Assembly (NCBI GenBank): GCA_965202585.1
Contig: OZ241833.1
Location: 26,412,001-26,476,000 of the forward strand
DNA length: 64,000 nt
Source: Thalia democratica
Lineage: Eukaryota
Direction of reading: 5' to 3'
Shown here: piece by piece, positions 1 to 64,000 of the stretch
How the letters are laid out: each line of letters opens with the position of its first letter
Position numbering within the stretch: the stretch's first letter is position 1
Position numbers and translations under genes: made by a program
Notes under the pieces: model-generated
What the model was told of the DNA's origin: nothing
Databases searched by the model: none
Seen by the model: only the letters and a program-made list of their open reading frames with translations

Positions 1-322
1 AATTACAATGAACGTATTACTCAAAATTATAATAAATAATTTTTACCTTCAAAGTAAACATTATAAAAAAAAAAGAGCATGATTACTGTAAATATGTTTA
101 AAACAAACTTCTAAGTATTTTATAAAGTAAATTTTCATAATTTTTTTAATAATTTAATGCACTATTTGAACTGAAACATACAAAAAGTATAAAACTACTT
201 TAAACTGATATAAAAATTAGTAGTTATATTATTTTTTTACTTATTTAGCAAAAATGCATGCAAACAATTAAGGTAGAAAAATAATTTTATCACATAAAAT
301 CAAAATACAATACATTGACAAT

Positions 323-2763
323 ATGAGGGGCAAGTCAGAAAGTACTCAACAAAATTCACTGTGTTGTAATGGGGTAAATAAACAACCTGTATACCATAAA
401 ATCTACAAGATATGTAGAGAAAATGCTTCAAATAAAATAAAATGTTCACCACAGTCAAGTGATTTTGTTGAAACAAGTAAGTTAAAAAAAATTTTAACAC
501 ACTGTAAGACATCACTGAACACTTTTCAAATTTTAAAGTTTTATAAAACTGATTTTTAAATATATTAATAATTTTTTTTTTACAAATAGCGATAATTTTA
601 TAATCAAAGTTATTCAAAGTTTAATTATATACTATTAGGATAGTTAAACTTTGCAAGCTTTGAGCTTTTCATAATTCTTTATTCAATTACTCATAAATAG
701 GTTCAATGTTAGTTATTTCCAACATTATATTCCTTTAAATTACAGTTAAACTCTTATTTAGCTTCTATAGTTTTTTAGTAAACAAAAAATATTAAGTCTT
801 TTATTTTAAACAAAAAAGTTATTTGTTTTTATTTAGACAGGGTGGCCACTGGTTTTTGGCAAACTTTCTTTATGTTTTCAAAATTTATTCAAGGATTTTT
901 TAAGTACTTGTTTTTGGGTCTATTTTTAATTAAAAATAAAGTTTTGAGTATAAAACTAATTTTATATTGTAAAGCTAATTTAAATCTGTTAAAAAAAATG
1001 ATGATGGCAAAATGAACTATTATCTATATAATAGATTTTTTGTGTCATCAAAAGTTTACTACTTGACATGTAAAAACTGTTTAAAATTCCAGGGTTTTAG
1101 TGCTTTTAGTTCAAAATTCTGATTTTCTTTCAAATTTAAGGTTTAGTAACCACCCTACATAAAGTATAAAAAAAATATATATTAAACTAAATCAGTAGAC
1201 CATTTTTTTAATACTTACTAAATATTTTACTGCTTTATCTCGTCATAATATATTTTAAAAACATCTAAAAAAAAAGTAAACAAAAGAATATAAGGTTTCA
1301 GCTAAAATACAATTTAATCCGTTAATTTTTTCAGAAAAACTAGAATCGGATGAAAATAAACTCCTTCATGCTTTAAAGAAAAATAAACTTTTGTTTAGAC
1401 ATCTTGAAAGAAAATTTCGTTATCAAATAAAAGCAAATTTATGTGTCAATAATGTCTCCGTTTGTCATTGCTTGGCGAACATTTTTAACTTACCAAATCT
1501 TTCAAAACTAACCATGAGATACATTGAACGCTTTTTTACAGTGGTGTTTGAGTCTCGTAGCTTTTGGAGTTGGATGTTTCACTCGTTAAGGAAATAATTG
1601 TAAACTCTGAGCTACAAATTACTTCAGAACTCGAAGTTATAAATTCAATTAACTCGTGGGTTAGCTACAACCCTCAAAAGAGAAGCAAGTTTTCTGAAAA
1701 CCTCCTATTGAAAGTACGTCTTAATTTGCTGTCGGATCACGCCTTGAAGCATGTTTTACAAGTGCCGTTTATCAAAGCAAGTAATGGGTGTACTAAAACT
1801 ATAAATGAAGCTTTGGACAGCAAAAGTATTTTTTGTCAGAAATACAACCTATATTCTACAAATAGGTACTGCAGTCAGGATCTGTTTGAAATCGCTTTCT
1901 TCGGAGCTAAGTGCGAAAAATCTACAGATATTTTCAAAAATTCTAGAGTTGGTGTTAAAAACATGAAATGCTATAAATCACTTCCTCATTTCAAAGGCGA
2001 TTTTATAAGAAAAGTTGACTGTGCAGTTTATATAAAGGGTGAAGTTTTCATATTCGCCCAGTATCGTGCCAAACGCGACTGGAACACGGTAGTCAAAAAG
2101 TACTCTGTCGCAGCGAACTCTTGGAAAACCGTGGCCTACCTGAAATACCGCCAAAACACCTGCGCATGCGCCTTGATCGACAAAATCATCATCGTTGGCG
2201 GGAAGAAAAACCTTGAAACGTTCAGCACCGTCACTGCGTTCGACACGAAGCACTACACGGGAGTCGAAGTAAAAAGCTTGCACGAGGAAAGGTGCAGGGC
2301 CGCCTGCGCCGTCTTTGAAGGCAAAGTGGTGGTCACTGGGGGTTGCAATGACTTTGAGGATTTTGGCAGCGGGTTTATTTACAACAGGAAACTGAGAAGC
2401 GTTGAAGCGTACGATCACGTGGCAGACGAGTGGAACCACATGCCTCAAATGGCGGGCGCGAACTGCAAACACGGCTTGGTGGCGATGAAGAGCAAGCTGT
2501 TAGTAGTGGGCAAACTGTACAACAGGTTCGAGGTGTTTGACAGCTTGTGCAGAAGGTTCGTGACGGTGAAAAGGCCGTATTCCTTTTTCAAGGTCGACGC
2601 GAGAGCCGGAGCCGTTTTGGTCTGAAGCGAAATTTATTGCGCGCGGAAGCATTCGAGCTCTATTGACAAGTATGATGTGGATAAGGAGGAATGGTGTGAA
2701 GAATATTGCAAAAGTTTGGAAGTGGGAAATTTCGCTTGTTTGGTTAAGATGCCTCGAGTATGA
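323..2763 (+). pseudogene. BACK-Kelch repeat protein gene, disrupted. Model: exon 323-476, exon 1335-2763, with a 1-nt frameshift near 1562-1565 and an in-frame TGA at 2623-2625
   Basis: ORF 1391-1597 carries a BACK-like helix (NLCVNNVSVCHCLANIFNLPNL...YIERFF). It continues in another frame as LELDVSLVKEIIVNSELQITSELEVINSINSWV, then Kelch repeats (KIIIVGG, KVVVTGG, SVEAYDHVADEW). After TGA 2623-2625 the same frame continues SEIYC..SIDKYDVDKEEW..FACLVKMPRV* to 2763. Donor a|gtaagt at 476/477 and acceptor tttttcag|1335 match in phase 1. Exon 1 is less certain than the rest. Confidence 0.75.
838..1157. mobile_element. MITE, CAGGGTTGCCA-TIR family, internal type A (degenerate copy)
   Basis: Begins cagggtggccac and ends gtaaccacccta. 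The interior is clearly similar to 7843-8183 and 33169-33534 (e.g. tttttgggtctatttttaatt, gatgatggcaaaa, gattttttgtgtc). Confidence 0.75.
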
Positions 2764-5199
2764 AGGGAAAATTAATATGTCAAAATTTGTATTTTTTATA
2801 CTTGAGTTGTTTCAACATGAGTTTTTAAGCCTTCGGTACGATTTAAGTTAATACTAATTTTGATTAAATTTTATTTTGTGTTATTACTACAGCTTTTTTA
2901 ATTAATAAACATTGATAAGAGTAGTATCTAAAATATATTTCATATCATGTTTAACAATAAACACGAATGAATGATGAAAAAAAATTCTTATATAAACTAA
3001 ATGTTTTAAAAAAACATTTAAAAAGAGTTATTTTTTGTACGTCATACTTTATTATTTTGGTAGTTTTTAAAAAATAGATAAAATTTTATACTTAGTATGG
3101 TTAAAAGAATGTAGCTTAAAAATTATCATAATCATTATAATTGCAACCATAAAATTGCAAACTTCTCAAATTTGGATTTCTTAATATTTTAATGAAAATA
3201 TACAACAAAGGTGTAAAGCAAGGTTTCCTACACACATTTTCACAAACCCTTATTATTTAAATACCCATTCATTTTTCACCCCTAACTTGTTATTACCACC
3301 AGGTATCGCCCCTTTCCAAGAACCCTGGTATGAATTTACCTCCGGGTAAAATATTGAAAAGCGAGCTAAAAATTATTCTACTGCCCAAAATTGCCCCTTG
3401 GATAGTTGTTTTTCCCCGTTGGTTTTGTTAAAACTGCCCAAAATAGGGGCGATAACACCCCCTTTGGGAAACCATTATAAAAAGTCATCACTTTATATAG
3501 ATATTGAGTAAAACCTATGATTTCATCAAATGACAACAAAAAATAACCATAAACTTTGAAACTCAAAACTAGAAGATAAATAAAAGTGTAATAACAAACT
3601 ATAAGATACTTATTACTAAAACATTTATTTGATTCAATTTATAAAAAAAAGTTTCAGAAATTTTATAGCTACTTAAAAATGAATATTATTTTGAAATTTA
3701 CTATGCATTTAATGTACTATTTACAATAGTTTGCTAAAATATTGTTTGAAAAATCCTTCACTTAAAAACTAAATATGTTAGATAATATCGTAAAATAAAC
3801 TATTCCAATTTAAATAACTAGAGTTCAAGAATTAAATTGTAGAAATCGTTTGAAAATTTTCAAAATATTTGTGTTTGTTCAGTTGAAATAAAGATTAAGC
3901 CAATGGTGTGGTGAGGACATTTTTTACTAAAATTAACACTGATCTAAATGAAAATTTAAACTAAAGACAGTGAGTTTTTCGAAAGTATAAAAAATTATTA
4001 ATTTTTTTATATATTTTCATATTTGTAAAAGGTTTTCGATACAATTGTATGGATCACTGTTTTTTTATTGTCAATTTTTCGAAAAAAAAAAAATCAAATG
4101 TAAATCTATCTTATTTTTTTTTTGCTCAAGTTTTCCGCAAACAGTCATTAAATAATTTTTGGCCATAACAAACCTATTGAACTCACCGACTTTGTCACAA
4201 ACCCTATTTTGAGTGGTAGAAGTGTCTGAGAACTAAGATAAAACTGAAAAAAACAAAAATAAAAGAAAAAGTTGGAACCCCCATATGGCCTTAACATCAT
4301 ATTTTTTTTACCAAAGGATGTTTCATTACTTTATATAAACAAAATACCCACGAAAATAGCTTTAAACTGGCATTTTTAGCTGTAATTCTTATATAGTCAA
4401 ATATTACTAATTTATACGTCAACTTAGTGGTAAACAAAGTGAAAATGAAAATGAAGAAAAAATAGTATTAACCCTCTTTTCTTAGTTTTCATTCATAAAA
4501 AAAGTATTTATTACTAATTTGACTTTTCTAAAGTCCCTATAAGACTGTCTCATAATTAAAATGAAGAATTTTTTTGTAAGAATTATAAAAATTGTGGACT
4601 CTAATCAATCATTTGTAAAAAAACACTAAAACACTATTAAAACTTTATAATGACATTAGTATAAGCTTTCTATAGACTTGCATGGTCTTAACCATCTAAA
4701 AGACTATATAAATAACAAAATGTCGTTCTTGTCTTAGTTAAAAATCGACTAATTTTTTTACTGAAAGTTCAGAAATAACTTTCAAGATTTTTTTTTAAAT
4801 TTTATTAATAAAAACTGTTTAATATTTTTTATAACTTTTAAGTATTATATTTGATTTAATAATCATTCAAGAAACATAAAAAAATAACATTTATAAAAAG
4901 ATATTTTATCATAAACCAACTTCGTAGGTATTTTTTGTTAGTAAACAAATTCAACCAAACTCATAATTTATTTTATTATTTGATACCTCAGTGAGATTTT
5001 ATAACGTAATACAATATTATTTTAATTAAAATAAAAAAACTTATATAAAAATGTTTTTAAAAGTGTTAAAATGATCTAAAATTATCCAGACCTATTAAAC
5101 TTATAAATAAAAAACTTTGTCTACTGGACAAAATGAAAACGAAACAATTGTTTGGTTAAAAACATGTTTTAACTTAAATTTTCTAGCAATAAAAAAATA

Positions 5200-5325
5200 C
5201 TAAGCACTAGCTTTCTTTTTATCAGGATTTTCTACAAACTTTAAGATCCTTGAAGGAAATGCTTCTAAACTGTTCTTTTCTTTTGTTAAGTAAAGCTGTT
5301 CTGAAATTTTCAGGCCGTCAAGAAC
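5200..5325 (-). CDS. mrpl30: mrpl30 exon 5 (terminal, VLDGLKISEQ...DKKKASA*)
   Basis: Acceptor ctttcacag at 5326, phase 0, TAG at 5202-5200. Confidence 0.75.
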   Translation of the reverse strand, partial: VLDGLKISEQLYLTKEKNSLEAFPSRILKFVENPDKKKASA

Positions 5326-8300
5326 CTGTGAAAGCAAAGGTAATTTAGTAACACAAAACTGAATCCACAAAAATTTCCAAAATCAATAATGATGTTTTTT
5401 ATTCTAAATAAAATTAAACTACAAAAGCATAAACTAAAAAAAAACCTCAAATGCCACACAAGCAAACAAAAATTGTTTGTTACTTATTGCTTTACTAGGC
5501 AGTAAAAGCAGAAACTTTTCCAACTCAATAAAATTAAACGAACTTTGTAGTCTTCCGGCTCGGGAACTGGTATCTTGTTGTCGCCTTCATTCTCCAACTT
5601 CTTCATGATCCTGAAAGTTCCGTCCTGGGCCAGCTTGGTGAACCCGACGTCCTCCTCCGTCGGAAAGCCGTCCGGAAACGTGATTGGCTTGATCCTGTGA
5701 ACAGCGTAATTTGACTGGCTGGATTTTTTAAACTGTATGAAAGGCACTTGAACTTTTTTCCAGAGATTTTACGAGTTTTTTTTTTTAATATTTAGTTGAA
5801 ATATATAATTCTGGATTGCCACTCTTTGGGTCAAAAAATGTCTTAGTAACCTAAAACTGTCCTGAGTCATCCGGAGTTCTATCAAACTATTTATGTAAAG
5901 TCGTTAACTTTTTAAAATTAAAAAAAAAATGAGTTTTTTAACAAAGAAATGGTTATAAAAAAACAAAATATTGAAACTAAATCAACTATTTCTCATTTAA
6001 AATCATATATAATCTAAAAAAAAAACTAACCTGAGATTTTCACAAATCCTAAAACTATCTGAAGTTTTTTATAAAAAAGCTAAACTGGCCTGAGTCATCC
6101 TGATATTTTCAAAAATACTTTCCTAAGTTATCATTAGTGTTTGGCAACCCTGATATTCAAGTTATCTATCCAGTTCATATTTATAAAAAAACGTTTAAAT
6201 TTTTTTTTCAAATTATGTCTAACTTTTCATTCAAAAAATATCTGAAAATAATTTAAGATTGATCCAAAAAATAAAATGCAACTGTATTTAATGTAAATCC
6301 AATACGGTCACACATTAAAAGGTACATGTTAAAATGAACTTCAATATAATTACAATAAAAACTATCAAACGAACCTGATGAGAGATTTTAATTGCCACAG
6401 CACTTCGTTCATACCTGGTGAGTTTATCTGGATGCTCATGTCGGTTGGCTGTGAGTAAAAATTAATCAATTTGCTAAGAAGTTTTTATGAATAGCTAATA
6501 AAATAAACATAAAACTTCTACAATTCTAAAAACCATATTTTGGATCATTTTGCTTGGAAAAATATGTACTTTTTTTATATTAGTTATAAATTAAATTTAA
6601 AGTAAATACTATTTTTATTCATGTTCTAACAATTAGCTGGTTAGTTGCTCATAAACATTACCAAACTATAAAGTATATTATTTCTGTGTATTTGTTCATA
6701 CAAATTTTGGATTTTTTTAGTAGTACAAAAAATTTCAGTTGTTCACAATTTTTTCCTTTAAAAGTATGCAAAACTAAAACAGTTTTTGTAAGAATATTAA
6801 ACGCTTTAAGATTTTTTAGAATTAAAAAACATTTAAATTTCTTTGATTGGTAATAAAAAAATGCAATTATGCTTAAAGTTTCATAATCAAAGGTACAAAA
6901 TTTGTTATACGAAGTATAACTTTAGGCTTAAGTTTAATTTTACCAGAACTTATATATAAAATCTAGTTCCAATTTACAACATAAACAAATAAAAAAATTA
7001 ATCATAAAATTTTCTCAAATTGATAATACAATCATATCAGAAGAAGAAACTTTTTTTTTAATTTTATACAAAATTTTAAATCTTTAAACATAATAATTTA
7101 AAGCAAAAACAGAGCCTTGTGATGCAACAACTAATAATAATAAAAAAAAACATTAATTAACAATATATTGTCAAATGCAGTAGTTTTGTAAAAATTGGTA
7201 AAACTTTTTCATCTGGTTTGGTATGGTCATTAGCAAAAAATACAACTTAAAAATCTAGAAACGTTTTATACAAGTTTTTCATAATTTATTAAAGACTTGG
7301 TTAAGAAAGTTCAAAAACTACTGCTCAAAACTGTAGAGGAGATATATTTAAACATATTTATTTAGCATATACAAGAACTTTGTAAACGTAAAAATAAGTT
7401 TGAAAGCAGTCTTAATGCATAATATAATAAAAATCGACTTATCAATAACTTTTTACTGAAAGAAAACAAAAATAAAACTCAGATCAATAGTTATATGTTA
7501 TAAATAAGCATTTAAACTACATACATAACATTTTATTAGAGTTTAATTTTAATAAAAGATTTAAGAAAAAAAGTTTTTCTGTTTATCGTTTGAATTTTGT
7601 TGTTATAAAACTTTGTATAATGGTTCCCAGTGAAAGAAATTTGTGTTATAAAAAAAAATCTTGTGTTACTGTCAAATTACAAGTTAGAAAAAAGGCTGAA
7701 ACATGTTTTAATACACTGCATACAAATTTCTAACCATTGCTTTATAAATACATCTTATCCTTGCTAACAAAAACTAACTTGGAATTAAAAAAAGCACAAA
7801 ATTTAAGTGAATAAATGTAAAGTACAAGTAAAACTATAAATACAGGGTAACCACTTGTTAGTATGAATCTTTTCCAGGTTTTTGAAAGTACATGTTTTTG
7901 GGTCTATTTTTAGTTTTAAACTAAGTTTAAAATAAAAAACTTTGTTAAACAAAAAAGAAACATTGAAAGATATTCTAAACCTACTTTAAATGTGTTTTTT
8001 AATAATTAAAATTTTTTGATGATCACAAAAACTTTTTATCTATATAACTGATTTTTTGTGTCAACTCCCAAATCTTACTAGTTAACAAATATTTTTATTT
8101 TAAATTTCAGGTTTTCCGTGTTTTTTTAGCCAAGTTGTCAAACTCTAGGTTTTTTCAGGACTCCAGGTTTTGTGGCAACCCTGAAACTAAAAATTAGAAA
8201 TAGAGTACTTTACTTTAATTTATCTCCTCTTTTATTTATAAATCAATATTTTTTAAACTTTACAGTAAGTCTATAACTAATATTTAAGTCATTTGTATGT

Positions 8301-11300
8301 AACATACTTTCTTATTTTGAAAAAAAAGTGGAATTTTTATTTTGTATTTTTTAATTTTACTTATTTTTTTTATTCTATCATTTAAATTATCTTATACCAT
8401 TAGGGAAATTTTTCCTGAAAACTTCAGGACAGTTATTTTACCCAAAATAAAAAAGAATTTTTTAATTGATTTTTTTAATTTCCAAATTTACATATCTATC
8501 AATTTTATCCTGCGTTTTCTTATTCTTTTAAATAAAATTTACTTATATCAGATTTTTTAGAGCTTCCAATGGTGTGGGAGCTATTTATCACTGCTGTTTA
8601 AAACAACAGTAAGTTTTTGAGAACTTTAGAACATAATAACTAAACTCTATAAATATTTTTACCAAAACAAAAAGTTTAAAAACAGCTGGTAATAAGAATT
8701 TTTAAATATCATCAACTCATAACATAGTTTTAAGCCCTAATAGTTAGAAATAATAATTTTCACTATTACTTTAAAAATAAAGTAAAGTTATAAACTGAAA
8801 GTTGAACAAAAATAATTTTTTTAGAAACCAGTTTTTTTTTTTTCACAGAAATACACTGAATAAACAGTTCAACTATATTTGTACAACACAACTAAATACA
8901 TCAAACGTCAAACACTCACTTTGTACAGCCCCAATTCCTTCATGGCGTCTTTGATCCAGTAAGGGTGTCCCTTCATGCTTTTTATCTGGGTGATCATCCA
9001 CATTCTCGGTGGTGCTTCAAGCGGGTAGGCTGGGTACATTTCTTTTGGGTTGTTGAATCTGGTTTTTAAGCTTTTTTCACTATTTATTACGAAAACAAGT
9101 AAATAGAGGTTTTAATGGGTCGGACTGGTACTTAAAAGCTTGTTTTAAATTATTGATGTAAAAAATATGTAAAAAACTAAAGTGAAAAAATCAATTAAAG
9201 AGATAACTAAAAGTCTGATTTAAAATTTAATGTTATAAAGTAGTAAGTTTCTTGTATGTTATTTAAAATTTACACAGAACAAAAAATTGTAAAAGACACT
9301 GATTTTATTTTAAATAATTTTTTTTTTTAAATAATGATCTATGACATCAATTTGGTTAGGAGAATTATTAAAATAAAATATACTTTAAAAGTATATTTGA
9401 AAGTGAAAATATAACTAAATATAGTAAACAAAAATCTATGTTTTCAAATAAAGCATTTAAACTTTATTAATATAATCTAAAGCATGTAGTATACAATTAT
9501 AAAAGGCTGATTTCATTGATGATATAATCAAAAATGGTTATGCATTAAAAAATCAAAAATGTTTTTTTTTTATCTTAGCCTTAGTATTTATAATGTTATC
9601 AGCATCTATGCCATTGATGACTTAATAGTTTCCAATAAAACGATGTTTTCAAGTTTTACTTAACAACAATTTTGTTAGTTAATTTATTTACCACACTTAA
9701 AACAGGCTGATTGAAAATCTAGTAATTATTAAATTTATATACTTCAGTGACTAAATTACTTAATTTGTTTTTATTGCATATGTTTATTGTTTTTAATGCA
9801 CAGTTTTATTTATAGATAAACTTCTACAAATATTTTATTATTTAGAGAAAAATAATAGAACATCCTTTTTTTTTTAAATCAGCAGGCAAAAAAGATTAAT
9901 AAACAGTATTCAAACCTCTAAGATAGGGACGGGCAACGTACAGCCCGCGGGCCGGATCCGGCCCCCGGAGTCAAAATGACCGGCCCCCAAACCTTTTTTT
10001 AATTTAAATGGAATCCGGCCCGCGGACAAAATTTATCCGGCCCGCGAGTGGATGATCCGGCCTGCTAGACATTTTCAAATTTTATATGAAATCCTACAAG
10101 CCAATGTAAATATTATAAAATTTGTACAAAACCTTTCTTTAATTAATTTCACAAAATAAACTGTAAGACTTTAACCTTAAAACGTTTTTAAAAATTGCTT
10201 TTAATTTTTGTAGAAATAAAAACACTCTTTTGTTATAGTACCTTGTTCTGTTTTAAGTCAGTTGAATTAATTCTTTCTCAAATTGTCCAAAAAAAATTTT
10301 TGCTGCACTAACTTTGATGATCTTACCTATCATAATGATTTTCATAAAAAATGACATGTAAAAAATTGATGTCTTTCCCAGATGTGTAGTGAGTTGTTAT
10401 TATAAATGTTAAGAAAAGTAGTTTTTAATAACATTGGCACCTACTTTAAGTACAACTGCTCAACTTTACATTTTAGTAGAATATTCCAAGTTGAGACTAC
10501 AGTTTGCACTCTTTTCTGCTATTGATATTTAAATTAAAGAATTTTTGATTAATTAAATGATTAAGTTTAATGATACCCAACTGATGACAATATTTCAAAA
10601 CAATATCTCATTAACTTCAAGTATGATTTGTTTAGGAAATTTATTTGTGCATGCTGTAATACAATTTCCAATCTAACAACATTTTGAATGAATCTTTATA
10701 AGTTTTTTAAATTAAAAGATAGTAGTTTAATATTGTAATGTTAGTCAACTTTTGAATAATATTTTTAATGTAGCCTCGAGCCAAGGATTACCAAAATTAG
10801 ATAATTTCGAATAGTTAAAAGTTTTTAATGTTTTAGTTTGAAATCTTAGGCTCAAGTAAGTTATAATAAGTAAATTATTGTTTTTATAAAACTAACTAGT
10901 ATTAATTCGGTCCATAGTTGTAATAAATAGAGAATTATGAGTACTTAATAAAAATTAACTTAAAATTGCTCACTTGAGAACCTTGGTAATTGATAAATTG
11001 ATTCAAACTCTTAAAACATCAGATCAATTAGCATCCAGCCCGATACAAGTCTTTTGAAATTAGTTTTATTCGGATACAAAACCTTGTCTAAAATTAGTAT
11101 TTAGCCAGATCCGGACAACATTTTTGAATAAAGATCTGGATCTAAAAAACAATCCAACTGAATTTGGTATATCACTTACTTAAAATGCTGCGGCCCGCTG
11201 AGGAATAATTTTTTTTGGATCCGGCCCTTCAATTATTTACGTTGCCCACCCCTACTCTAAGACAATAGAAATAAGATAACATACCACAAAATGACATCAA

Positions 11301-11828
11301 GCAATAAATTATAATAAAAATGTATACCTAGGTAGGCCCTAACTTTGACTCCTTTTATGTATACAAAAATTGTTTTTAATTTTAAAAACTAGCCAAAAGC
11401 TAGTAGAAGCTTATTTTAACAACTTAAAAATCAATATCAAATTGCTAACGAATTGCCCAAAACTATATAAGGCCTAAAAATAAGAAATTAATCTTGTTGT
11501 ATCAAAAACCTTAACTTTTGTGAACTTGCTTTTTATTCTAAAAATTTACATAAAACAATATATTAACTATATTAAATACATATATAAAGAAAATTAAAAA
11601 AAAAACAATTCAAACTAACCCAAGTTGCTTGGCAGTTTCTAGCATTGTAGGAGCCTTTAGTGGGGTTCTTGGTGCTCTCCTATGATAATCTGTAACTTTT
11701 ACTTGTTGTCTCATCTCTTTTTTATTTTGATTCCAATAACTGTTTCCAAGATCTGAGGTGGAATTTTGCAGCTTGACTGTAGAAGTTGCCATTCTTCTAC
11801 AGCTATTGTGGGTATAAAGTTTCAACAT
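5200..11828 (-). CDS. mrpl30: Mitochondrial ribosomal protein L30 (uL30m), 232 aa. complement(join(5200..5325,5544..5694,6375..6448,8920..9058,11620..11828))
   Basis: Five exons join in phase (209+139+74+151+126 = 699 nt) with GT-AG introns. The protein has WMITQIKSMKGHPYWIKDAMKELGL...QINSPGMNEVLWQLKSLIRIKPITFPDGFPTEED...GTF, which aligns by eye with MRPL30 ([22 protein letters not shown]...[29 protein letters not shown]). The N-terminus MLKLYTHNSCRRMATST resembles a mitochondrial presequence. Confidence 0.9.
5544..5694 (-). CDS. mrpl30: mrpl30 exon 4 (R|IKPITFPDGFP...PEDYK)
   Basis: Acceptor gttcacag at 5695, donor gttcgt at 5543; part of ORF 5484-5747. Confidence 0.9.
5811..6152. mobile_element. 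MITE, CAGGGTTGCCA-TIR family, internal type B (in mrpl30 intron)
   Basis: ctggattgccactc...tggcaaccctg termini; repeated tcctgagtcatcc motifs shared with 12418-12743. Confidence 0.75.
6375..6448 (-). CDS. mrpl30: mrpl30 exon 3 (PTDMSIQINSPGMNEVLWQLKSLI)
   Basis: Acceptor tactcacag at 6449, donor gttcgt at 6374; phases 0 and 2 fit the neighbouring exons. Confidence 0.85.
7843..8183. mobile_element. MITE, CAGGGTTGCCA-TIR family, internal type A (in mrpl30 intron)
   Basis: cagggtaaccac...gtggcaaccctg; interior homologous to 838-1157 and 33169-33534. Confidence 0.8.
8920..9058 (-). CDS. mrpl30: mrpl30 exon 2 (FNNPKEMYP...KELGLYK)
   Basis: GC-rich island, acceptor aaaaccag at 9059, donor gtgagt at 8919; holds the L30 core motif. 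Confidence 0.9.
9924..11254. mobile_element. Non-autonomous hAT (Buster/Charlie-type) DNA transposon, 1331 bp, in mrpl30 intron 1
   Basis: TIRs tagggacgggcaacgta / tacgttgcccaccccta; perfect 8-bp TSD ctctaaga at 9916-9923 and 11255-11262 with central TA; subterminal ggcccgc/ccggcc motifs; no intact ORF. Confidence 0.9.
11620..11828 (-). CDS. mrpl30: mrpl30 exon 1 (ATG at 11828)
   Basis: ORF 11610-11828; donor gttagt at 11619 in phase 2 joins exon 2 as LG|FNN. Confidence 0.75.
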
Positions 11829-12417
11829 ATTTTAAGTTATTTACTAAAACCTATAGGTTTTTTAATCAGTTTTGAAACTTTTAAACTAATAATTTTAAAC
11901 TTAATAAAAACACTTTTTTTTAACTGTTATGTATACTGCTTGATAAATGACTACTCAAAACGTTTACTTATTGAAGGAGCAAACTAAAAGCATGAAAAAA
12001 AAAACTTTTCCACTAAAAATATTTATTTTTCTTTATTTGTAAACCAATCTTTTTTCAAATTTTATAGTAAGCCTATTTCTGATATTTAATCTTTTCTATG
12101 CAGAAACTTTTAAAAATAAACATTTTATATAATACTTTTTTTATCTTAACTTTTTATTTTTCAATGTTTTTAAAACTTCAAAACTTAAAGTTTTTTAAAT
12201 TATACAAATAATTTTTTTTCTTGAAAGTTTAAGGTTTCTAGCTTAAAAATAAGAAAGAAAACATATTTTTAGTGATTTTTTAAAAATCAGAAAAAATTGA
12301 CAATGTAAAATTTACAGTCTATACATTTTATCATAAACTTTTAACAAAACATACAATATTTAAAATTTTAATTAAAATTTCTAAGTGGCCTTAAGTTATT
12401 GTTTACCACAATAAACA

Positions 12418-12743
12418 CAGGGTTGCCACTCTTTAAGTCAAAAAAAAAATTCTGAGCGACCTTAATCATCCTAATTTTTTTCAAATCTTTAATTTTTTTA
12501 TTTTATTATCAAGTTCTTCAACAAAACTGGTGATACTATAATATATTTGAACTAAATCAATTAAATCTTGTTTAAAAACAAGAAAATATCTATACCAGCG
12601 TTATTTTTTAAAACTTAAAACTATCCTGAGTCAGCCTAAGTTAAAAAAAAAAGCATCAAAATATCCTGAGCTGTCTTGATCCATCAAAGGATTTTAAAAC
12701 ATTTCAAAATATTTTGAGTTATCCTGAGTGTATGTCAACCCTG
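12418..12743. mobile_element. MITE, CAGGGTTGCCA-TIR family, internal type B, 6-bp TSD
   Basis: cagggttgccactc...tgtcaaccctg flanked by taaaca at 12412-12417 and 12744-12749. Confidence 0.85.
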
Positions 12744-13076
12744 TAAACATAACTAAAGTTGTTTTTGTTATAGAAAAATAAGTACCAGTTTACTACAGAG
12801 TAAAAATTATTTTTAAGAAGGTGCAAATACTTTCATTCTTTTTTGCTTATATATGTGTCAACAAGAGCTTGTGAATTTTAAACTTAGATTGTTACAATTT
12901 CCAAGAATTTATTAGAACTCACAAACCACTGGAAAGGTGTCAGAAATCTACATAGTGTCACTTTTGCTTAAAGTAAAACTTTTTCACAAACCAAGTATAG
13001 TTATTTTAAGATTATTTTATTGTTTTGCCCACAAACAGTTGCTTAAGTGTTCATGTACTTTCACCTGCTTGATTAA

Positions 13077-13695
13077 GGGGAGGGGTCCACCTTGATTTTT
13101 ACAAGTTGATCTTAATATATAGCATTTCATCTGAGCTATCAGACATTTTTAACCACTTAAAAAAGTTTAAATTAAGTTTTGAGATGTAAGCGACCTCAAT
13201 AGGTTCCTAATGGAAGGCGCAAACTAAAAACGCAAAAAAGACTATTTTATTAAAAACCTATCTTCTCCTTCAATTTTAACCAATCTTCTTCAATTTTCAC
13301 AGTAAGTCCATTATTAAATTTTAAAAAGATTTAATACAACATGTTTGTTTTTTTTATCAAAATTTTCTTTTTAAATATTTTCAAAATTGCAACATTCAAA
13401 GTCTTTTAGATTATAAAAAGAATGTTTCCTGAAAATTTGAGGTCTCTAGCTCAAAAAATTGAATGAGAAGCCTTTTCTTCTCAGATTTTTAGTGATTTGT
13501 TTCCTAGAAAATTGAACCCAAAAAATTTGTGGTCCATACCTTTGTATTGGAAACTGTTTACAAAAATTACAATATCTTAAAATTTAAATAATAAATTTTA
13601 GTTCTATAAAAAATAGCTCATAGTTTGTACTTTGAGCTTTCATGTAAGAGCCAATGTTATTCTACGTAAAAAAAGTGTTGGGCCCCCCTATACCC
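13077..13695. mobile_element. Possible TTAA-flanked MITE (Kolobok/piggyBac-like termini)
   Basis: ttaa|ggggaggggtcc ... gggccccccta taccc|ttaa with imperfect TIRs; interior motif ttcctgaaaa(t/c)tt also at about 8411. Confidence 0.35.
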
Positions 13696-16600
13696 TTAAT
13701 TCTCAACAGAGTTTTTTGCAAATATACATGCCTGTGAGTCGTTATAAGGACAAAACCAGTCGTGGGTTGACTCAAATGGTGTTGTGAAGTTCATTGTTTA
13801 TTATTGATGGATCTCAGCGTTGTCGATAATAGCTTAAATAAAAACTGGTTAAAACTGAGTAAGTAAGCTATTTTTTCATTGAAATGAAAACAATGTTTTA
13901 AAGAAAAAAAAATTAAACATAAAAGTTCTTAATAAAAACATTATAAGCTTGTGCCTAGTTGACAAATTTCCACACCACTGAGTAACATTAACCATTGATC
14001 AATTTTTTTTTGCTATGCTACACTTTTTGTTTATGAATTTTATAGTTTAACTGTATTTTTCAGTAGAAATAAAGTTAAAACAGCAGAATGAGACATATTT
14101 TTCAAACTTACTTTAGTACATTGGACTTTTAAGATTAAGGTTTTATGAAAACTCTCATTTATTTAGTCTTAAAATAATCGATTGCAAAAACAACTAATAA
14201 GAGAAGAAAAATTTATCAACTTCTAATGTAAACTAGTAACTTAAAAAGACTTATTTTCTTTTTTTATCGAATCATCTCCAAACACTGTTTTTTTTAGTTT
14301 ACTTTATTAACCAAATCTCTGTGAACATATTCTTATAATTATTTACTTATTCAAGATTGACACTCTTTTTGAAGATGTGAAGCAACAAATGATTAAACTT
14401 GCCTTTAGCATACCACTTATTATTGAAAATAGTTATTAGTACATACCCCTGATAAAAAGCTAGGTGAGTATTAATTATTTCAAGTTTTTGCCTGCTTACA
14501 TGCACATATACTAAATATTTATTTACACTAACTTTAAAATACATTGTACTATTAAAGTTTAATGTTTATAAGTGACATTACCAATTCTATCTTTTTTGTT
14601 TATCATTGAGTTATTTGTTGTGGTTGCTCTTGTTGAATGGGTAAAAAGTAAAAGATAAAAAAAATTAAATACAGCGGAGGAGACACTTAAGTGATCTTAG
14701 TAGACTAAAATTATCATGGTGTATATTGGCAGTAATTGGTTTAAAAAAGAGTTCTACATTTTTTTATTAAACGCTTGATTTAAAAAAAAATTGTACTTAA
14801 TCTTAAAGTTTTTAATACTGCAAATTTCAAATAGCTCAACAGTGGGTTTACAAGCTATGGTGAGCAGCTCAATGACCTACATGTCTTTCTCAACACCAAT
14901 CAGTTGATTATTATTGAGAGTGCTATTGTGAACTCTTGCCTTCTTTAAGTGTTTTTCATCAAAATTAATATTTTCCATTGTAAAAGAAGATTTTAGAAAA
15001 CTAATAGACTTTGATTTGCTCTACTAGTTACAAAACAGTAGTTTAAAAAAGGATTATTTCCTAGATAAAGTATTTAGCATTCAAAAATAGATGACCAACG
15101 AGAAAAAAAACGCTTAAGACTCTTAAGTTAAGAGGTTAAATTAGCTCCCAATGCCGTGTTTTTCATAATAAAAAAACTCTTATATATAACACTACCTATT
15201 ATTTTTGTCTTTAAAATTAATTTTGAAAATTTTATACAAAAGAACATCCTTTGTCTCAGTTAAAGTAAAATACATCATGTTAGGGTTTTACTTCTGAAGC
15301 AGAGCGCCTTCAAAAATAATTCTTTTTATTTTCCTGTTTTACTCTGATTGCTCGAAATCTAAAAAATATTTTCAATTTCTTTCTAATACTTGTTATTAAT
15401 TCAATATTGAAAAATATAAGATGTGCTCAATTATTCCCTATCAGTTTTTAAGTCATATTTTATCAAGTTAAGCTCACTAACCAGCATTAGGAAGACAAAT
15501 AATTAAAAACAAATAACAGAACACAAATTGATTAGAAATGTGCTATAATCTATAAAAATATTAGTTTAGGATTTCATAAAGAGCGATTTATGTTACATGG
15601 GGCAATTATTAATAAGCTGGCAAAATGTAATAGGTAATTAATTAATAAAGGTGTAACATAAAATGCTCGAGCATCGAGGTAACTTTTTTCAATATTCTGC
15701 TAAATACGCAATTCTGAAAATGGGTTTTGCAACTAAATGTATTATATCATGATTGACTACTTTTTCTTCATAAATCAAATACGTTATACTTTTTTATAAA
15801 TCTTTAAAGGTTACAAACTTTTTCTTAAACTTAAGTTTTACAAGTTAATTAAAAATGCTGAGTTTAAAAAGTTGTAGTCACCTTTTAAAAAGTTAAGTTT
15901 CTCAACACAGAAGTGTACAAAGTTTTAATTTCACGAGCTAGATGTGGAAAAATTTAGTCCTTGGCGAGCAAGAGCATTTAATTTAAACAAAAATAACTTA
16001 AACTTGTTTTGAAAGAATTTTATTTTTGCTTTCAACTTCAAATCTCAAAATATCTCATTTAAGTTTCATGAAATTTCTTTCGCAAGCCGCAAGTTGTACT
16101 TTTGATGGGCCGCCAATTGTTTTACTACTAATGGGCCAAGGTTATTCAACCTCTGGTCTAGTTTAAATTTAAAAATTTAGTGCGGATTAATATGCTTGCG
16201 GGCCACAGTTTTACCTTTTACTTAATTTGCTTAACATTTGCAGACCAGATCCGGCCTGCAGGAAATATTATAAATATGTCTTATCTAGTATTTTTCAATT
16301 AGTTGATATTTACGAAGTTTTAGTAGTTAAACAAAGAAATCTATACTTAAATTAAACAAGTTTAAAGGTTATATTTCAAGTTTTTTTACGTTATGAAGGG
16401 GTTGAAAAAAAATCAAGTAGGTAGCTTTTTTTTAAATCAAAAACAATTGTTACTTAAGAACAAATCAGTAGTTCACATCAGCAGTAGTATTGTTATTTCT
16501 TATTAAAATTTTCAAACTGTCTGTAAACTTTTTAAACAAACAAACAAAACTTAGCTTGAATGTAGTTGCTTACTTTATTCTATTATACAAACCTTTTGTA

Positions 16601-17150
16601 TATTGTTGATGATAAAAAAAAAAACTTAAAATCTTTGAAAAACATTCAAATACGGTTACACCAAATACAAAATTTAAAACTTACTTTTAGTTATATTTTA
16701 ACCGAATTCAATTTAAACAAATTGTGTTATTATACTGAGTTGAGCCTTAGAAAAAAAAACACTATAAAAATTTTTTTTTTTGTTTAGCCAAAAGTACATT
16801 ATCAAATTATTACTGTAGAGAATATTTTAAGCAATGTAATAAATTAACTATTATTTTTCCAGAATTTTGCTTTTAATGTTAAACATACTATAAATTATAG
16901 AAATTTTAAATAACTAAACTAAACACATTTACTTCTAAGATAAATCTATTTTAACAAGCAATATCTTATCATACTGTTAAAGTTTTTATTGCCATTTTGT
17001 TATATATTAGAAACTTCTTTACAATAAACCATTAAAAAATTATGATGATAAAAACGTGTTTACTTTAAATGAAACGAGTGTGGATATTTAATTTTGGAAC
17101 AGCTGTTGATACTCGTTTGTTCTTTTTGCGGTCTCTTCTTGGCTTTTACT

Positions 17151-17586
17151 TTATTTTATTTTTTTTCTGCGTGTAAACCGACTTCCTTTCTTCTTTTCAA
17201 CCGACTTGACAACTCACACCGCCACAACCATTCTCATGTCTTTAGCGGTGAAACGACCGAGCGCCAGGTAACCATCAAAAGTCTCGACGCACAGAGGCTT
17301 GCTCGGCTTGAGCCTGACCAGCGCGGTGTCTCCCTGCTTTATCCTTTTCGGGTTTTCTTCCACGACCACACCCGTGAGGCCGTCAATTTTCTGCAGCACG
17401 GGCTCGCACGCCACTTCGGCAGCGTGAACGTGGACCGTCGACGTGTACCCCGCTCTGACCTCTCCCGTATGGTGGAGAATGGTGACCAGGGCCGTGAAAA
17501 ATGCTGCTTCCTCCGACGACCATGCCGCGCTTGATGTCTTTCACGGACTCTTTCTTCACGCTGAAGCCTACGTCGTCGCCAGCATT
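17151..17586 (-). pseudogene. eef1a: eEF1A-like pseudogene, 3' fragment (end of domain II plus domain III)
   Basis: Reads AGDDVGFSVKKESVKDIKRGMVV, then after a frameshift near 17514 EEAAFFTALVTILHHTGEVRAGYT..ACEPVLQKIDGLTGVVVEENPKRIKQGDTALVRLKPSKPLCVETFDGYLALGRFTAKDMRMVVAV*VVKSVEKK. This is colinear with eEF1A [20 protein letters not shown]...[36 protein letters not shown]. The DSKNDPP segment is missing and TGA replaces a Gly; no 5' part was found. Confidence 0.85.
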
Positions 17587-17817
17587 AAAATACTTTACGT
17601 TTTTTATTTTATTTTAAGATTAAATAACAAGTCAAACAAGTTTAACTTTGTTTACGTTTAGCACGTTATAGTATAAATAACAAATTACTAAGATGTTTGT
17701 AATAAGTTGTCAAATTCTTATACGCATAATTTTAATATACCTTTTGTTAATTTAACATTTTTTATCCGTAAAGTTTAGAATTTATTCTTTTTATTGCATG
17801 GTAGAAAGTTGCTAAAC

Positions 17818-17845
17818 CAGGGGTCGTCAAACTGCGGCCCATGGT
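17818..17845. mobile_element. Isolated left end of a Buster/Charlie-type hAT element
   Basis: caggggtcgtcaaactgcggccc, nearly identical to the left TIR at 51823; no matching right end located. Confidence 0.5.
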
Positions 17846-20218
17846 ATACTTTTTAGCTTATAATATACCTTTTTAAAACAATAAAACAAAGGTTTCGTAA
17901 TAAAAAAGTACAAACTAATTTTTTAGTTTAATTTTAGTAACTACTAGTTCTTATAATATGGATATTTTAACGCATTAAACAACGTTAAGTAGTAAATAGA
18001 GCGGTTTAAGTAGTAAAAAAAAAATTGTCCTTTGTTAGCAACAGACTCGTATTTTATTAGAACTAAAAATATTCACTTTAAATTCAAAAATAAAGTTTTA
18101 GATAATTTACTTGTTTTTCTTAATCTTTAAATCAGGTTTGGAATAAGAGCTAGTGTGTAAATACATGAAACAAAGTAAGAATCACAAAATTTACTCACAA
18201 GCAAAATAAAAACTTTTGAACGCTTTTGATATGAAAAACTTAATTTGTTTTTTCTGCATAAGTTTTTTTTAGCTAAAAGTTATGTCGCAGGTCAGAAGTT
18301 TTTACATTTGGTCTTGGTTTGCGGAGTCTTGTGTTAAATATTTCTTAGCCTAACACTAAACTGGTTACTTTTTTTTTAAATAAACCGGTATAAATGATTA
18401 GTTATAAGTAAAAACAGCATAAATTTAGTTTTTTGTTGCTATATCTAAATTTAGTTTTCTCATATTTATACAACTAAATATTTTACAAACGTTAATCACA
18501 ACCAAACCAAAAAATAAAAATAATCTAATTTACAAAATTCTCTTATTTATGGTATTTAAAAAAGATAACTCAGTGTTAAACGTAAGAACATTTAGCCAAT
18601 AATTTTTTAAATAGTGAGTTAATTTTACTTAAACTGATTTTGATTTTTGCTAACAGTTTTATTTCGATGACTAGTAAAAACATATCCAAAATAAGTTTGT
18701 AATGTTGACAGTTTCAAGCAACTTAAATAAAGTGTTGAAAAAAAACATAGTAATTTTTTTTTTAAAGTTTAAAGATAAACTGCGATTAGTGCACGGAACT
18801 AACTCTTTAATAAACTTACTGTGCTCACCTTTAAAAAAATTTAAGAACGACTGTAGTGATCTGTATTAAATCAAAAAATTTTATCAAAACTTTTATACTT
18901 TTTAAACTTTTGTTGTTATTATATTTGTAAAATATTATAAATCAACAATATTCTCATTAAGAAAATTATAACTACTTTTAGATAGCTAATTAATAAAACC
19001 AAAAATAAAATCTACAAAATGATTATTTTTAACAAACTTAGCATTTAAAACCGTCGTAAATGTAGTATAACACTTTTGTAAAGATGAAAAACATTAAATT
19101 ATAAGATATACTTTTTTAGTCATCTATTGTAAAACAGAATTTTGCAAATATAGCAGTGTTACTCACTATGCACGTTTTCAGCACATCAGTATTCGATAAT
19201 TTGAAAATATTCAAAAACGGTAAATAGAGAAATTTCCAGTTAGTGAGCACATCTCGCTTATGTTTATAAAAAAACTATAATAATTTATTAAACACTGGTC
19301 CAGATATATTTGGCTTAGATCAATGTCAAAACGTTGGAATACAAATTCATTAAGCTTAATTAAAATAGTAAGCATAAGGGCTTAAAGCAATGTTCTTCAG
19401 TCTAATGTCTAAAATATAGATGAACCAAAAAACAGAAAGTAAAAATAATAAAAATGTGTATATACATTTTATATCTTAAAACCATGAAGGCTAAGGGAGT
19501 TATGTTTGTTTTTTTAAAGAAATGTTTAAAAAGTATTTTATCTAACTGTTTTTGTTCGAAAACAAACAATGTTTTTTTTTTTTGAATTCACAAAAACATC
19601 TTAGAATTAAAGTATTATGAATTAGAACAAATTGAATTTATACTTAGAATTTTTAAAAACTTTTCTTCATGATAACACTGTATCAACAATTTGGATTAAA
19701 AAGTTGTAAACTTGTCTTGGACGAGACGTTAAAAGGTATCCGTGGTGTGAGACTCGATAACCGAAATGTTCTTCGTGCACCAGGTCCTACGGCCAGATAT
19801 CTTAAATAACTTTTTTTTTTCAATAAACAATAACTTCATATTAAGTTTAAAAGCTAAAATAGTAACTTCGTACGCCTAAAGTATTAGACTTGTCCAATTG
19901 ATTTGTGTTAGCTACTGCTGCCAGGAAAAGTTATAGCTTTACACAGCTTGAAGACTCTAGTGTTAAGTAGCACGCAAGTATTTAGTTTATGTGAAAAATG
20001 AAGCATTACTTTAAATTCTTAAAACTTGAAAGCAAATTTAAATATTCATTTTAGTTTTTAACAAAATACTAGCGAGATAAAGTGATATACTTTTTAATTA
20101 TATTTAAAATTTCAACAGAAGTCTTTACAGACTTTTTTAAGTTGCATTCTGACAAAACTTATCATTTTATTTATACATATAGAAAATAGAGTAGTAAAAC
20201 TCTGGGAACGGGTCAGAA

Positions 20219-20600
20219 AAGCACGGGTGACACTTTAGCACGGTGTGACACTTTAGCACGGTGTGACACTTTAGCACGGTGTGACACTTTAGCACGGGGT
20301 GACACTTTAGCACGGTGTGACACTTTAGCACGGTGTGACACTTTAGCACGGTGTGACACTTTAGCACGGTGTGACACTTTAGCACGGTGTGACACTTTAG
20401 CACGGTGTGGCACTTTAGCACGGGATGACACTTTAGCACGGCGTCACTTTAGCACGGAGTGTCACTTTAGCACGGGGTGACACTTTAGCACGGTGACACT
20501 TTAGCACGGGGTGACACTTTAGCACGGGATGACACTTTAGCACGGCGTCACTTTAGCACGGAGTAACACTTTCGCACGGCATCATTTTAGCATGGAATGA
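20219..20600. repeat. Left TIR tandem array, unit gcacggtgtgacacttta (18 bp) with 16-bp variants
   Basis: About 20 units visible; gives rise to the spurious VLKCHT and HRAKVS ORFs. Confidence 0.95.
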
Positions 20601-22733
20601 CACATTTGTTTATGCTTATATGTTATGTTGAAAAATATAAAAATAAACTATGCAACATAATACTACAAGCTTTTAATATCTTTCAAGTTAAAGCTTCAAC
20701 TAAAACTTTGTATTTAATATAGAATTACACTAGTTACTCTATGGCAAACCTCAACTTAATAATAACAATACAAAAATAATTTTAAGAATTCTATCAAATC
20801 ATTTTATTAAGATATTTTAACTAACGTATTTAAATATTTACTATCTATTTTACTATTTTAAACGTAAAACTACTTGTTTAAACCTAGCAACAAAAGTACC
20901 TAGCAACTAATAAATACTAGTATATTAGTAAATACGTTAAATAAAAGTGTAAATGTGTAAAATTTGTATATAGACTGCAACAAGAGTAAATAAAACTATT
21001 TTACAACTTTCTCTGTCTATTTAGGTTTTCTATTCTTTTAAATTTTAAGAAATAGTACAATTTGAAGTTTGATCAGTAAAATTTTTATTTGATTATTTTA
21101 AGCCGATTGTTTCAAAAGTGTTTGTACTCATGTTTGCATTTTACCATCTGCCGATATTGTTACTTTTATACATGCGGGTTTAGCGTTTAACTGACTTAAC
21201 ACGTTATTATAAGATAGGTCGTAGATAGTTTCTTAAGTTACTTTTAAATTAAGTTGACATGTTAATAAAGTCGATGTATTAAATCCGAATTAAACTTTTA
21301 CTATTAACTTAATATTTTATAGGTGCTAAACGAACTATTGCTTATTAAAAAGGATTTAAAAAACAGTTAACTATTTAAATTTAGACTAGTTGTAATAAAA
21401 TCGAGTCAAGGAAATGGTGTATTTACAATTAATAAACTGCGAAACATAAAGATGATAAAAAACTAAAGAACATGAATGCCAAATAATCGAAATACCGAAT
21501 CAAAGAAACAGAACACAAAATTTTCGTTTAAACTTAATTCTTGAACAACTGAGCAAGATAATAATGGCTTAACTGTGCAAAAGCACAGCCAAAATGAGCT
21601 CATAACAACGGCAACAAGTTACTGCCAAAATAGTACAATAAAATGAACCCAATAAAAAGAAAAGTAATTTTCCCCGCTAATCGACGCAAAGCCGTTGCAG
21701 TATTTATTTATTTTAAGCTTTTTATTAAAAAAAAATTTGAACATAATTTAAATGTAAGGTCTAAAAAATTTAACAACATAAATATAAGTAAACAAACTTA
21801 ATTTGATCATTCTACATTAATAACTATTTAAAAGTCATTTAAAGGTAAAATATAATAAAGAAACTTTGACAAGTCTGACTGTGGACTTGAAAAATAAAAT
21901 AAGAAACCACTTAAATTATTATGTTAAATGTTTCAATTTTAGTTCTTTTGTACAATTTATTTTCTTGCTTAAGTTACATTACAGACGTAAAGAGTTATTA
22001 AAACTAAATAAACTTTAGATTAATCTAAGATTTCAACGAAATTTAATGCATTATTTATAGCATTAACATATTTTGGTAAGTGTCAGTTTTTTTAAATTTT
22101 AAGTTTGAAAATGTTTTTATTTATATTATTTTGAGCACACACAAAGTTTAAAAACATTTAAGTTTTAGCATAATGTTTTAAAAGTTCATCCTTGGTGTGT
22201 TTATTTTATAGTTTGAATGAGTTCCACCGCCTCAAGTGTTAAAGAACAAATTAAAAACTAAAGCATGTTAGTATTCTGCAATTTTTTTATTAAATAAGTT
22301 ATAATTAGTTGTAAACCATTTTGTTAATAATACTATAGATTTAGACATTGTGTTTCTCATATCCTTATATTTGATTTAGCTTTTTTCGTTTTTAGTCTAT
22401 ATAGTTAAAAAATTCAAAATGTTTTGAACATAATAGAAAGTATAAGTCTTGTTTATTATAGGATTAATTTTAACACTTAGTTCATGAAGTTAGCAGTTCA
22501 ACATTAACATTATTATAAGTATTAGTGATTAGTTCAAAATAAATGTTTCTTTTATTTAAACACATAGTTTACTTATACGTTTAAGCTGTGAAAGTAAAAG
22601 TAACAATACAAGTTCTTGTGTTTAAAGAAAGTGTAAAAGAGTTTATGTTTTGTTTGTTTATGTTTTGAATAAGCTAGTATAGGTTTAAAAATGTATGTTT
22701 TGTTTGTTACGTAAATGTTATTTTAAACTTTAG

Positions 22734-22845
22734 TACTAGTTCCTAGTGCAAGTCCAAAAGGACTTGTGAGTTCGGCAATAAATGGAATTCCACTATCAAT
22801 CAAAGGCTCATTACCAAAAGAAAAGTCATTGAAAAGAGCTGCAAT
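22734..22845 (+). pseudogene. Probable upstream exon remnant of the MULE transposase
   Basis: actttag| ... |gtaagt; reads LVPSASPKGLVSSAINGIPLSIKGSLPKEKSLKRAA, resembling the LP...SLKR motif that precedes the MULE core. Its phase does not join the 23251 exon. Confidence 0.45.
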
Positions 22846-23250
22846 GTAAGTAAAGTTCATTTTAGTACGGATTTCAATTTGTTTAAATTAGTATCAATAC
22901 CTTTTGGACTAACAGCTTTATTTCCAAAAAGTGCATGATTTTTATTGTTTTTACAAAACAAAATTTTATTTTAGTATAGGCTTTAACTTATACCAGTCAA
23001 TATCCTTTAGACGTAGAGCTTATATTTTGATAAAGTGTTTATTATTTTGTATTTTCATATAATTAAATTACATTTTAGTGTAAGTTTTAGCTTATACCAG
23101 TCAATATCCTTTAGATATAGAGTTTTTATTTTATTTAGATTATGAGTTTTTGTACTTTTAAAGTAAACCAAGTTAAAAGATAACCAAGTTTAAAAGTAAG
23201 CTTAGTAAGGTTAAAGGTTAAAGTAAGGTTAAAAAAAATTAAACTTAAAG

Positions 23251-23600
23251 GTGCTAGAGGTGAGCCATTGTTTCCAATTCCTTTGTGGAGTCAGTACGAA
23301 CAAGTACTTACAAAAAGTGATCGAACGAACAATATTGCTGAAGCAGCGCATCGAACTTTGTACGCAGTATTAAATGGAAACCATCCAAATCTGTGGAGTT
23401 TTATAAATATTCTGAAAACGACTCAGATTTCTCGGGATATGGGACTAGAACACCTTCTGGCAGGGATAAAACCAGATCCCAAAAGAATAAGGTTCAGACA
23501 AGCAGATGAGCGTCTGTTTTATCTGGTGTCAAGTTTTAATGAAAATAATAATATACTTGAATACCTACGCGGTATTCAATACAATTTTGATATAGATTAA
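23251..23600 (+). pseudogene. MULE transposase C-terminal exon (remnant)
   Basis: ARGEPLFPIPLWSQYEQVLTKSDRTNNIAEAAHRTLYAVLNGNHPNLWSFINILKTTQ matches the animal MULE motif FPxxLW...RTNNxxExxH...HPxxWxFI; lies inside the TSD-bounded element. Confidence 0.85.
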
Positions 23601-24249
23601 ATGTATATATTTGTAAATTTCGTTTGTGTTCGTTTTTATAATAAAATTTAGTGCTATGCATAAATTTTTTATTATTATTTTACATAAATAAAGTTATTTT
23701 AAACATGTCAGCTGAGCAAAGTAATTAAATAAAATGTAAGTAAAGTATTACTATATTATTAACAGAAGTAAAAAAGAATACAGTATAAGTACATTTATAT
23801 AATTAAGGATTTTTAAAACTAGTTACCATTTGATTTACCAACTTCTTGTTTTTCAGTACTTATTTTTGTTATTAAGTATAGTTTTTCTTAAAAAATACAG
23901 GCCACTAAAGATGTTTTCTAACGTTTTGCTACCTACAAATGATTTTTCTAAATATAGTTCGAAAAGACTGCCAAACTTTGTATTACAATTTACATCTTAC
24001 TTAAATAATATTTTTATTAAAAATAATTTTGGAAGACATACTCTTTCTTGAAATCACACTTCAAAGTGCCTAAATTGCATAATTAACAGCATGCTGGTTA
24101 TATAAATTAATTTTTAAACGTTTTATTAAATACAAACTTTACACGTATTTGATTAAGTTACTTAAAACTATCGATGGCGCTTAAGTGTCACTACGTGCTT
24201 AAGAATCATTTTGTGCAAAAGAATCAATCAGTGATAAAGTTACACTCCG

Positions 24250-24710
24250 TGTTAAAGTATCACCCCGTGCTAAAGTGAAACTGTGCTAAAGTGACACTCC
24301 GTGCTAAAGTGTCACACCGTGCTAAAGTGACACTCCGTGCTAAAGTGACGCCGTGCTAAAGTGTCACCGCGTGCTAAAGAGACGCCGTGCTAAAGTGTCA
24401 TCCCGTGCTAAAGTGACACTCCGTGCTAAAGTGACGCCGTGCTAAAGTGTCATCCCGTGCTAAAGTGACACTCCGTGCTAAAGTGACGCCGTGCTAAAGT
24501 GTCACTCCGTGCTAAAGTGCCACTCCGTGCTAAAGTGACGCCGTGCTAAAGTGTCACACCGTGCTAAAGTGTCACACCGTGCTAAAGTGTCACACCGTGC
24601 TAAAGTGTCACCCCGTGCTTAAGTGTCACACCGTGCTAAAGTGTCACCCCGTTCTAAAGTGTCACACCGTGCTAAAGTGTCACCCCGTGCTAAAGTGACG
24701 CTGTGCTTTT
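24250..24710. repeat. Right TIR tandem array, unit ccgtgctaaagtgtcaca (reverse complement of the left array)
   Basis: About 25 units of 16-18 bp, inverted relative to 20219-20600. Confidence 0.95.
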
Positions 24711-27700
24711 CTGACACCTACCCTAAAACTCTTTATTGAAAACTGTAACTCATTATTGAAAACAAAAACTCTTTGAAGTTTTCGAAGACAAGTTGCTGTA
24801 AAAGTAAATAAGTCTGTATCTAAAAAACAATAGTTTATTCTTGGACCTACACAAAAAATGCATTAATTTTTCAAAAGCGTGTCTTTTTTGTCGTACATTC
24901 AGTCTTATTTGTTATAACTAATACAGTTGTCGTTAATAAAACATCTAACAGCTGTTTAAAATATTAATGCCTTGAGTTATCTATTTGTTACGTGCTTATT
25001 TATGTATTTTTATTTTGCAAGTATATTTAAGTCAGTTTTTTCTTATGTACAGTTTACTAAAAGTTTTTTTTTTAGTATTTTTCACTTATAGTTGTAAGTG
25101 TAAGCAAAATACTGTTTTTCAACCATTACGTGTTTTGTTTTCAATAGTTTAAGAGGATTAATTTTAACCCAACGCTATCAAAACAAACCCAAACCACAAA
25201 ATTTTCTTCTACCTTCTTTTTCTCTTAGAATAATCTCTACTAATTCTGTAGAGGTACAGGAGTATTAATATGAACAAGGCTAAAACAATCATTTAATTCA
25301 AAAAAAAGTATTTGAACATAAAGTAACAAACACTGTTAATAATCAAAAAAAGAATACTGAATGATTTTTTTCAACCCCTATAGCTACTATTAAATGCATA
25401 TGGTTTTAAATGATTAAAAATTTCTTTCAAGTAGTTTTTTACCCTAACATATACTGCAGCATAATAGTTTTTTTATTAATTTTTTATGTACATGACCTTT
25501 TTATTTATGCACAATCAATATCTCAAATAAATTGAAGGTTAAAAAATAACACAGTGTTATATCGTAAACAGATAATTTCTTATTATAAAAAAATTTACAA
25601 TATAAAAAGTTTTGTGTAAAATGCAATTGTGAAGTTTTCTAAATAGTAGTTCTTTTATAAATAATAATACAATTCGTTTAGTTTTTTTTGCCAAGATACA
25701 AATAAAACTTTAAAGTAAAATATAAAGAACGTGTCCTGTCTGTTACACAAAAGAATGTTATTGTTTTATCGAAAATTTGATTTATAAAATATTGCATAAG
25801 CATAAATGAATTACCTTCAAATATGATGCTAACGACAAAAATTCAACTCAACTATATTTTTGTAAAATTTTGTGTTAATTAAGTTTTACTACCATTCAGC
25901 AAATAAATTACTGTAACTTAACTTTCCATTCAAGTAGTCTTATTAAAAAGGTACGTACTTTGAACACAGTCCGTGTTCAAGAGGAAGACTATTGTATATT
26001 CTATCTTGTTCGCAATCAAATAACGAATTAAAGATTGCCTTCAAAAACTTTCAACGTGGAATCACATATATACTAGCATTTCAATTTTTAAAAATATAAA
26101 TTGTTCAAGAAATGTGATAGCCTGCATCGTAATAAGGTTTTAAACATACGTAGCATGTTTTACTTTGTCATTAATACAAGTTGAATTATTTTGAAAGCAA
26201 TTACTCTTAATAAACTAGAACCTAGTAAAAAATTACTTTAAATGCATGTTACATTTAAACTAGTTTATTTTTATGGCGAATTATTTTAATTGTTTATTAT
26301 TGATTTAAAAGTAATCCGTAGTTGTAGCCATGTTTGTTAAAAGCGCTTATTAGCTATCAGAGTTTACATAGTGTTGGAGGTATACCACATCTTATACAGT
26401 TGATGAGACTTGATATTTTTTGTATTTGTAAAAACCCATTTGTTGTTTATCAAAGAAGATGTAAAACTATTACGTACGCTTCAGATAATTTTGCTAAAAT
26501 TTTAAGGTATCTACAATTTTTTAATAGCAAAGATAAAATTGTATTAGGTTCAATAAGATTGTTACTTTTGAGTGTTTTCAGGAATTAAATAGACCAACCA
26601 GCAAAATTATAAGCATTTTTAGTTTTGAGAAAAAAATATTGTATTAATCTAAACAAGGTCTAAAAAGCTTTTTTTTTACTCAAAACTTTCGTAACCTTGA
26701 AAAAAAGGAGATGCAGTCCGTAAAAGTATATTATTCGTAATATATAAACTTCGTTAACTTTTATTTATTGGATTTTTGTTGAAAAAGAAACGTTTAATGA
26801 TATATGCTTTTTGTTCAGTTTCGTACTTTTAAACCTTTTTTAGTTTACCTACTGGAAATCTGTTTATATTTATATACTTAACATACGTAACTAAAATCTA
26901 AATAATCAAATATATAAAAAAAAAACCAAGTTGTGAAAAAGTTAAATAATGAAGTAAAATTACAATCTAGAAATAATTATATACTTTTTTTATAATAAAC
27001 AAGTTAGTGTGGTAGCTGTACTTTTGAAGTTACTAAATCACTAAATATTGGAAAATTTAATTTAATATATTCGAATACGATAATTGAAAGTAATACGTAA
27101 TTTACAATTTGCCTCTAATTAAATGACAACAAGTAAAACAAAAGTCAAACAATTTTTAAAAGTATAAAATTGACTAAATCTAAACAACAAAAATTGTTGG
27201 TTTTAACGGGGAAATATTTTGAAAGATAGTAATTTTTTAATAGAGCAATTCATTAAAAACAATCTTTTCATTAGTAAACCTATTTCAAAAAATTGTACCG
27301 ATTCATACGAGTTCAGATTTAACAACTTAGATCAAATTTAACTTGATAAAATGACTAAACAATAGATTGAACAAAATTAAGAACTTTAATCTAAATAACT
27401 TTGATCGTAATTCTAAAGATTTAAAATAATCAACATGTTTGAAAACTGGTCCACTGATGTTTGAAAAGTGATAGTAATTATTAAATAGATAAATATTAAA
27501 AAAAGTTTAAAAAATCTATTAAAATAGTTGCTATGCCTTTGAAAGTAAACATGCAAATACAAATGATAAAAGGCATAAATAGATTAAAAGTTAAAAAAAC
27601 TTAAATGTGACGCAAAAAAAAACTGAACACAAAAAGATTCGAGTTGTGTCGAACGGAAGGCACGATGAAAATGTTTTCTATGACGTCATAATAATATGTA

Positions 27701-28346
27701 ATAAGGGGCTGGTGTGACAAAGAAGCATTTCAAGGTGTAAGCGTTTTCTGGTAGCAAAATTTCAAACCTTCGCATGTAAACACACGAGCATGTAGAAACG
27801 GGATGGGCAAAAATTGGCTAATTATTCTACTTTCAATGATTCTTTTCGAGTTTTCTCTTTTCAGCGATTTTTTTTGTGTTGCGACCGTGCAACGCTATCA
27901 ACTTTTTTTTTGTTAGAAAATACGGTTACGTTGTGGCGTACCTTGGGCACTTTGATTGGCTGCTTGCTGGCAATCTTATCGCTATTTTCTTGCTAGCAAC
28001 AAAGTTAAAGCGCGGAGGCAACACTCTACCCTCTGGGGGGCGCGCGCACCGGTAAATGATAAAAATCGAAAGGCACAATGAAAAAGCTGCGCCCGAATTT
28101 GAAAAAAAAAACTACGTGTGTGGGGCGCGCCGACGCGAAAAGCCTGATAAATAAAATTCGTTTAATTTAAACCACCTTAGATACATACATAAACATTTAG
28201 AAACTGAAATTGAGGCAACAGTCGAACGCAAAGGTCACCGACGAAAAAATCAACGCGAAACAACGCTGCGACGAATCAGAAAAAAGAGGCCCCGAAAAAA
28301 GAAGGCTGAAAAGTTCCTGCGAAGAGTTGTTGTTCGGGAGGAACGT

Positions 28347-28537
28347 TCAGTTGTTGTTCGAAGGGAACGAGTCCATGGACATCTGGTTGTTGCCGTGGTG
28401 ACCGTGGTGGTGGTCCTGTTGCTGGGGAAAGTTCCCGATGAAGTTGCTGGAGTGGTCCATCATCATGTGGGGGGTGTGCTGCTGCTTGTTGGCGGACGGG
28501 AAGTGGTAGAACTTGCACTGGGGCCGGACGCACACAC
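28347..28537 (-). CDS. mbnl: mbnl terminal exon (second half of ZF6, His/Asn-rich tail, TGA)
   Basis: Acceptor catgacaacag at 28538, phase 1; [12 protein letters not shown]...SFPSNNN*. Confidence 0.85.
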
Positions 28538-31500
28538 CTGTTGTCATGGCAACGTGGTTACAAAGTAACAGTGGGCTAATTTTTTCATTTACTTAGGAAT
28601 CGTAGTCAATATTATTAGCAGTGCTTAGAGCTGGGAGTGGCATTTGTACTTTAAGTTAAAGTTGAGTTGTACAAATTTAGACGTTTTTGAGCTTTAAGTT
28701 CTGACAAATTTCAGATTAAAAATTGCATAATTAAAATGTGTGGAAAAATAAAATAAAATTAATGTCTATAGTTGAATTTTAAGTTTTAAACATCGTTACC
28801 TAAATATAATTTTACAACTGAACTAAATCTTAATATTAAGATTTTAGTGTCATTTACAGTGGACATTAACTAAAATAAGAAAGAAAAATCTTTTGTTTTT
28901 AGCTGCTGTTTATAAACCATTAATTTTTAGAATTTTTCAGTAAATAATTATTCTTTAGACTATTTTTGAAATATTTATCTAAAACTACTCTTAATTTTTA
29001 CTAAAGGATTCTACGAAGTAAGCACCATGTTGTTTTAAATTCAATTAGCTATGTCCATCGAAAAGAAAAATATTTCAAAACGATTTTTTACGTTTACCAA
29101 CTCAACATATTTTTTCTACAATATTAACTGCATAATCTTATTTTCCCATGAAATTTGTCAGACTCAAAACACAAAGAAGTATAAACCCGCATACTAATTG
29201 GTTTAACTGAACGCATATTCGAAATAAAAACTCAGCTCATGCTACTACTTCAAATATTGACTCATATTTCCAAGTAAAATATAGTTTACAATTTAATTTG
29301 GAAGACACTATTTAATTAATTTATTAGATCTAATGTTTGTGGGTATTTTTCAACATCCTTAAAACTTAACTTGATATTTTATAAATAAAGCTTCTATAGC
29401 ATATAACACAGTTGAGTTTCAGTGTTTGATTAACTTTAAAAAATATACGTCAGTAGTTTGTTAAAAACACCCTTTTTAAAGAATCTTTTCAGTGTGAAAA
29501 CACTTTAAAGCAAAATTATAACAAGTAGACTTAAATTTAAAAAATATATACTTTAAATTATTTTTGAACAAACCTTGTAGAGCGTCTCGGCAAACAGTGA
29601 CCTTGTCGTCTTTTACTTCAACATAATCTGTTTGTTGTTTATTTGTAATCAGAAGATTATTGCTAGAACTTGATTAAAAAATTAAATGCTTTAAATTAGA
29701 AGTTCACAAAATGTTTTACTAAAATAATTGCAAAAACTGTACAAAAAGTTGATTGGTTCAATTACCAAGTTTATTGCTTTCTAAGGTCATACAAAAGTAA
29801 AACCAGTAATTAAGTGTTACAACGAAAATGAGTTGTTTTAAAAAGTCTGATTCAAGCCCTTTTCAAGGTTAATTTGAATCAACTTTAGCCCGGCAAATCA
29901 TAGCAACAAGTATTAATTCAAAATGTGAAATGAAAATATTTGAGTTCGCTTTTTTAATGAATTGCAGCGATCAATCACAAACAAATTTAAAAATACTGAT
30001 TATTTTGGTTCGTTTACATTCATAATAACCATGAAAAAGAAATTATTGGAAATTATATGAAAATTAAGAAATACCAAAACTAATAAAAAGTTATAACTAA
30101 TACAACTTGACTATTCAGTAGAAGTAAAATGGTAGGCTGTTGTAATAGTGTTTTATAGGCATAAACAAACTAATAAAAGTTATTTCTTAAGCCAATTTTT
30201 TATTTTCTTGAAGTGCTGACTACACAAGATATATCAAACCAAATAAATAGAATATATTTTGAGGACTGGACAATAATTTTGCATACAGAAATACTATTTT
30301 TTTGTTAAAATTTAAGTAACTTTTGGCATTGATAGCAGTAAAAATAATTTAATCTTTCTCAATTTAATTTGGAGATTAAAAACTCAAATTACAGCTTTCT
30401 CATTGTAAACAAAACATGCAGATTTAGCCAAAACAGAAATAAACTAAAGTCTGAAAGTAGCCATAAAAAAGTTAAATCACAATAATTCGAATTAATTTAA
30501 ACACATTGAAGCAAAATTGAACAAAACTATTAACATAAACTACAAGTTTTAAGAAAAATTATTTCTACTAAAACTTTTAAACAGAAAGTAATTTGTTGAT
30601 TTGCAGCACCTGTTTATTATAATACTGACAATTAATGTGTGGACTACGCGGCCTAGGGTGTTTTAGTAATTACAGTATAAAATAACGCAACTTCCATAAA
30701 CTAAATTAGAAGTAAACAAAAAGGATTGGACAAAAATTTTTTTTGAATTACACAAATTAGCAAAATACATGTTTTTATAAAACACAACAAATATTTTACT
30801 GTATTAACAGCTTATGAGGTGTAAATGAAAAACTTGTTGTGTGTAATAGACACTAGTCTGATATTGCTATAAATAAAGTTAGACATTTTAATAATTTTAT
30901 ACTAAATAAAATTTACTGTAATAATGACTGCAGCAGGAAATTAATTGAACATAAAAAAAACAAATTTATAAACATTAGTAAAATACGTAAATTGAACAAA
31001 TTTGATAAATTAAACGCGTCAGCTTAATTAACTTCAAATGCAATTGCATAAAAAAACAACAGAAATTATCGGAATACCAGAATTAAAATATAAAACAGCA
31101 CAAAACAAAAAGTAAATTAAACTCATTCCAATTTTTAACCGAACAAACCAAAGAGGGCAACGGAAAATTGACAGAGAAACCAAAAATTAAAAAAAAAATC
31201 AATTATAAAAATTAAACTCGTTCCATTCCACAGCAGCAATTACCATCGAAACCAAACTAAGACAACGAAAATTGACAGAGAACCCAAAATTTAAAAAAAA
31301 TTCCGCCAACAATTGCCAAATCTGAACCGCGAACCTTTGTTGACGTGCACGAAGCGGCAGAACGGCCGCACGCACTTCCCGCTCTGGAAGTCCCGGCACA
31401 CGGTGAGTGAGGTGGGCGCGTGCCGGCCGTGGCTCGCCATGCCGAAGCTCGCCGCCACCTTCGTCGCCAGGTACTCGTCGCTGGTCAGCTGCAGCAAGTT

Positions 31501-34500
31501 GTTTGTGACGTCACAGTTGTTGTGAAAAAAAAAATTAAGAGGGAGCACGCACCCGACTTAAAAAAAACAAACGTTTTTCAAGGTCTTTGAAAGAATTTAA
31601 TGCTGACTTTTCAGTGAATGGAACAAACACCATTCATTTGATATTTAGGACTTTTTTTTAGTTTTCAATAAAAAAAGCTTTAGGAATGAAATTTGGTAAA
31701 AAATTGAAATCTTTTTTAAACTTTTTGACTAAGTATCTTAAATATATTTAGCTTGAACATTTTGCACAACTCAAATTAAGTACAGTAACCTCTCGCTTAT
31801 TTACGCACAGTGTGTCCACAGAATAAGTGCGTAAAGATATGAGAGATCGTAAAGATACGAGAGGTACCAAATATACTTAATATAATGACTGTTTTTTCAT
31901 ATTGCTTCTAGTTAAAAGCAGACTGGGGATTTTCCAACTTTTAACATTTTGTTTACTTAATTTATTAATATGTATGAAAAAAAAAAGAAAAAACTATACA
32001 CACAGTAATAAAAAGAATTTAAATTTATATAAAATAGTAGTACTTGTAGAAAAAATTTACTAATTTTAATAATAAGATTTTACCTTTATTAGTATGTGAT
32101 TTATTTAGAACTTAACATTTATATTCTATTCTACTTAGCAAATTCAATTTAAATTAAGCATTTGTTTACAATTAATAAACGGTTTGGTGTCTATATTAAA
32201 ATTTGTTTATATAGCCTTTTACAAAAATATGCATTTGTGGCTGTAATGGATTTCTTCTTTTGAACAAAAATATTTAAAATATAACAAACATGTTAATACT
32301 GAGGTATAACTTAATGTTTATCAATTAGTCAAGAAACATAAGTTTACAAATTTTGAAGATATAGAGAGGTGATTTATTATTTAAAAACATGTTTTAAATT
32401 AAAAATATACAATAAACCTAATTTTTGTAATATTAAAAAAAAAAAAAAATTTTACTTTTTGAATTTTGTAGAATTCTAAAATGCGTAACTAAACGAGAGT
32501 GCGTAACGTCACGAGTGCGTAAAGATGTGAGAGGTTACTGTACTATGCCATATCAATTTTATACCTTATTTAACTTCTTATTAATTTGTGGAAATATTTA
32601 TAATCAAAGTGAAATATAGAGTTATCAGATAAAGTATAAAATAAATCAAATAAAAGCTGAAATTTAACTTTTTTAGTAAAGATATTTCATGTAAATTAAA
32701 TTGGGCAACTAAAATTGATATAAACAAGCCTTTTTATATTGATCTTAAAATATTCGATCTAATATAGCACAATTTAACATATTAACTCTAGAATAACAAG
32801 TAAAACCAAGTTTTTATTAATTACTTTTACATAAAAGACATATTTGGTTGAACTAAATCAATATTCTTAGTCAAATTAATTATTAATAAAAAAAAAAGTG
32901 AGTAGATATAAAATAAGAGCAAGGATATGTGAACAAATATTAAGTTCAGATAGATATAAGATCTTTGTAATATTAAATTAAGTAGTTTGCTTTATACATG
33001 TTGAATAAATTTAATAACTTGTTAGAAAAAACAATAGCTATGTTATGTTCTGTTTGACTGAAGAATTTCTACATGGTTTATTCTTATAATTCTAAATACA
33101 TGATACAAACTTTTCATCTTAAAAAGATGTTTCTGTGTTTCTTTTTGTCAGCAATTACATACATATACTAGGGTTGCCACTCATTTTTTCAAATTTTTTT
33201 CCAGGTTTTCCAAATTTCTTCCAGGTTTTTAAAAGTACACATTTTTGGGTCTAATTTTAGTTTTAAGTTAATTTCTATTAAAGAAACTGTGTTAAATAGA
33301 ATAAAAGCATTGAAAAGATACTGTAAAGTTACTTTAGCGGTGTTTTGATGATGACAAAAAATCTTAAATATATGATAGATTTTTAGTCTCAAATCAAATT
33401 TTACAGCTGTAAATGTTAAAGTTATTAAAAATTCAAGGTTTTTCCATGTTTTTTGATCAAATTTCCAGGTTTTTCCAGTTTTTTTTTCAAAATTTCTCAA
33501 ATTCCAGGTTTTCCCAGGTAAAGTGGCAACCCTGATATACAGAAAGAACTTTAACAAAAAAACAACAAGATCAAAATTTCCTTGTAAAATGAAGTTATCA
33601 AAATACTATAATCATGTATATTATCTGCAGTTATTAAAAATAGAAGTTAATATAAATATAATCAAACCTATTTAAATAAACCAGAAGATCAAGACTTTCT
33701 AGCAATAGTTTGTAAACAACAAGTCAATTAATCATACAACTCGGCTACAAAATACATTACAAGACCGACAGTCTAAAGAAAGTATTTTTTTAATTTCAAC
33801 AGTGCCACAAGTATATACACAAGCAAAGCATGAAGCGGGCAAGCATTACAAGTGTTAGTGGTGCAAAAAATGTTAAAATATTATCAAACAGTTGCTACAA
33901 TCCGTCGAACATATATCGATAGAGGGGATATTTTGAAGCAGCCTGTAGCAAAACTCTTAGATTATAAAGTAGATTTTTTGTTTACTTTTAAACTTTTGTA
34001 AACGTTAAGAATAAAAACTGCAAATTAGCAGGTCAAAGTAAACTTAAAAATTATCCGACAAAAAACATTTATATTTTTCCTTGTTTTTTTGTCAAATCTT
34101 ACCTGGTGGCTTCTGCCTTGCTGCGGCTGCTGCGATTGGTCGAACAATGTGGCGGCAATCGCTGATTGGTTCGCTGCCGTCTGCCCGTTCGCCACCTGAC
34201 TTGCGACCACCTGATGGGGTTGCTGAGCCGATTGTGACGTCATTGGGTACTGGAGCTGCATGATGGTCGGCAGCGCTGTGTGACGACACATGGCGTCAGT
34301 GTGACGTAATAATACAACTACTAGATTTTGTGATGAAAGCAAAAATAACATGACGTGCATTTAATTTGGTTTATATCTTTTCTTAATTATTCGCTCTAAA
34401 CACAAACTTTCAAAACTGGCATTACTTTTTGCTTTGAATAAAAAAGTAAAAATTTGTTTCAGGCAAAATTAATGAGAAGCTTTTTCGTAGTTTGGCACAA

Positions 34501-37500
34501 AAACAGAAGCAAAATGAAGCATGATGTGAATTTTGAACGTAAAAAACTTAGCTTTTTTATTTTCATTTAATGCAAAAAAACAAAATTTGACTTGAAATTT
34601 TAGCAGAAAAGCTTTAAAAGGGTACTCGCACCCTTCAAAAGAGATTAGTAAGTTGCAGACAAAAATCACATCCGAAGGGAAAATAAACAATAAACTAAAA
34701 AGAACTAATCGGAGCTGCAAATTACCTGAAGTCTGCGGCTGGTAGAAAGCGGGCTGCTGGGAGAGCGCGTTGAAGGTGCTTCCCCCTCCGTACAGGGTGG
34801 ACAAACTGGTCGCCTGCTGGTTCGCGCCCAGCTGTCCGGACTGACCAGGGCTGATGAGGTTCATGCTGGACGTGTCCATCACCTGCCGTTTCAACGGGGG
34901 CTGCCCGTACCCGTTGCTAAGCTGCGAGGGGTTGAAAATTTGTTTACTGATAGAGTTTTTACATGTTTTAAAATTTAAATGAATTTTTGGTAAGTTATTT
35001 AAGAGATATTTTGCTGTATTAAATTTTTTCTATTACTTTAGTTCTGTTTAAAGCATATTTTTAAAACTTTGAATACAACAAGCAACTTTTCAATCATTGT
35101 TTTAAATCTTTTGTACAGTCAATAAACTTATTTATGTAGAGAACTTTTTGGAATGTAAAGAGTAAACATGTTTGCTTTAAGATACTTTTTCAACTATACT
35201 CGATTCAAATACACAAGTTTAGTAATAAAGTTTGTAACATATAAATAAACATATTTTATCGTATTTTTGCATTAAAAGCTAAATTTAAAAAGTTTATTTC
35301 AAACACAGTCTACTTTTCTTATTTTGTTGCATCAAACTAAAAATATCTTAATGCTTCTTTTTTATAACAATTTAAAAACCCCGAAATGCAAATTAAAATA
35401 AAAATATTTTACTAAAATTCAGTTGTACTTTATAAATTAAAAAGTCCTTGTTCAACGTAATTATTGATGTTTAAAGAATGATAAAACAGTCTTTCTTTTT
35501 AATTTAAAAAGTTTATTTTATATAGTATTTTTGGTTATTATTTTAAAGTAAGACATTAACACTATCAAAACTTAAGAAGTTATATCTATTAAAACTATTA
35601 TTCTAAATGACTTATTTTAAAACTTCAGACCATTAAAGTAACTTTAATTTCTAATCTAGTTTTCCCTACACCATTTTTTATCCATTATATAACTAATTAA
35701 AGTATAAATATGTATACATTTACAATATATATAGTTAAGACAAATCTACAAACTATTACTTGAAATATATTTAACTTAGTTTATAAGATTTCGTATTAAA
35801 GATTAAAAACATTCTCTTCAAAACATGTCTTTGTATTTATTTGTGTAGTTTTAGCTACACCTTATAACTGGTACACAGTTTAGTTAGAAAGTTATTTTAT
35901 TTAAAAATCCACTCATTAAAAAAAAATGGTATTTGAAATGTTTACTTGGTTTTTTCGTTACAACAGAAAATACTTAATCTCATGCTTAGCTAAAATTAAT
36001 TTAGTTTTTCAAAAATAATCAGTTTAAAAATTTTAAGAAGTTTCTTATCTAAAGTAGTAAAATTAAGCTTGAAGAAGACTTTTAAAGAACATATTATTTG
36101 CACTAGCCTACTTTAAACACTTTAACATTTGTAAAACAAAACAACTAAGAATATTTGAAGCAGCGGCAATTTTCTCCAGGCGCATTTTGATTTCTATCTC
36201 AAACCCAAAGCACACCAAAATTAATTAAAAATTTCGAGCAAACTCTAACAAAGATTTATAAACTGAACGTAGAAACAAAATTGCTACTGCGATCTATAAG
36301 CAATTAAAGCTGGCTTGTATAAAAAGTACATTTATATTTATGTATTTACACATGATAACTACTACAGCAAATTAATTCAAGCAATAATTTTTATTACCAC
36401 GTTGTCCATAGCAACCATTGTCCTCTTTTGAGCGGCCTGTTGTCATGGTGAAGCGCCAAACAGCCAATCAGCATCAAGACAGCAGCATTGCAACAGCCAA
36501 TGAGAGCACAGCAGAAAAGGTGGAACCAAAAAATAATAAATTAAAAGAGATCAGTGGAAGTTGAAAAAACGGAACATTAAAACTGTCAATTGTTTTCAGG
36601 GGCTGAACAAATTGGACACTGGTAGGTCCTTATTTGTCTTTACAAGACAAACAGAAGAGTTATTTGATACGTAAAATTGTTCTACGTACAACTTTATATA
36701 GATTATGGGGTATATTTAGAATGTTTTGAGGAGTAAAAAGTTGAATAGAAACTTTATTAAGTTTTAAAACCTTTTTAAATTTTAAAGTGTTTAGCCCCTA
36801 AAAAGTTGACTAAAGCAGCTTTTTTTATGAAAATATTTATTAATTAATTAAAGTAACTATCAATAAATTATCTGAATATAAATATATTGAAACAGTCTAA
36901 ACTGTGTAAGTCGTAAAATTTATTTGATTTTAATATTAAATCGCTTTAAAGATTTCTCATTAAAACAGTTACATGTAAATAATCCTAGTATATCCACAGT
37001 AAAGTTTTTTAATTAACAAAGTACTAGTTCCAAAATTAAGCATTTTTATAATTGGCATTTGGGTGTATGTGAAAAAAGGAATTTTATTAATTGTTATATT
37101 TTTCTTTTCCAAAAACGTTTTGTGTCGTCTTAATTCATGATTGAAAGAACAACTAAATTAAGTAGACAATATGAGAACAAATTAGACGGTGAAAGAAATT
37201 TTTTATAGCTTTGGTAAAGGAAATCTTAAAATGGAAGTCTCTTTTAGGTTTCATGGATAATTTTTTACTAAAAACAAAGGGTAAAAATGGGAAAGAGTAC
37301 ATGCTTTTCTTCATGCTTAAGTTTGGATGATAAGCTATTACAAAAGTACTCTTACAACTGAAATTTTAATTAAATCAAAATAAATTAAAACGTTGCAAAT
37401 TAAAGTGAAGCCGCTTCTAATAGTCTACTAAACATTTTGGGTAAGATTGTGAAAGCGTTTTATGAAAAATGACATTCTTGTTAATAAACATGCATTCCTA

Positions 37501-40500
37501 AAAATTTTAATTTACGCGTTTTGTACAGAATTATAGTGCACTAGCTAAGCAAAAAGGTTGTGTAAAATTTATTTATCTCAAACAAATTATAAAATTAAGT
37601 TCTGATAACACAGAAAGTGTTTTTAAGAAATTGAGTTTTATTTATAAACAATAATAAATAAGGCTTATTTAAAACAATTTTTTTAAACAAAAAAAAAAAT
37701 TCTAGTAAAAGCAACCGAAATACGTTAAAAAAAAACGTTTTAAATTGTGAGATATAGCAACTTACTGTTGCTTGATTGTTATACATAAAAAATAAAAGCT
37801 ATCATTCCTTAACTCTTGTTGTCAAAGATATAAACTTTGTGGAAATTTTAAATGTCCAAGAAATATTTAACACAACATTGCTTAACCTAACTATAAATAG
37901 CATTAAAAGTAAAAGTATACTTGGACGTTAGTTATCTAAAACAAAAGATTTATATTTCATTTATTAAAATTTATTTTTACTTGATAGCACCGTATGGATC
38001 GTTTACTTAAAGTTGTATTCAATTTTCCTACTACGTGACTGGGTGGGTAGCAAAGAGGGTGTTTCTAATATGGGAAGATCCCCAGGATTGAAACTTACCA
38101 TGATGGGTTGCGGGGACTGAAGCTGAAGGGTGTGTTGCTGTTGCGGCTGAATCTGGGTGAAAATGGACGTTGCCATGGTAGCGGAGGGCTGCTGTTGCTG
38201 GGACGCCGCAGTCGAGGCCCGCATCTTTTGCTGAATAATTATTCGAAATTACGTTGCCACACACGATTCTATTTTTGGTGATTAAAAAAAAAATGCACAG
38301 CAAAAATTAATGCAAGCTTTAAAATATTAATTTTACTTTTGCCTGCCTACGCAGTTTAACTGAACCGTAATTTTTAACATTCTATGTCAAGCACGCACAG
38401 CAGCTTTTCCAAAGCAAGTGTTCATAGCATTTTGGTTGAAAAAAACTCTGTTTTTATTTGTAAAAAATAAAAAAAAGCACAAAATGTAAGCAAAGCGTTC
38501 TTAAAGCCTTAAGACACTTAAAATCGCCAAAACTCCACCAAAAAAAAAAAACAACGGAGCCTGGTGTGCGAACAAAAAAAAAACAAAACACGGTCGCCGT
38601 GGAAACGCTGCTGTGTGGGCGGCGAAAAATCCCCTGAAAAGGGAAAAGTGAACCTGGAGGTGGGCGGGGGGATGGAAGTACTTGCAGGCGTCCCTGGAGC
38701 ACCTGCCCTTGACGAAGTCCATGCAGACGGTGACGCAGTTGTCGTTGGGGTCGACGGAGGTTTTGTCGGGCGGGTGGCCGTACCTGCAGTCGTGCTCGCC
38801 CCGGCTGCAGTTCCCGCGCAAATAGTCCCTGCACACCTGAGAGGTCACACGTGGTTGGTTAAACGAAAATGGTCACTTTCGGTTTTGTAAACGGCGTAAA
38901 GATTTACATCAAACGCGTGTTGAAGGGAGCGACGGAACAATCACAACGACAAGCTCAGTGATCCCAGGTTGAAAGTAAAAAAGTGCAGCTAACTTGGGAA
39001 CATTGTGTGTAACATGGGTTTTAACGTTGTTAAGTAATATTATTTGGTTGTTTAAAGCTGTGCAAAAGATCAAAGGGTGTTGTTTAACCCCATTAAGGGG
39101 TTAAAGGTATATGAAAAAAATTGCTTGTATATACTTTTTTGTTAGATCTAATTGAGCAGGTTTACTTCTTGGGTTAAACTAACTTAACCCATAAAAGATC
39201 TACAAATACTGTCTTTTGCTATTTCAATTTAACGAGGTTTCAAAAAAACTTCAGCAGACTACAAGACTGAGACCACTGATAAAAGAAACAAAAACCTAGA
39301 CAATATTGATAAGTTTTATTGAAAAGTTTTACAAATATAACAGTTAAAATCCTAAATGCACTTCAAAACAACTTGAATCAAAAACAATTTTTCCTCAATA
39401 AAGATAATTTGTAGTATTTAAGAACATTGTTTATATTATAATATTTAATAAACTAATAAAAATGGAATTCAAAAGTATTTCTTAAACAAAAAAAAAACAC
39501 AAAATAAAGTTTGAGAAAAAAAAAATCGAGTCTACAACATCTGCTTGCTCACATGAAGGTACATTTGAAGTGGAGAAAAATTAATAATTCATCATCAGCA
39601 GATACATAAACTTCTTGTGAGGCTTCTTCAACAACAAACACACATATCACGAACATTAATCATTCAAAAGAGAGACTGCACAACGTTGCTCGCAGCGGCG
39701 TTTTATTGTTTTCAATTAATTTTAAAAAATACCATGTTTTCAATTATGTTGTCGTGTGTGACGTAATAAAAAATTTTTTAGAAAGACCTATGTGTAAACA
39801 ACATACAAAATTTAACTTCCTACTTAAGTAATTTTGAAAAGCAAACGGTTGTTTATTGTTTTAGTAATTTTACCTGCCTTATAGTTCGAAGAGCTTAAAG
39901 TGAATTTTATAAAAATATGAAGAATTTGCTTTCAATATATGGTTTATAAATAGATATCTTTGTACAGTTGTAAAAAAATACCATAAATTAATGCAGACTA
40001 ATACAAAAAAAAATTTGAATAAAACTACCTAGAAATACCATGGCAATAAATCAAAACTGACAGGGAGCAGTATAAAGTTTTGTATGGCTCGGATTTAAAA
40101 TAGCCTTTTAAAGCAAAACAAAACCGCGCAACACAATACGAGTATAAATATTGAGATCAAGTTTTAATACTGCTCTTGATAGGGAGCTGATATTTATAAA
40201 TGCGGCTGATATCGTCACGGTTCAGTTACCTTGCATAGGCAGGCAATTTTCACGCCCGGCTGAACGTGAAAATAAGCAAAGTTCAAACGCCCAAAAAGCT
40301 GCCTTTCTCTTGGTTTTGAATGCAAACAAAAAACAACTTTTTGAAAAATGATTAAAAGCTGATAGTAAAACAAGCGCAAAGCAAAGCAAGTTTTTGCGGC
40401 AAAATGTGTTTTGTCTGTTTGTGCTCGATGTGAATGATGATATCTACTTTTTACTTCGCTAATGCAATACAAGGGATTCGGCGTCTGGGGCAATTAGGCG

Positions 40501-43500
40501 GTACTTTCCCCTCATTATCCGGTGATCTTCCTCGATCACTTTGCTTCTGTTCTCAGACGAACATCGAGCCGCATAAAACATGATAATTACCCTTCCGAGT
40601 GATCAATCAATTACAATTAGAAGATTCCAAAAGCGAAAAACGTGTGAAAAATGTTAGTCAAACAAGCGTATGTGTGTGTGTGTAATGTACATAAAGCAAG
40701 CACCACTCTTTAAAACAAACAAAACTCGTTAACAAGTACCAAAAATTTGTAGGAAAAAAAAACTAAAGCAATTATTGGAAAGCAAAATTTCAAAAGCCGT
40801 TAAAAGTCAAAAATTAAAAGGCCGAAGAGGCACAAACCAAAAACCGAATTAAAGTTAAAAATTAAACTGCTGTAATTTTCAGCCATTGAAAAAACGACCC
40901 GAAACCATTATCGTGTGAAAATCACAGCAAAACTGCGACTTTTCTTCAAACCAACCTCGAGCCGATCGTTTCTTCCCTGTTGCTGCTGCTGCTGAGTGAC
41001 TTGCGCTGCCGCCGCCTGCTGGGTCGGCAGCATCATCTGCGGCTGCAGGTGCGTCAACAGTTGCGGCTGCTGCTGCCCCAAGTGGTACAGGGGAATAACC
41101 TGGGGTTGCGCCATGAAACCTGCAAAAAATTTTTTTTTGAAAGTTAAGTAATTTTTTGGCTCTAAATCGCTAGTGTTCGTGTTTTGGCGTTGAAAGGTTT
41201 ATTTTCGCTCAAATTTTTTCACTCCCCTTTTTTATGCTTAATGAGAATTGGCAAAAGTTTTTGTATTTTTAATAAAAAATAAAAGTGGCTGATTTACTTT
41301 GCATACATTTTTATGCCTTAATTGAAGTTTACCTATGAAGTTCAAATTTTATTTCATTACTTGTCTTTGATGCTAAAGTTTGGAGTCAAGTTAAATGCTA
41401 ATTTGTAAAATAATTATCTTTATTTGTTTTCGTTATTATAACTTTAAACTTTTCAAACTAAACACTTTGATTCTTTTGAAATGAATAATTTTTTTTTTTA
41501 CAAAACCAAAACTTTTTACCACCTTAATAACTGTTCATCAAGGTTACCCTTTTATCAATGTTTTTGCTATTCGAGCAATTGCTACTTTGAAAAGGTTTGA
41601 AAACAAAACAGAGAGCGTTGAAAAGCAAGCTGTAAGCTTCAGCTTGACTGACAATTAATCGGTAAGCAATTTACACGTAAGCCTCTTTATACAAATAAGC
41701 ACTAAAAGCAACTAGCAATAAATTAAAGCAGTAAATTAAGTTTTGTGCGCGTTTGAAAATAAGACTACATGTATGTATGTGGCTGGCTACTCAGTGCAAA
41801 CAGACGTTTTATGAGAGCGTAATTAAATCATCAGCTGCAATTTAGCCTTGATGCTATTTTTTTACAAGTAAACAATCGTGGTAATTTTTCAAATAATTAC
41901 ATCCAATAAAACACTGAAACATAGAGTAGCGAGCAATTTACTATTAAAAAAAAAGAAAAAGCGCATCTTTGGCACAACTGAATTTTCAATTATCTTCGAT
42001 TAGTGGACAAGTGATTTATTGCAGTAGAAAATGTAATTGTTTCAAGAAAAATAAAGATCTTTTATCGTTAGATGATTTATTCGACTAATAGCTTTGAAGT
42101 ATGTTAGCTAAAACTAGTCAATTACTTCTTAATTTGCTATTTTTTTCACTCAACCTTTACTATTGAGACAACCACCATCTTGGCGTTTAAATTTTCTTCA
42201 ACTATTACAACATCCAAAAAAGGACCCCTGAATATTTTTCGCAAAAAAAAAAAAGTCCAAACAGTTGTGCGCAAAGTTGACGCGCGTTTTCTCTGCGCAC
42301 AAAAAAGTACAAATTATTACGACAATTACCGGCGGCAGGATTGTACGCGCTGGCGGCATGCTGGAGCTGGTGGCTGCTTGCTATCAGCGGCTGGTATCCG
42401 GCGGGTAGCTGCTGGTACAATGCCGGGTTGGCGGAGAGGTGCTGCAGGCCTCCTATTGGTTGAGCGCTGGTGCCCGCCACTTGCTGATTGGTTGAAAAAA
42501 AAAAGAGAAATAAGTGCAAGCGGCATATATGAGGGGTGACTATAGATATGTATAAATTGCTTTTGAACAAAAAATATTTTTGCTAATTACGCCTGCTATG
42601 TTAGTTTTAATTGTTGTTTATAAGGGTTTTGCTAAAGTTTTGAACTGATTGTTTTACGTTAAGCAAAAACAAAAATTGTCAATTTAGAAATTTTAATTAA
42701 ATTAACTGTTATTTAAAAAAAATTATTGTACTAGTCTAATTGATATTTTAATTAATTTTAAAAAACATTTTTTTGAGGAAAAATATAAATTATTTTTAAA
42801 GTTAGATTTTTTTTACATTTTACCTTAAATGCATACATAATGAAAAATAAACGACTGCTGCAAACTAAACTTAATATTTTTATGAAAAAAAACATAAAAC
42901 TTAACTTAGTTTAAATTATTTTATGCTGGTATTGTTAAATTAATCAATAATTAAATAACTATAAATTGGTAAGCAAAAATTTTTCTGTGCAACTAAACTT
43001 TGAATGGTAAAAGCAACCTAGAAATAAGCTATAAAACGCCTTTTATGTATATATGTTTATTAAAACCCAGTTAAAGCCATTTCTCAACAAACGTTATTTT
43101 GATAAACACTAATAAGCAAGCTTTAAAATTTCTCTAAGACTTAATTGACAGCTTCAGCGATGTAACACCGTAATTACGACACTACATCAAAGCCACTTAA
43201 TAAACCAGTTTAACGAAAATAACAAAATTGTAAACTAAAACTAAATCCATTTTTAAATAATTCCAACAGTTAAACTAAATTGAGAAAAAAAAGCAAAATA
43301 GATATAAGCAATTTCTTCTTATTGTATACTTTATTTTAATGGGTATTTAGATAATTTATACACCATTAACCTTAATTAACAATTAGTACTGAAACGTTAA
43401 AAATCTAAAAGTTTCAGCTTAACAAGTTAAACAGTTTTATACCTATGAAAAATCGGACATTACAAAAAATAAAAAAACATGTTAAAACATCAAAACTCGA

Positions 43501-46500
43501 GTGAATTTACTTTTTAAATGCAGACAAGTATCAGCAGACAACAGTATATGCGCAATATATATATATATATATGTAGCTGCACACAAATATTTAGCTTTTC
43601 AGCAGCAAAACCGTTGCGCGCCACTCTCAATTCAAACGTACCTCGTAGCCGACCAGTCCCGGCTGCAGGATCTGCGTCGCGCCCGGCTGCACGATGTTGG
43701 CGGGCTGACCCGCGGTCTGCGGCATTAATTGCTGCAGCATGGCCCTGTTGTTGATGAGAGTCTGTCTTCCGGCGAACTCCAGCTGCTGCTTGATGACATT
43801 GGTCGGGTGCAAGTACTTGCAACTTTCTCGCTTGCACTTGCCCTGTTGGTCAGTGATAGAAACGTTAAGATTTTTTTGACAAATATTTGACGCGTGTTTG
43901 GAGTTTAATAAAATATGTAACGGTTAGATTGTAATATTTTTTAATTTAAATCTAGCTTAAGCAAAGTTTTTTTTCTGAGAACAAATAAGTTTAGTCAGAG
44001 TTTAAACAAGAAGTACAGTTTTGTTCGACTTTTTTTTTTTCTATAATGAGTTTTTCTTATTTGTATTGGGTAAAATTGTTCTCTAAGTTTGTACATTTAT
44101 TCGCTCTCAACTATTAGTCTACGGGTCTAAAGCTAGTTAAGAAAGCTAAAAATTTTTCACAACTTATTTTGCTCGACTTAAAGTTTACAGTTTAAATAAG
44201 ATTTTATAAAATAATGCAGCTTAAAAACTAGAAAGTTGTAACTTTGTTGCAACTAAATATATTTTATTTGTTTTTTTTTTTGATATGCAATAATAATATA
44301 AAGCATAAAAATTTAAATAATAACTTATCATATACAGAAAAAGCCAAGTTTTTGTTTTAGGCTTAAAAAGTGCGTACTAATTTAGATTAAACTTAAATTA
44401 TTAGTTATAAATATATCTTATTTCGTTTTGCAAGTACAATAAAACTAATACGATTTAGTTCTTAAAAGTCTAAATTCACTTATCTGAGAGAGTTTCACCT
44501 TAGTACCAACAACTTTTATGTATAATATTAACTTTTGTTATGTGTTTTTATTTTCTCAAAAGAATATTAAGCAGTTTAAGCGAACATTCTACTTATTGAA
44601 GCGTTCATTACGAGCCCTGAGGGTATTATTATCTTGTATTTTGTATGCAAGCAGTATTTATGACAAATGTATGTTAATAATTTCCTTGAAACTTTACCAA
44701 ACGTATTCAAATACTAAATGCTGTTTTGTTTCTTACAACATTACGAAAAAAAATTGTTAACATTGTCAAACGAACCCCTAAGTTTTTTATTTAAGTAATT
44801 TATTTTTATCATACAGTTAATAGAAGCCTAGGAACTCAATATGATTATTACGTCCATTGGGTATAGCTTACATGAAAAACTGAACTAAATAAAAATATAC
44901 AAATTCCATCAGAGCGAACGTTTTAGCTGAAAAAGCAAATCCCCAGCCAAAATCACATTACTTATTTATTTTGAGAAATTTATCAAAATTACGAATGCAC
45001 GCGAAATTAAAGTTATCTTGTGCGCCTGATGAATATTTGATACTCGGGAAAAGTTTTGCGAATTGAAACAAAGTATTAAGTACACAGAAAAGCTGAGCTT
45101 TTTAGCTGAGAGAGACCCGCACAGACTAAATAAACAGGGTTCGGTTGCTTTTAAAACGCTTCTGCGCACATTTTTGGCGGTCATCAAAAAGAAAAAGTGA
45201 TTATTGCAGAGCGCTTAAAAGGCTTGAAGCTGATCCGTTAAATTCAGAAGTGCCCGCGATGCGCTCGGAAAGAGGCTTGTGTGAAGCTGTTCGAGTATGC
45301 TTCAGAGTGGCGAAATATGAAAGTTTTCAGTCAGTTTCAATTCAGTCGACAAAGTCGGAGCTGATGTGCGCGAACAGTTTTATTTTTATTTTCAACGCGC
45401 AGCTGTACTTTGAGCGCTGACAGTCAAATTAGAGAGTCGAACATCTCAATGTAGATAAGAACTGAAATGGGTTACTTTTGCAGGTACTCGCAGTTAGACA
45501 GGCTCATAAATTTTTAACAAGCCAGTTTCGTCTGTGAAGTTTTTATTAAAAACGCAAAGGGAGATTATCTGTCATCTCGTAGTGTGTTGTTATATTTTTT
45601 TCTTATATAAATTCCCATAAGCGTCTTAATGATGACAACCTTCGCTAGCTTCTTTTACAGCTCGCTTTATGACGTCACATTAAAGCGAATTGTTAATGAA
45701 GCAAAGTGAAGCTTGTGCGCTTCCTACAAGGCTTATGAATCTTGTGTTGCTGTTTTGTTTGCTTTTCAGCATAACTAATAATAAACTCTCAAAATCAATA
45801 TCAAGCATTGTGATCAGTATTTTTTGAGATTTTTTTAAATGAGCTTATGAGTTAAAATTAAAACAACGAATAGATTGAGTATTTTTTATCGAAAATTACG
45901 TTTGTTAAATGTTAAAGAAAAAAAAATTAAAAAATATTAACTGCAACTAGTATCAATTATAATCAACTTACTTTAAACTTTTTTTGCAAAAAGTTTTTTG
46001 TTACACAATGCTGATGCTTTATTTGCAATAAAAATATTACAAATCTGTGTAAATTTTAATAGTTTGAAACAAAAATCTATTCTAAAAACTTATATAATGA
46101 ACAAAAACTTATTTGTCATTTACTTTTTTATTTCATTTTAACACTAAAAAAATTCAAAAAATATATAATACCAAGTTATACTTTTGCTAAGGTTTGAAGA
46201 AAATTGTATTACAATTTTGGGTCAGTAAACTTTAAAAAAGCAAAAACTTAATATCTAAATTAAAATGTTTTCTAAAGCTTACAGACTCGAATCAATATTT
46301 TCATATGATTAGTTACAAGACCAACCAACAGCTCTTTCTGTAAAAGCTATCTAGCTAACAATACTCCTTCTAACTGATATAGAACAAACTCAACAATAAC
46401 TTTTTCAACACCGCTTCAGAGATGCTTCAGCCTTGATGTTAAGCCTCACTCACACACACACATGCATGAAAACAATACAAGACTCGGTGTGCTGCAAGCG

Positions 46501-49500
46501 AAAACAAGCGAGAGGAAAAAATGTGAACTTCTTACACGTATCGCTTGTAGGAAGTACATGAAGCATACAACAACGCCGCCATTCACCTGTGCTACACAAC
46601 ACTGCCATCTCAATAAACTACTTTCACACAGGCCTTTATACACCTCGTTTTGTTTCGCGTTGAACAATGTAAAAACTAACTTTTTGTTTTCACTGTAAGC
46701 CCACACGATTTTTTTCCTTGAGATTACATAAAGCAGAGCGGATCTGTGCTAAAACTACACGCGTTGTTTACACCACTTGAGCCTAATGTAGAATTTCAAG
46801 TTAGAAAAACGTCTCTGAAAGCTTATCGATTCTGATACTGTTTGTGGCTAAGCGAGCTAAATAGTCCGCATCATAATGAGAAAAGTATTAGTAACAACAC
46901 AATAAATGCGATAAAAACCTTTCTTAAAAGCTTACATACACCGCAGTTGTATTTTTAAACAAAAAAAAAATCTTTTTAGTGCTAATTAAAAGGTGTATAA
47001 AACTTATCAAGCTTGTAAATTCCAACGAAAAAACATGAGAACATTCGAATTAAAGGTCCCATGGCAAATGCTGATTACGCGCTTGGTTGTAAAACAAGAT
47101 TCTCGGCTGTAAGAAAATCTTTTTAGCGAACGTTTTCGCCTTTATACTACACCGACTTCAACCTAGCATTGATGTGTTTTGCGTGTATAAACAAAATACA
47201 GACATTAATATCGATTTTGAACGCGCATGTAAATACTTTTAAGATAATTTTTTCTTTACAATACCGATACTTGTTTTTTTTCTTTTGGAAAATATAAGAA
47301 GGTAGGCATAAAAACTATGTCAACACAAAAGTAAAATACGGAAGCGTTTTTTTTTTCAAAAGATAAATGTATTGAATATTCACTGCATAAACAAAAAATC
47401 TAGAAGAAGCAACTTTTCAACATTCTGTTGCAACTGAAGACAATTTCACTCTGGATATTTGGTTACAAGTTTATAAGAAAACAAAAGCTGTAAGCTGATC
47501 TCATAAAGCCTGAAACGCATAGCTGAAGAATATAAAACTAAAAATAAAACTTTAAAACCTCTGCCTCGGTTTTCCAAACTTCTGAAATTACAAACTTAAT
47601 TGCTGCGCTGTTTCATATAGATAGCATCAAAAACTAGTTCTGCAAAATAACCTTCGTAACAATGAAAAAAAAAGTTGTCTAGTTACTCATTAACAAACCA
47701 AATCCGCGCATCGCATCAGCTAATACAAGGCAAACACAACTTGTAATTACGACGCTGAGCTTTTTTTCGCCAGCTCAATCAAAACGACTTTTATTAAAAC
47801 CTGAACTTGCGCAAGGCATTACTGACACTGTTTTTTCGGTGTGGAATCAGCAAGATGAAAAGCCGATAACGAGGTGGCTGGTGAATAATTAAAAGAGGTC
47901 GCGAGTTCGAAGCTGATACACGAATATTCTGGCGCTGCTCGCAATGCAGGCCACAGCGTTTCTGCACTTCCTTATACGGGTATTTATTTGCATGTTTGTA
48001 AAGCACCACATGCTTCTACGTCTATTTTGACTGAGTTTGAGACACACCACAATTGTTTTAGATTTAAGATAGACACCTTTAGCATATCTTACAATTTTGA
48101 TCAAAATTTTTTAATCTGTAAGACAATATTTTACTTTTTTAAATAGATACAGAACAAAAAAATTTTTTACTTGTTTAATTTCATAATTTTCATAATAGTT
48201 TACTTGTAATTCAATAGAGCCAGTTATTTCAAACTTTATTTTTACATAAAGTAAGGAGCCTAAAGTTTTATGAAACTTATGCTGTTTATAATGCTTTTTC
48301 GAATTAAAGCACAACACTAGACAAAAGTTTTCATTAGTTTTATTTTTTGATAAACATTAATTTGTTTTTGTAAAAGACCAGTGTTATTATATTTAAAATT
48401 GTTATGGAGTACAATGCAAATATTACTTCTGTTTGCACAACAATCACGGCAAAGTTTGTTCAATTAAACGTTGTCTCAAATAAGCAAACAAAAAGTTTTC
48501 AAACTCCGCCCCTATTGTACTTCATACTCTCGCGAAAATGTACGGTTTTTTAAATAAATAAACAAGCTTTATACTCAAATCCACTGTCTTCAAAAACAAA
48601 TACATGTAAGAACTTAAAAATAATTCGATTACAACTGAAAATCGTTTTTGCATGAAAAATTAACTTGAGAACCGTCGACTTCAACTCCAATTTTCAATAT
48701 GATTTTTCTCGAGCAGCGTTTTTTTTTTTACTTTAGTGACATCCTGCCTCGCATTAATCCAAGCAAAAACTAATCGACATGTTTTCAATAGAATTTGCAC
48801 GCGAGCGCTCAAAGGAGGCCGGAAAACGAAAATCACATTTCTATGCGACGTCACGCGCACTGACCGATCAAAATATGCGTTTTTCGTCGCGCAGAAAAAG
48901 CAAAACAAAAAGCGAAAGATAAGAAAATAATGATGCTTTGACGTGTGGCCTGGATGTAATAATGCGTCAAATATTTATGAGCAAGGCCTTAAAAAATTTC
49001 TCTTGTTTGCTTGGCATTTGAAGAAGAATTTCTTTATAAACATTTATCTCTGCTGTGCATTTTTAAGCACAAATGAAACCATTTCGAGTGCAGGATGAGG
49101 CATTGAAAATCCATGTGAACAATAAGCTGTAAAAAGCTAAAAGGCTTGAGAATATGTGGGTTGAGCAGAAAATAAATAATTTATACGTGTACTACTTATT
49201 TATGTACGGACTTGAAGTGAACACGTTTTATTATGTTTTTTTTTTTACATTTACTTCTACAAGTTAACCTAGATACAAAACATGTTTTTTTTTTAATTTC
49301 AAACGTTGATTCCTTATACATATGCAATGCATATATATGAGAGTATGAAAAGATTACATAAGGTTTTATCGCATTAAACTGTATTTATGAGTAAAATATA
49401 ATTCTAGTTTATATTAAAAAAAAGTACTTAGCTTTTGTTTTTCCTAAATCTTAAAAGCTATTTAATGTAATAAATTTATTTCCATACCAAAAAATCACAT

Positions 49501-52500
49501 CAATTTAAAAATCTAATTTTAATTCGAAGCCCATAAATAATTAATTCGCTCACAACTGCTTTAAAAGTTTAAGTGAGTTTACCAAGCGTCACTTATCATA
49601 AAAATTGGCTTAACATCATTTCTTTACAAAACTTAATTCGTTTAAATTTGTGAACGTTACACTTCGTATGCTGCAGCGGCCAAAGGCAACAGCAGAACAA
49701 AAAATACCACAAAAGTTTTTTTTGTGTTTTAAATGTGCGGATTTAAGCTATTTAATGTTATAGAATTACCAAGCAGGACAGACGACATTTTGTACGATTT
49801 ATTAGGCCGAGACGACGTTTCGGTTTTCTTATTATTGTTGTAAATAACAAACATGCTTGTTATGATCATACATGTGTTATGAAACTCAAGCAGATTATAG
49901 TAATTAGTATACTAAAAGCATCAAAATTATGTATATCTAATTGATTTAAGAATTTTCCACTCATATATTACAAGGCGTACAAACAAAAACTTTTTATAAA
50001 AACATTACTGCGTGACTGATGCCTGGTTTTGTAAGCTGTTCATTACAAAACAAAGATAAATCTTTTAATTACAAAGATTAACTACTAAAAGTTTCGAACA
50101 CAACAAATGACTTGTTTAAATTTGAACACAAGCTTTTATTGAACTATAAAAAGAGCATTTATTTTGGTTTTAATTTGCATTTTAATATAAAATTATTTCC
50201 GGATTATTATTAAGAAGCAAAGATTAAAAATTATTTATGCCCGCAAGTACAGTACAAAGTGAGCACACTTGAGATTTTTGTAAATCCTGTCAGTGCATAC
50301 ACTCATTGAATTTAAAAAACCAAAAACGTGATTTATTCACGTACTTTGAAAGATGCAAGTTGTTTTTTTTCCGACCATTCGACAATAAACTTTAAGCTTG
50401 AAACTTCACAAACGAGTTTTTAATTTCAAAGTTTGTTTTAAATGCTAATCGGATTGCAACATGAGACATTTCACAATAGAATTATTTTGCAACCTTTTTC
50501 AGCGTTTTTTATGATGGCACATTTAAAAAAAGGATTATATTACAAAAATAAGTTTTGGTATAAAAGCATGCGATGCTTTGTAATTTGTCTTTATTTTTCA
50601 CAAAGAAAATTTCAAAACAAAAAAAAAATAGCGCACTACTTACTACTTTTTAGTAAATTAATATTAAAGTATTTTTTAAATTTAGTAATAAAATGAGCGC
50701 AATTTCTAAAAATCGTAAAAACAACTGACTTAAATAAAATAAAACAACAAATGTTTTTGATGAAAAGTTGTAATGAAAAGACCAAATTATTTTCGATACG
50801 GTTGGTGAACGTGTAAGGCAAAGTATCAAGCACTTGAAAGTTTTTATTGGATTTTATAGGTTAACACTCTAGAACTAAAATTTATGATATGTCTGGAAAA
50901 TACTAATTACATAATCATTAAAACATAATACAATTAATAAAGATATTAAAAATATTATTTAAATAATCGATCCGCAAGAAGCTGAAAAAATTCTTTCAAG
51001 AAGTATGTGTATATATTTTTTTAATTCAAAAACTTTATATAGCTCCCTAAATTATGCAGAAAAAAGTGTTATGCTCTTTACTACCACCAAGTGGTTAAAA
51101 TCTTTTAACAAAAACTAAAATATGGAAAAGGCACGGTAGACAGTAAGAGTATAAATTGTTTAAACAATCATAAAGATTTTTTGTGTCGAAAGAAAACAAA
51201 CGTTAAGTGAAATATCAAGATTAAATTAAATATTTAATGTTAAACTTTGAACTTACTAACCAAATTATAAACATAATCAAATTATATATTCTGTTGACAA
51301 CTTAATTGTTCCTAAAAACTATAATTAAAAAACTTATTAGTCAAGAAGAGCATATTTAAAATCTAAAATAAAACCACCACCTTATATATTTAAAACTTAG
51401 TTGTAAATGTTCTTATTTATACAAAAAGTAGTATAATGTTTTACGAAATAAACTTTGCGTATAAACGAAAAATATATTTACTTATGTATCTGTAACTTAG
51501 ACAACAAAAACATCCAAAAAAAACGATGTTAAAGTAATGCATATGAACATTTGTCAAAAGTAATCAAATGCTAATTAGTTTAAGAATCGTAGAAAAATCA
51601 TTACAAGGTAAAATGTTTTTTTTTTCATTAAATAAACAAAAAATCAATAAACTTATATTTGTTGATTAATACTTAGTAATTAAACTACATTTTATTAATT
51701 ACGTTTATTATATATATAAAGTTCGAAATCTAATTATAGTTCTTCTTTTCAACATTATTTCATTATAAAAAATTTTGAAACACTCACAATTAAAAGTACT
51801 TTGTTCAACAAATTATATACATCAGGGGTCGGCAAACTGCGGCCCGCGGGCCAAATGCGGCCCGCGAAGGGTAAATCTGCGGCCCGCGAGCACGTTATTT
51901 TTTTAAATGGAATGCGGCCCGCGAGAGAAATTTCTGCGGCCCGCGAGCTACTAAATGTGGCCCGCTGAGCAAAAATAAATTTTCGTAAACTTTTTTTTCG
52001 GGAATTTGGTTTAGATTGATTGATATCGTTTTAAGTCCCTAAATAACATTTTAAAACAACTAAAAGACTTTATTACATACTTTAACTTGAAAATGTTAAA
52101 AAGACAGATTAGCATTTGACAAGTGATCTTATATCAGTTTCACAATAACTTTCTTATTGCATCTGTAAATTATTAGCTGAAAAACGAAGTGCTTGGATGC
52201 AGTAGGTTATTTATATATCATTTAGTTAGTTATTTATATAACAAATTAAACGCAAATGCTTTCTATGTAATGCACACTAATTAACTAAAATTTCATTCTG
52301 TATAGTTCAGGTATTTTGTTTAACATGTAATTAGTACCTACATTTTTTAGAAATGTTTTATCACAGTAATTTATATTTAAGTGTGCACAAAAACATTTAA
52401 AATAGCATAATAATAAATAGGTTTATTTTATTTTCCATTTAATACATACTAAATTTTAGAAGGATTGTGTGCAATTTAAATTAATTACTATACACACCAA

Positions 52501-55500
52501 TGTACACAGATGTTTTGAACCATTTTTTAAACCTTTATTTTTAAATACTTAAGTTAGATTAAGTGAAGTTTAATCATATGTATAATTTTTTTTTTCTACT
52601 TGAAAATCTTAGTGTTTACAAACACTTTTAAAACAGTATATATGCAGAAATAAAAATTTACTTGTTATTTAAATTGGTATGTATACAGTTTCATTTTTCA
52701 AACAAAAGTTTTTGGTAGATCGAATTTATTTCTTTGCTTTCCACCCTTATATATATGCTATTTTTTGTAATTACGTATTTAAGATATATTATATTTAGTG
52801 ATGGTAAAATTAATAAATTTAAAAGTTGTTAATCAAAATAGTTCAAATTCAATTAATTAAGCAACTTAACTTTGCCACAATATTGGACTAAGTTAGTCAT
52901 TGAATACTTTTCAAATTTCAGGCTAATTTAGACATTTTTTTAGTATTTAGCTTGAATTGCTTTTTTTGTTCTAAAATTTAAATCTAAGTTATCAGGCTAG
53001 TTTTTGGCACTTATTCAAAACTTTTTGCTTTGAAGAGTGTCAAACAAACTTATGATTTATGTTATGTTATATTCACAGTTATGGTTATGATTATAATATA
53101 TTTTATGTTTTAAGTCTTGCAGCTGCTATACTTTGAAATATTATTTATATTAATTTATAAGTGTGAAAAATTAATGTTGACGTAATACCTTGAATTTGAC
53201 AATTTGGGTACAAAAACCTGGAAATTGAGATTAAAAAAAAAAGAGTTTTAAATGTCTTTTTTTTAAGCTACAGATGCAGATATGAACAATATAATTTTTT
53301 CGTATGCGATTCAAATGATCCTTCTTCATTAATTTAATTATTAATTCTTTGCCATTTTTTGCGTTGTTTCATAACTTGTGATACAACTTAATTTACAAAA
53401 AAAAAAAAACAACTTCAATCAAGCTATTGCACGCAGAAAACTTTGATTGTAAATGTGCGTTAGACTTTAACTTAATTTTTTGTGTAAGTTTTTTAGAATC
53501 TAAATTTAATTTATAACTAAAAATTGTAGAAAAAAAATTGTCTGATAAGTTTTAATTGCATCTATAAAGTCAAAATATGTTATTAGTTTACTGTTTCAAA
53601 GATTGTGTAAATTTTTATAGTTGTTTTCGTTTATCTGAAACTCCAAAAGTTTTGACTTTGTTTCAAGTGTCATTATATGGCACCACATTTCATAGATAAC
53701 TTGTTTTTTTGTAGTACCAAGTTATGTTGCTAAGACAAATGTTTTAAAATGTTTTCAATTCAAACGGTATCTCCTTTTTATTAATTACTTTTGCTACTTT
53801 ATAAATGCCTTGAAAACTTGTTCTGATAAGTCTGTAGTTACTAAAGATAATCATGCGCTTTGTTAAAACTGATGTAAGCATTTTTTCGTTTCTTGCAATA
53901 ACTCCTAACCAACGTTTTTATATTTTTATAGTTCGTCTTATATTTCACATTTACTATTTTTAAATTCAAAATTTTTATTGCGATTAACATTTGTTATAAT
54001 GCTAAAAAAAAAAACTTCTTTTTATTAATGGGTTAATAAATTTTAATTTTTTCGTTATAAATATTTAAAAAACTTGAATATACATTCAAGCTGACTTATA
54101 ACATTTATTTTTTTTTTTGTTTATATTTAATTCACTGTTAATAAACTTCGTTTTTTTTTGTAAACTTTGTTATAAACAGGGTTGCAAAAAAATGCCTAGT
54201 TTTGAATTTTGTGTACTCAGACTAAATTAAACCTGTTTAAGACATTGTTGAAAACTCAGGTCTGTGTGAAATTTATTTTTCAAGTACTTTTAGTAAATCT
54301 GTCAATACTCATAATAGTTTTATTACTGTAGTGTAGTTTATTTATTGTAATATATTCTAGGCTACGTACATATTTTGTACATGTATTTTCATTTTATGAA
54401 ATGATAATATTTTAGTTAATTATTTAAGCTTGATTAACAGCAATTTTTAAGCTTTTTTAACTTTTAGTAAACTTAGACTGGTTTTATATAACTCAAAAAT
54501 TTTTGCTGTTAAAGTGACAACTATGTAAAAGACTAGTTAATTAGTAATACAGTATTTGAGCAATAATTATGTAAAAAAAATGTTTTAGGTTTCTTCAGTA
54601 CAAATAGGTTTTATTTTTATGTAAACTAATTTCTGAATTTTTAAAAGAGTGCAAATTTTTCAAAACTTAAAATTTATTTTCAATAGTTAACAATTTTTTT
54701 TATAAAAAATTAGTTGATAACATAAAAAAAATGTATAAAAGTCACTCATAAAGTAATTCAAGCTTGGTTTTATTTTAAAGTTAAGTAAATATTAAGTTAA
54801 ACTATTAACTGGAAAAAGTAGTACATAGTTTATTAAGAATTAAGTATATTAGTTAATGTAAATGTAAATCCTTTTTTTAATAAATAGTCTATGTAAAAGT
54901 AAATCCAAATAATAAACTTAATAAAAGTTAACTAAAAGTGTGACTAAAACTAAAACCAGAAGGTTGTTTAAATGTAACTAAAACTAAAACTGCGGCCCGC
55001 GAAGTTTTTTGAAACTTGAAATTTGGCCCGCGAGCACTAACTGCCTGCCGACCCCTGATATACATTATATCAATGACGTAGAAAACTTAAGTATGTATGA
55101 AATTGTATTGAAAATATTGAAGGACAATTAAAGTGTTTAATTTGAAAACCTTTCACAAACCAACTTAAGCTTTTAGTTCAAAAATTAGATTCAGAAATAT
55201 TAAGAACTTTGTAACAATTTGAGGAAAATTAAATGTTTATAAAAAATACCATTAGTTAAAATTTTATATCTGCTAGTGCTAAAACTTTTTTAGTAACAAC
55301 TTTAATTAAACTGTTTAATGTGAGACTTTTTACTAGAAGCTTAAAAGCTTTGAATAATAATAAGATACAAATATAAACTATACTATTAAGAAAATAAACG
55401 TCTAATGAACATCTGAAAACTATTTAGATATCAAAGCACAATCTGAGAAAAATCCTGAATGTATATATTAGTAGCAAAATTGTAAAGGTCAAGATTTTTT

Positions 55501-58500
55501 AAATAACTTGTTATAGTTCAAAAAAACTAACATCAGATAAAATTTAACCACGAGAGAGCGCAAAAGAGAAATACCAACCAGAAGTGCACGTAAGTTATGC
55601 AATATTACATCGTTTTAATTACAAACACATCTTGACCTTTGATTAATCATAATTAAATTACCTAAATCCGATGCGATATTAAGTACACGATCATAACAGA
55701 TTAAAAAAATACGTATCTCTCATTCACTGACTAAACAAAGGAGGTCTAATTGTGTTCAACTTCAAAAGCAAAGTTCAAAAATTACTAGACTTTAAACATA
55801 CCTTAAACCACTTAACTTTACAATAAAACGTATTTTGTTCAATGAACCAACTCAAAGACGTAAAACTTACACCACTGCGTCAACAAATGAGTAATAAAAC
55901 TTTACCATCCACCTACGAACAATTCAGAAGCGCGCACACCAATCGCGAGTATATAATCAACGGGTCACGTGTCATTTGTCTCCGTCACGCCCGAGCGCGT
56001 CCGACTTCCACACCTTGAAATGTGCGTGGGCGGCGGGCCGTGACGAAAAAACTTGAGGTTCGCCGTTCAACTTGACAAACGAAAAGAAAATTCCAAATTG
56101 CCAACCAACATATCTCGGTGGATGCGAGCGCGCAAGCAGCGGATTGATCATTGCTATTTATATCCCGCGTACCGCGCCGCGCCCCTCGCATACACACACG
56201 TTAAATTGTCTGCTGCTTGTGTATTTGCGAGCTGGTAAACACCAAAGTATGTTAATTGAAAGGCTTTCATCCTCGAGGCTGGCTGTGAAAGCGTGCGCGT
56301 GTTTCGTGCGTTCAGATCAGATGGATTTTTCAAATTGCACATTGTCTGTTGTCTTTAAAATAAAAAGAGGCTTTTCATTCACACAGATATGTTGTTGAAA
56401 AACTCACTCGAATGTTAATGGTATGTAAAAAGTATAGAAAATTTGAGCTGTTTTTCAGAGGATTATATCTGTTACAATACGTGCTTTTGTTGGATGACAC
56501 CTTCAAAACTATTTACAACTTTACAGCCCCATTGTTTTCTAAGTTGTTGTCGTCGAATACCAGCAGTAAAGTTACATAAACTTTTACTGCTCGGTTTTAC
56601 ATTTCCTGCAAACAAATCAAACACAAACTAAATCAAGCTGAATACAGCGCGGAATAAAACAGCGATTTGAATGGAGAAGTCTTGGGCCGAGCTGAAGTAG
56701 CGCCATTGAAAGCTCTTCAAACGACACGGCAACTTTTGTGCTCGCACATGAAAACTTGTTAGTGCGAACCGGAAAATTATCAATGTTTTGTTTGAAACTT
56801 TTCATGAAATTGTGCTCAAAATTTTATTTTAATTGTAAAAACTTTTCAAAACTTTATTTCTTGTAAAGTTATTTTATAAACAAAAAACCGCAAGCATTAA
56901 AAATACTACGAGAGTTCTCAATTACTTTTGTTTTACATAAAAACTTTCAAATACCAATCGTGACTTGATTTGAATGTCACAACATAAACTTGTGTATAAA
57001 CTCATGGAAGCAATATAACATACTTCGATGTTTTCAATTGAACAAGTAGCAGCCATCCCGTCGCACGAACATTACATGACAAGCGGCTGACCTCCACCCC
57101 CACATTTCTTATGAAAGTCTGAAAAGCATGACAATGAAACTGCACGCCCTAAATCAAAACACCAGCGTTGACCAGAAATGAAAAAAAAAAAAAGTTGCGG
57201 AAAGGAAAATACCAAAAAAGTTTTGTGTTTACCATTTTTGCGGCGGTCTTAAACAAACACAGAATATTTTTTGGGGTGAATTATGAAGCGAGCCGCTTCC
57301 CGCCTCGAGCAAATCGTCGTGTTTGCTGGAACACGGGAAATTTGAATGGAAAAGCCCGAAAAATGTTCGAGCGCGCAAGGAACAGGCATTAAATTGATAT
57401 TTTTAACGAAAAATATCAAGCGTCGTCGCGCCAAATATCAAACAGTGTCGCGCTGAATGCCAACGCTGTTTCGACACAAACACGCGGAGTTTTAAGTATC
57501 GCGAAAAAAGTATTGCGAAAACAACAACAAGTCTAAAAATAAAAGTTCAGTCATCAGAAACCGTGCGCACGAAACCAAGACAAGCATTACACTGTGCTGT
57601 ACCAAGAAGGAAAGAGAATTAAAACCACAATCGAATTCCAAGTCTGAGGAAAATTTCGAGCGCAAAAACCATGACACTGTGTGTTTGCCGAATTAAAAAT
57701 AAATATTTTGACGTCTTTCCGCACAAAAGGAACCAATTTATTACTTTTCGAGCACGGAATTTAAAGGCGAGCGGTTTTGACAGAACATTAATTTTTTTCA
57801 ATGGGACGGCACGGCATTTTCAATGAACATTTACTTTTACAAGCACGGCGAGGTATGAAAATTTAATAACCTAATCATTGCCTCACAATAATGTATTGGC
57901 GCAATTCAAGGGAATGGCAGCTTGAGCGAAAATTTAAAAGTGCGTGAAAACGCAACAACAAGGCCGTTTTTGTTTTACTCAAACGCTTCGGCATGCGGCG
58001 GCAGAAACCAAACTGTAAACTTCAACCTAATTGAGTTAAACACATTTGGTAATTATAATACCTTTAATTCAATAAAGCCAGCTAATTAACGTGAGCGCTC
58101 AGTTGCTTTGTCATACAGCGCTGCGCAAGATTGATCACTTATCTCATTCTTTTTTTGTTAATGACACAAAACTTTTCTTTATCGCATAAAATCCACGAGG
58201 CAAAAAAGAAGTTATACTCAGTGAAGCGCGATTGAAATTATACCGCTGGCATTCCAACGAATGAAAAGGCAATGAAGTATTCCAATGGCCCGGAGCAACG
58301 TTCTCATCGTAAACAATTCAGGTTTTGTACACAGCTCGCGCACACAGAGAGGTTTTCGTTTTAAATACTCTTACGTGTATGCTACAAGTTTGTAGCAAGT
58401 TTGCGCTCTCGTAAACAACGCTCGGAGTTTTTGTTCCAATTAATTCGCAGATTGAAAACCAGCTTTTAGAGTTTGTTCTCATTAAATAATCATTAGACGT

Positions 58501-61500
58501 GTGTGTGTGTGTGGAAAGCGTGGTGTTGCAGGAATTTTCAAAACAAGCGAGGCTTTGTGTTTTTTTCACAGCACTTTCTTAACGTAATTAAGTACAACTT
58601 AAATAAAAACTTACAAACAAAAAGTTTCAATCCTTCAATTTTTTCTAAATTAAGTTTTCTACTCTTTTGGCTGTTTTTGTATATAAATAAACAATGTGTA
58701 AGAAATTATTAGTTTTTTTACTTGTTTTCTCGTTTGAATTTTGCAAAATTTCTTTTTTCAAACAATCTTTGATTAAGAACTTTGATCATAAGCAACATTT
58801 ACCCATAATTTAATTTTTCATAACCTTAGCAACATAATTCAAAAATTTAATACCACTTTATAAAATAATAAACAAGCGACAGAGTAAATGCAAACACAGT
58901 TTAATAGCTGTGATAATTTAGACAATTTTTCAATTCAACTTTGGCACCCGTTTCTTGTGAGTGTCGCCGGCTTAGGGCCGCAGACTCATACATATATAAT
59001 CTATTCAAACATAAGACTAAGCAAATTGTTTCAGACAGTAGTGGCAGGTCATTAAATTCAGTTCATGTTCGTGTAATGTTCAAAATTTAACAGGTTTTGT
59101 TAAGTATATCACACTTTATAGATTAAAAAACAAACATAACTATTAATAGTATTAATATATGTTGATATAAATAATTTTTTAATTTCTACTCGATAGCTTT
59201 AATTCATATTAAAACTATGAAACAGTAAATAAAACAAATAAAGTTTAAATAGTAGTTATCTTAAATTCGAAACTCGACATAATGTATTTTTGTTTAGTAG
59301 AATAGTAGAGATTAAGTTATTTGCAGGATAAGTGTGCAAACACTATTTTCATTATTTGAGTTTACTTGCAGTTTGAACAACAAAGATTACCTTAAACAAT
59401 CAAGAGTTTTCATTAAATAATATAATACTTAAGCTTAGATAATTGTAAAAACTTTAAATGTATTTACTTTAAGTTCTTTAAACTAAATATAATCTTAGTT
59501 TATAAAAAAGTTATTTAAGCGAACAAAAATATCTTGAGTTAAGATTGTTTTTTTCAATATATTAAGAAAAAGCTCTTAAAATATTAAGTAATTCTTAGTG
59601 TATGTTTTCAGTTCTTAAAAGCTCATTTCTATCTTTGTTTCATAATTATTAGATAAGCATGCTAAAAAATTTGAGGAAGTTTATCTTTACATTAGGCTGT
59701 TACTTTGGGTTTCAGGAAGAAAAGTATATAAACACGATTTTTATACAATGAGTAGGATTAATCAAGCCTAAAAATTACTAAAACTAGCTTTTGAAATAAA
59801 ATTTAAAAATAAATTAATTAATACATTAGAAAATGAGATAATGGCAATTATAATTACTCTTTTAAACGTTCGAACAAGCCTGCAAACTTTAAAAGATCAG
59901 CAAAATCAAAACATGATACGTAGCTTTCGCAATGTTCTAACCAGATCAGCACATTTGATCAACTGCATTTTATCATTAGCAAAATCAGTGACACATGTTG
60001 AAAACATTGTGAACCTAGGCAGAAACGTTGTAATGTTATGCAAACTTAACTTTGGTATGTTAAAAGAAGGATAACTGATGGAAAATAATCGGATTAAGGC
60101 AACACAATTGCTGGTGTTTTGACAAGTATTTTTGTTCGTTACAAGCACCCGGTTTTTTGTTATTCTTATAAGAATAAAAACTGGTCAAAAACTGTAAAAG
60201 TCAAACTTTTTGATCCGGAAGAACTTAAGTTTTGGCACAACTTAATTTATTTTTATTTTGCAGCAGTTAAAACAAAATTCAAAAAAAAAAAACATTTCAA
60301 TTAACTACTATTTCTTGTTACATACACTTAAACAAGCTTCTTAAGAATTGTAAATAATCATTCAAGACTGATACAAAAGACCTTCAACGTGTAACAAGCG
60401 TAGAACTTAACCAAAACCGCTTTGTCCATTCCAAATTTGACAGCCGAACAAACGGCGAGATTTAGATAAGGATGAGAAATTGCGCAAAAGTTCAAAAATT
60501 CTATGAAACCGAAAGAAATGCTCGAGCAAATTACCTGACATGTTGGTGAACTACAAAGGCGCGCTGTGCAAACAAGAACATGCGAAAAGAGACTTTCTGT
60601 GCAAACAACCCCCATCGGCCGAAAGTCGTTCAAGTAGTTTTGTGAGTTTAGCGGCCATTCGACCGCGGTGCTGCTGCTACTACTGCTGCTACCATTTAGC
60701 AACACCAAGGAGAGATTTTAATTCAAGGTGCGTTGTTGGAAACATTTTTTAATGAATAATTAATCGCGGTTCAACGCGGGATTTTGTCGAATTTCCTTGC
60801 TCAAGATGTCACACTTCCCAACTTGCGTCACACTTTTTAATTTCGGTGTTATGAAAACATCAATTATGCATTGAAATAATACACGCATATGCTTGCACAA
60901 CGTTCATGTTAAAAATTACATCGCTTTTCAACAAAACCACGCGTTTGATGTAAATTTTCTTGCGTCTGGCACAATTGACAATAAACAGACTTTCGGCATA
61001 AGTTGAAATTCTCACAGGCCTCGGCTCAAACTAGCATGCACGAAATAAACAATTTTGATAAAAAGTTGCATGATTAAAGCAATTACACCAAACGTCGTCT
61101 GAAACGGGCTCTGAATAATTCAAATTAACTTTGCAGCTATTAAAAATTATTTTTCAGGCGCAACACTGTCTTCGCTTGCTTTAAATATTAATAAGTGAAC
61201 CGAAAAGAGGACAACTTCGTGATGAATAATTAAATTTAAACATGCAAGATTTTTGTCCAGATAAAACTAAAGCTTTGAACTCTTTAAAGGCTTTCTAACA
61301 AACATGTTTCAAAGCTAAAACAATCAAAAAAATGAAACTGATAGAATTCAAAAGAGATCATGTTTGTGCGATCAAAGGCAAACATAACACTCATTCACGC
61401 ACTGGTTATATTAATGACGCTGAAGCACTTAAATTACTTAACTTCAGTTGTTAGTAATATGCTGAGCTTATAACAATTAAAAACACATTTATAACCAATT

Positions 61501-63260
61501 TAAATGTTTTAAATTTTTCAAACTAAAATACTTTTTGTAAACCAAGATTCGACTTGGGCTACCTAAGTGAGGTTGTTTTATACACTTTTTTCTTAATCTC
61601 AAAATCTTGAAAAAATAGACGAACATCAAGTTTATTTTTATCATGTCAAATTAGTGGTAGAAATATTTTTTTTTATTAGGTTCTTGCTAATATTGAAGAC
61701 TTACAATTAGTATGACGTGAAAACAAAACGATCACAATTATAAGTCAATTTCTACAGTCTACCGATTAACATTTAATATTGAAAACTTTTCACTTTGACA
61801 GTATTAGTGTTCAATACACTTTTATTTGGTTATAACGGACACTCACTGACAATGCATGTATGCAAGCTACATGTTTTTTAAACAAAATTCAACTCAACAA
61901 TGTACCTTGAGAGCGTCGTAGCAGGCGATGACTTTCCCGTCGGTGACCTGCATGTGCTTCTCGGGGTGGGCGTACCTGCAGTCGTCCGTGCGCTTGCACA
62001 AGCCCCTCTGAAATTCCCTGCACACCTGTGTGTTTGTTGTAACATTCATAATGTGTGAATTGTTCAAAACTGTAGTGGGTACAAGTTAAAAAACAAGCCT
62101 GGGCTTCTACCATGAATTACATGAGAACTGTTTGACAGGAACTAAGTAATTTATAAAGAAATAATTTATTTTACCTAGTAGTTTGCAAGTGAAAATTATA
62201 CATAAAACCAAATGTCAATAATTTATTTTTATTAACAATGTTTAGCTTTGAAGTGAGGTTTTTACTATCAATATAGTATTTTTTTTACTATGTCATTCTA
62301 GAAAAAACTTTAGCCAGAATTAAAGCTTACAAAATACAAAATAAAACGTTTTTTAAATGGATTCAAACTTAAAAAACCCAATTATTGTTATAAAAAACTA
62401 CAAAATTATAAAAGTTTTTGGTGCACTTACAAAAACTTACTATAAAATAATCAAACTAGAAGAAAAATGAAAGCTACATACAGCTGTTATTATTATTATT
62501 GTTGTTATATTGATTTTAAAACTTAATTGAAATTTAAACTTTACCTTAAACTCAATCTTAATATTAAAACTTAATTTGTTTAGTTCTTCAAGTAAAAATT
62601 TTGAGTAGAAATTTGTTTTCATTTTAATTTAATTGTCAAAAATGCTATTTTCCGTAACTGTCACATATCTTTTTAGATTTATTTAAGCACTGACGAGGTC
62701 TTTGACCGAAACTTAGTTTGTAAAATAAACTCTTGAAAGAATAAATTTATAAAATAATCAACTAAAAAAATTATGCAGTGAAACTATAACTTTAATTTTG
62801 CAAATCTTGTCAACTTTAATTAAAGTTACCAAGTAAAAATTTAACCCAGCGTATATTTCACAATAATTAACAAGTAAACGCAGTGCCTTAAGGTTGCCAA
62901 GATTTTTGGTTTCTTATAACACTTAAATAGTAGTTTAAAACCAATATAAAGAAAACTAACTTATAACCAAAATAAACAAAAAGTTTGATTGCAACTCAAA
63001 ATTTCTTGCTTGGTTTTACATCTTGAATAAACACATCATTATTGACAAAGCAACAAAATAATCTAAAACCTCAACTTTGAGCCACTCCGGGTCCCTGATC
63101 GTAGGCAGTTTGGCGTGATGCGGTTGCAGTGTGGGGAGATTCCCTATCGTGACGTGGTTGAGGCCGCCGACCAGCTGTTGCGGGTTGATGAGGTGGTGGG
63201 GCGACACTTGAACGTGCTGCAATGCAGATGCTTGGATCCCTTGGTGGTGAAGTGCGTCAT
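28347..63260 (-). CDS. mbnl: Muscleblind-like CCCH zinc-finger RNA-binding protein with six fingers, 5' incomplete, about 650 aa traced. complement(join(28347..28537,29574..29627,31335..31488,34103..34275,34726..34921,36398..36436,38099..38230,38654..38836,40956..41119,42330..42483,43642..43842,61906..62025,63070..63260))
   Basis: Signature [19 protein letters not shown]...[22 protein letters not shown] and [26 protein letters not shown]...[27 protein letters not shown], as in MBNL1. All junctions are GT-AG and phase-consistent. Junctions ALK|G, RLE|V and HLQ| match those I recall for vertebrate MBNL. Confidence 0.95.
29574..29627 (-). CDS. mbnl: mbnl 54-nt exon: ZF5-ZF6 linker and first Cys of ZF6 (D|[17 protein letters not shown]|G)
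   Basis: Acceptor aacaacaaacag at 29628, donor gtttgt at 29573, phase 1-1; supplies exactly the missing linker and Cys. Confidence 0.9.
31098..31302. repeat. Imperfect direct duplication of about 100 bp in the intron after the ZF5 exon
   Basis: aaattaaactc(a/g)ttcca and caacg(g)aaaattgacagagaa(a/c)ccaaaa each occur twice about 100 bp apart. Confidence 0.6.
31335..31488 (-). CDS. mbnl: mbnl exon with ZF5 (LTSDEY...[23 protein letters not shown])
   Basis: Acceptor cttgctgcag at 31489 (phase 0), donor gttcgc at 31334 (phase 1). Confidence 0.88.
31783..32540. mobile_element. Tc1/mariner (pogo/Tigger-like) MITE, 758 bp, in mbnl intron
   Basis: TIRs cagtaacctctcgcttatttacgca / tgcgtaaagatgtgagaggttactg with TA on both sides (31781-31782, 32541-32542). 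Confidence 0.9.
33169..33534. mobile_element. MITE, CAGGGTTGCCA-TIR family, internal type A, 6-bp TSD, in mbnl intron
   Basis: tagggttgccac...gtggcaaccctg flanked by atatac at 33163-33168 and 33535-33540; source of spurious ORF 33189-33557. Confidence 0.88.
34103..34275 (-). CDS. mbnl: mbnl exon (A|[10 protein letters not shown]...QGRSHQ)
   Basis: Acceptor gtcacacag at 34276 (phase 1), donor gtaaga at 34102 (phase 0); GC-rich. Confidence 0.8.
34726..34921 (-). CDS. mbnl: mbnl exon ([13 protein letters not shown]...FYQPQTS)
   Basis: Acceptor ccctcgcag at 34922 (phase 0), donor gtaatt at 34725 (phase 1); PPLKR resembles PPLPKRP of MBNL1. Confidence 0.82.
36398..36436 (-). CDS. mbnl: mbnl candidate 39-nt cassette exon ([13 protein letters not shown])
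   Basis: Acceptor ccatgacaacag at 36437 (same 12-mer as the terminal-exon acceptor), donor gtaata at 36397, phase 0-0, no stop, KR motif, upstream YGCY cluster. Confidence 0.65.
36450..36515 (-). promoter_or_regulatory. YGCY cluster (putative MBNL-binding splicing silencer) upstream of the cassette exon
   Basis: Six YGCY on the sense strand (RGCR on + at 36452, 36470, 36481, 36484, 36505, 36510). Confidence 0.6.
38099..38230 (-). CDS. mbnl: mbnl exon ([10 protein letters not shown]...SPQPIM)
   Basis: Acceptor aattattcag at 38231, donor gtaagt at 38098, phase 0-0; positionally equals the AKIKAAQ...AAM exon of MBNL1. Confidence 0.85.
38654..38836 (-). CDS. mbnl: mbnl exon with ZF3 and ZF4
   Basis: CX7CX6CX3H and CX7CX4CX3H; acceptor acctctcag at 38837, donor gttcac at 38653. 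Confidence 0.95.
40956..41119 (-). CDS. mbnl: mbnl exon (G|FMAQPQ...[13 protein letters not shown])
   Basis: Acceptor ttttttgcag at 41120 (phase 1), donor gttggt at 40955 (phase 0). Confidence 0.9.
42330..42483 (-). CDS. mbnl: mbnl exon (QVAGTSAQP...AYNPAA)
   Basis: Acceptor caaccaatcag at 42484 (phase 0), donor gtaatt at 42329 (phase 1); needed to bridge the phases of the flanking exons. Confidence 0.82.
43642..43842 (-). CDS. mbnl: mbnl exon with second half of ZF2 ([13 protein letters not shown]...LVGYE)
   Basis: Acceptor ctgaccaacag at 43843, donor gtacgt at 43641, phase 0-0. Confidence 0.93.
51823..55057. mobile_element. Non-autonomous hAT (Buster/Charlie-type) DNA transposon, 3235 bp, in the large mbnl intron
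   Basis: TIRs caggggtcggca / tgccgacccctg; perfect 8-bp TSD atatacat at 51815-51822 and 55058-55065; arrays of gcggcccgc subterminal motifs at both ends; no intact ORF. Confidence 0.93.
61906..62025 (-). CDS. mbnl: mbnl exon with ZF1 and first Cys of ZF2 ([10 protein letters not shown]...IACYDALK)
   Basis: Acceptor caaacacacag at 62026, donor gtacat at 61905, 120 nt, phase 0-0. Confidence 0.95.
63070..63260 (-). CDS. mbnl: mbnl most 5' coding exon found (..DALHHQGIQ...[11 protein letters not shown])
   Basis: Donor gtttta at 63069 (phase 0); probable acceptor ccaacaccag at 63261; in-frame stop upstream and no in-frame ATG, so another exon must lie further 5'. Confidence 0.85.
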
Positions 63261-64000
63261 CTGGTGTTGGATTATATATTTAGTTTATTTTATAATGTTA
63301 TTAGCTAGTTAAAAATATCTATATATATGAATACTTTTATATAAGTAACATTTTATTTCTTTATAGTAAAGTTATTTAGGGTGATTCAAACTACTTGTTT
63401 TGACAATTATTAGGTTGTTTGATAGTTACTAACACATTTACTTTTGGTTCTAACCACAATACGATTTAAAACTGGCTTCATTAAAAAACTCACTTGATTT
63501 TTTTCTAAGAAGAATATTTTAATAAGTAGTCAGTCACACTTATTTGATAAATAGATCTGGTAACCGGAAATAAACCAAATTTTTAATTTGAAACTTATAA
63601 ATAGTTTAACTTTAACTTTTTCTCAAAATATGTAAAATGTTTTTATGACTGTTTTAAGGAAAATGTTTTGTTATATATAATACAAATGCTATTTTAAAAC
63701 AATGAAACTGAAGTAGAAATATGAAAATTTATTCAATGTATAAAACAACAAGCACAACAACTTACTGTTCATTTTATGATACCAGCTGTTTAGAAAGCGA
63801 GGTTTTCTTGTTTATATTTAAAAAGCGAGAGTTAATAGTAGCCTTCAAATCGAGTGTGTATTTGTTAGTAATGGGCAAGATTTATGCTTAGCAGAGTGGA
63901 ACGGCGAAATCAGAAGTCCAACCGATAACTCATCAAAACGTTCCGCTTCCAAAAAGTACAAACTAAAAACTAAAGCTGTAAAACTGAAATCAGGTTAGAA

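Follow-up and report, generated by a model that had tools for sequence, protein, structure and literature searches.

The 64,000-nt stretch of Thalia democratica DNA analysed here (the window; contig OZ241833.1, positions 26,412,001-26,476,000, assembly GCA_965202585.1, numbered along the forward strand) very probably holds a tunicate muscleblind gene whose last three coding exons encode an ancestral, splicing-optional third pair of CCCH zinc fingers (TZF3). The muscleblind (mbl/MBNL) gene occupies the minus strand from ~63.9 kb down to 27.1 kb. It is the expected ortholog and, since the third pair is already annotated widely, does not represent a new type of protein.

The muscleblind gene and its terminal exons

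The window has a G+C content of ~28%, and the exons of the gene are G+C-rich. A motif scan located the upstream fingers on the same strand, with ZF1 at ~62.0 kb, the remaining half of ZF2 at 43.8 kb, and ZF3 and ZF4 together at 38.7 kb. The features expected of muscleblind were found around them (a caret marks an exon border or a break): an RD/KWL-LEV box (RDPEWLKVE^VCREF) precedes the first pair, a large intron splits ZF2, and the second pair lies in a single exon (38654-38836) preceded by a DRLEV box (GRNDRLE^VCRDY). The N-terminal motifs RDPEWLKVE^ and DRLE^VCRDY match those of tunicate muscleblind proteins. Furthermore, the gene is collinear, exon by exon, with a transcript from a close relative (the JGI metatranscriptome contig L001, 3059 nt long, which encodes the protein P0179), as well as with three ascidian proteins aligned by tblastn. 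The exons and the probable 3' UTR, in the order in which they are transcribed, are as follows.

63068-63260, minus strand: first coding exon; its end, RDPEWLKVE, is the LEV box that precedes ZF1 (tblastn, L001)
61906-62025, minus strand: exon encoding ZF1 and the initial half of ZF2, ending CYDALK in phase 0 (motif scan, L001)
43642-43842, minus strand: exon encoding the remainder of ZF2 and a conserved KQQLE..GRQ box (motif scan, L001)
38654-38836, minus strand: single exon for the second pair, ZF3 and ZF4 (motif scan, L001)
34726-34922, minus strand: constitutive exon, ending QPQTS-G in phase 1; joined straight to exon B in L001
34103-34275, minus strand: exon U, 173 nt, preceding exon A; starts in phase 1, ends in phase 0; skipped in L001
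31335-31488, minus strand: exon A, 154 nt, encoding LTSDEY..., ZF5 and the first three linker residues; ends in phase 1
29574-29627, minus strand: exon B, 54 nt, encoding the linker and the start of ZF6, with two reading frames; present in L001
28347-28537, minus strand: coding part of exon C, encoding the rest of ZF6, a His/Gln/Asn-rich tail and the stop
27089-28346, minus strand: probable 3' UTR, part of the terminal exon (L001 alignment)

The transcript L001, which is 80-88% identical in nucleotides within exons, is collinear with the window over the 5' UTR (63766-63938), ZF1, ZF2, ZF3/4, exons B and C, and the 3' UTR to ~27089, and its last segment aligns unbroken from 28539 to 27089 at 70% identity. 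L001 omits a neighbouring candidate KR cassette exon. Because this transcript runs on into exons B and C and the 3' UTR, these two exons form the true 3' end of the muscleblind gene. The proteins of Ciona, Styela and Clavelina matched all exons of the gene in order by tblastn, with alignment breaks at VNK^DY and LQG^, which correspond to the A/B and B/C exon borders, respectively.

Exon U carries a P-x-IMQL motif that matches the Ciona protein, and its 3' border is CACCAG^gtaaga at 34103; since the exon ends in phase 0, the junction from 34103 to 31488 is in frame. Exon A, whose tblastn ortholog in the Ciona isoform spans residues 456-507, is bounded by cag^CTGACC...CAAAG^gttcgc and contains ZF5 at 31345-31398. 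Exon B is bounded by acag^ATTATG...ACAAG^gtttgt, with the first Cys of ZF6 at 29590-29592, and exon C opens at the acceptor acag^GTGTGT and carries the remainder of ZF6 at 28503-28537 and a TGA at 28347-28349, the alignment with L001 running from 28539 on. Joined, exons A, B and C make 399 nt, or 132 codons and a stop, and their product reads ...TSLTV followed by ZF5 (CX7CX4CX3H), a 15-residue linker and ZF6 (CX7CX4CX3H). An earlier sequence-only reading of the window had proposed that these three exons splice in phase as part of muscleblind and encode two CX7CX4CX3H fingers; the AG/GT borders together with the phase 0 of exon U, the collinearity with L001 and with the three ascidian proteins, and the 132-codon joined product bear this out on every point.

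Use of exon A and the predicted splice switch

Alternative splicing of exons U and A would make TZF3 an optional C-terminal RNA-binding unit. Inclusion of both exons would give the six-finger protein; skipping of exon A alone would shift exon B into the frame that ends in IMLK-stop and give a four-finger protein; and skipping of both, which preserves the frame because U and A together measure 327 nt, would give ZF1-4 followed by a lone ZF6. Such a switch would raise the count of RNA-binding units from four to either five or six.

In the window, exon B joined to exon U reads ATT ATG TTG AAG TAA, that is IMLK-stop, and the window, L001 and the contigs L002 and L004 all carry the same 15 nt in exon B (ATTATGTTGAARTAA). 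The four-finger isoforms of Ciona (X3/X5) and Styela (X4) end in ...NGQSQIMLK and ...NGQSQILLK, respectively, and arise by skipping of the ZF5 exon, as read in the window. The usual rule for nonsense-mediated decay sets a distance of 50 nt; the IMLK stop lies 39 nt upstream of the last exon junction, so the four-finger message should escape this decay. YGCY clusters, examined as a sign of autoregulation, exist, and none of them flanks exon A.

The transcript L001 reads ...QPQTS^DYVEV..., with U and A skipped and a lone ZF6 in the encoded protein P0179. P0178, from a second species, likewise combines ZF1-4 with a lone ZF6, and in P0180 ZF3/4 is skipped besides exon A. Exon A is absent, then, from all three metatranscriptome proteins of close relatives, and a search of metagenome contigs for exon A matched only the genomic contig L002 and no transcript. 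These results agree with a reading in which exon A is unused in this lineage, so that only the four-finger and lone-ZF6 proteins are made and the six-finger protein is a construct on paper. That reading is unlikely, however, given an open frame in exon A, both splice sites and the correct phases. Exon A and both its splice sites are conserved in about four related genomic contigs (among L002; L003, which is NCBI GCA_024449705.1; and L004-L006, from Tara metagenomes), with a pairwise dN/dS of 0.17-0.33 (about 0.2) at a dS of ~1, despite synonymous sites near saturation and flanks of exon A that do not align among these contigs; AG/GT borders of exon A occur in L002, L003 and L004. Moreover, a cDNA-derived entry of Ciona includes exon A. 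Exon A (ZF5) is under purifying selection, and we infer that the six-finger form is quite probably made in T. democratica. A chance open reading frame was also considered for the A-B-C peptide and was ruled out by its score of 112 bits on the third-pair profile (see below) and by the conservation of exon A.

Exons A-C could alternatively constitute a small CCCH gene of their own, downstream of muscleblind, an arrangement in line with an in-frame ATG in exon A (FG-M-ASH) and with the 2.6-kb intron between exons U and A. Yet L001 joins the upstream muscleblind exons to B and C, the annotated proteins of three ascidians, one of them cDNA-backed, continue from ZF3/4 into the third pair, and exon A opens at an AG acceptor in the very phase left by exon U; a separate gene is accordingly highly improbable.

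Orthology, spread and introns of the third pair

One profile was built for each of the three pairs from eight animals, which also define the TZF3 class. The joined A-B-C peptide of the muscleblind gene scored 112 bits on the third-pair profile, versus 53 bits on the profiles of the first or second pair. In an unrooted tree of 45 pairs from 15 species, all third pairs formed one group (97/93), the first pairs also formed a single group (97/95), and the pair of the window fell among the tunicate third pairs (99/99); the deeper branching order of this tree is not resolved by its 62-column pair alignment. The window also displays the TZF3 signature, in which both fingers are CX7CX4CX3H and a linker of ~15 residues contains D-x-VEV..K/R-V-T/A-V-C. 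Since the single group of third pairs includes that of a sponge, the duplication predates the split of the sponge from the other sampled animals, and the grouping across animals indicates that the pair is ancestral and was not added in the tunicate lineage. As judged by sequence, the pair of the window is the ortholog of the C-terminal TZF3 in isoforms annotated in animals that range from a sponge to amphioxus and tunicates. With regard to the pair from which TZF3 arose, profile cross-scores are alike and scores against solved structures lean only slightly to ZF3/4, the tree being unrooted and built on 62 columns.

The profile scores and the tree thus uphold two proposals of the sequence-only reading, namely a genuine third MBNL-type pair and an old duplication, the third pairs forming one group from sponge onward. 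Its further proposals, that the pair was appended beyond the ancestral end and that the protein is a new trivalent MBNL, did not survive. For the weak resemblance to the vertebrate MBNL2 C-terminus that the same reading suggested, a literature search returned nothing. A lineage-specific pair appended to a four-finger ancestor would suit reviews and papers that speak only of one or two pairs, but the same pair, in one tree group, is found in muscleblind isoforms of sponge, corals, protostomes such as flies and deuterostomes such as amphioxus, and six-finger isoforms are annotated in Ciona, Styela, Clavelina and across animals, which leaves this reading with a negligible chance of being correct.

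Against the Pfam CCCH families (zf-CCCH_10, PF22628, and zf-CCCH, PF00642; cut-off 27), exon A alone, with its one finger, scored 24.4 bits, Ciona TZF3 scored 56.8 bits over two stretches, and the whole protein of the relative scored 192 bits over five stretches. Exon A, searched with phmmer against 1.84 billion proteins, returned 399 matches at E <= 0.001, many of them with six matched stretches, and among the best 150 of these 399 exactly six CCCH motifs were present in 31, typically as three pairs. Most six-finger entries outside the window are automatic RefSeq models. TZF3 was found in the tunicates Ciona intestinalis, Styela clava and Clavelina lepadiformis; the hemichordates Glandiceps, Ptychodera and Saccoglossus; several Branchiostoma; and echinoderms of all five classes. 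Among insects it occurs in many Drosophila species, Glossina, mosquitoes, a bee, a damselfly and Lepidoptera, and it is present as well in a tick, a barnacle, a shrimp, the nematode Trichuris, snails, an oyster, corals and the sponge Sycon. No vertebrate protein with TZF3 was found by a word-seeded search or among the best 150 of the 399 phmmer matches, and loss in vertebrates would be the more economical reading of this distribution.

The intron within ZF2 lies at C-Y-D-A-L-K^G-K-C in phase 0 and measures 18 kb; its position is conserved from insects to vertebrates (Irion 2012, PMC3315501). The intron within ZF6 interrupts the Gly codon after its first base, at C-R-D-A-L-Q-G^V-C in phase 1, 1 nt off the position equivalent to that of the ZF2 intron; the two may share an origin or may have been gained in parallel at an AG^G site. 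Genomic sequence of the window, L002 and L004 displays the linker intron itself (VNK^DY, just ahead of D-x-VEV), for which the first pair has no counterpart. The view that intron positions in the third pair differ from those in the first consequently stands for the linker intron and fails for the ZF6 intron. Isoforms of Drosophila and Glossina that read ...VSY^DKVEV... carry only the second TZF3 finger, and amphioxus isoforms that read ...VHLVE^GEAT... carry only the first; both break at the position of the linker intron. These break points suggest that Drosophila, Glossina and amphioxus possess the linker intron too. A gene model of Saccoglossus contains two tandem copies of the 54-nt exon-B unit, and this doubling suggests linker and ZF6 introns in hemichordates as well.

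The third pair in print and beside known systems

No published description of the third pair was found in the literature, and the sole lead was the MblF isoform in Irion 2012. The second pair of MblF shares only 32% identity with the second pair of vertebrates (Irion 2012, PMC3315501), and it probably is TZF3, judged by a one-sentence description. The reviews searched, of 2025 and 2026, leave the third pair unmentioned, and in work on myotonic dystrophy the family is taken to have one or two pairs; an optional third pair occurs in most invertebrate genes and in the two non-vertebrate chordate lineages. The sentence on MblF reportedly has its probable source in Pascual et al. 2006 (reference 18). 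The TZF3 module and its conserved splicing accordingly seem under-described in print. The Ciona entry 'zinc-finger X1' was used as CiMBL, and finger number varies among homologs (Oddo et al. 2016). Should the CiMBL construct equal the present isoform X1, that study would have assayed a six-finger protein without remarking on it.

The window is one more instance of TZF3, not its discovery, and the isoforms already stand in RefSeq. A broader proposal joins the presence of TZF3 in the ancestor of the sampled animals, sponge included, with an apparent loss in vertebrates, a linker intron common to flies, amphioxus and tunicates, a conserved switch between pair, single finger and none that employs the dual-frame IMLK exon, and perhaps the lack of a formal description in the MBNL literature. 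We put this combination forward tentatively, as somewhat less probable than the opposite.

Six-finger MBNL proteins in this lineage, for which the sequence-only reading had set a database check beforehand as a refutation of its claim to novelty, are common in tunicates. In Ciona, the isoforms X1 and X2 of a 'zinc finger protein' (XP_018671400 and XP_009862110) have six fingers, and the cDNA-derived entry NP_001071913/BAE93303, whose sequence equals residues 119-592 of the six-finger isoform, spans ZF3/4 and TZF3 without ZF1/2. Styela clava MBNL1 isoforms X1-X3 and Clavelina lepadiformis LOC143450768 are likewise annotated with six fingers. The ascidian genes share with the window the order of the three pairs and the breaks VNK^DY and LQG^, and the TZF3 of the window is 81% identical to that of Ciona. 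However, ZF1 has the spacing CX7CX5CX3H in the window versus CX6 in ascidians, and the protein of the window differs from the ascidian proteins in linkers richer in Gln and in its C-terminal tail. Long isoforms of Drosophila (RefSeq entries of D. simulans, D. virilis, D. hydei and others) contain the same class of TZF3 and, judged by their break points, the same linker intron; the fly isoforms include either the whole of TZF3 or its second finger alone, and many join TZF1 straight to TZF3, with no TZF2.

Among solved structures, those nearest to Ciona TZF3 by sequence are human MBNL1 ZF3/4 (3D2Q, E 7e-15) and ZF1/2 (3D2N, E 2e-12). Human MBNL1 ZF3/4 (3D2Q, 3D2S) and ZF1/2 (3D2N) align end to end with Ciona TZF3 through both fingers and the linker, and shared among the MBNL1 pairs and Ciona TZF3 are the Cys/His ligands, an Arg following the initial Cys of the first finger, and an aromatic residue two positions before each His. 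The ligands and aromatic residues of 3D2Q are conserved in Ciona TZF3 in a sequence alignment, and by analogy TZF3 may bind GC-containing RNA motifs in the manner of MBNL1 ZF1/2 and ZF3/4. TZF3 is set apart from the MBNL1 pairs by a short CX4 loop in its first finger, versus CX6 in MBNL1 ZF1 and ZF3, by a linker of 15 residues, versus 14 and 16 in the MBNL1 pairs, and by its position as a group of its own in the tree.

A skipped exon and YGCY motif clusters in muscleblind

The sequence-only reading had observed a KR-rich cassette exon in the muscleblind gene, and this exon is lacking in L001, a metatranscriptome contig from a close relative that maps collinearly to the muscleblind exons. In this one transcript, 38099-38233 is spliced straight to 34726-34922; the skipping is consistent with an alternative cassette exon. 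Clusters of YGCY, an MBNL-type motif, are also present in the introns of the gene.

36398-36515 (-): KR-rich cassette exon
33822-33850 (-), inside 33814-33963: dense MBNL-type motif cluster by YGCY count, UGCUUGCCCGCUUCAUGCUUUGCUUG
38389-38538, 40364-40513, 41614-41763 and 57789-57938: similar YGCY clusters

The cluster at 33822-33850 is placed approximately 250-280 nt downstream of exon U (34103-34275), and the 150-nt stretch at 33814-33963 holds seven YGCY motifs compared to an intronic mean of 1.4. Exon A (31335-31488), which encodes ZF5, is itself flanked by none of these clusters. Such clusters may point to autoregulation.

Neighbouring coding stretches and repeat arrays

1561-2622 (+): 354-codon open frame with BACK and Kelch motifs
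17217-17540 (-): G+C-rich open stretch, match to eEF1A-like GTPase C-terminal domain (PF22594, E 8.5e-22)
20220-20579: 18-nt tandem repeat array, approximately 20 copies
24179-24697: 18-nt tandem repeat array, approximately 30 copies

The open frame at 1561-2622 covers the C-terminal portion of a gene of the KLHL type. For the stretch at 17217-17540 there are two readings: a processed fragment, or an exon belonging to a nearby gene of the eEF1A, HBS1 or eRF3 type. Both repeat arrays lie downstream of muscleblind, in opposite orientation and approximately 3.6 kb apart; together they may mark the two termini of a foldback-type element.

Related proteins in other organisms

The database proteins P0003/P0167, P0013 and P0042 each carry three MBNL-like pairs, and the final pair scored highest as TZF3, the C-terminal ZF5/ZF6 pair of muscleblind (84 versus 61 bits). 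P0003/P0167 is filed under the charophyte alga Closterium sp. NIES-68; these proteins represent either animal contamination of the Closterium assembly or an MBNL-like family outside animals. In the Saccoglossus kowalevskii MBNL1 model (P0283), the 54-nt exon-B unit is present twice, back to back, with the first copy, DYVEVIDGKVTLCRYAAQ, directly followed by the second; these are probably mutually exclusive exons fused by the gene predictor.

What the first reader, a model, noticed from the sequence alone, without database searches (positions are those of the whole stretch)
36398..36515. 39-nt KR cassette exon behind a YGCY cluster: vertebrate-style MBNL autoregulation of its own NLS
Seen: an in-frame phase 0-0 exon [13 protein letters not shown] sits between ...QPIM| and |[13 protein letters not shown], with six YGCY motifs in the 80 nt upstream of its acceptor. 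Inclusion gives KR-(18 aa)-KR. Known: human MBNL1 has a 54-nt cassette at the equivalent position (after ...AAAM). It supplies one KR of a bipartite NLS, about 19 aa from the second KR, and MBNL represses it by binding the upstream intron. Inference: the same negative-feedback circuit for nuclear localisation is present in this invertebrate-like genome, either deeply conserved or convergent.
Basis: partly seen in the sequence, partly recalled or inferred. Interest (0 to 1): 0.75.

Follow-up and report, generated by a model that had tools for sequence, protein, structure and literature searches.

The report
Salp muscleblind's nuclear-signal mini-exon
The 39-base exon is real and spliced into mRNA exactly as predicted; it is the pelagic-tunicate copy of the small 'KR' exon by which muscleblind proteins in vertebrates and worms control their own entry into the nucleus, a circuit already published as ancient.

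Summary
On the minus strand, 36398-36436 is an in-frame 39-nt exon ([13 protein letters not shown]) of the genome's single muscleblind/MBNL gene. Six YGCY motifs lie in the 80 nt before its acceptor; other acceptors of this gene have 0-2.

Metatranscriptome contigs join 38099|36436 and 36398|34921, exactly the predicted sites. The cassette contig has about half the depth of the flanking exons, so skipping is inferred, not seen.

Ciona, Styela, Clavelina and a second pelagic tunicate have both +cassette and -cassette isoforms at the same place; Phallusia has the +cassette form. So do amphioxus and a coral. The spacing to the second KR is 18-21 residues in chordates (19 in mammals).

The intron also has a 144-nt AG-free zone with the pyrimidine tract pushed upstream of the YGCY cluster. 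This is the atypical layout described for vertebrate MBNL1 intron 4, and it recurs in three ascidians and a coral.

Feedback by MBNL and nuclear targeting are untested here. Verbeeren et al. 2023 showed the circuit works in C. elegans and reported KR-exon splicing across Bilateria, so this is a new member of a known kind.

The parts
36398..36436 (-). 39-nt cassette exon [13 protein letters not shown]. The first KR is at 36422-36427. The exon itself holds two more YGCY motifs.
   Evidence: Sequence and translation. RNA contigs join 38099|36436 and 36398|34921: with the loose end mapped. Orthologous cassettes in other tunicates.
36452..36513 (-). Cluster of six YGCY motifs (5 UGCU, 1 CGCU) at -77 to -16 from the acceptor. 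Candidate MBNL binding region (silencer).
   Evidence: Smaller clusters lie at the same place in Clavelina, Styela and Ciona, and a stronger one in the coral Stylophora.
36439..36582 (-). 144-nt AG-exclusion zone before the acceptor AG.
   Evidence: only 0.06% of AG-to-AG gaps in the window are this long. Other acceptors of the gene have 23-107 nt.
36515..36560 (-). Inferred distal branch site (cacugAu, A at 36551, about -115) followed by the pyrimidine-rich tract (70-80% Y at -140 to -81). Not mapped experimentally.
   Evidence: read from sequence only. By analogy with the -141 branchpoint of vertebrate MBNL1 intron 4 (PMC7901844).
36392..36397 (-). 5' splice site GUG|guaaua, weaker than those of the flanking exons (AUG|guaagu and CAG|guaauu).
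   Evidence: Its use is shown by the contig.
38099..38230 (-). Upstream exon QKMRAS...SPQPIM, the counterpart of the vertebrate exon that ends ...AAAM.
34726..34921 (-). Downstream exon [16 protein letters not shown]... carrying the second KR (34886-34891).
   Evidence: The GQPPLKR motif is conserved in all tunicate homologues.
38654..38836 (-). Zinc-finger 3/4 exon of the same gene. It identifies the gene as muscleblind/MBNL. Only one match to it was found in the 802-Mb assembly.
   Evidence: Pfam zf-CCCH_10, E 7.5e-27. 1372 homologues. Single match in the own genome.

Best explanation
The window carries the only muscleblind/MBNL gene found in a very AT-rich pelagic tunicate, on the minus strand. 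Other agents of this scan take the animal for a salp.

The 39-nt exon at 36398-36436 is the orthologue of the MBNL 'KR cassette' (vertebrate MBNL1 54-nt exon 5; C. elegans mbl-1 exon 7).

Shown here:
- The exon is spliced into mRNA at exactly the predicted sites.
- It keeps the reading frame.
- Its depth is about half that of the neighbouring exons.
- Homologous cassettes of 11-13 residues are alternatively spliced in other tunicates.

Inferred (about 0.6): when included, its KR and the KR of the next exon, 18 residues on, form the bipartite nuclear localisation signal known from MBNL1, giving a nuclear isoform. When skipped, the protein is also cytoplasmic.

Inferred (about 0.6): MBNL protein binds the UGCU/CGCU cluster, which lies between a distal branch site and pyrimidine tract (about -115 to -80) and the 3' splice site. 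Binding hinders use of that 3' splice site, so a high nuclear MBNL level lowers inclusion. This would be negative feedback on localisation rather than on abundance.
For: Gene identity:
- CCCH zinc-finger exons.
- The nearest full-length homologues are tunicate muscleblind proteins from Phallusia, Clavelina, Ciona and Styela.
- Only one ZnF3/4 match in the own genome.

Use of the exon:
- In two RNA runs of one marine metatranscriptome sample there is a joint 36436->38099 with GT..AG ends on the minus strand, at depth 78.7 and 24.6.
- One 86-nt contig holds 31 nt of the upstream exon, the cassette, and 17 nt that map exactly to 34905-34921.
- The joint is absent from the DNA-like runs X3 and X5.

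Alternative use:
- Cassette contig depth is 78.7 and 24.6, against 172.7 and 47.7 for the upstream exon and 264 and 63 for the downstream exon.
- Intronic contigs reach only about 3-5.
- Both isoforms exist in Ciona (+APKRILALEDM), Styela (+GQGVKRPALALDM), Clavelina (+TAQKRVLAIEDV), a second pelagic tunicate (+STQKRLLTLDDV), amphioxus and a coral.

Position and spacing:
- Same flanking exons as in mammals, with a KR-KR linker of 18-21 residues in chordates.

Cis-architecture:
- Six YGCY in 80 nt, against 0-2 at other acceptors.
- AG-free zones of 144, 147, 364, 135 and 127 nt in the window, Clavelina, Styela, Ciona and Stylophora, each within the top 0.04-0.7% of AG gaps.
- YGCY enrichment in the four other species combined, Fisher p = 2.5e-4.
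- Shared intron words TGCTGATTGGCTG (with Clavelina) and GCTGTTTGGC (with Ciona).

Literature:
- Vertebrate intron 4 has a -141 branchpoint and a 90-nt YGCY region between it and the 3' splice site through which MBNL1 represses exon 5 (PMC7901844).
- C. elegans MBL-1 represses its KR exon, and KR-KR isoforms are nuclear (PMC10773944, PMC13191465).
- Ciona MBL represses the human exon-5 minigene (PMC5041496).
Against: - No experiment or data set here varies MBNL level, so the feedback is unproven.
- The skip junction 38099|34921 was not displayed by read laying, whose tables are truncated. Skipping in this species rests on contig depths and on orthologues.
- The RNA evidence comes from a single environmental sample.
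- YGCY enrichment is weak in Styela and Ciona taken alone (3 motifs each, p 0.05-0.15).
- The region is also UG/GU-rich and could bind other factors.
- The cassette's sequence similarity to the vertebrate exon is limited to KR, a hydrophobic and acidic tail, and length. Homology rests mainly on position.
- In C. elegans, proteins with one or no KR still enter the nucleus (PMC13191465).
Confidence: 0.65

Rival explanations
1. The exon is a real, conserved alternative KR exon, but other splicing factors set its inclusion (CELF-, PTB- or hnRNP-type proteins binding the U/G-rich, pyrimidine-rich zone, or tissue-specific factors). The YGCY motifs are a by-product of that composition, and there is no MBNL self-feedback in tunicates.
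For: The upstream zone is rich in UGU, GCUG and UUGG words besides YGCY. A repeated AUUGGCUG word, shared with Clavelina, is not a YGCY site. Enrichment is modest in Ciona and Styela. In C. elegans a second factor, FOX-1, co-regulates the exon (PMC10773944).
Against: YGCY clusters recur at the same place in five species with otherwise unalignable introns. The layout copies the experimentally defined vertebrate silencer. Ciona MBL represses that silencer-dependent human exon. No GCAUG site lies within 400 nt of the exon.
Confidence: 0.22
2. Convergence: tunicates evolved a KR mini-exon and an upstream YGCY cluster independently of vertebrates.
For: The cassette sequences are short and share little beyond KR. 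Tunicate genomes evolve fast.
Against: The cassette sits between the same two homologous exons, in the same phase. The KR-KR spacing is 18-21 residues across chordates. An intermediate amphioxus cassette (…VQSLKRLRDPSDDLL) closely resembles the mammalian one (…VKSLKRPLEATFDL). A coral has it too. A published survey finds it across Bilateria.
Confidence: 0.05
3. The exon is effectively constitutive, or its splicing is noise, and the motif cluster is a chance feature of one intron.
For: The skip junction was not directly displayed. There is only one RNA sample.
Against: Cassette contig depth is about half that of both flanking exons in two runs, while intron depth is only 2-3%. Both isoforms are annotated or assembled in at least five other tunicate and outgroup species. 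The cluster's empirical p is 0.002, and the AG-free zone is in the top 0.06%.
Confidence: 0.05

Closest known systems
Vertebrate MBNL1 (and MBNL2) 54-nt exon 5 (also numbered exon 7), the autoregulated NLS exon (Gates 2011; Kino 2015; PMC7901844)
   Same: - The host gene is orthologous.
- The cassette lies between the exon after ZnF4 (ending in M) and the exon with the second KR.
- It is phase 0-0 and frame-preserving.
- It supplies a KR 18-19 residues before the second KR.
- The upstream intron has a long AG-free stretch with distal pyrimidine tract and branch-site candidates, and a YGCY cluster between them and the 3' splice site.
   Different: - 39 nt rather than 54 nt.
- Little sequence identity beyond KR.
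- No ultraconserved element: tunicate introns barely align.
- CAG rather than the weak AAG acceptor.
- Repression by MBNL, branchpoint position and the localisation effect are untested here.
C. elegans mbl-1 exon 7 KR cassette (Verbeeren et al. 2023, PMC10773944; Lee & Zheng 2026, PMC13191465)
   Same: An invertebrate MBNL gene with an alternatively spliced exon carrying the first KR, next to an exon with the second KR. YGCY motifs lie near the exon. In the worm it is shown to be repressed by MBL-1 and to give nuclear isoforms. The paper states that the arrangement is present across bilaterian phyla.
   Different: The worm exon encodes 75 residues, not 13. It is co-regulated by FOX-1 through GCAUG, which is absent here within 400 nt. 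Tunicates were not named in the main text of that paper.
RefSeq-predicted muscleblind isoforms of Ciona intestinalis, Styela clava and Clavelina lepadiformis, and the Phallusia mammillata cDNA
   Same: Direct orthologues. An 11-13-residue cassette xxKRxLxLxDM/V is included or skipped at the same junction. All have a long AG-free zone and 3-5 YGCY motifs upstream.
   Different: These are automatic annotations without described function. The window's cassette is more divergent ([10 protein letters not shown]) and has the densest YGCY cluster among the tunicates examined.

Membership tests
MBNL KR-cassette (autoregulated NLS exon) | The host gene is a muscleblind/MBNL orthologue with tandem CCCH zinc fingers. 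| tested here: met
   Pfam zf-CCCH_10 on the ZnF1 and ZnF3/4 exons. The best full-length homologues are tunicate and other animal MBNL proteins.
MBNL KR-cassette (autoregulated NLS exon) | The cassette lies between the exon following ZnF4 and the exon carrying the second KR, and is frame-preserving. | tested here: met
   ...SPQPIM|cassette|[12 protein letters not shown], compared with the mammalian ...AAAM|cassette|GIPQAVLPPLPKRP. 39 nt, phase 0-0.
MBNL KR-cassette (autoregulated NLS exon) | The exon encodes a KR that lies about 19 residues before the second KR (bipartite signal). | tested here: met
   Linker of 18 here; 19 in mammals, amphioxus, Ciona, Clavelina and Phallusia; 21 in Styela.
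MBNL KR-cassette (autoregulated NLS exon) | The exon is included in mature mRNA. | tested here: met
   Contigs with both junctions 38099|36436 and 36398|34921 in two RNA runs of one sample, absent from the DNA-like runs.
MBNL KR-cassette (autoregulated NLS exon) | The exon is also skipped (a true cassette). | tested here: inconclusive
   The skip junction was not displayed. Inclusion of about 46-52% is inferred from contig depths. Skipped isoforms are present in five other tunicate, amphioxus and coral species. Searches for transcripts of this species found nothing.
MBNL KR-cassette (autoregulated NLS exon) | [quoted passage not shown] | tested here: met
   Six YGCY at -77 to -16, a 144-nt AG-free zone, and the pyrimidine tract at -140 to -81. 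The branchpoint itself is only predicted.
MBNL KR-cassette (autoregulated NLS exon) | MBNL protein represses inclusion (negative feedback). | not testable with these tools
   Indirect only: Ciona MBL represses the human exon-5 minigene (PMC5041496), and worm MBL-1 represses its own exon (PMC10773944).
MBNL KR-cassette (autoregulated NLS exon) | Inclusion shifts the protein to the nucleus. | not testable with these tools
   Known for vertebrates and C. elegans. No localisation data exist for any tunicate isoform.

The most novel reading that the evidence does not exclude
The whole cis-regulatory module may be one homologous unit that predates the split of cnidarians and bilaterians. The module is a KR mini-exon, a long AG-free zone with a displaced branch site and pyrimidine tract, and a YGCY cluster between them and the 3' splice site. 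The published survey (PMC10773944) puts KR-exon splicing within Bilateria, and I found the intron layout described only for vertebrates, with YGCY sites shown for nematodes. Here the same layout appears in a salp, three ascidians and the coral Stylophora (7 YGCY in 80 nt, 127-nt AG-free zone, alternatively spliced LEGSRKRPHDTLTEL). That would make it one of the oldest conserved splicing-feedback architectures known.
Probability: 0.45. Interest if true: 0.55.

Novelty: new member of a known kind. Interest (0 to 1): 0.35.

Why it matters
MBNL proteins are central to myotonic dystrophy, and the exon-5 feedback sets how much MBNL is nuclear.

For this window the result is mainly a clean annotation. 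It adds a real 13-residue micro-exon that gene finders would miss, and it shows isoform diversity (with or without ZnF3/4, with or without the KR cassette) in a salp.

The wider value is comparative. Tunicate introns are otherwise unalignable, yet they keep the AG-free zone and the YGCY cluster, and a coral does too. This marks out the minimal conserved logic of the silencer. It also suggests Ciona as a compact, tractable chordate system (intron of about 1 kb, exon of 33 nt) for dissecting how MBNL blocks a distal-branchpoint 3' splice site.

Tried and rejected
- **Direct search for transcripts of this species spanning the skip junction.** Two exact-pattern scans of metagenome contigs and a protein search with the downstream exon found nothing.
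- **Genomic loci of further taxa.**
  - Phallusia P0018, Clavelina X3, Biomphalaria X15 and Glandiceps X4 are not on record, because only the longest isoform of a gene is indexed.
  - The amphioxus gene exceeds 100 kb, so no DNA was returned.
  - The Tara Oceans metagenome contig of a closely related sequence is only 912 bp and does not reach the cassette.
- **Intron alignment.** A multiple alignment of the upstream introns is poor, with 59% column identity and no block. Conservation was therefore assessed by motif counts, AG-free length and shared words.
- **RNA structure.** The last 140 nt of the intron plus the exon folds no better than shuffles (z = +0.9), so no structured element is proposed.
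- **Rbfox.** No GCAUG within 400 nt of the exon.
- **Downstream YGCY cluster.** The cluster at 36161-36241 is not matched in the three ascidians. I treat it as probably incidental.
- **Plus-strand ORF.** The ORF 36418-36564 (48 aa) overlaps the exon antisense. It was not searched; I set it aside as a chance ORF.

Full report
**1. What is in the sequence**

The window is 29% G+C and has no N. Its minus strand carries a muscleblind/MBNL gene spread over more than 35 kb.
- Exons encoding RDPEWLKVE / VCREFQRG... (ZnF1) lie at about 63.0 and 62.0 kb.
- [13 protein letters not shown] (ZnF2) lies at about 43.8 kb.
- Two Q-rich exons follow, ending in GRNDRLE at 40956.
- ZnF3/4 is at 38654-38836 and a linker exon at 38099-38230.
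- Then come the candidate exon, an exon at 34726-34921, and further 3' exons.

Minus-strand 36436..36398 reads GCC...GTG and translates to [13 protein letters not shown]. It is flanked by acaacag| and |gtaataaa. It is in phase with ...SPQPIM| upstream and |[13 protein letters not shown] downstream, giving KR-18 aa-KR.

The 80 nt before the acceptor contain six YGCY motifs (five TGCT, one CGCT) at 36452-36513.
- The strand's mean is 0.7 per 80 nt.
- 0.2-0.25% of windows reach six.
- Six other acceptors of the same gene have 0-2.

**2. Is the exon used?**

Only two RNA runs hold parts of the stretch. Both come from one marine metatranscriptome sample. Three DNA-like runs of two coded organisms hold 45-69% of its words.

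Laying the contigs gave these results.
- A joint 36435/6 -> 38098/9 has CT..AC ends on the plus strand, which is GT..AG on the gene strand. Its depth is 78.7 and 24.6.
- One 86-nt contig consists of 31 nt of the upstream exon, the cassette, and 17 loose letters. Those letters map exactly to 34905-34921, the start of the downstream exon.
- Neither joint occurs in the DNA-like runs.

So the exon is spliced into mRNA at exactly the predicted acceptor and donor.

The skipping junction 38099|34921 was not among the rows shown, because the tables are truncated. Depth argues for it all the same.
- The cassette contig has 46% (78.7 of 172.7) and 52% (24.6 of 47.7) of the depth of the upstream exon.
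- It has 30-39% of the depth of the downstream exon.
- Intronic contigs reach only about 3-5.
- The upstream-exon contig ends exactly at 38099, as expected at a graph branch.

I therefore infer roughly half inclusion in that mixed sample. This is an inference from contig depths, not a junction count. Attempts to find transcripts of this species elsewhere failed.

**3. Relatives**

A full HMMER search with the ZnF3/4 exon, a follow-up search and cluster look-ups show that the nearest full-length proteins are tunicate muscleblinds. At the same junction they carry, or lack, a homologous cassette:

| Species | Cassette | Skipped form seen |
|---|---|---|
| Ciona intestinalis | APKRILALEDM | yes |
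| Styela clava | GQGVKRPALALDM | yes |
| Clavelina lepadiformis | TAQKRVLAIEDV | yes |
| Phallusia mammillata (cDNA) | APKRVLTLEDVM | not seen |
| Second pelagic tunicate (metatranscriptomes) | STQKRLLTLDDV | yes |

Outside tunicates:
- Amphioxus isoforms carry or lack TPDKVQSLKRLRDPSDDLL, which is close to the mammalian TQSAVKSLKRPLEATFDL.
- The coral Stylophora carries or lacks LEGSRKRPHDTLTEL.

The linker between the two basic pairs is 19 residues in mammals, amphioxus, Ciona, Clavelina, Phallusia and the second pelagic tunicate. It is 18 here and 21 in Styela.

Position, phase, alternative use and spacing together argue for orthology with the vertebrate 54-nt exon, not convergence.

Only one match to the ZnF3/4 exon was found in the 802-Mb assembly, so any feedback would be true self-regulation. 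Earlier agents of this scan consider the genome a salp, probably Thalia democratica. I confirmed only the tunicate affinity and the planktonic source.

**4. The intron architecture**

Beyond the motif count, the acceptor is preceded by a 144-nt stretch without any AG. Only 0.06% of AG gaps in the window are this long.
- The last 40 nt are only about 50-55% pyrimidine.
- The pyrimidine-rich stretch (70-80%) lies at -140 to -81.
- It is preceded by a branch-site-like cacugAu at about -115.

The YGCY cluster thus sits between the likely branch site and pyrimidine tract on one side and the 3' splice site on the other.

This is the layout reported for vertebrate MBNL1 intron 4 (PMC7901844):
- a far-distal branchpoint at -141;
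- repression of exon 5 by MBNL1 acting through that region.

I fetched the orthologous loci of Clavelina, Styela, Ciona and Stylophora and located their cassettes.

| Species | AG-free zone (nt) | YGCY upstream | Empirical p |
|---|---|---|---|
| Window | 144 | 6 in 80 nt | 0.002 |
| Clavelina | 147 | 5 in 100 nt | 0.019 |
| Styela | 364 | 3 in 80 nt | 0.05 |
| Ciona | 135 | 3 in 80 nt | 0.09 |
| Stylophora | 127 | 7 in 80 nt | 0.001 |

- Each AG-free zone is in the top 0.04-0.7% for its locus.
- All five have the strongest pyrimidine tract displaced to about -80 to -140.
- Leaving out the window, because it was chosen for this feature, and using the 100-nt figures throughout, Fisher's combination gives p = 2.5e-4 for YGCY enrichment.
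- The introns otherwise do not align. They do share the words TGCTGATTGGCTG (window and Clavelina) and GCTGTTTGGC (window and Ciona).
- The region is not unusually structured (z = +0.9).
- It has no GCAUG within 400 nt.

**5. Mechanism**

Shown:
- a real, frame-preserving micro-exon of the only MBNL gene found;
- a conserved alternative cassette in relatives;
- conserved KR spacing;
- a conserved atypical 3' splice-site region loaded with MBNL-type motifs.

Inferred from published systems:
- Inclusion completes a bipartite KR...KR nuclear localisation signal (Kino 2015, as cited in PMC10773944 and PMC13044900).
- MBNL binding to the YGCY cluster lowers inclusion, so nuclear MBNL limits its own nuclear form.

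Support from the literature:
- C. elegans MBL-1 represses its own KR exon, and two-KR proteins are nuclear (PMC10773944, PMC13191465).
- Ciona MBL, like all homologues tested, represses the human MBNL1 exon-5 minigene in HeLa cells (PMC5041496).

I put about 0.9 on 'orthologous, alternatively spliced KR cassette'. I put about 0.6 each on 'repressed by MBNL through this cluster' and 'controls nuclear localisation'.

The main rival, at about 0.2, is regulation by other factors that bind the same U/G-rich zone.

**6. Novelty**

Verbeeren et al. 2023 state that paired KR motifs on adjacent exons occur in all bilaterian phyla except Ambulacraria. They also state that the first KR exon is consistently alternatively spliced, and they demonstrate the feedback in C. 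elegans.

The tunicate isoforms are present in RefSeq predictions. This finding is a new member of a known kind.

What I did not find described in the papers read:
- the shared AG-free / distal-tract / YGCY layout outside vertebrates;
- its presence, together with an alternatively spliced KR cassette, in a cnidarian.

That is the novel case, at about 0.45. It needs a systematic survey and experiments.

**7. Limits**

- One RNA sample, laid as contigs rather than reads.
- Skipping in this species is inferred, not seen.
- The branchpoint is not mapped.
- There is no functional test.
- Only four outgroup loci could be fetched.

Noticed in passing
window 40956 | 38230 and 40956 | 34921 (minus strand): RNA contigs join the GRNDRLE exon directly to the linker exon, skipping the ZnF3/4 exon in frame. 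They also join it directly to the LSNGYG exon. The loose ends at 38232 and 34923 map to 40958-40984 with 2 mismatches. In run X2 the ZnF3/4-to-linker junction contig has depth 11 against 48 for the linker exon, so two-finger isoforms may be the majority in that sample.
   Followed up: partly
window 34726 | 29627 (minus strand): A loose end at 34726 maps exactly to 29601-29627 (…YVEVKDDK). This is an alternative junction that skips the 34103-34275 exon and enters the third zinc-finger-pair region described by an earlier agent.
   Followed up: partly
L005:10921-10965 (Stylophora pistillata muscleblind locus): The coral has an alternatively spliced 45-nt KR exon (LEGSRKRPHDTLTEL, isoform X1 versus X3). 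It has 7 YGCY in the 80 nt upstream (12 in 200) and a 127-nt AG-free zone. The module may therefore predate Bilateria, beyond what PMC10773944 reports.
   Followed up: partly
proteins P0003 (Glandiceps), P0035/P0310 (Acanthaster): Ambulacrarian muscleblinds do carry a KKR-containing segment (…SNKKRARDPADEIL…, …SKKRAREPADDII…) before LPG(I/L)IP.PKKG. The first basic motif is present and the second is KK rather than KR. This nuances the published 'except Ambulacraria'.
   Followed up: no
window 36161-36241 (minus strand): A second cluster of six YGCY lies about 160-240 nt downstream of the cassette. It is not matched in Clavelina, Styela or Ciona.
   Followed up: partly
window 36470-36482 and 36500-36510 (minus strand); L002 upstream of 28461: The word AUUGGCUG occurs twice inside the YGCY cluster. 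The 13-mer TGCTGATTGGCTG is shared with the Clavelina intron. It may be a site for another factor or a low-affinity GC site.
   Followed up: no
window 20167-20439 (-) and 24543-24698 (+): Two arrays of an 18-nt tandem repeat (reading VLKCHT in one frame) lie in opposite orientation about 4 kb apart, inside the large intron. Both score as YGCY-dense regions.
   Followed up: no
window 23268-23600 (+): A 110-aa ORF between the two inverted repeat arrays (…NHPNLWSFINILK…ILEYLRGIQYNF) looks like the tail of a transposase-type protein. Possibly a mobile element in the intron.
   Followed up: no
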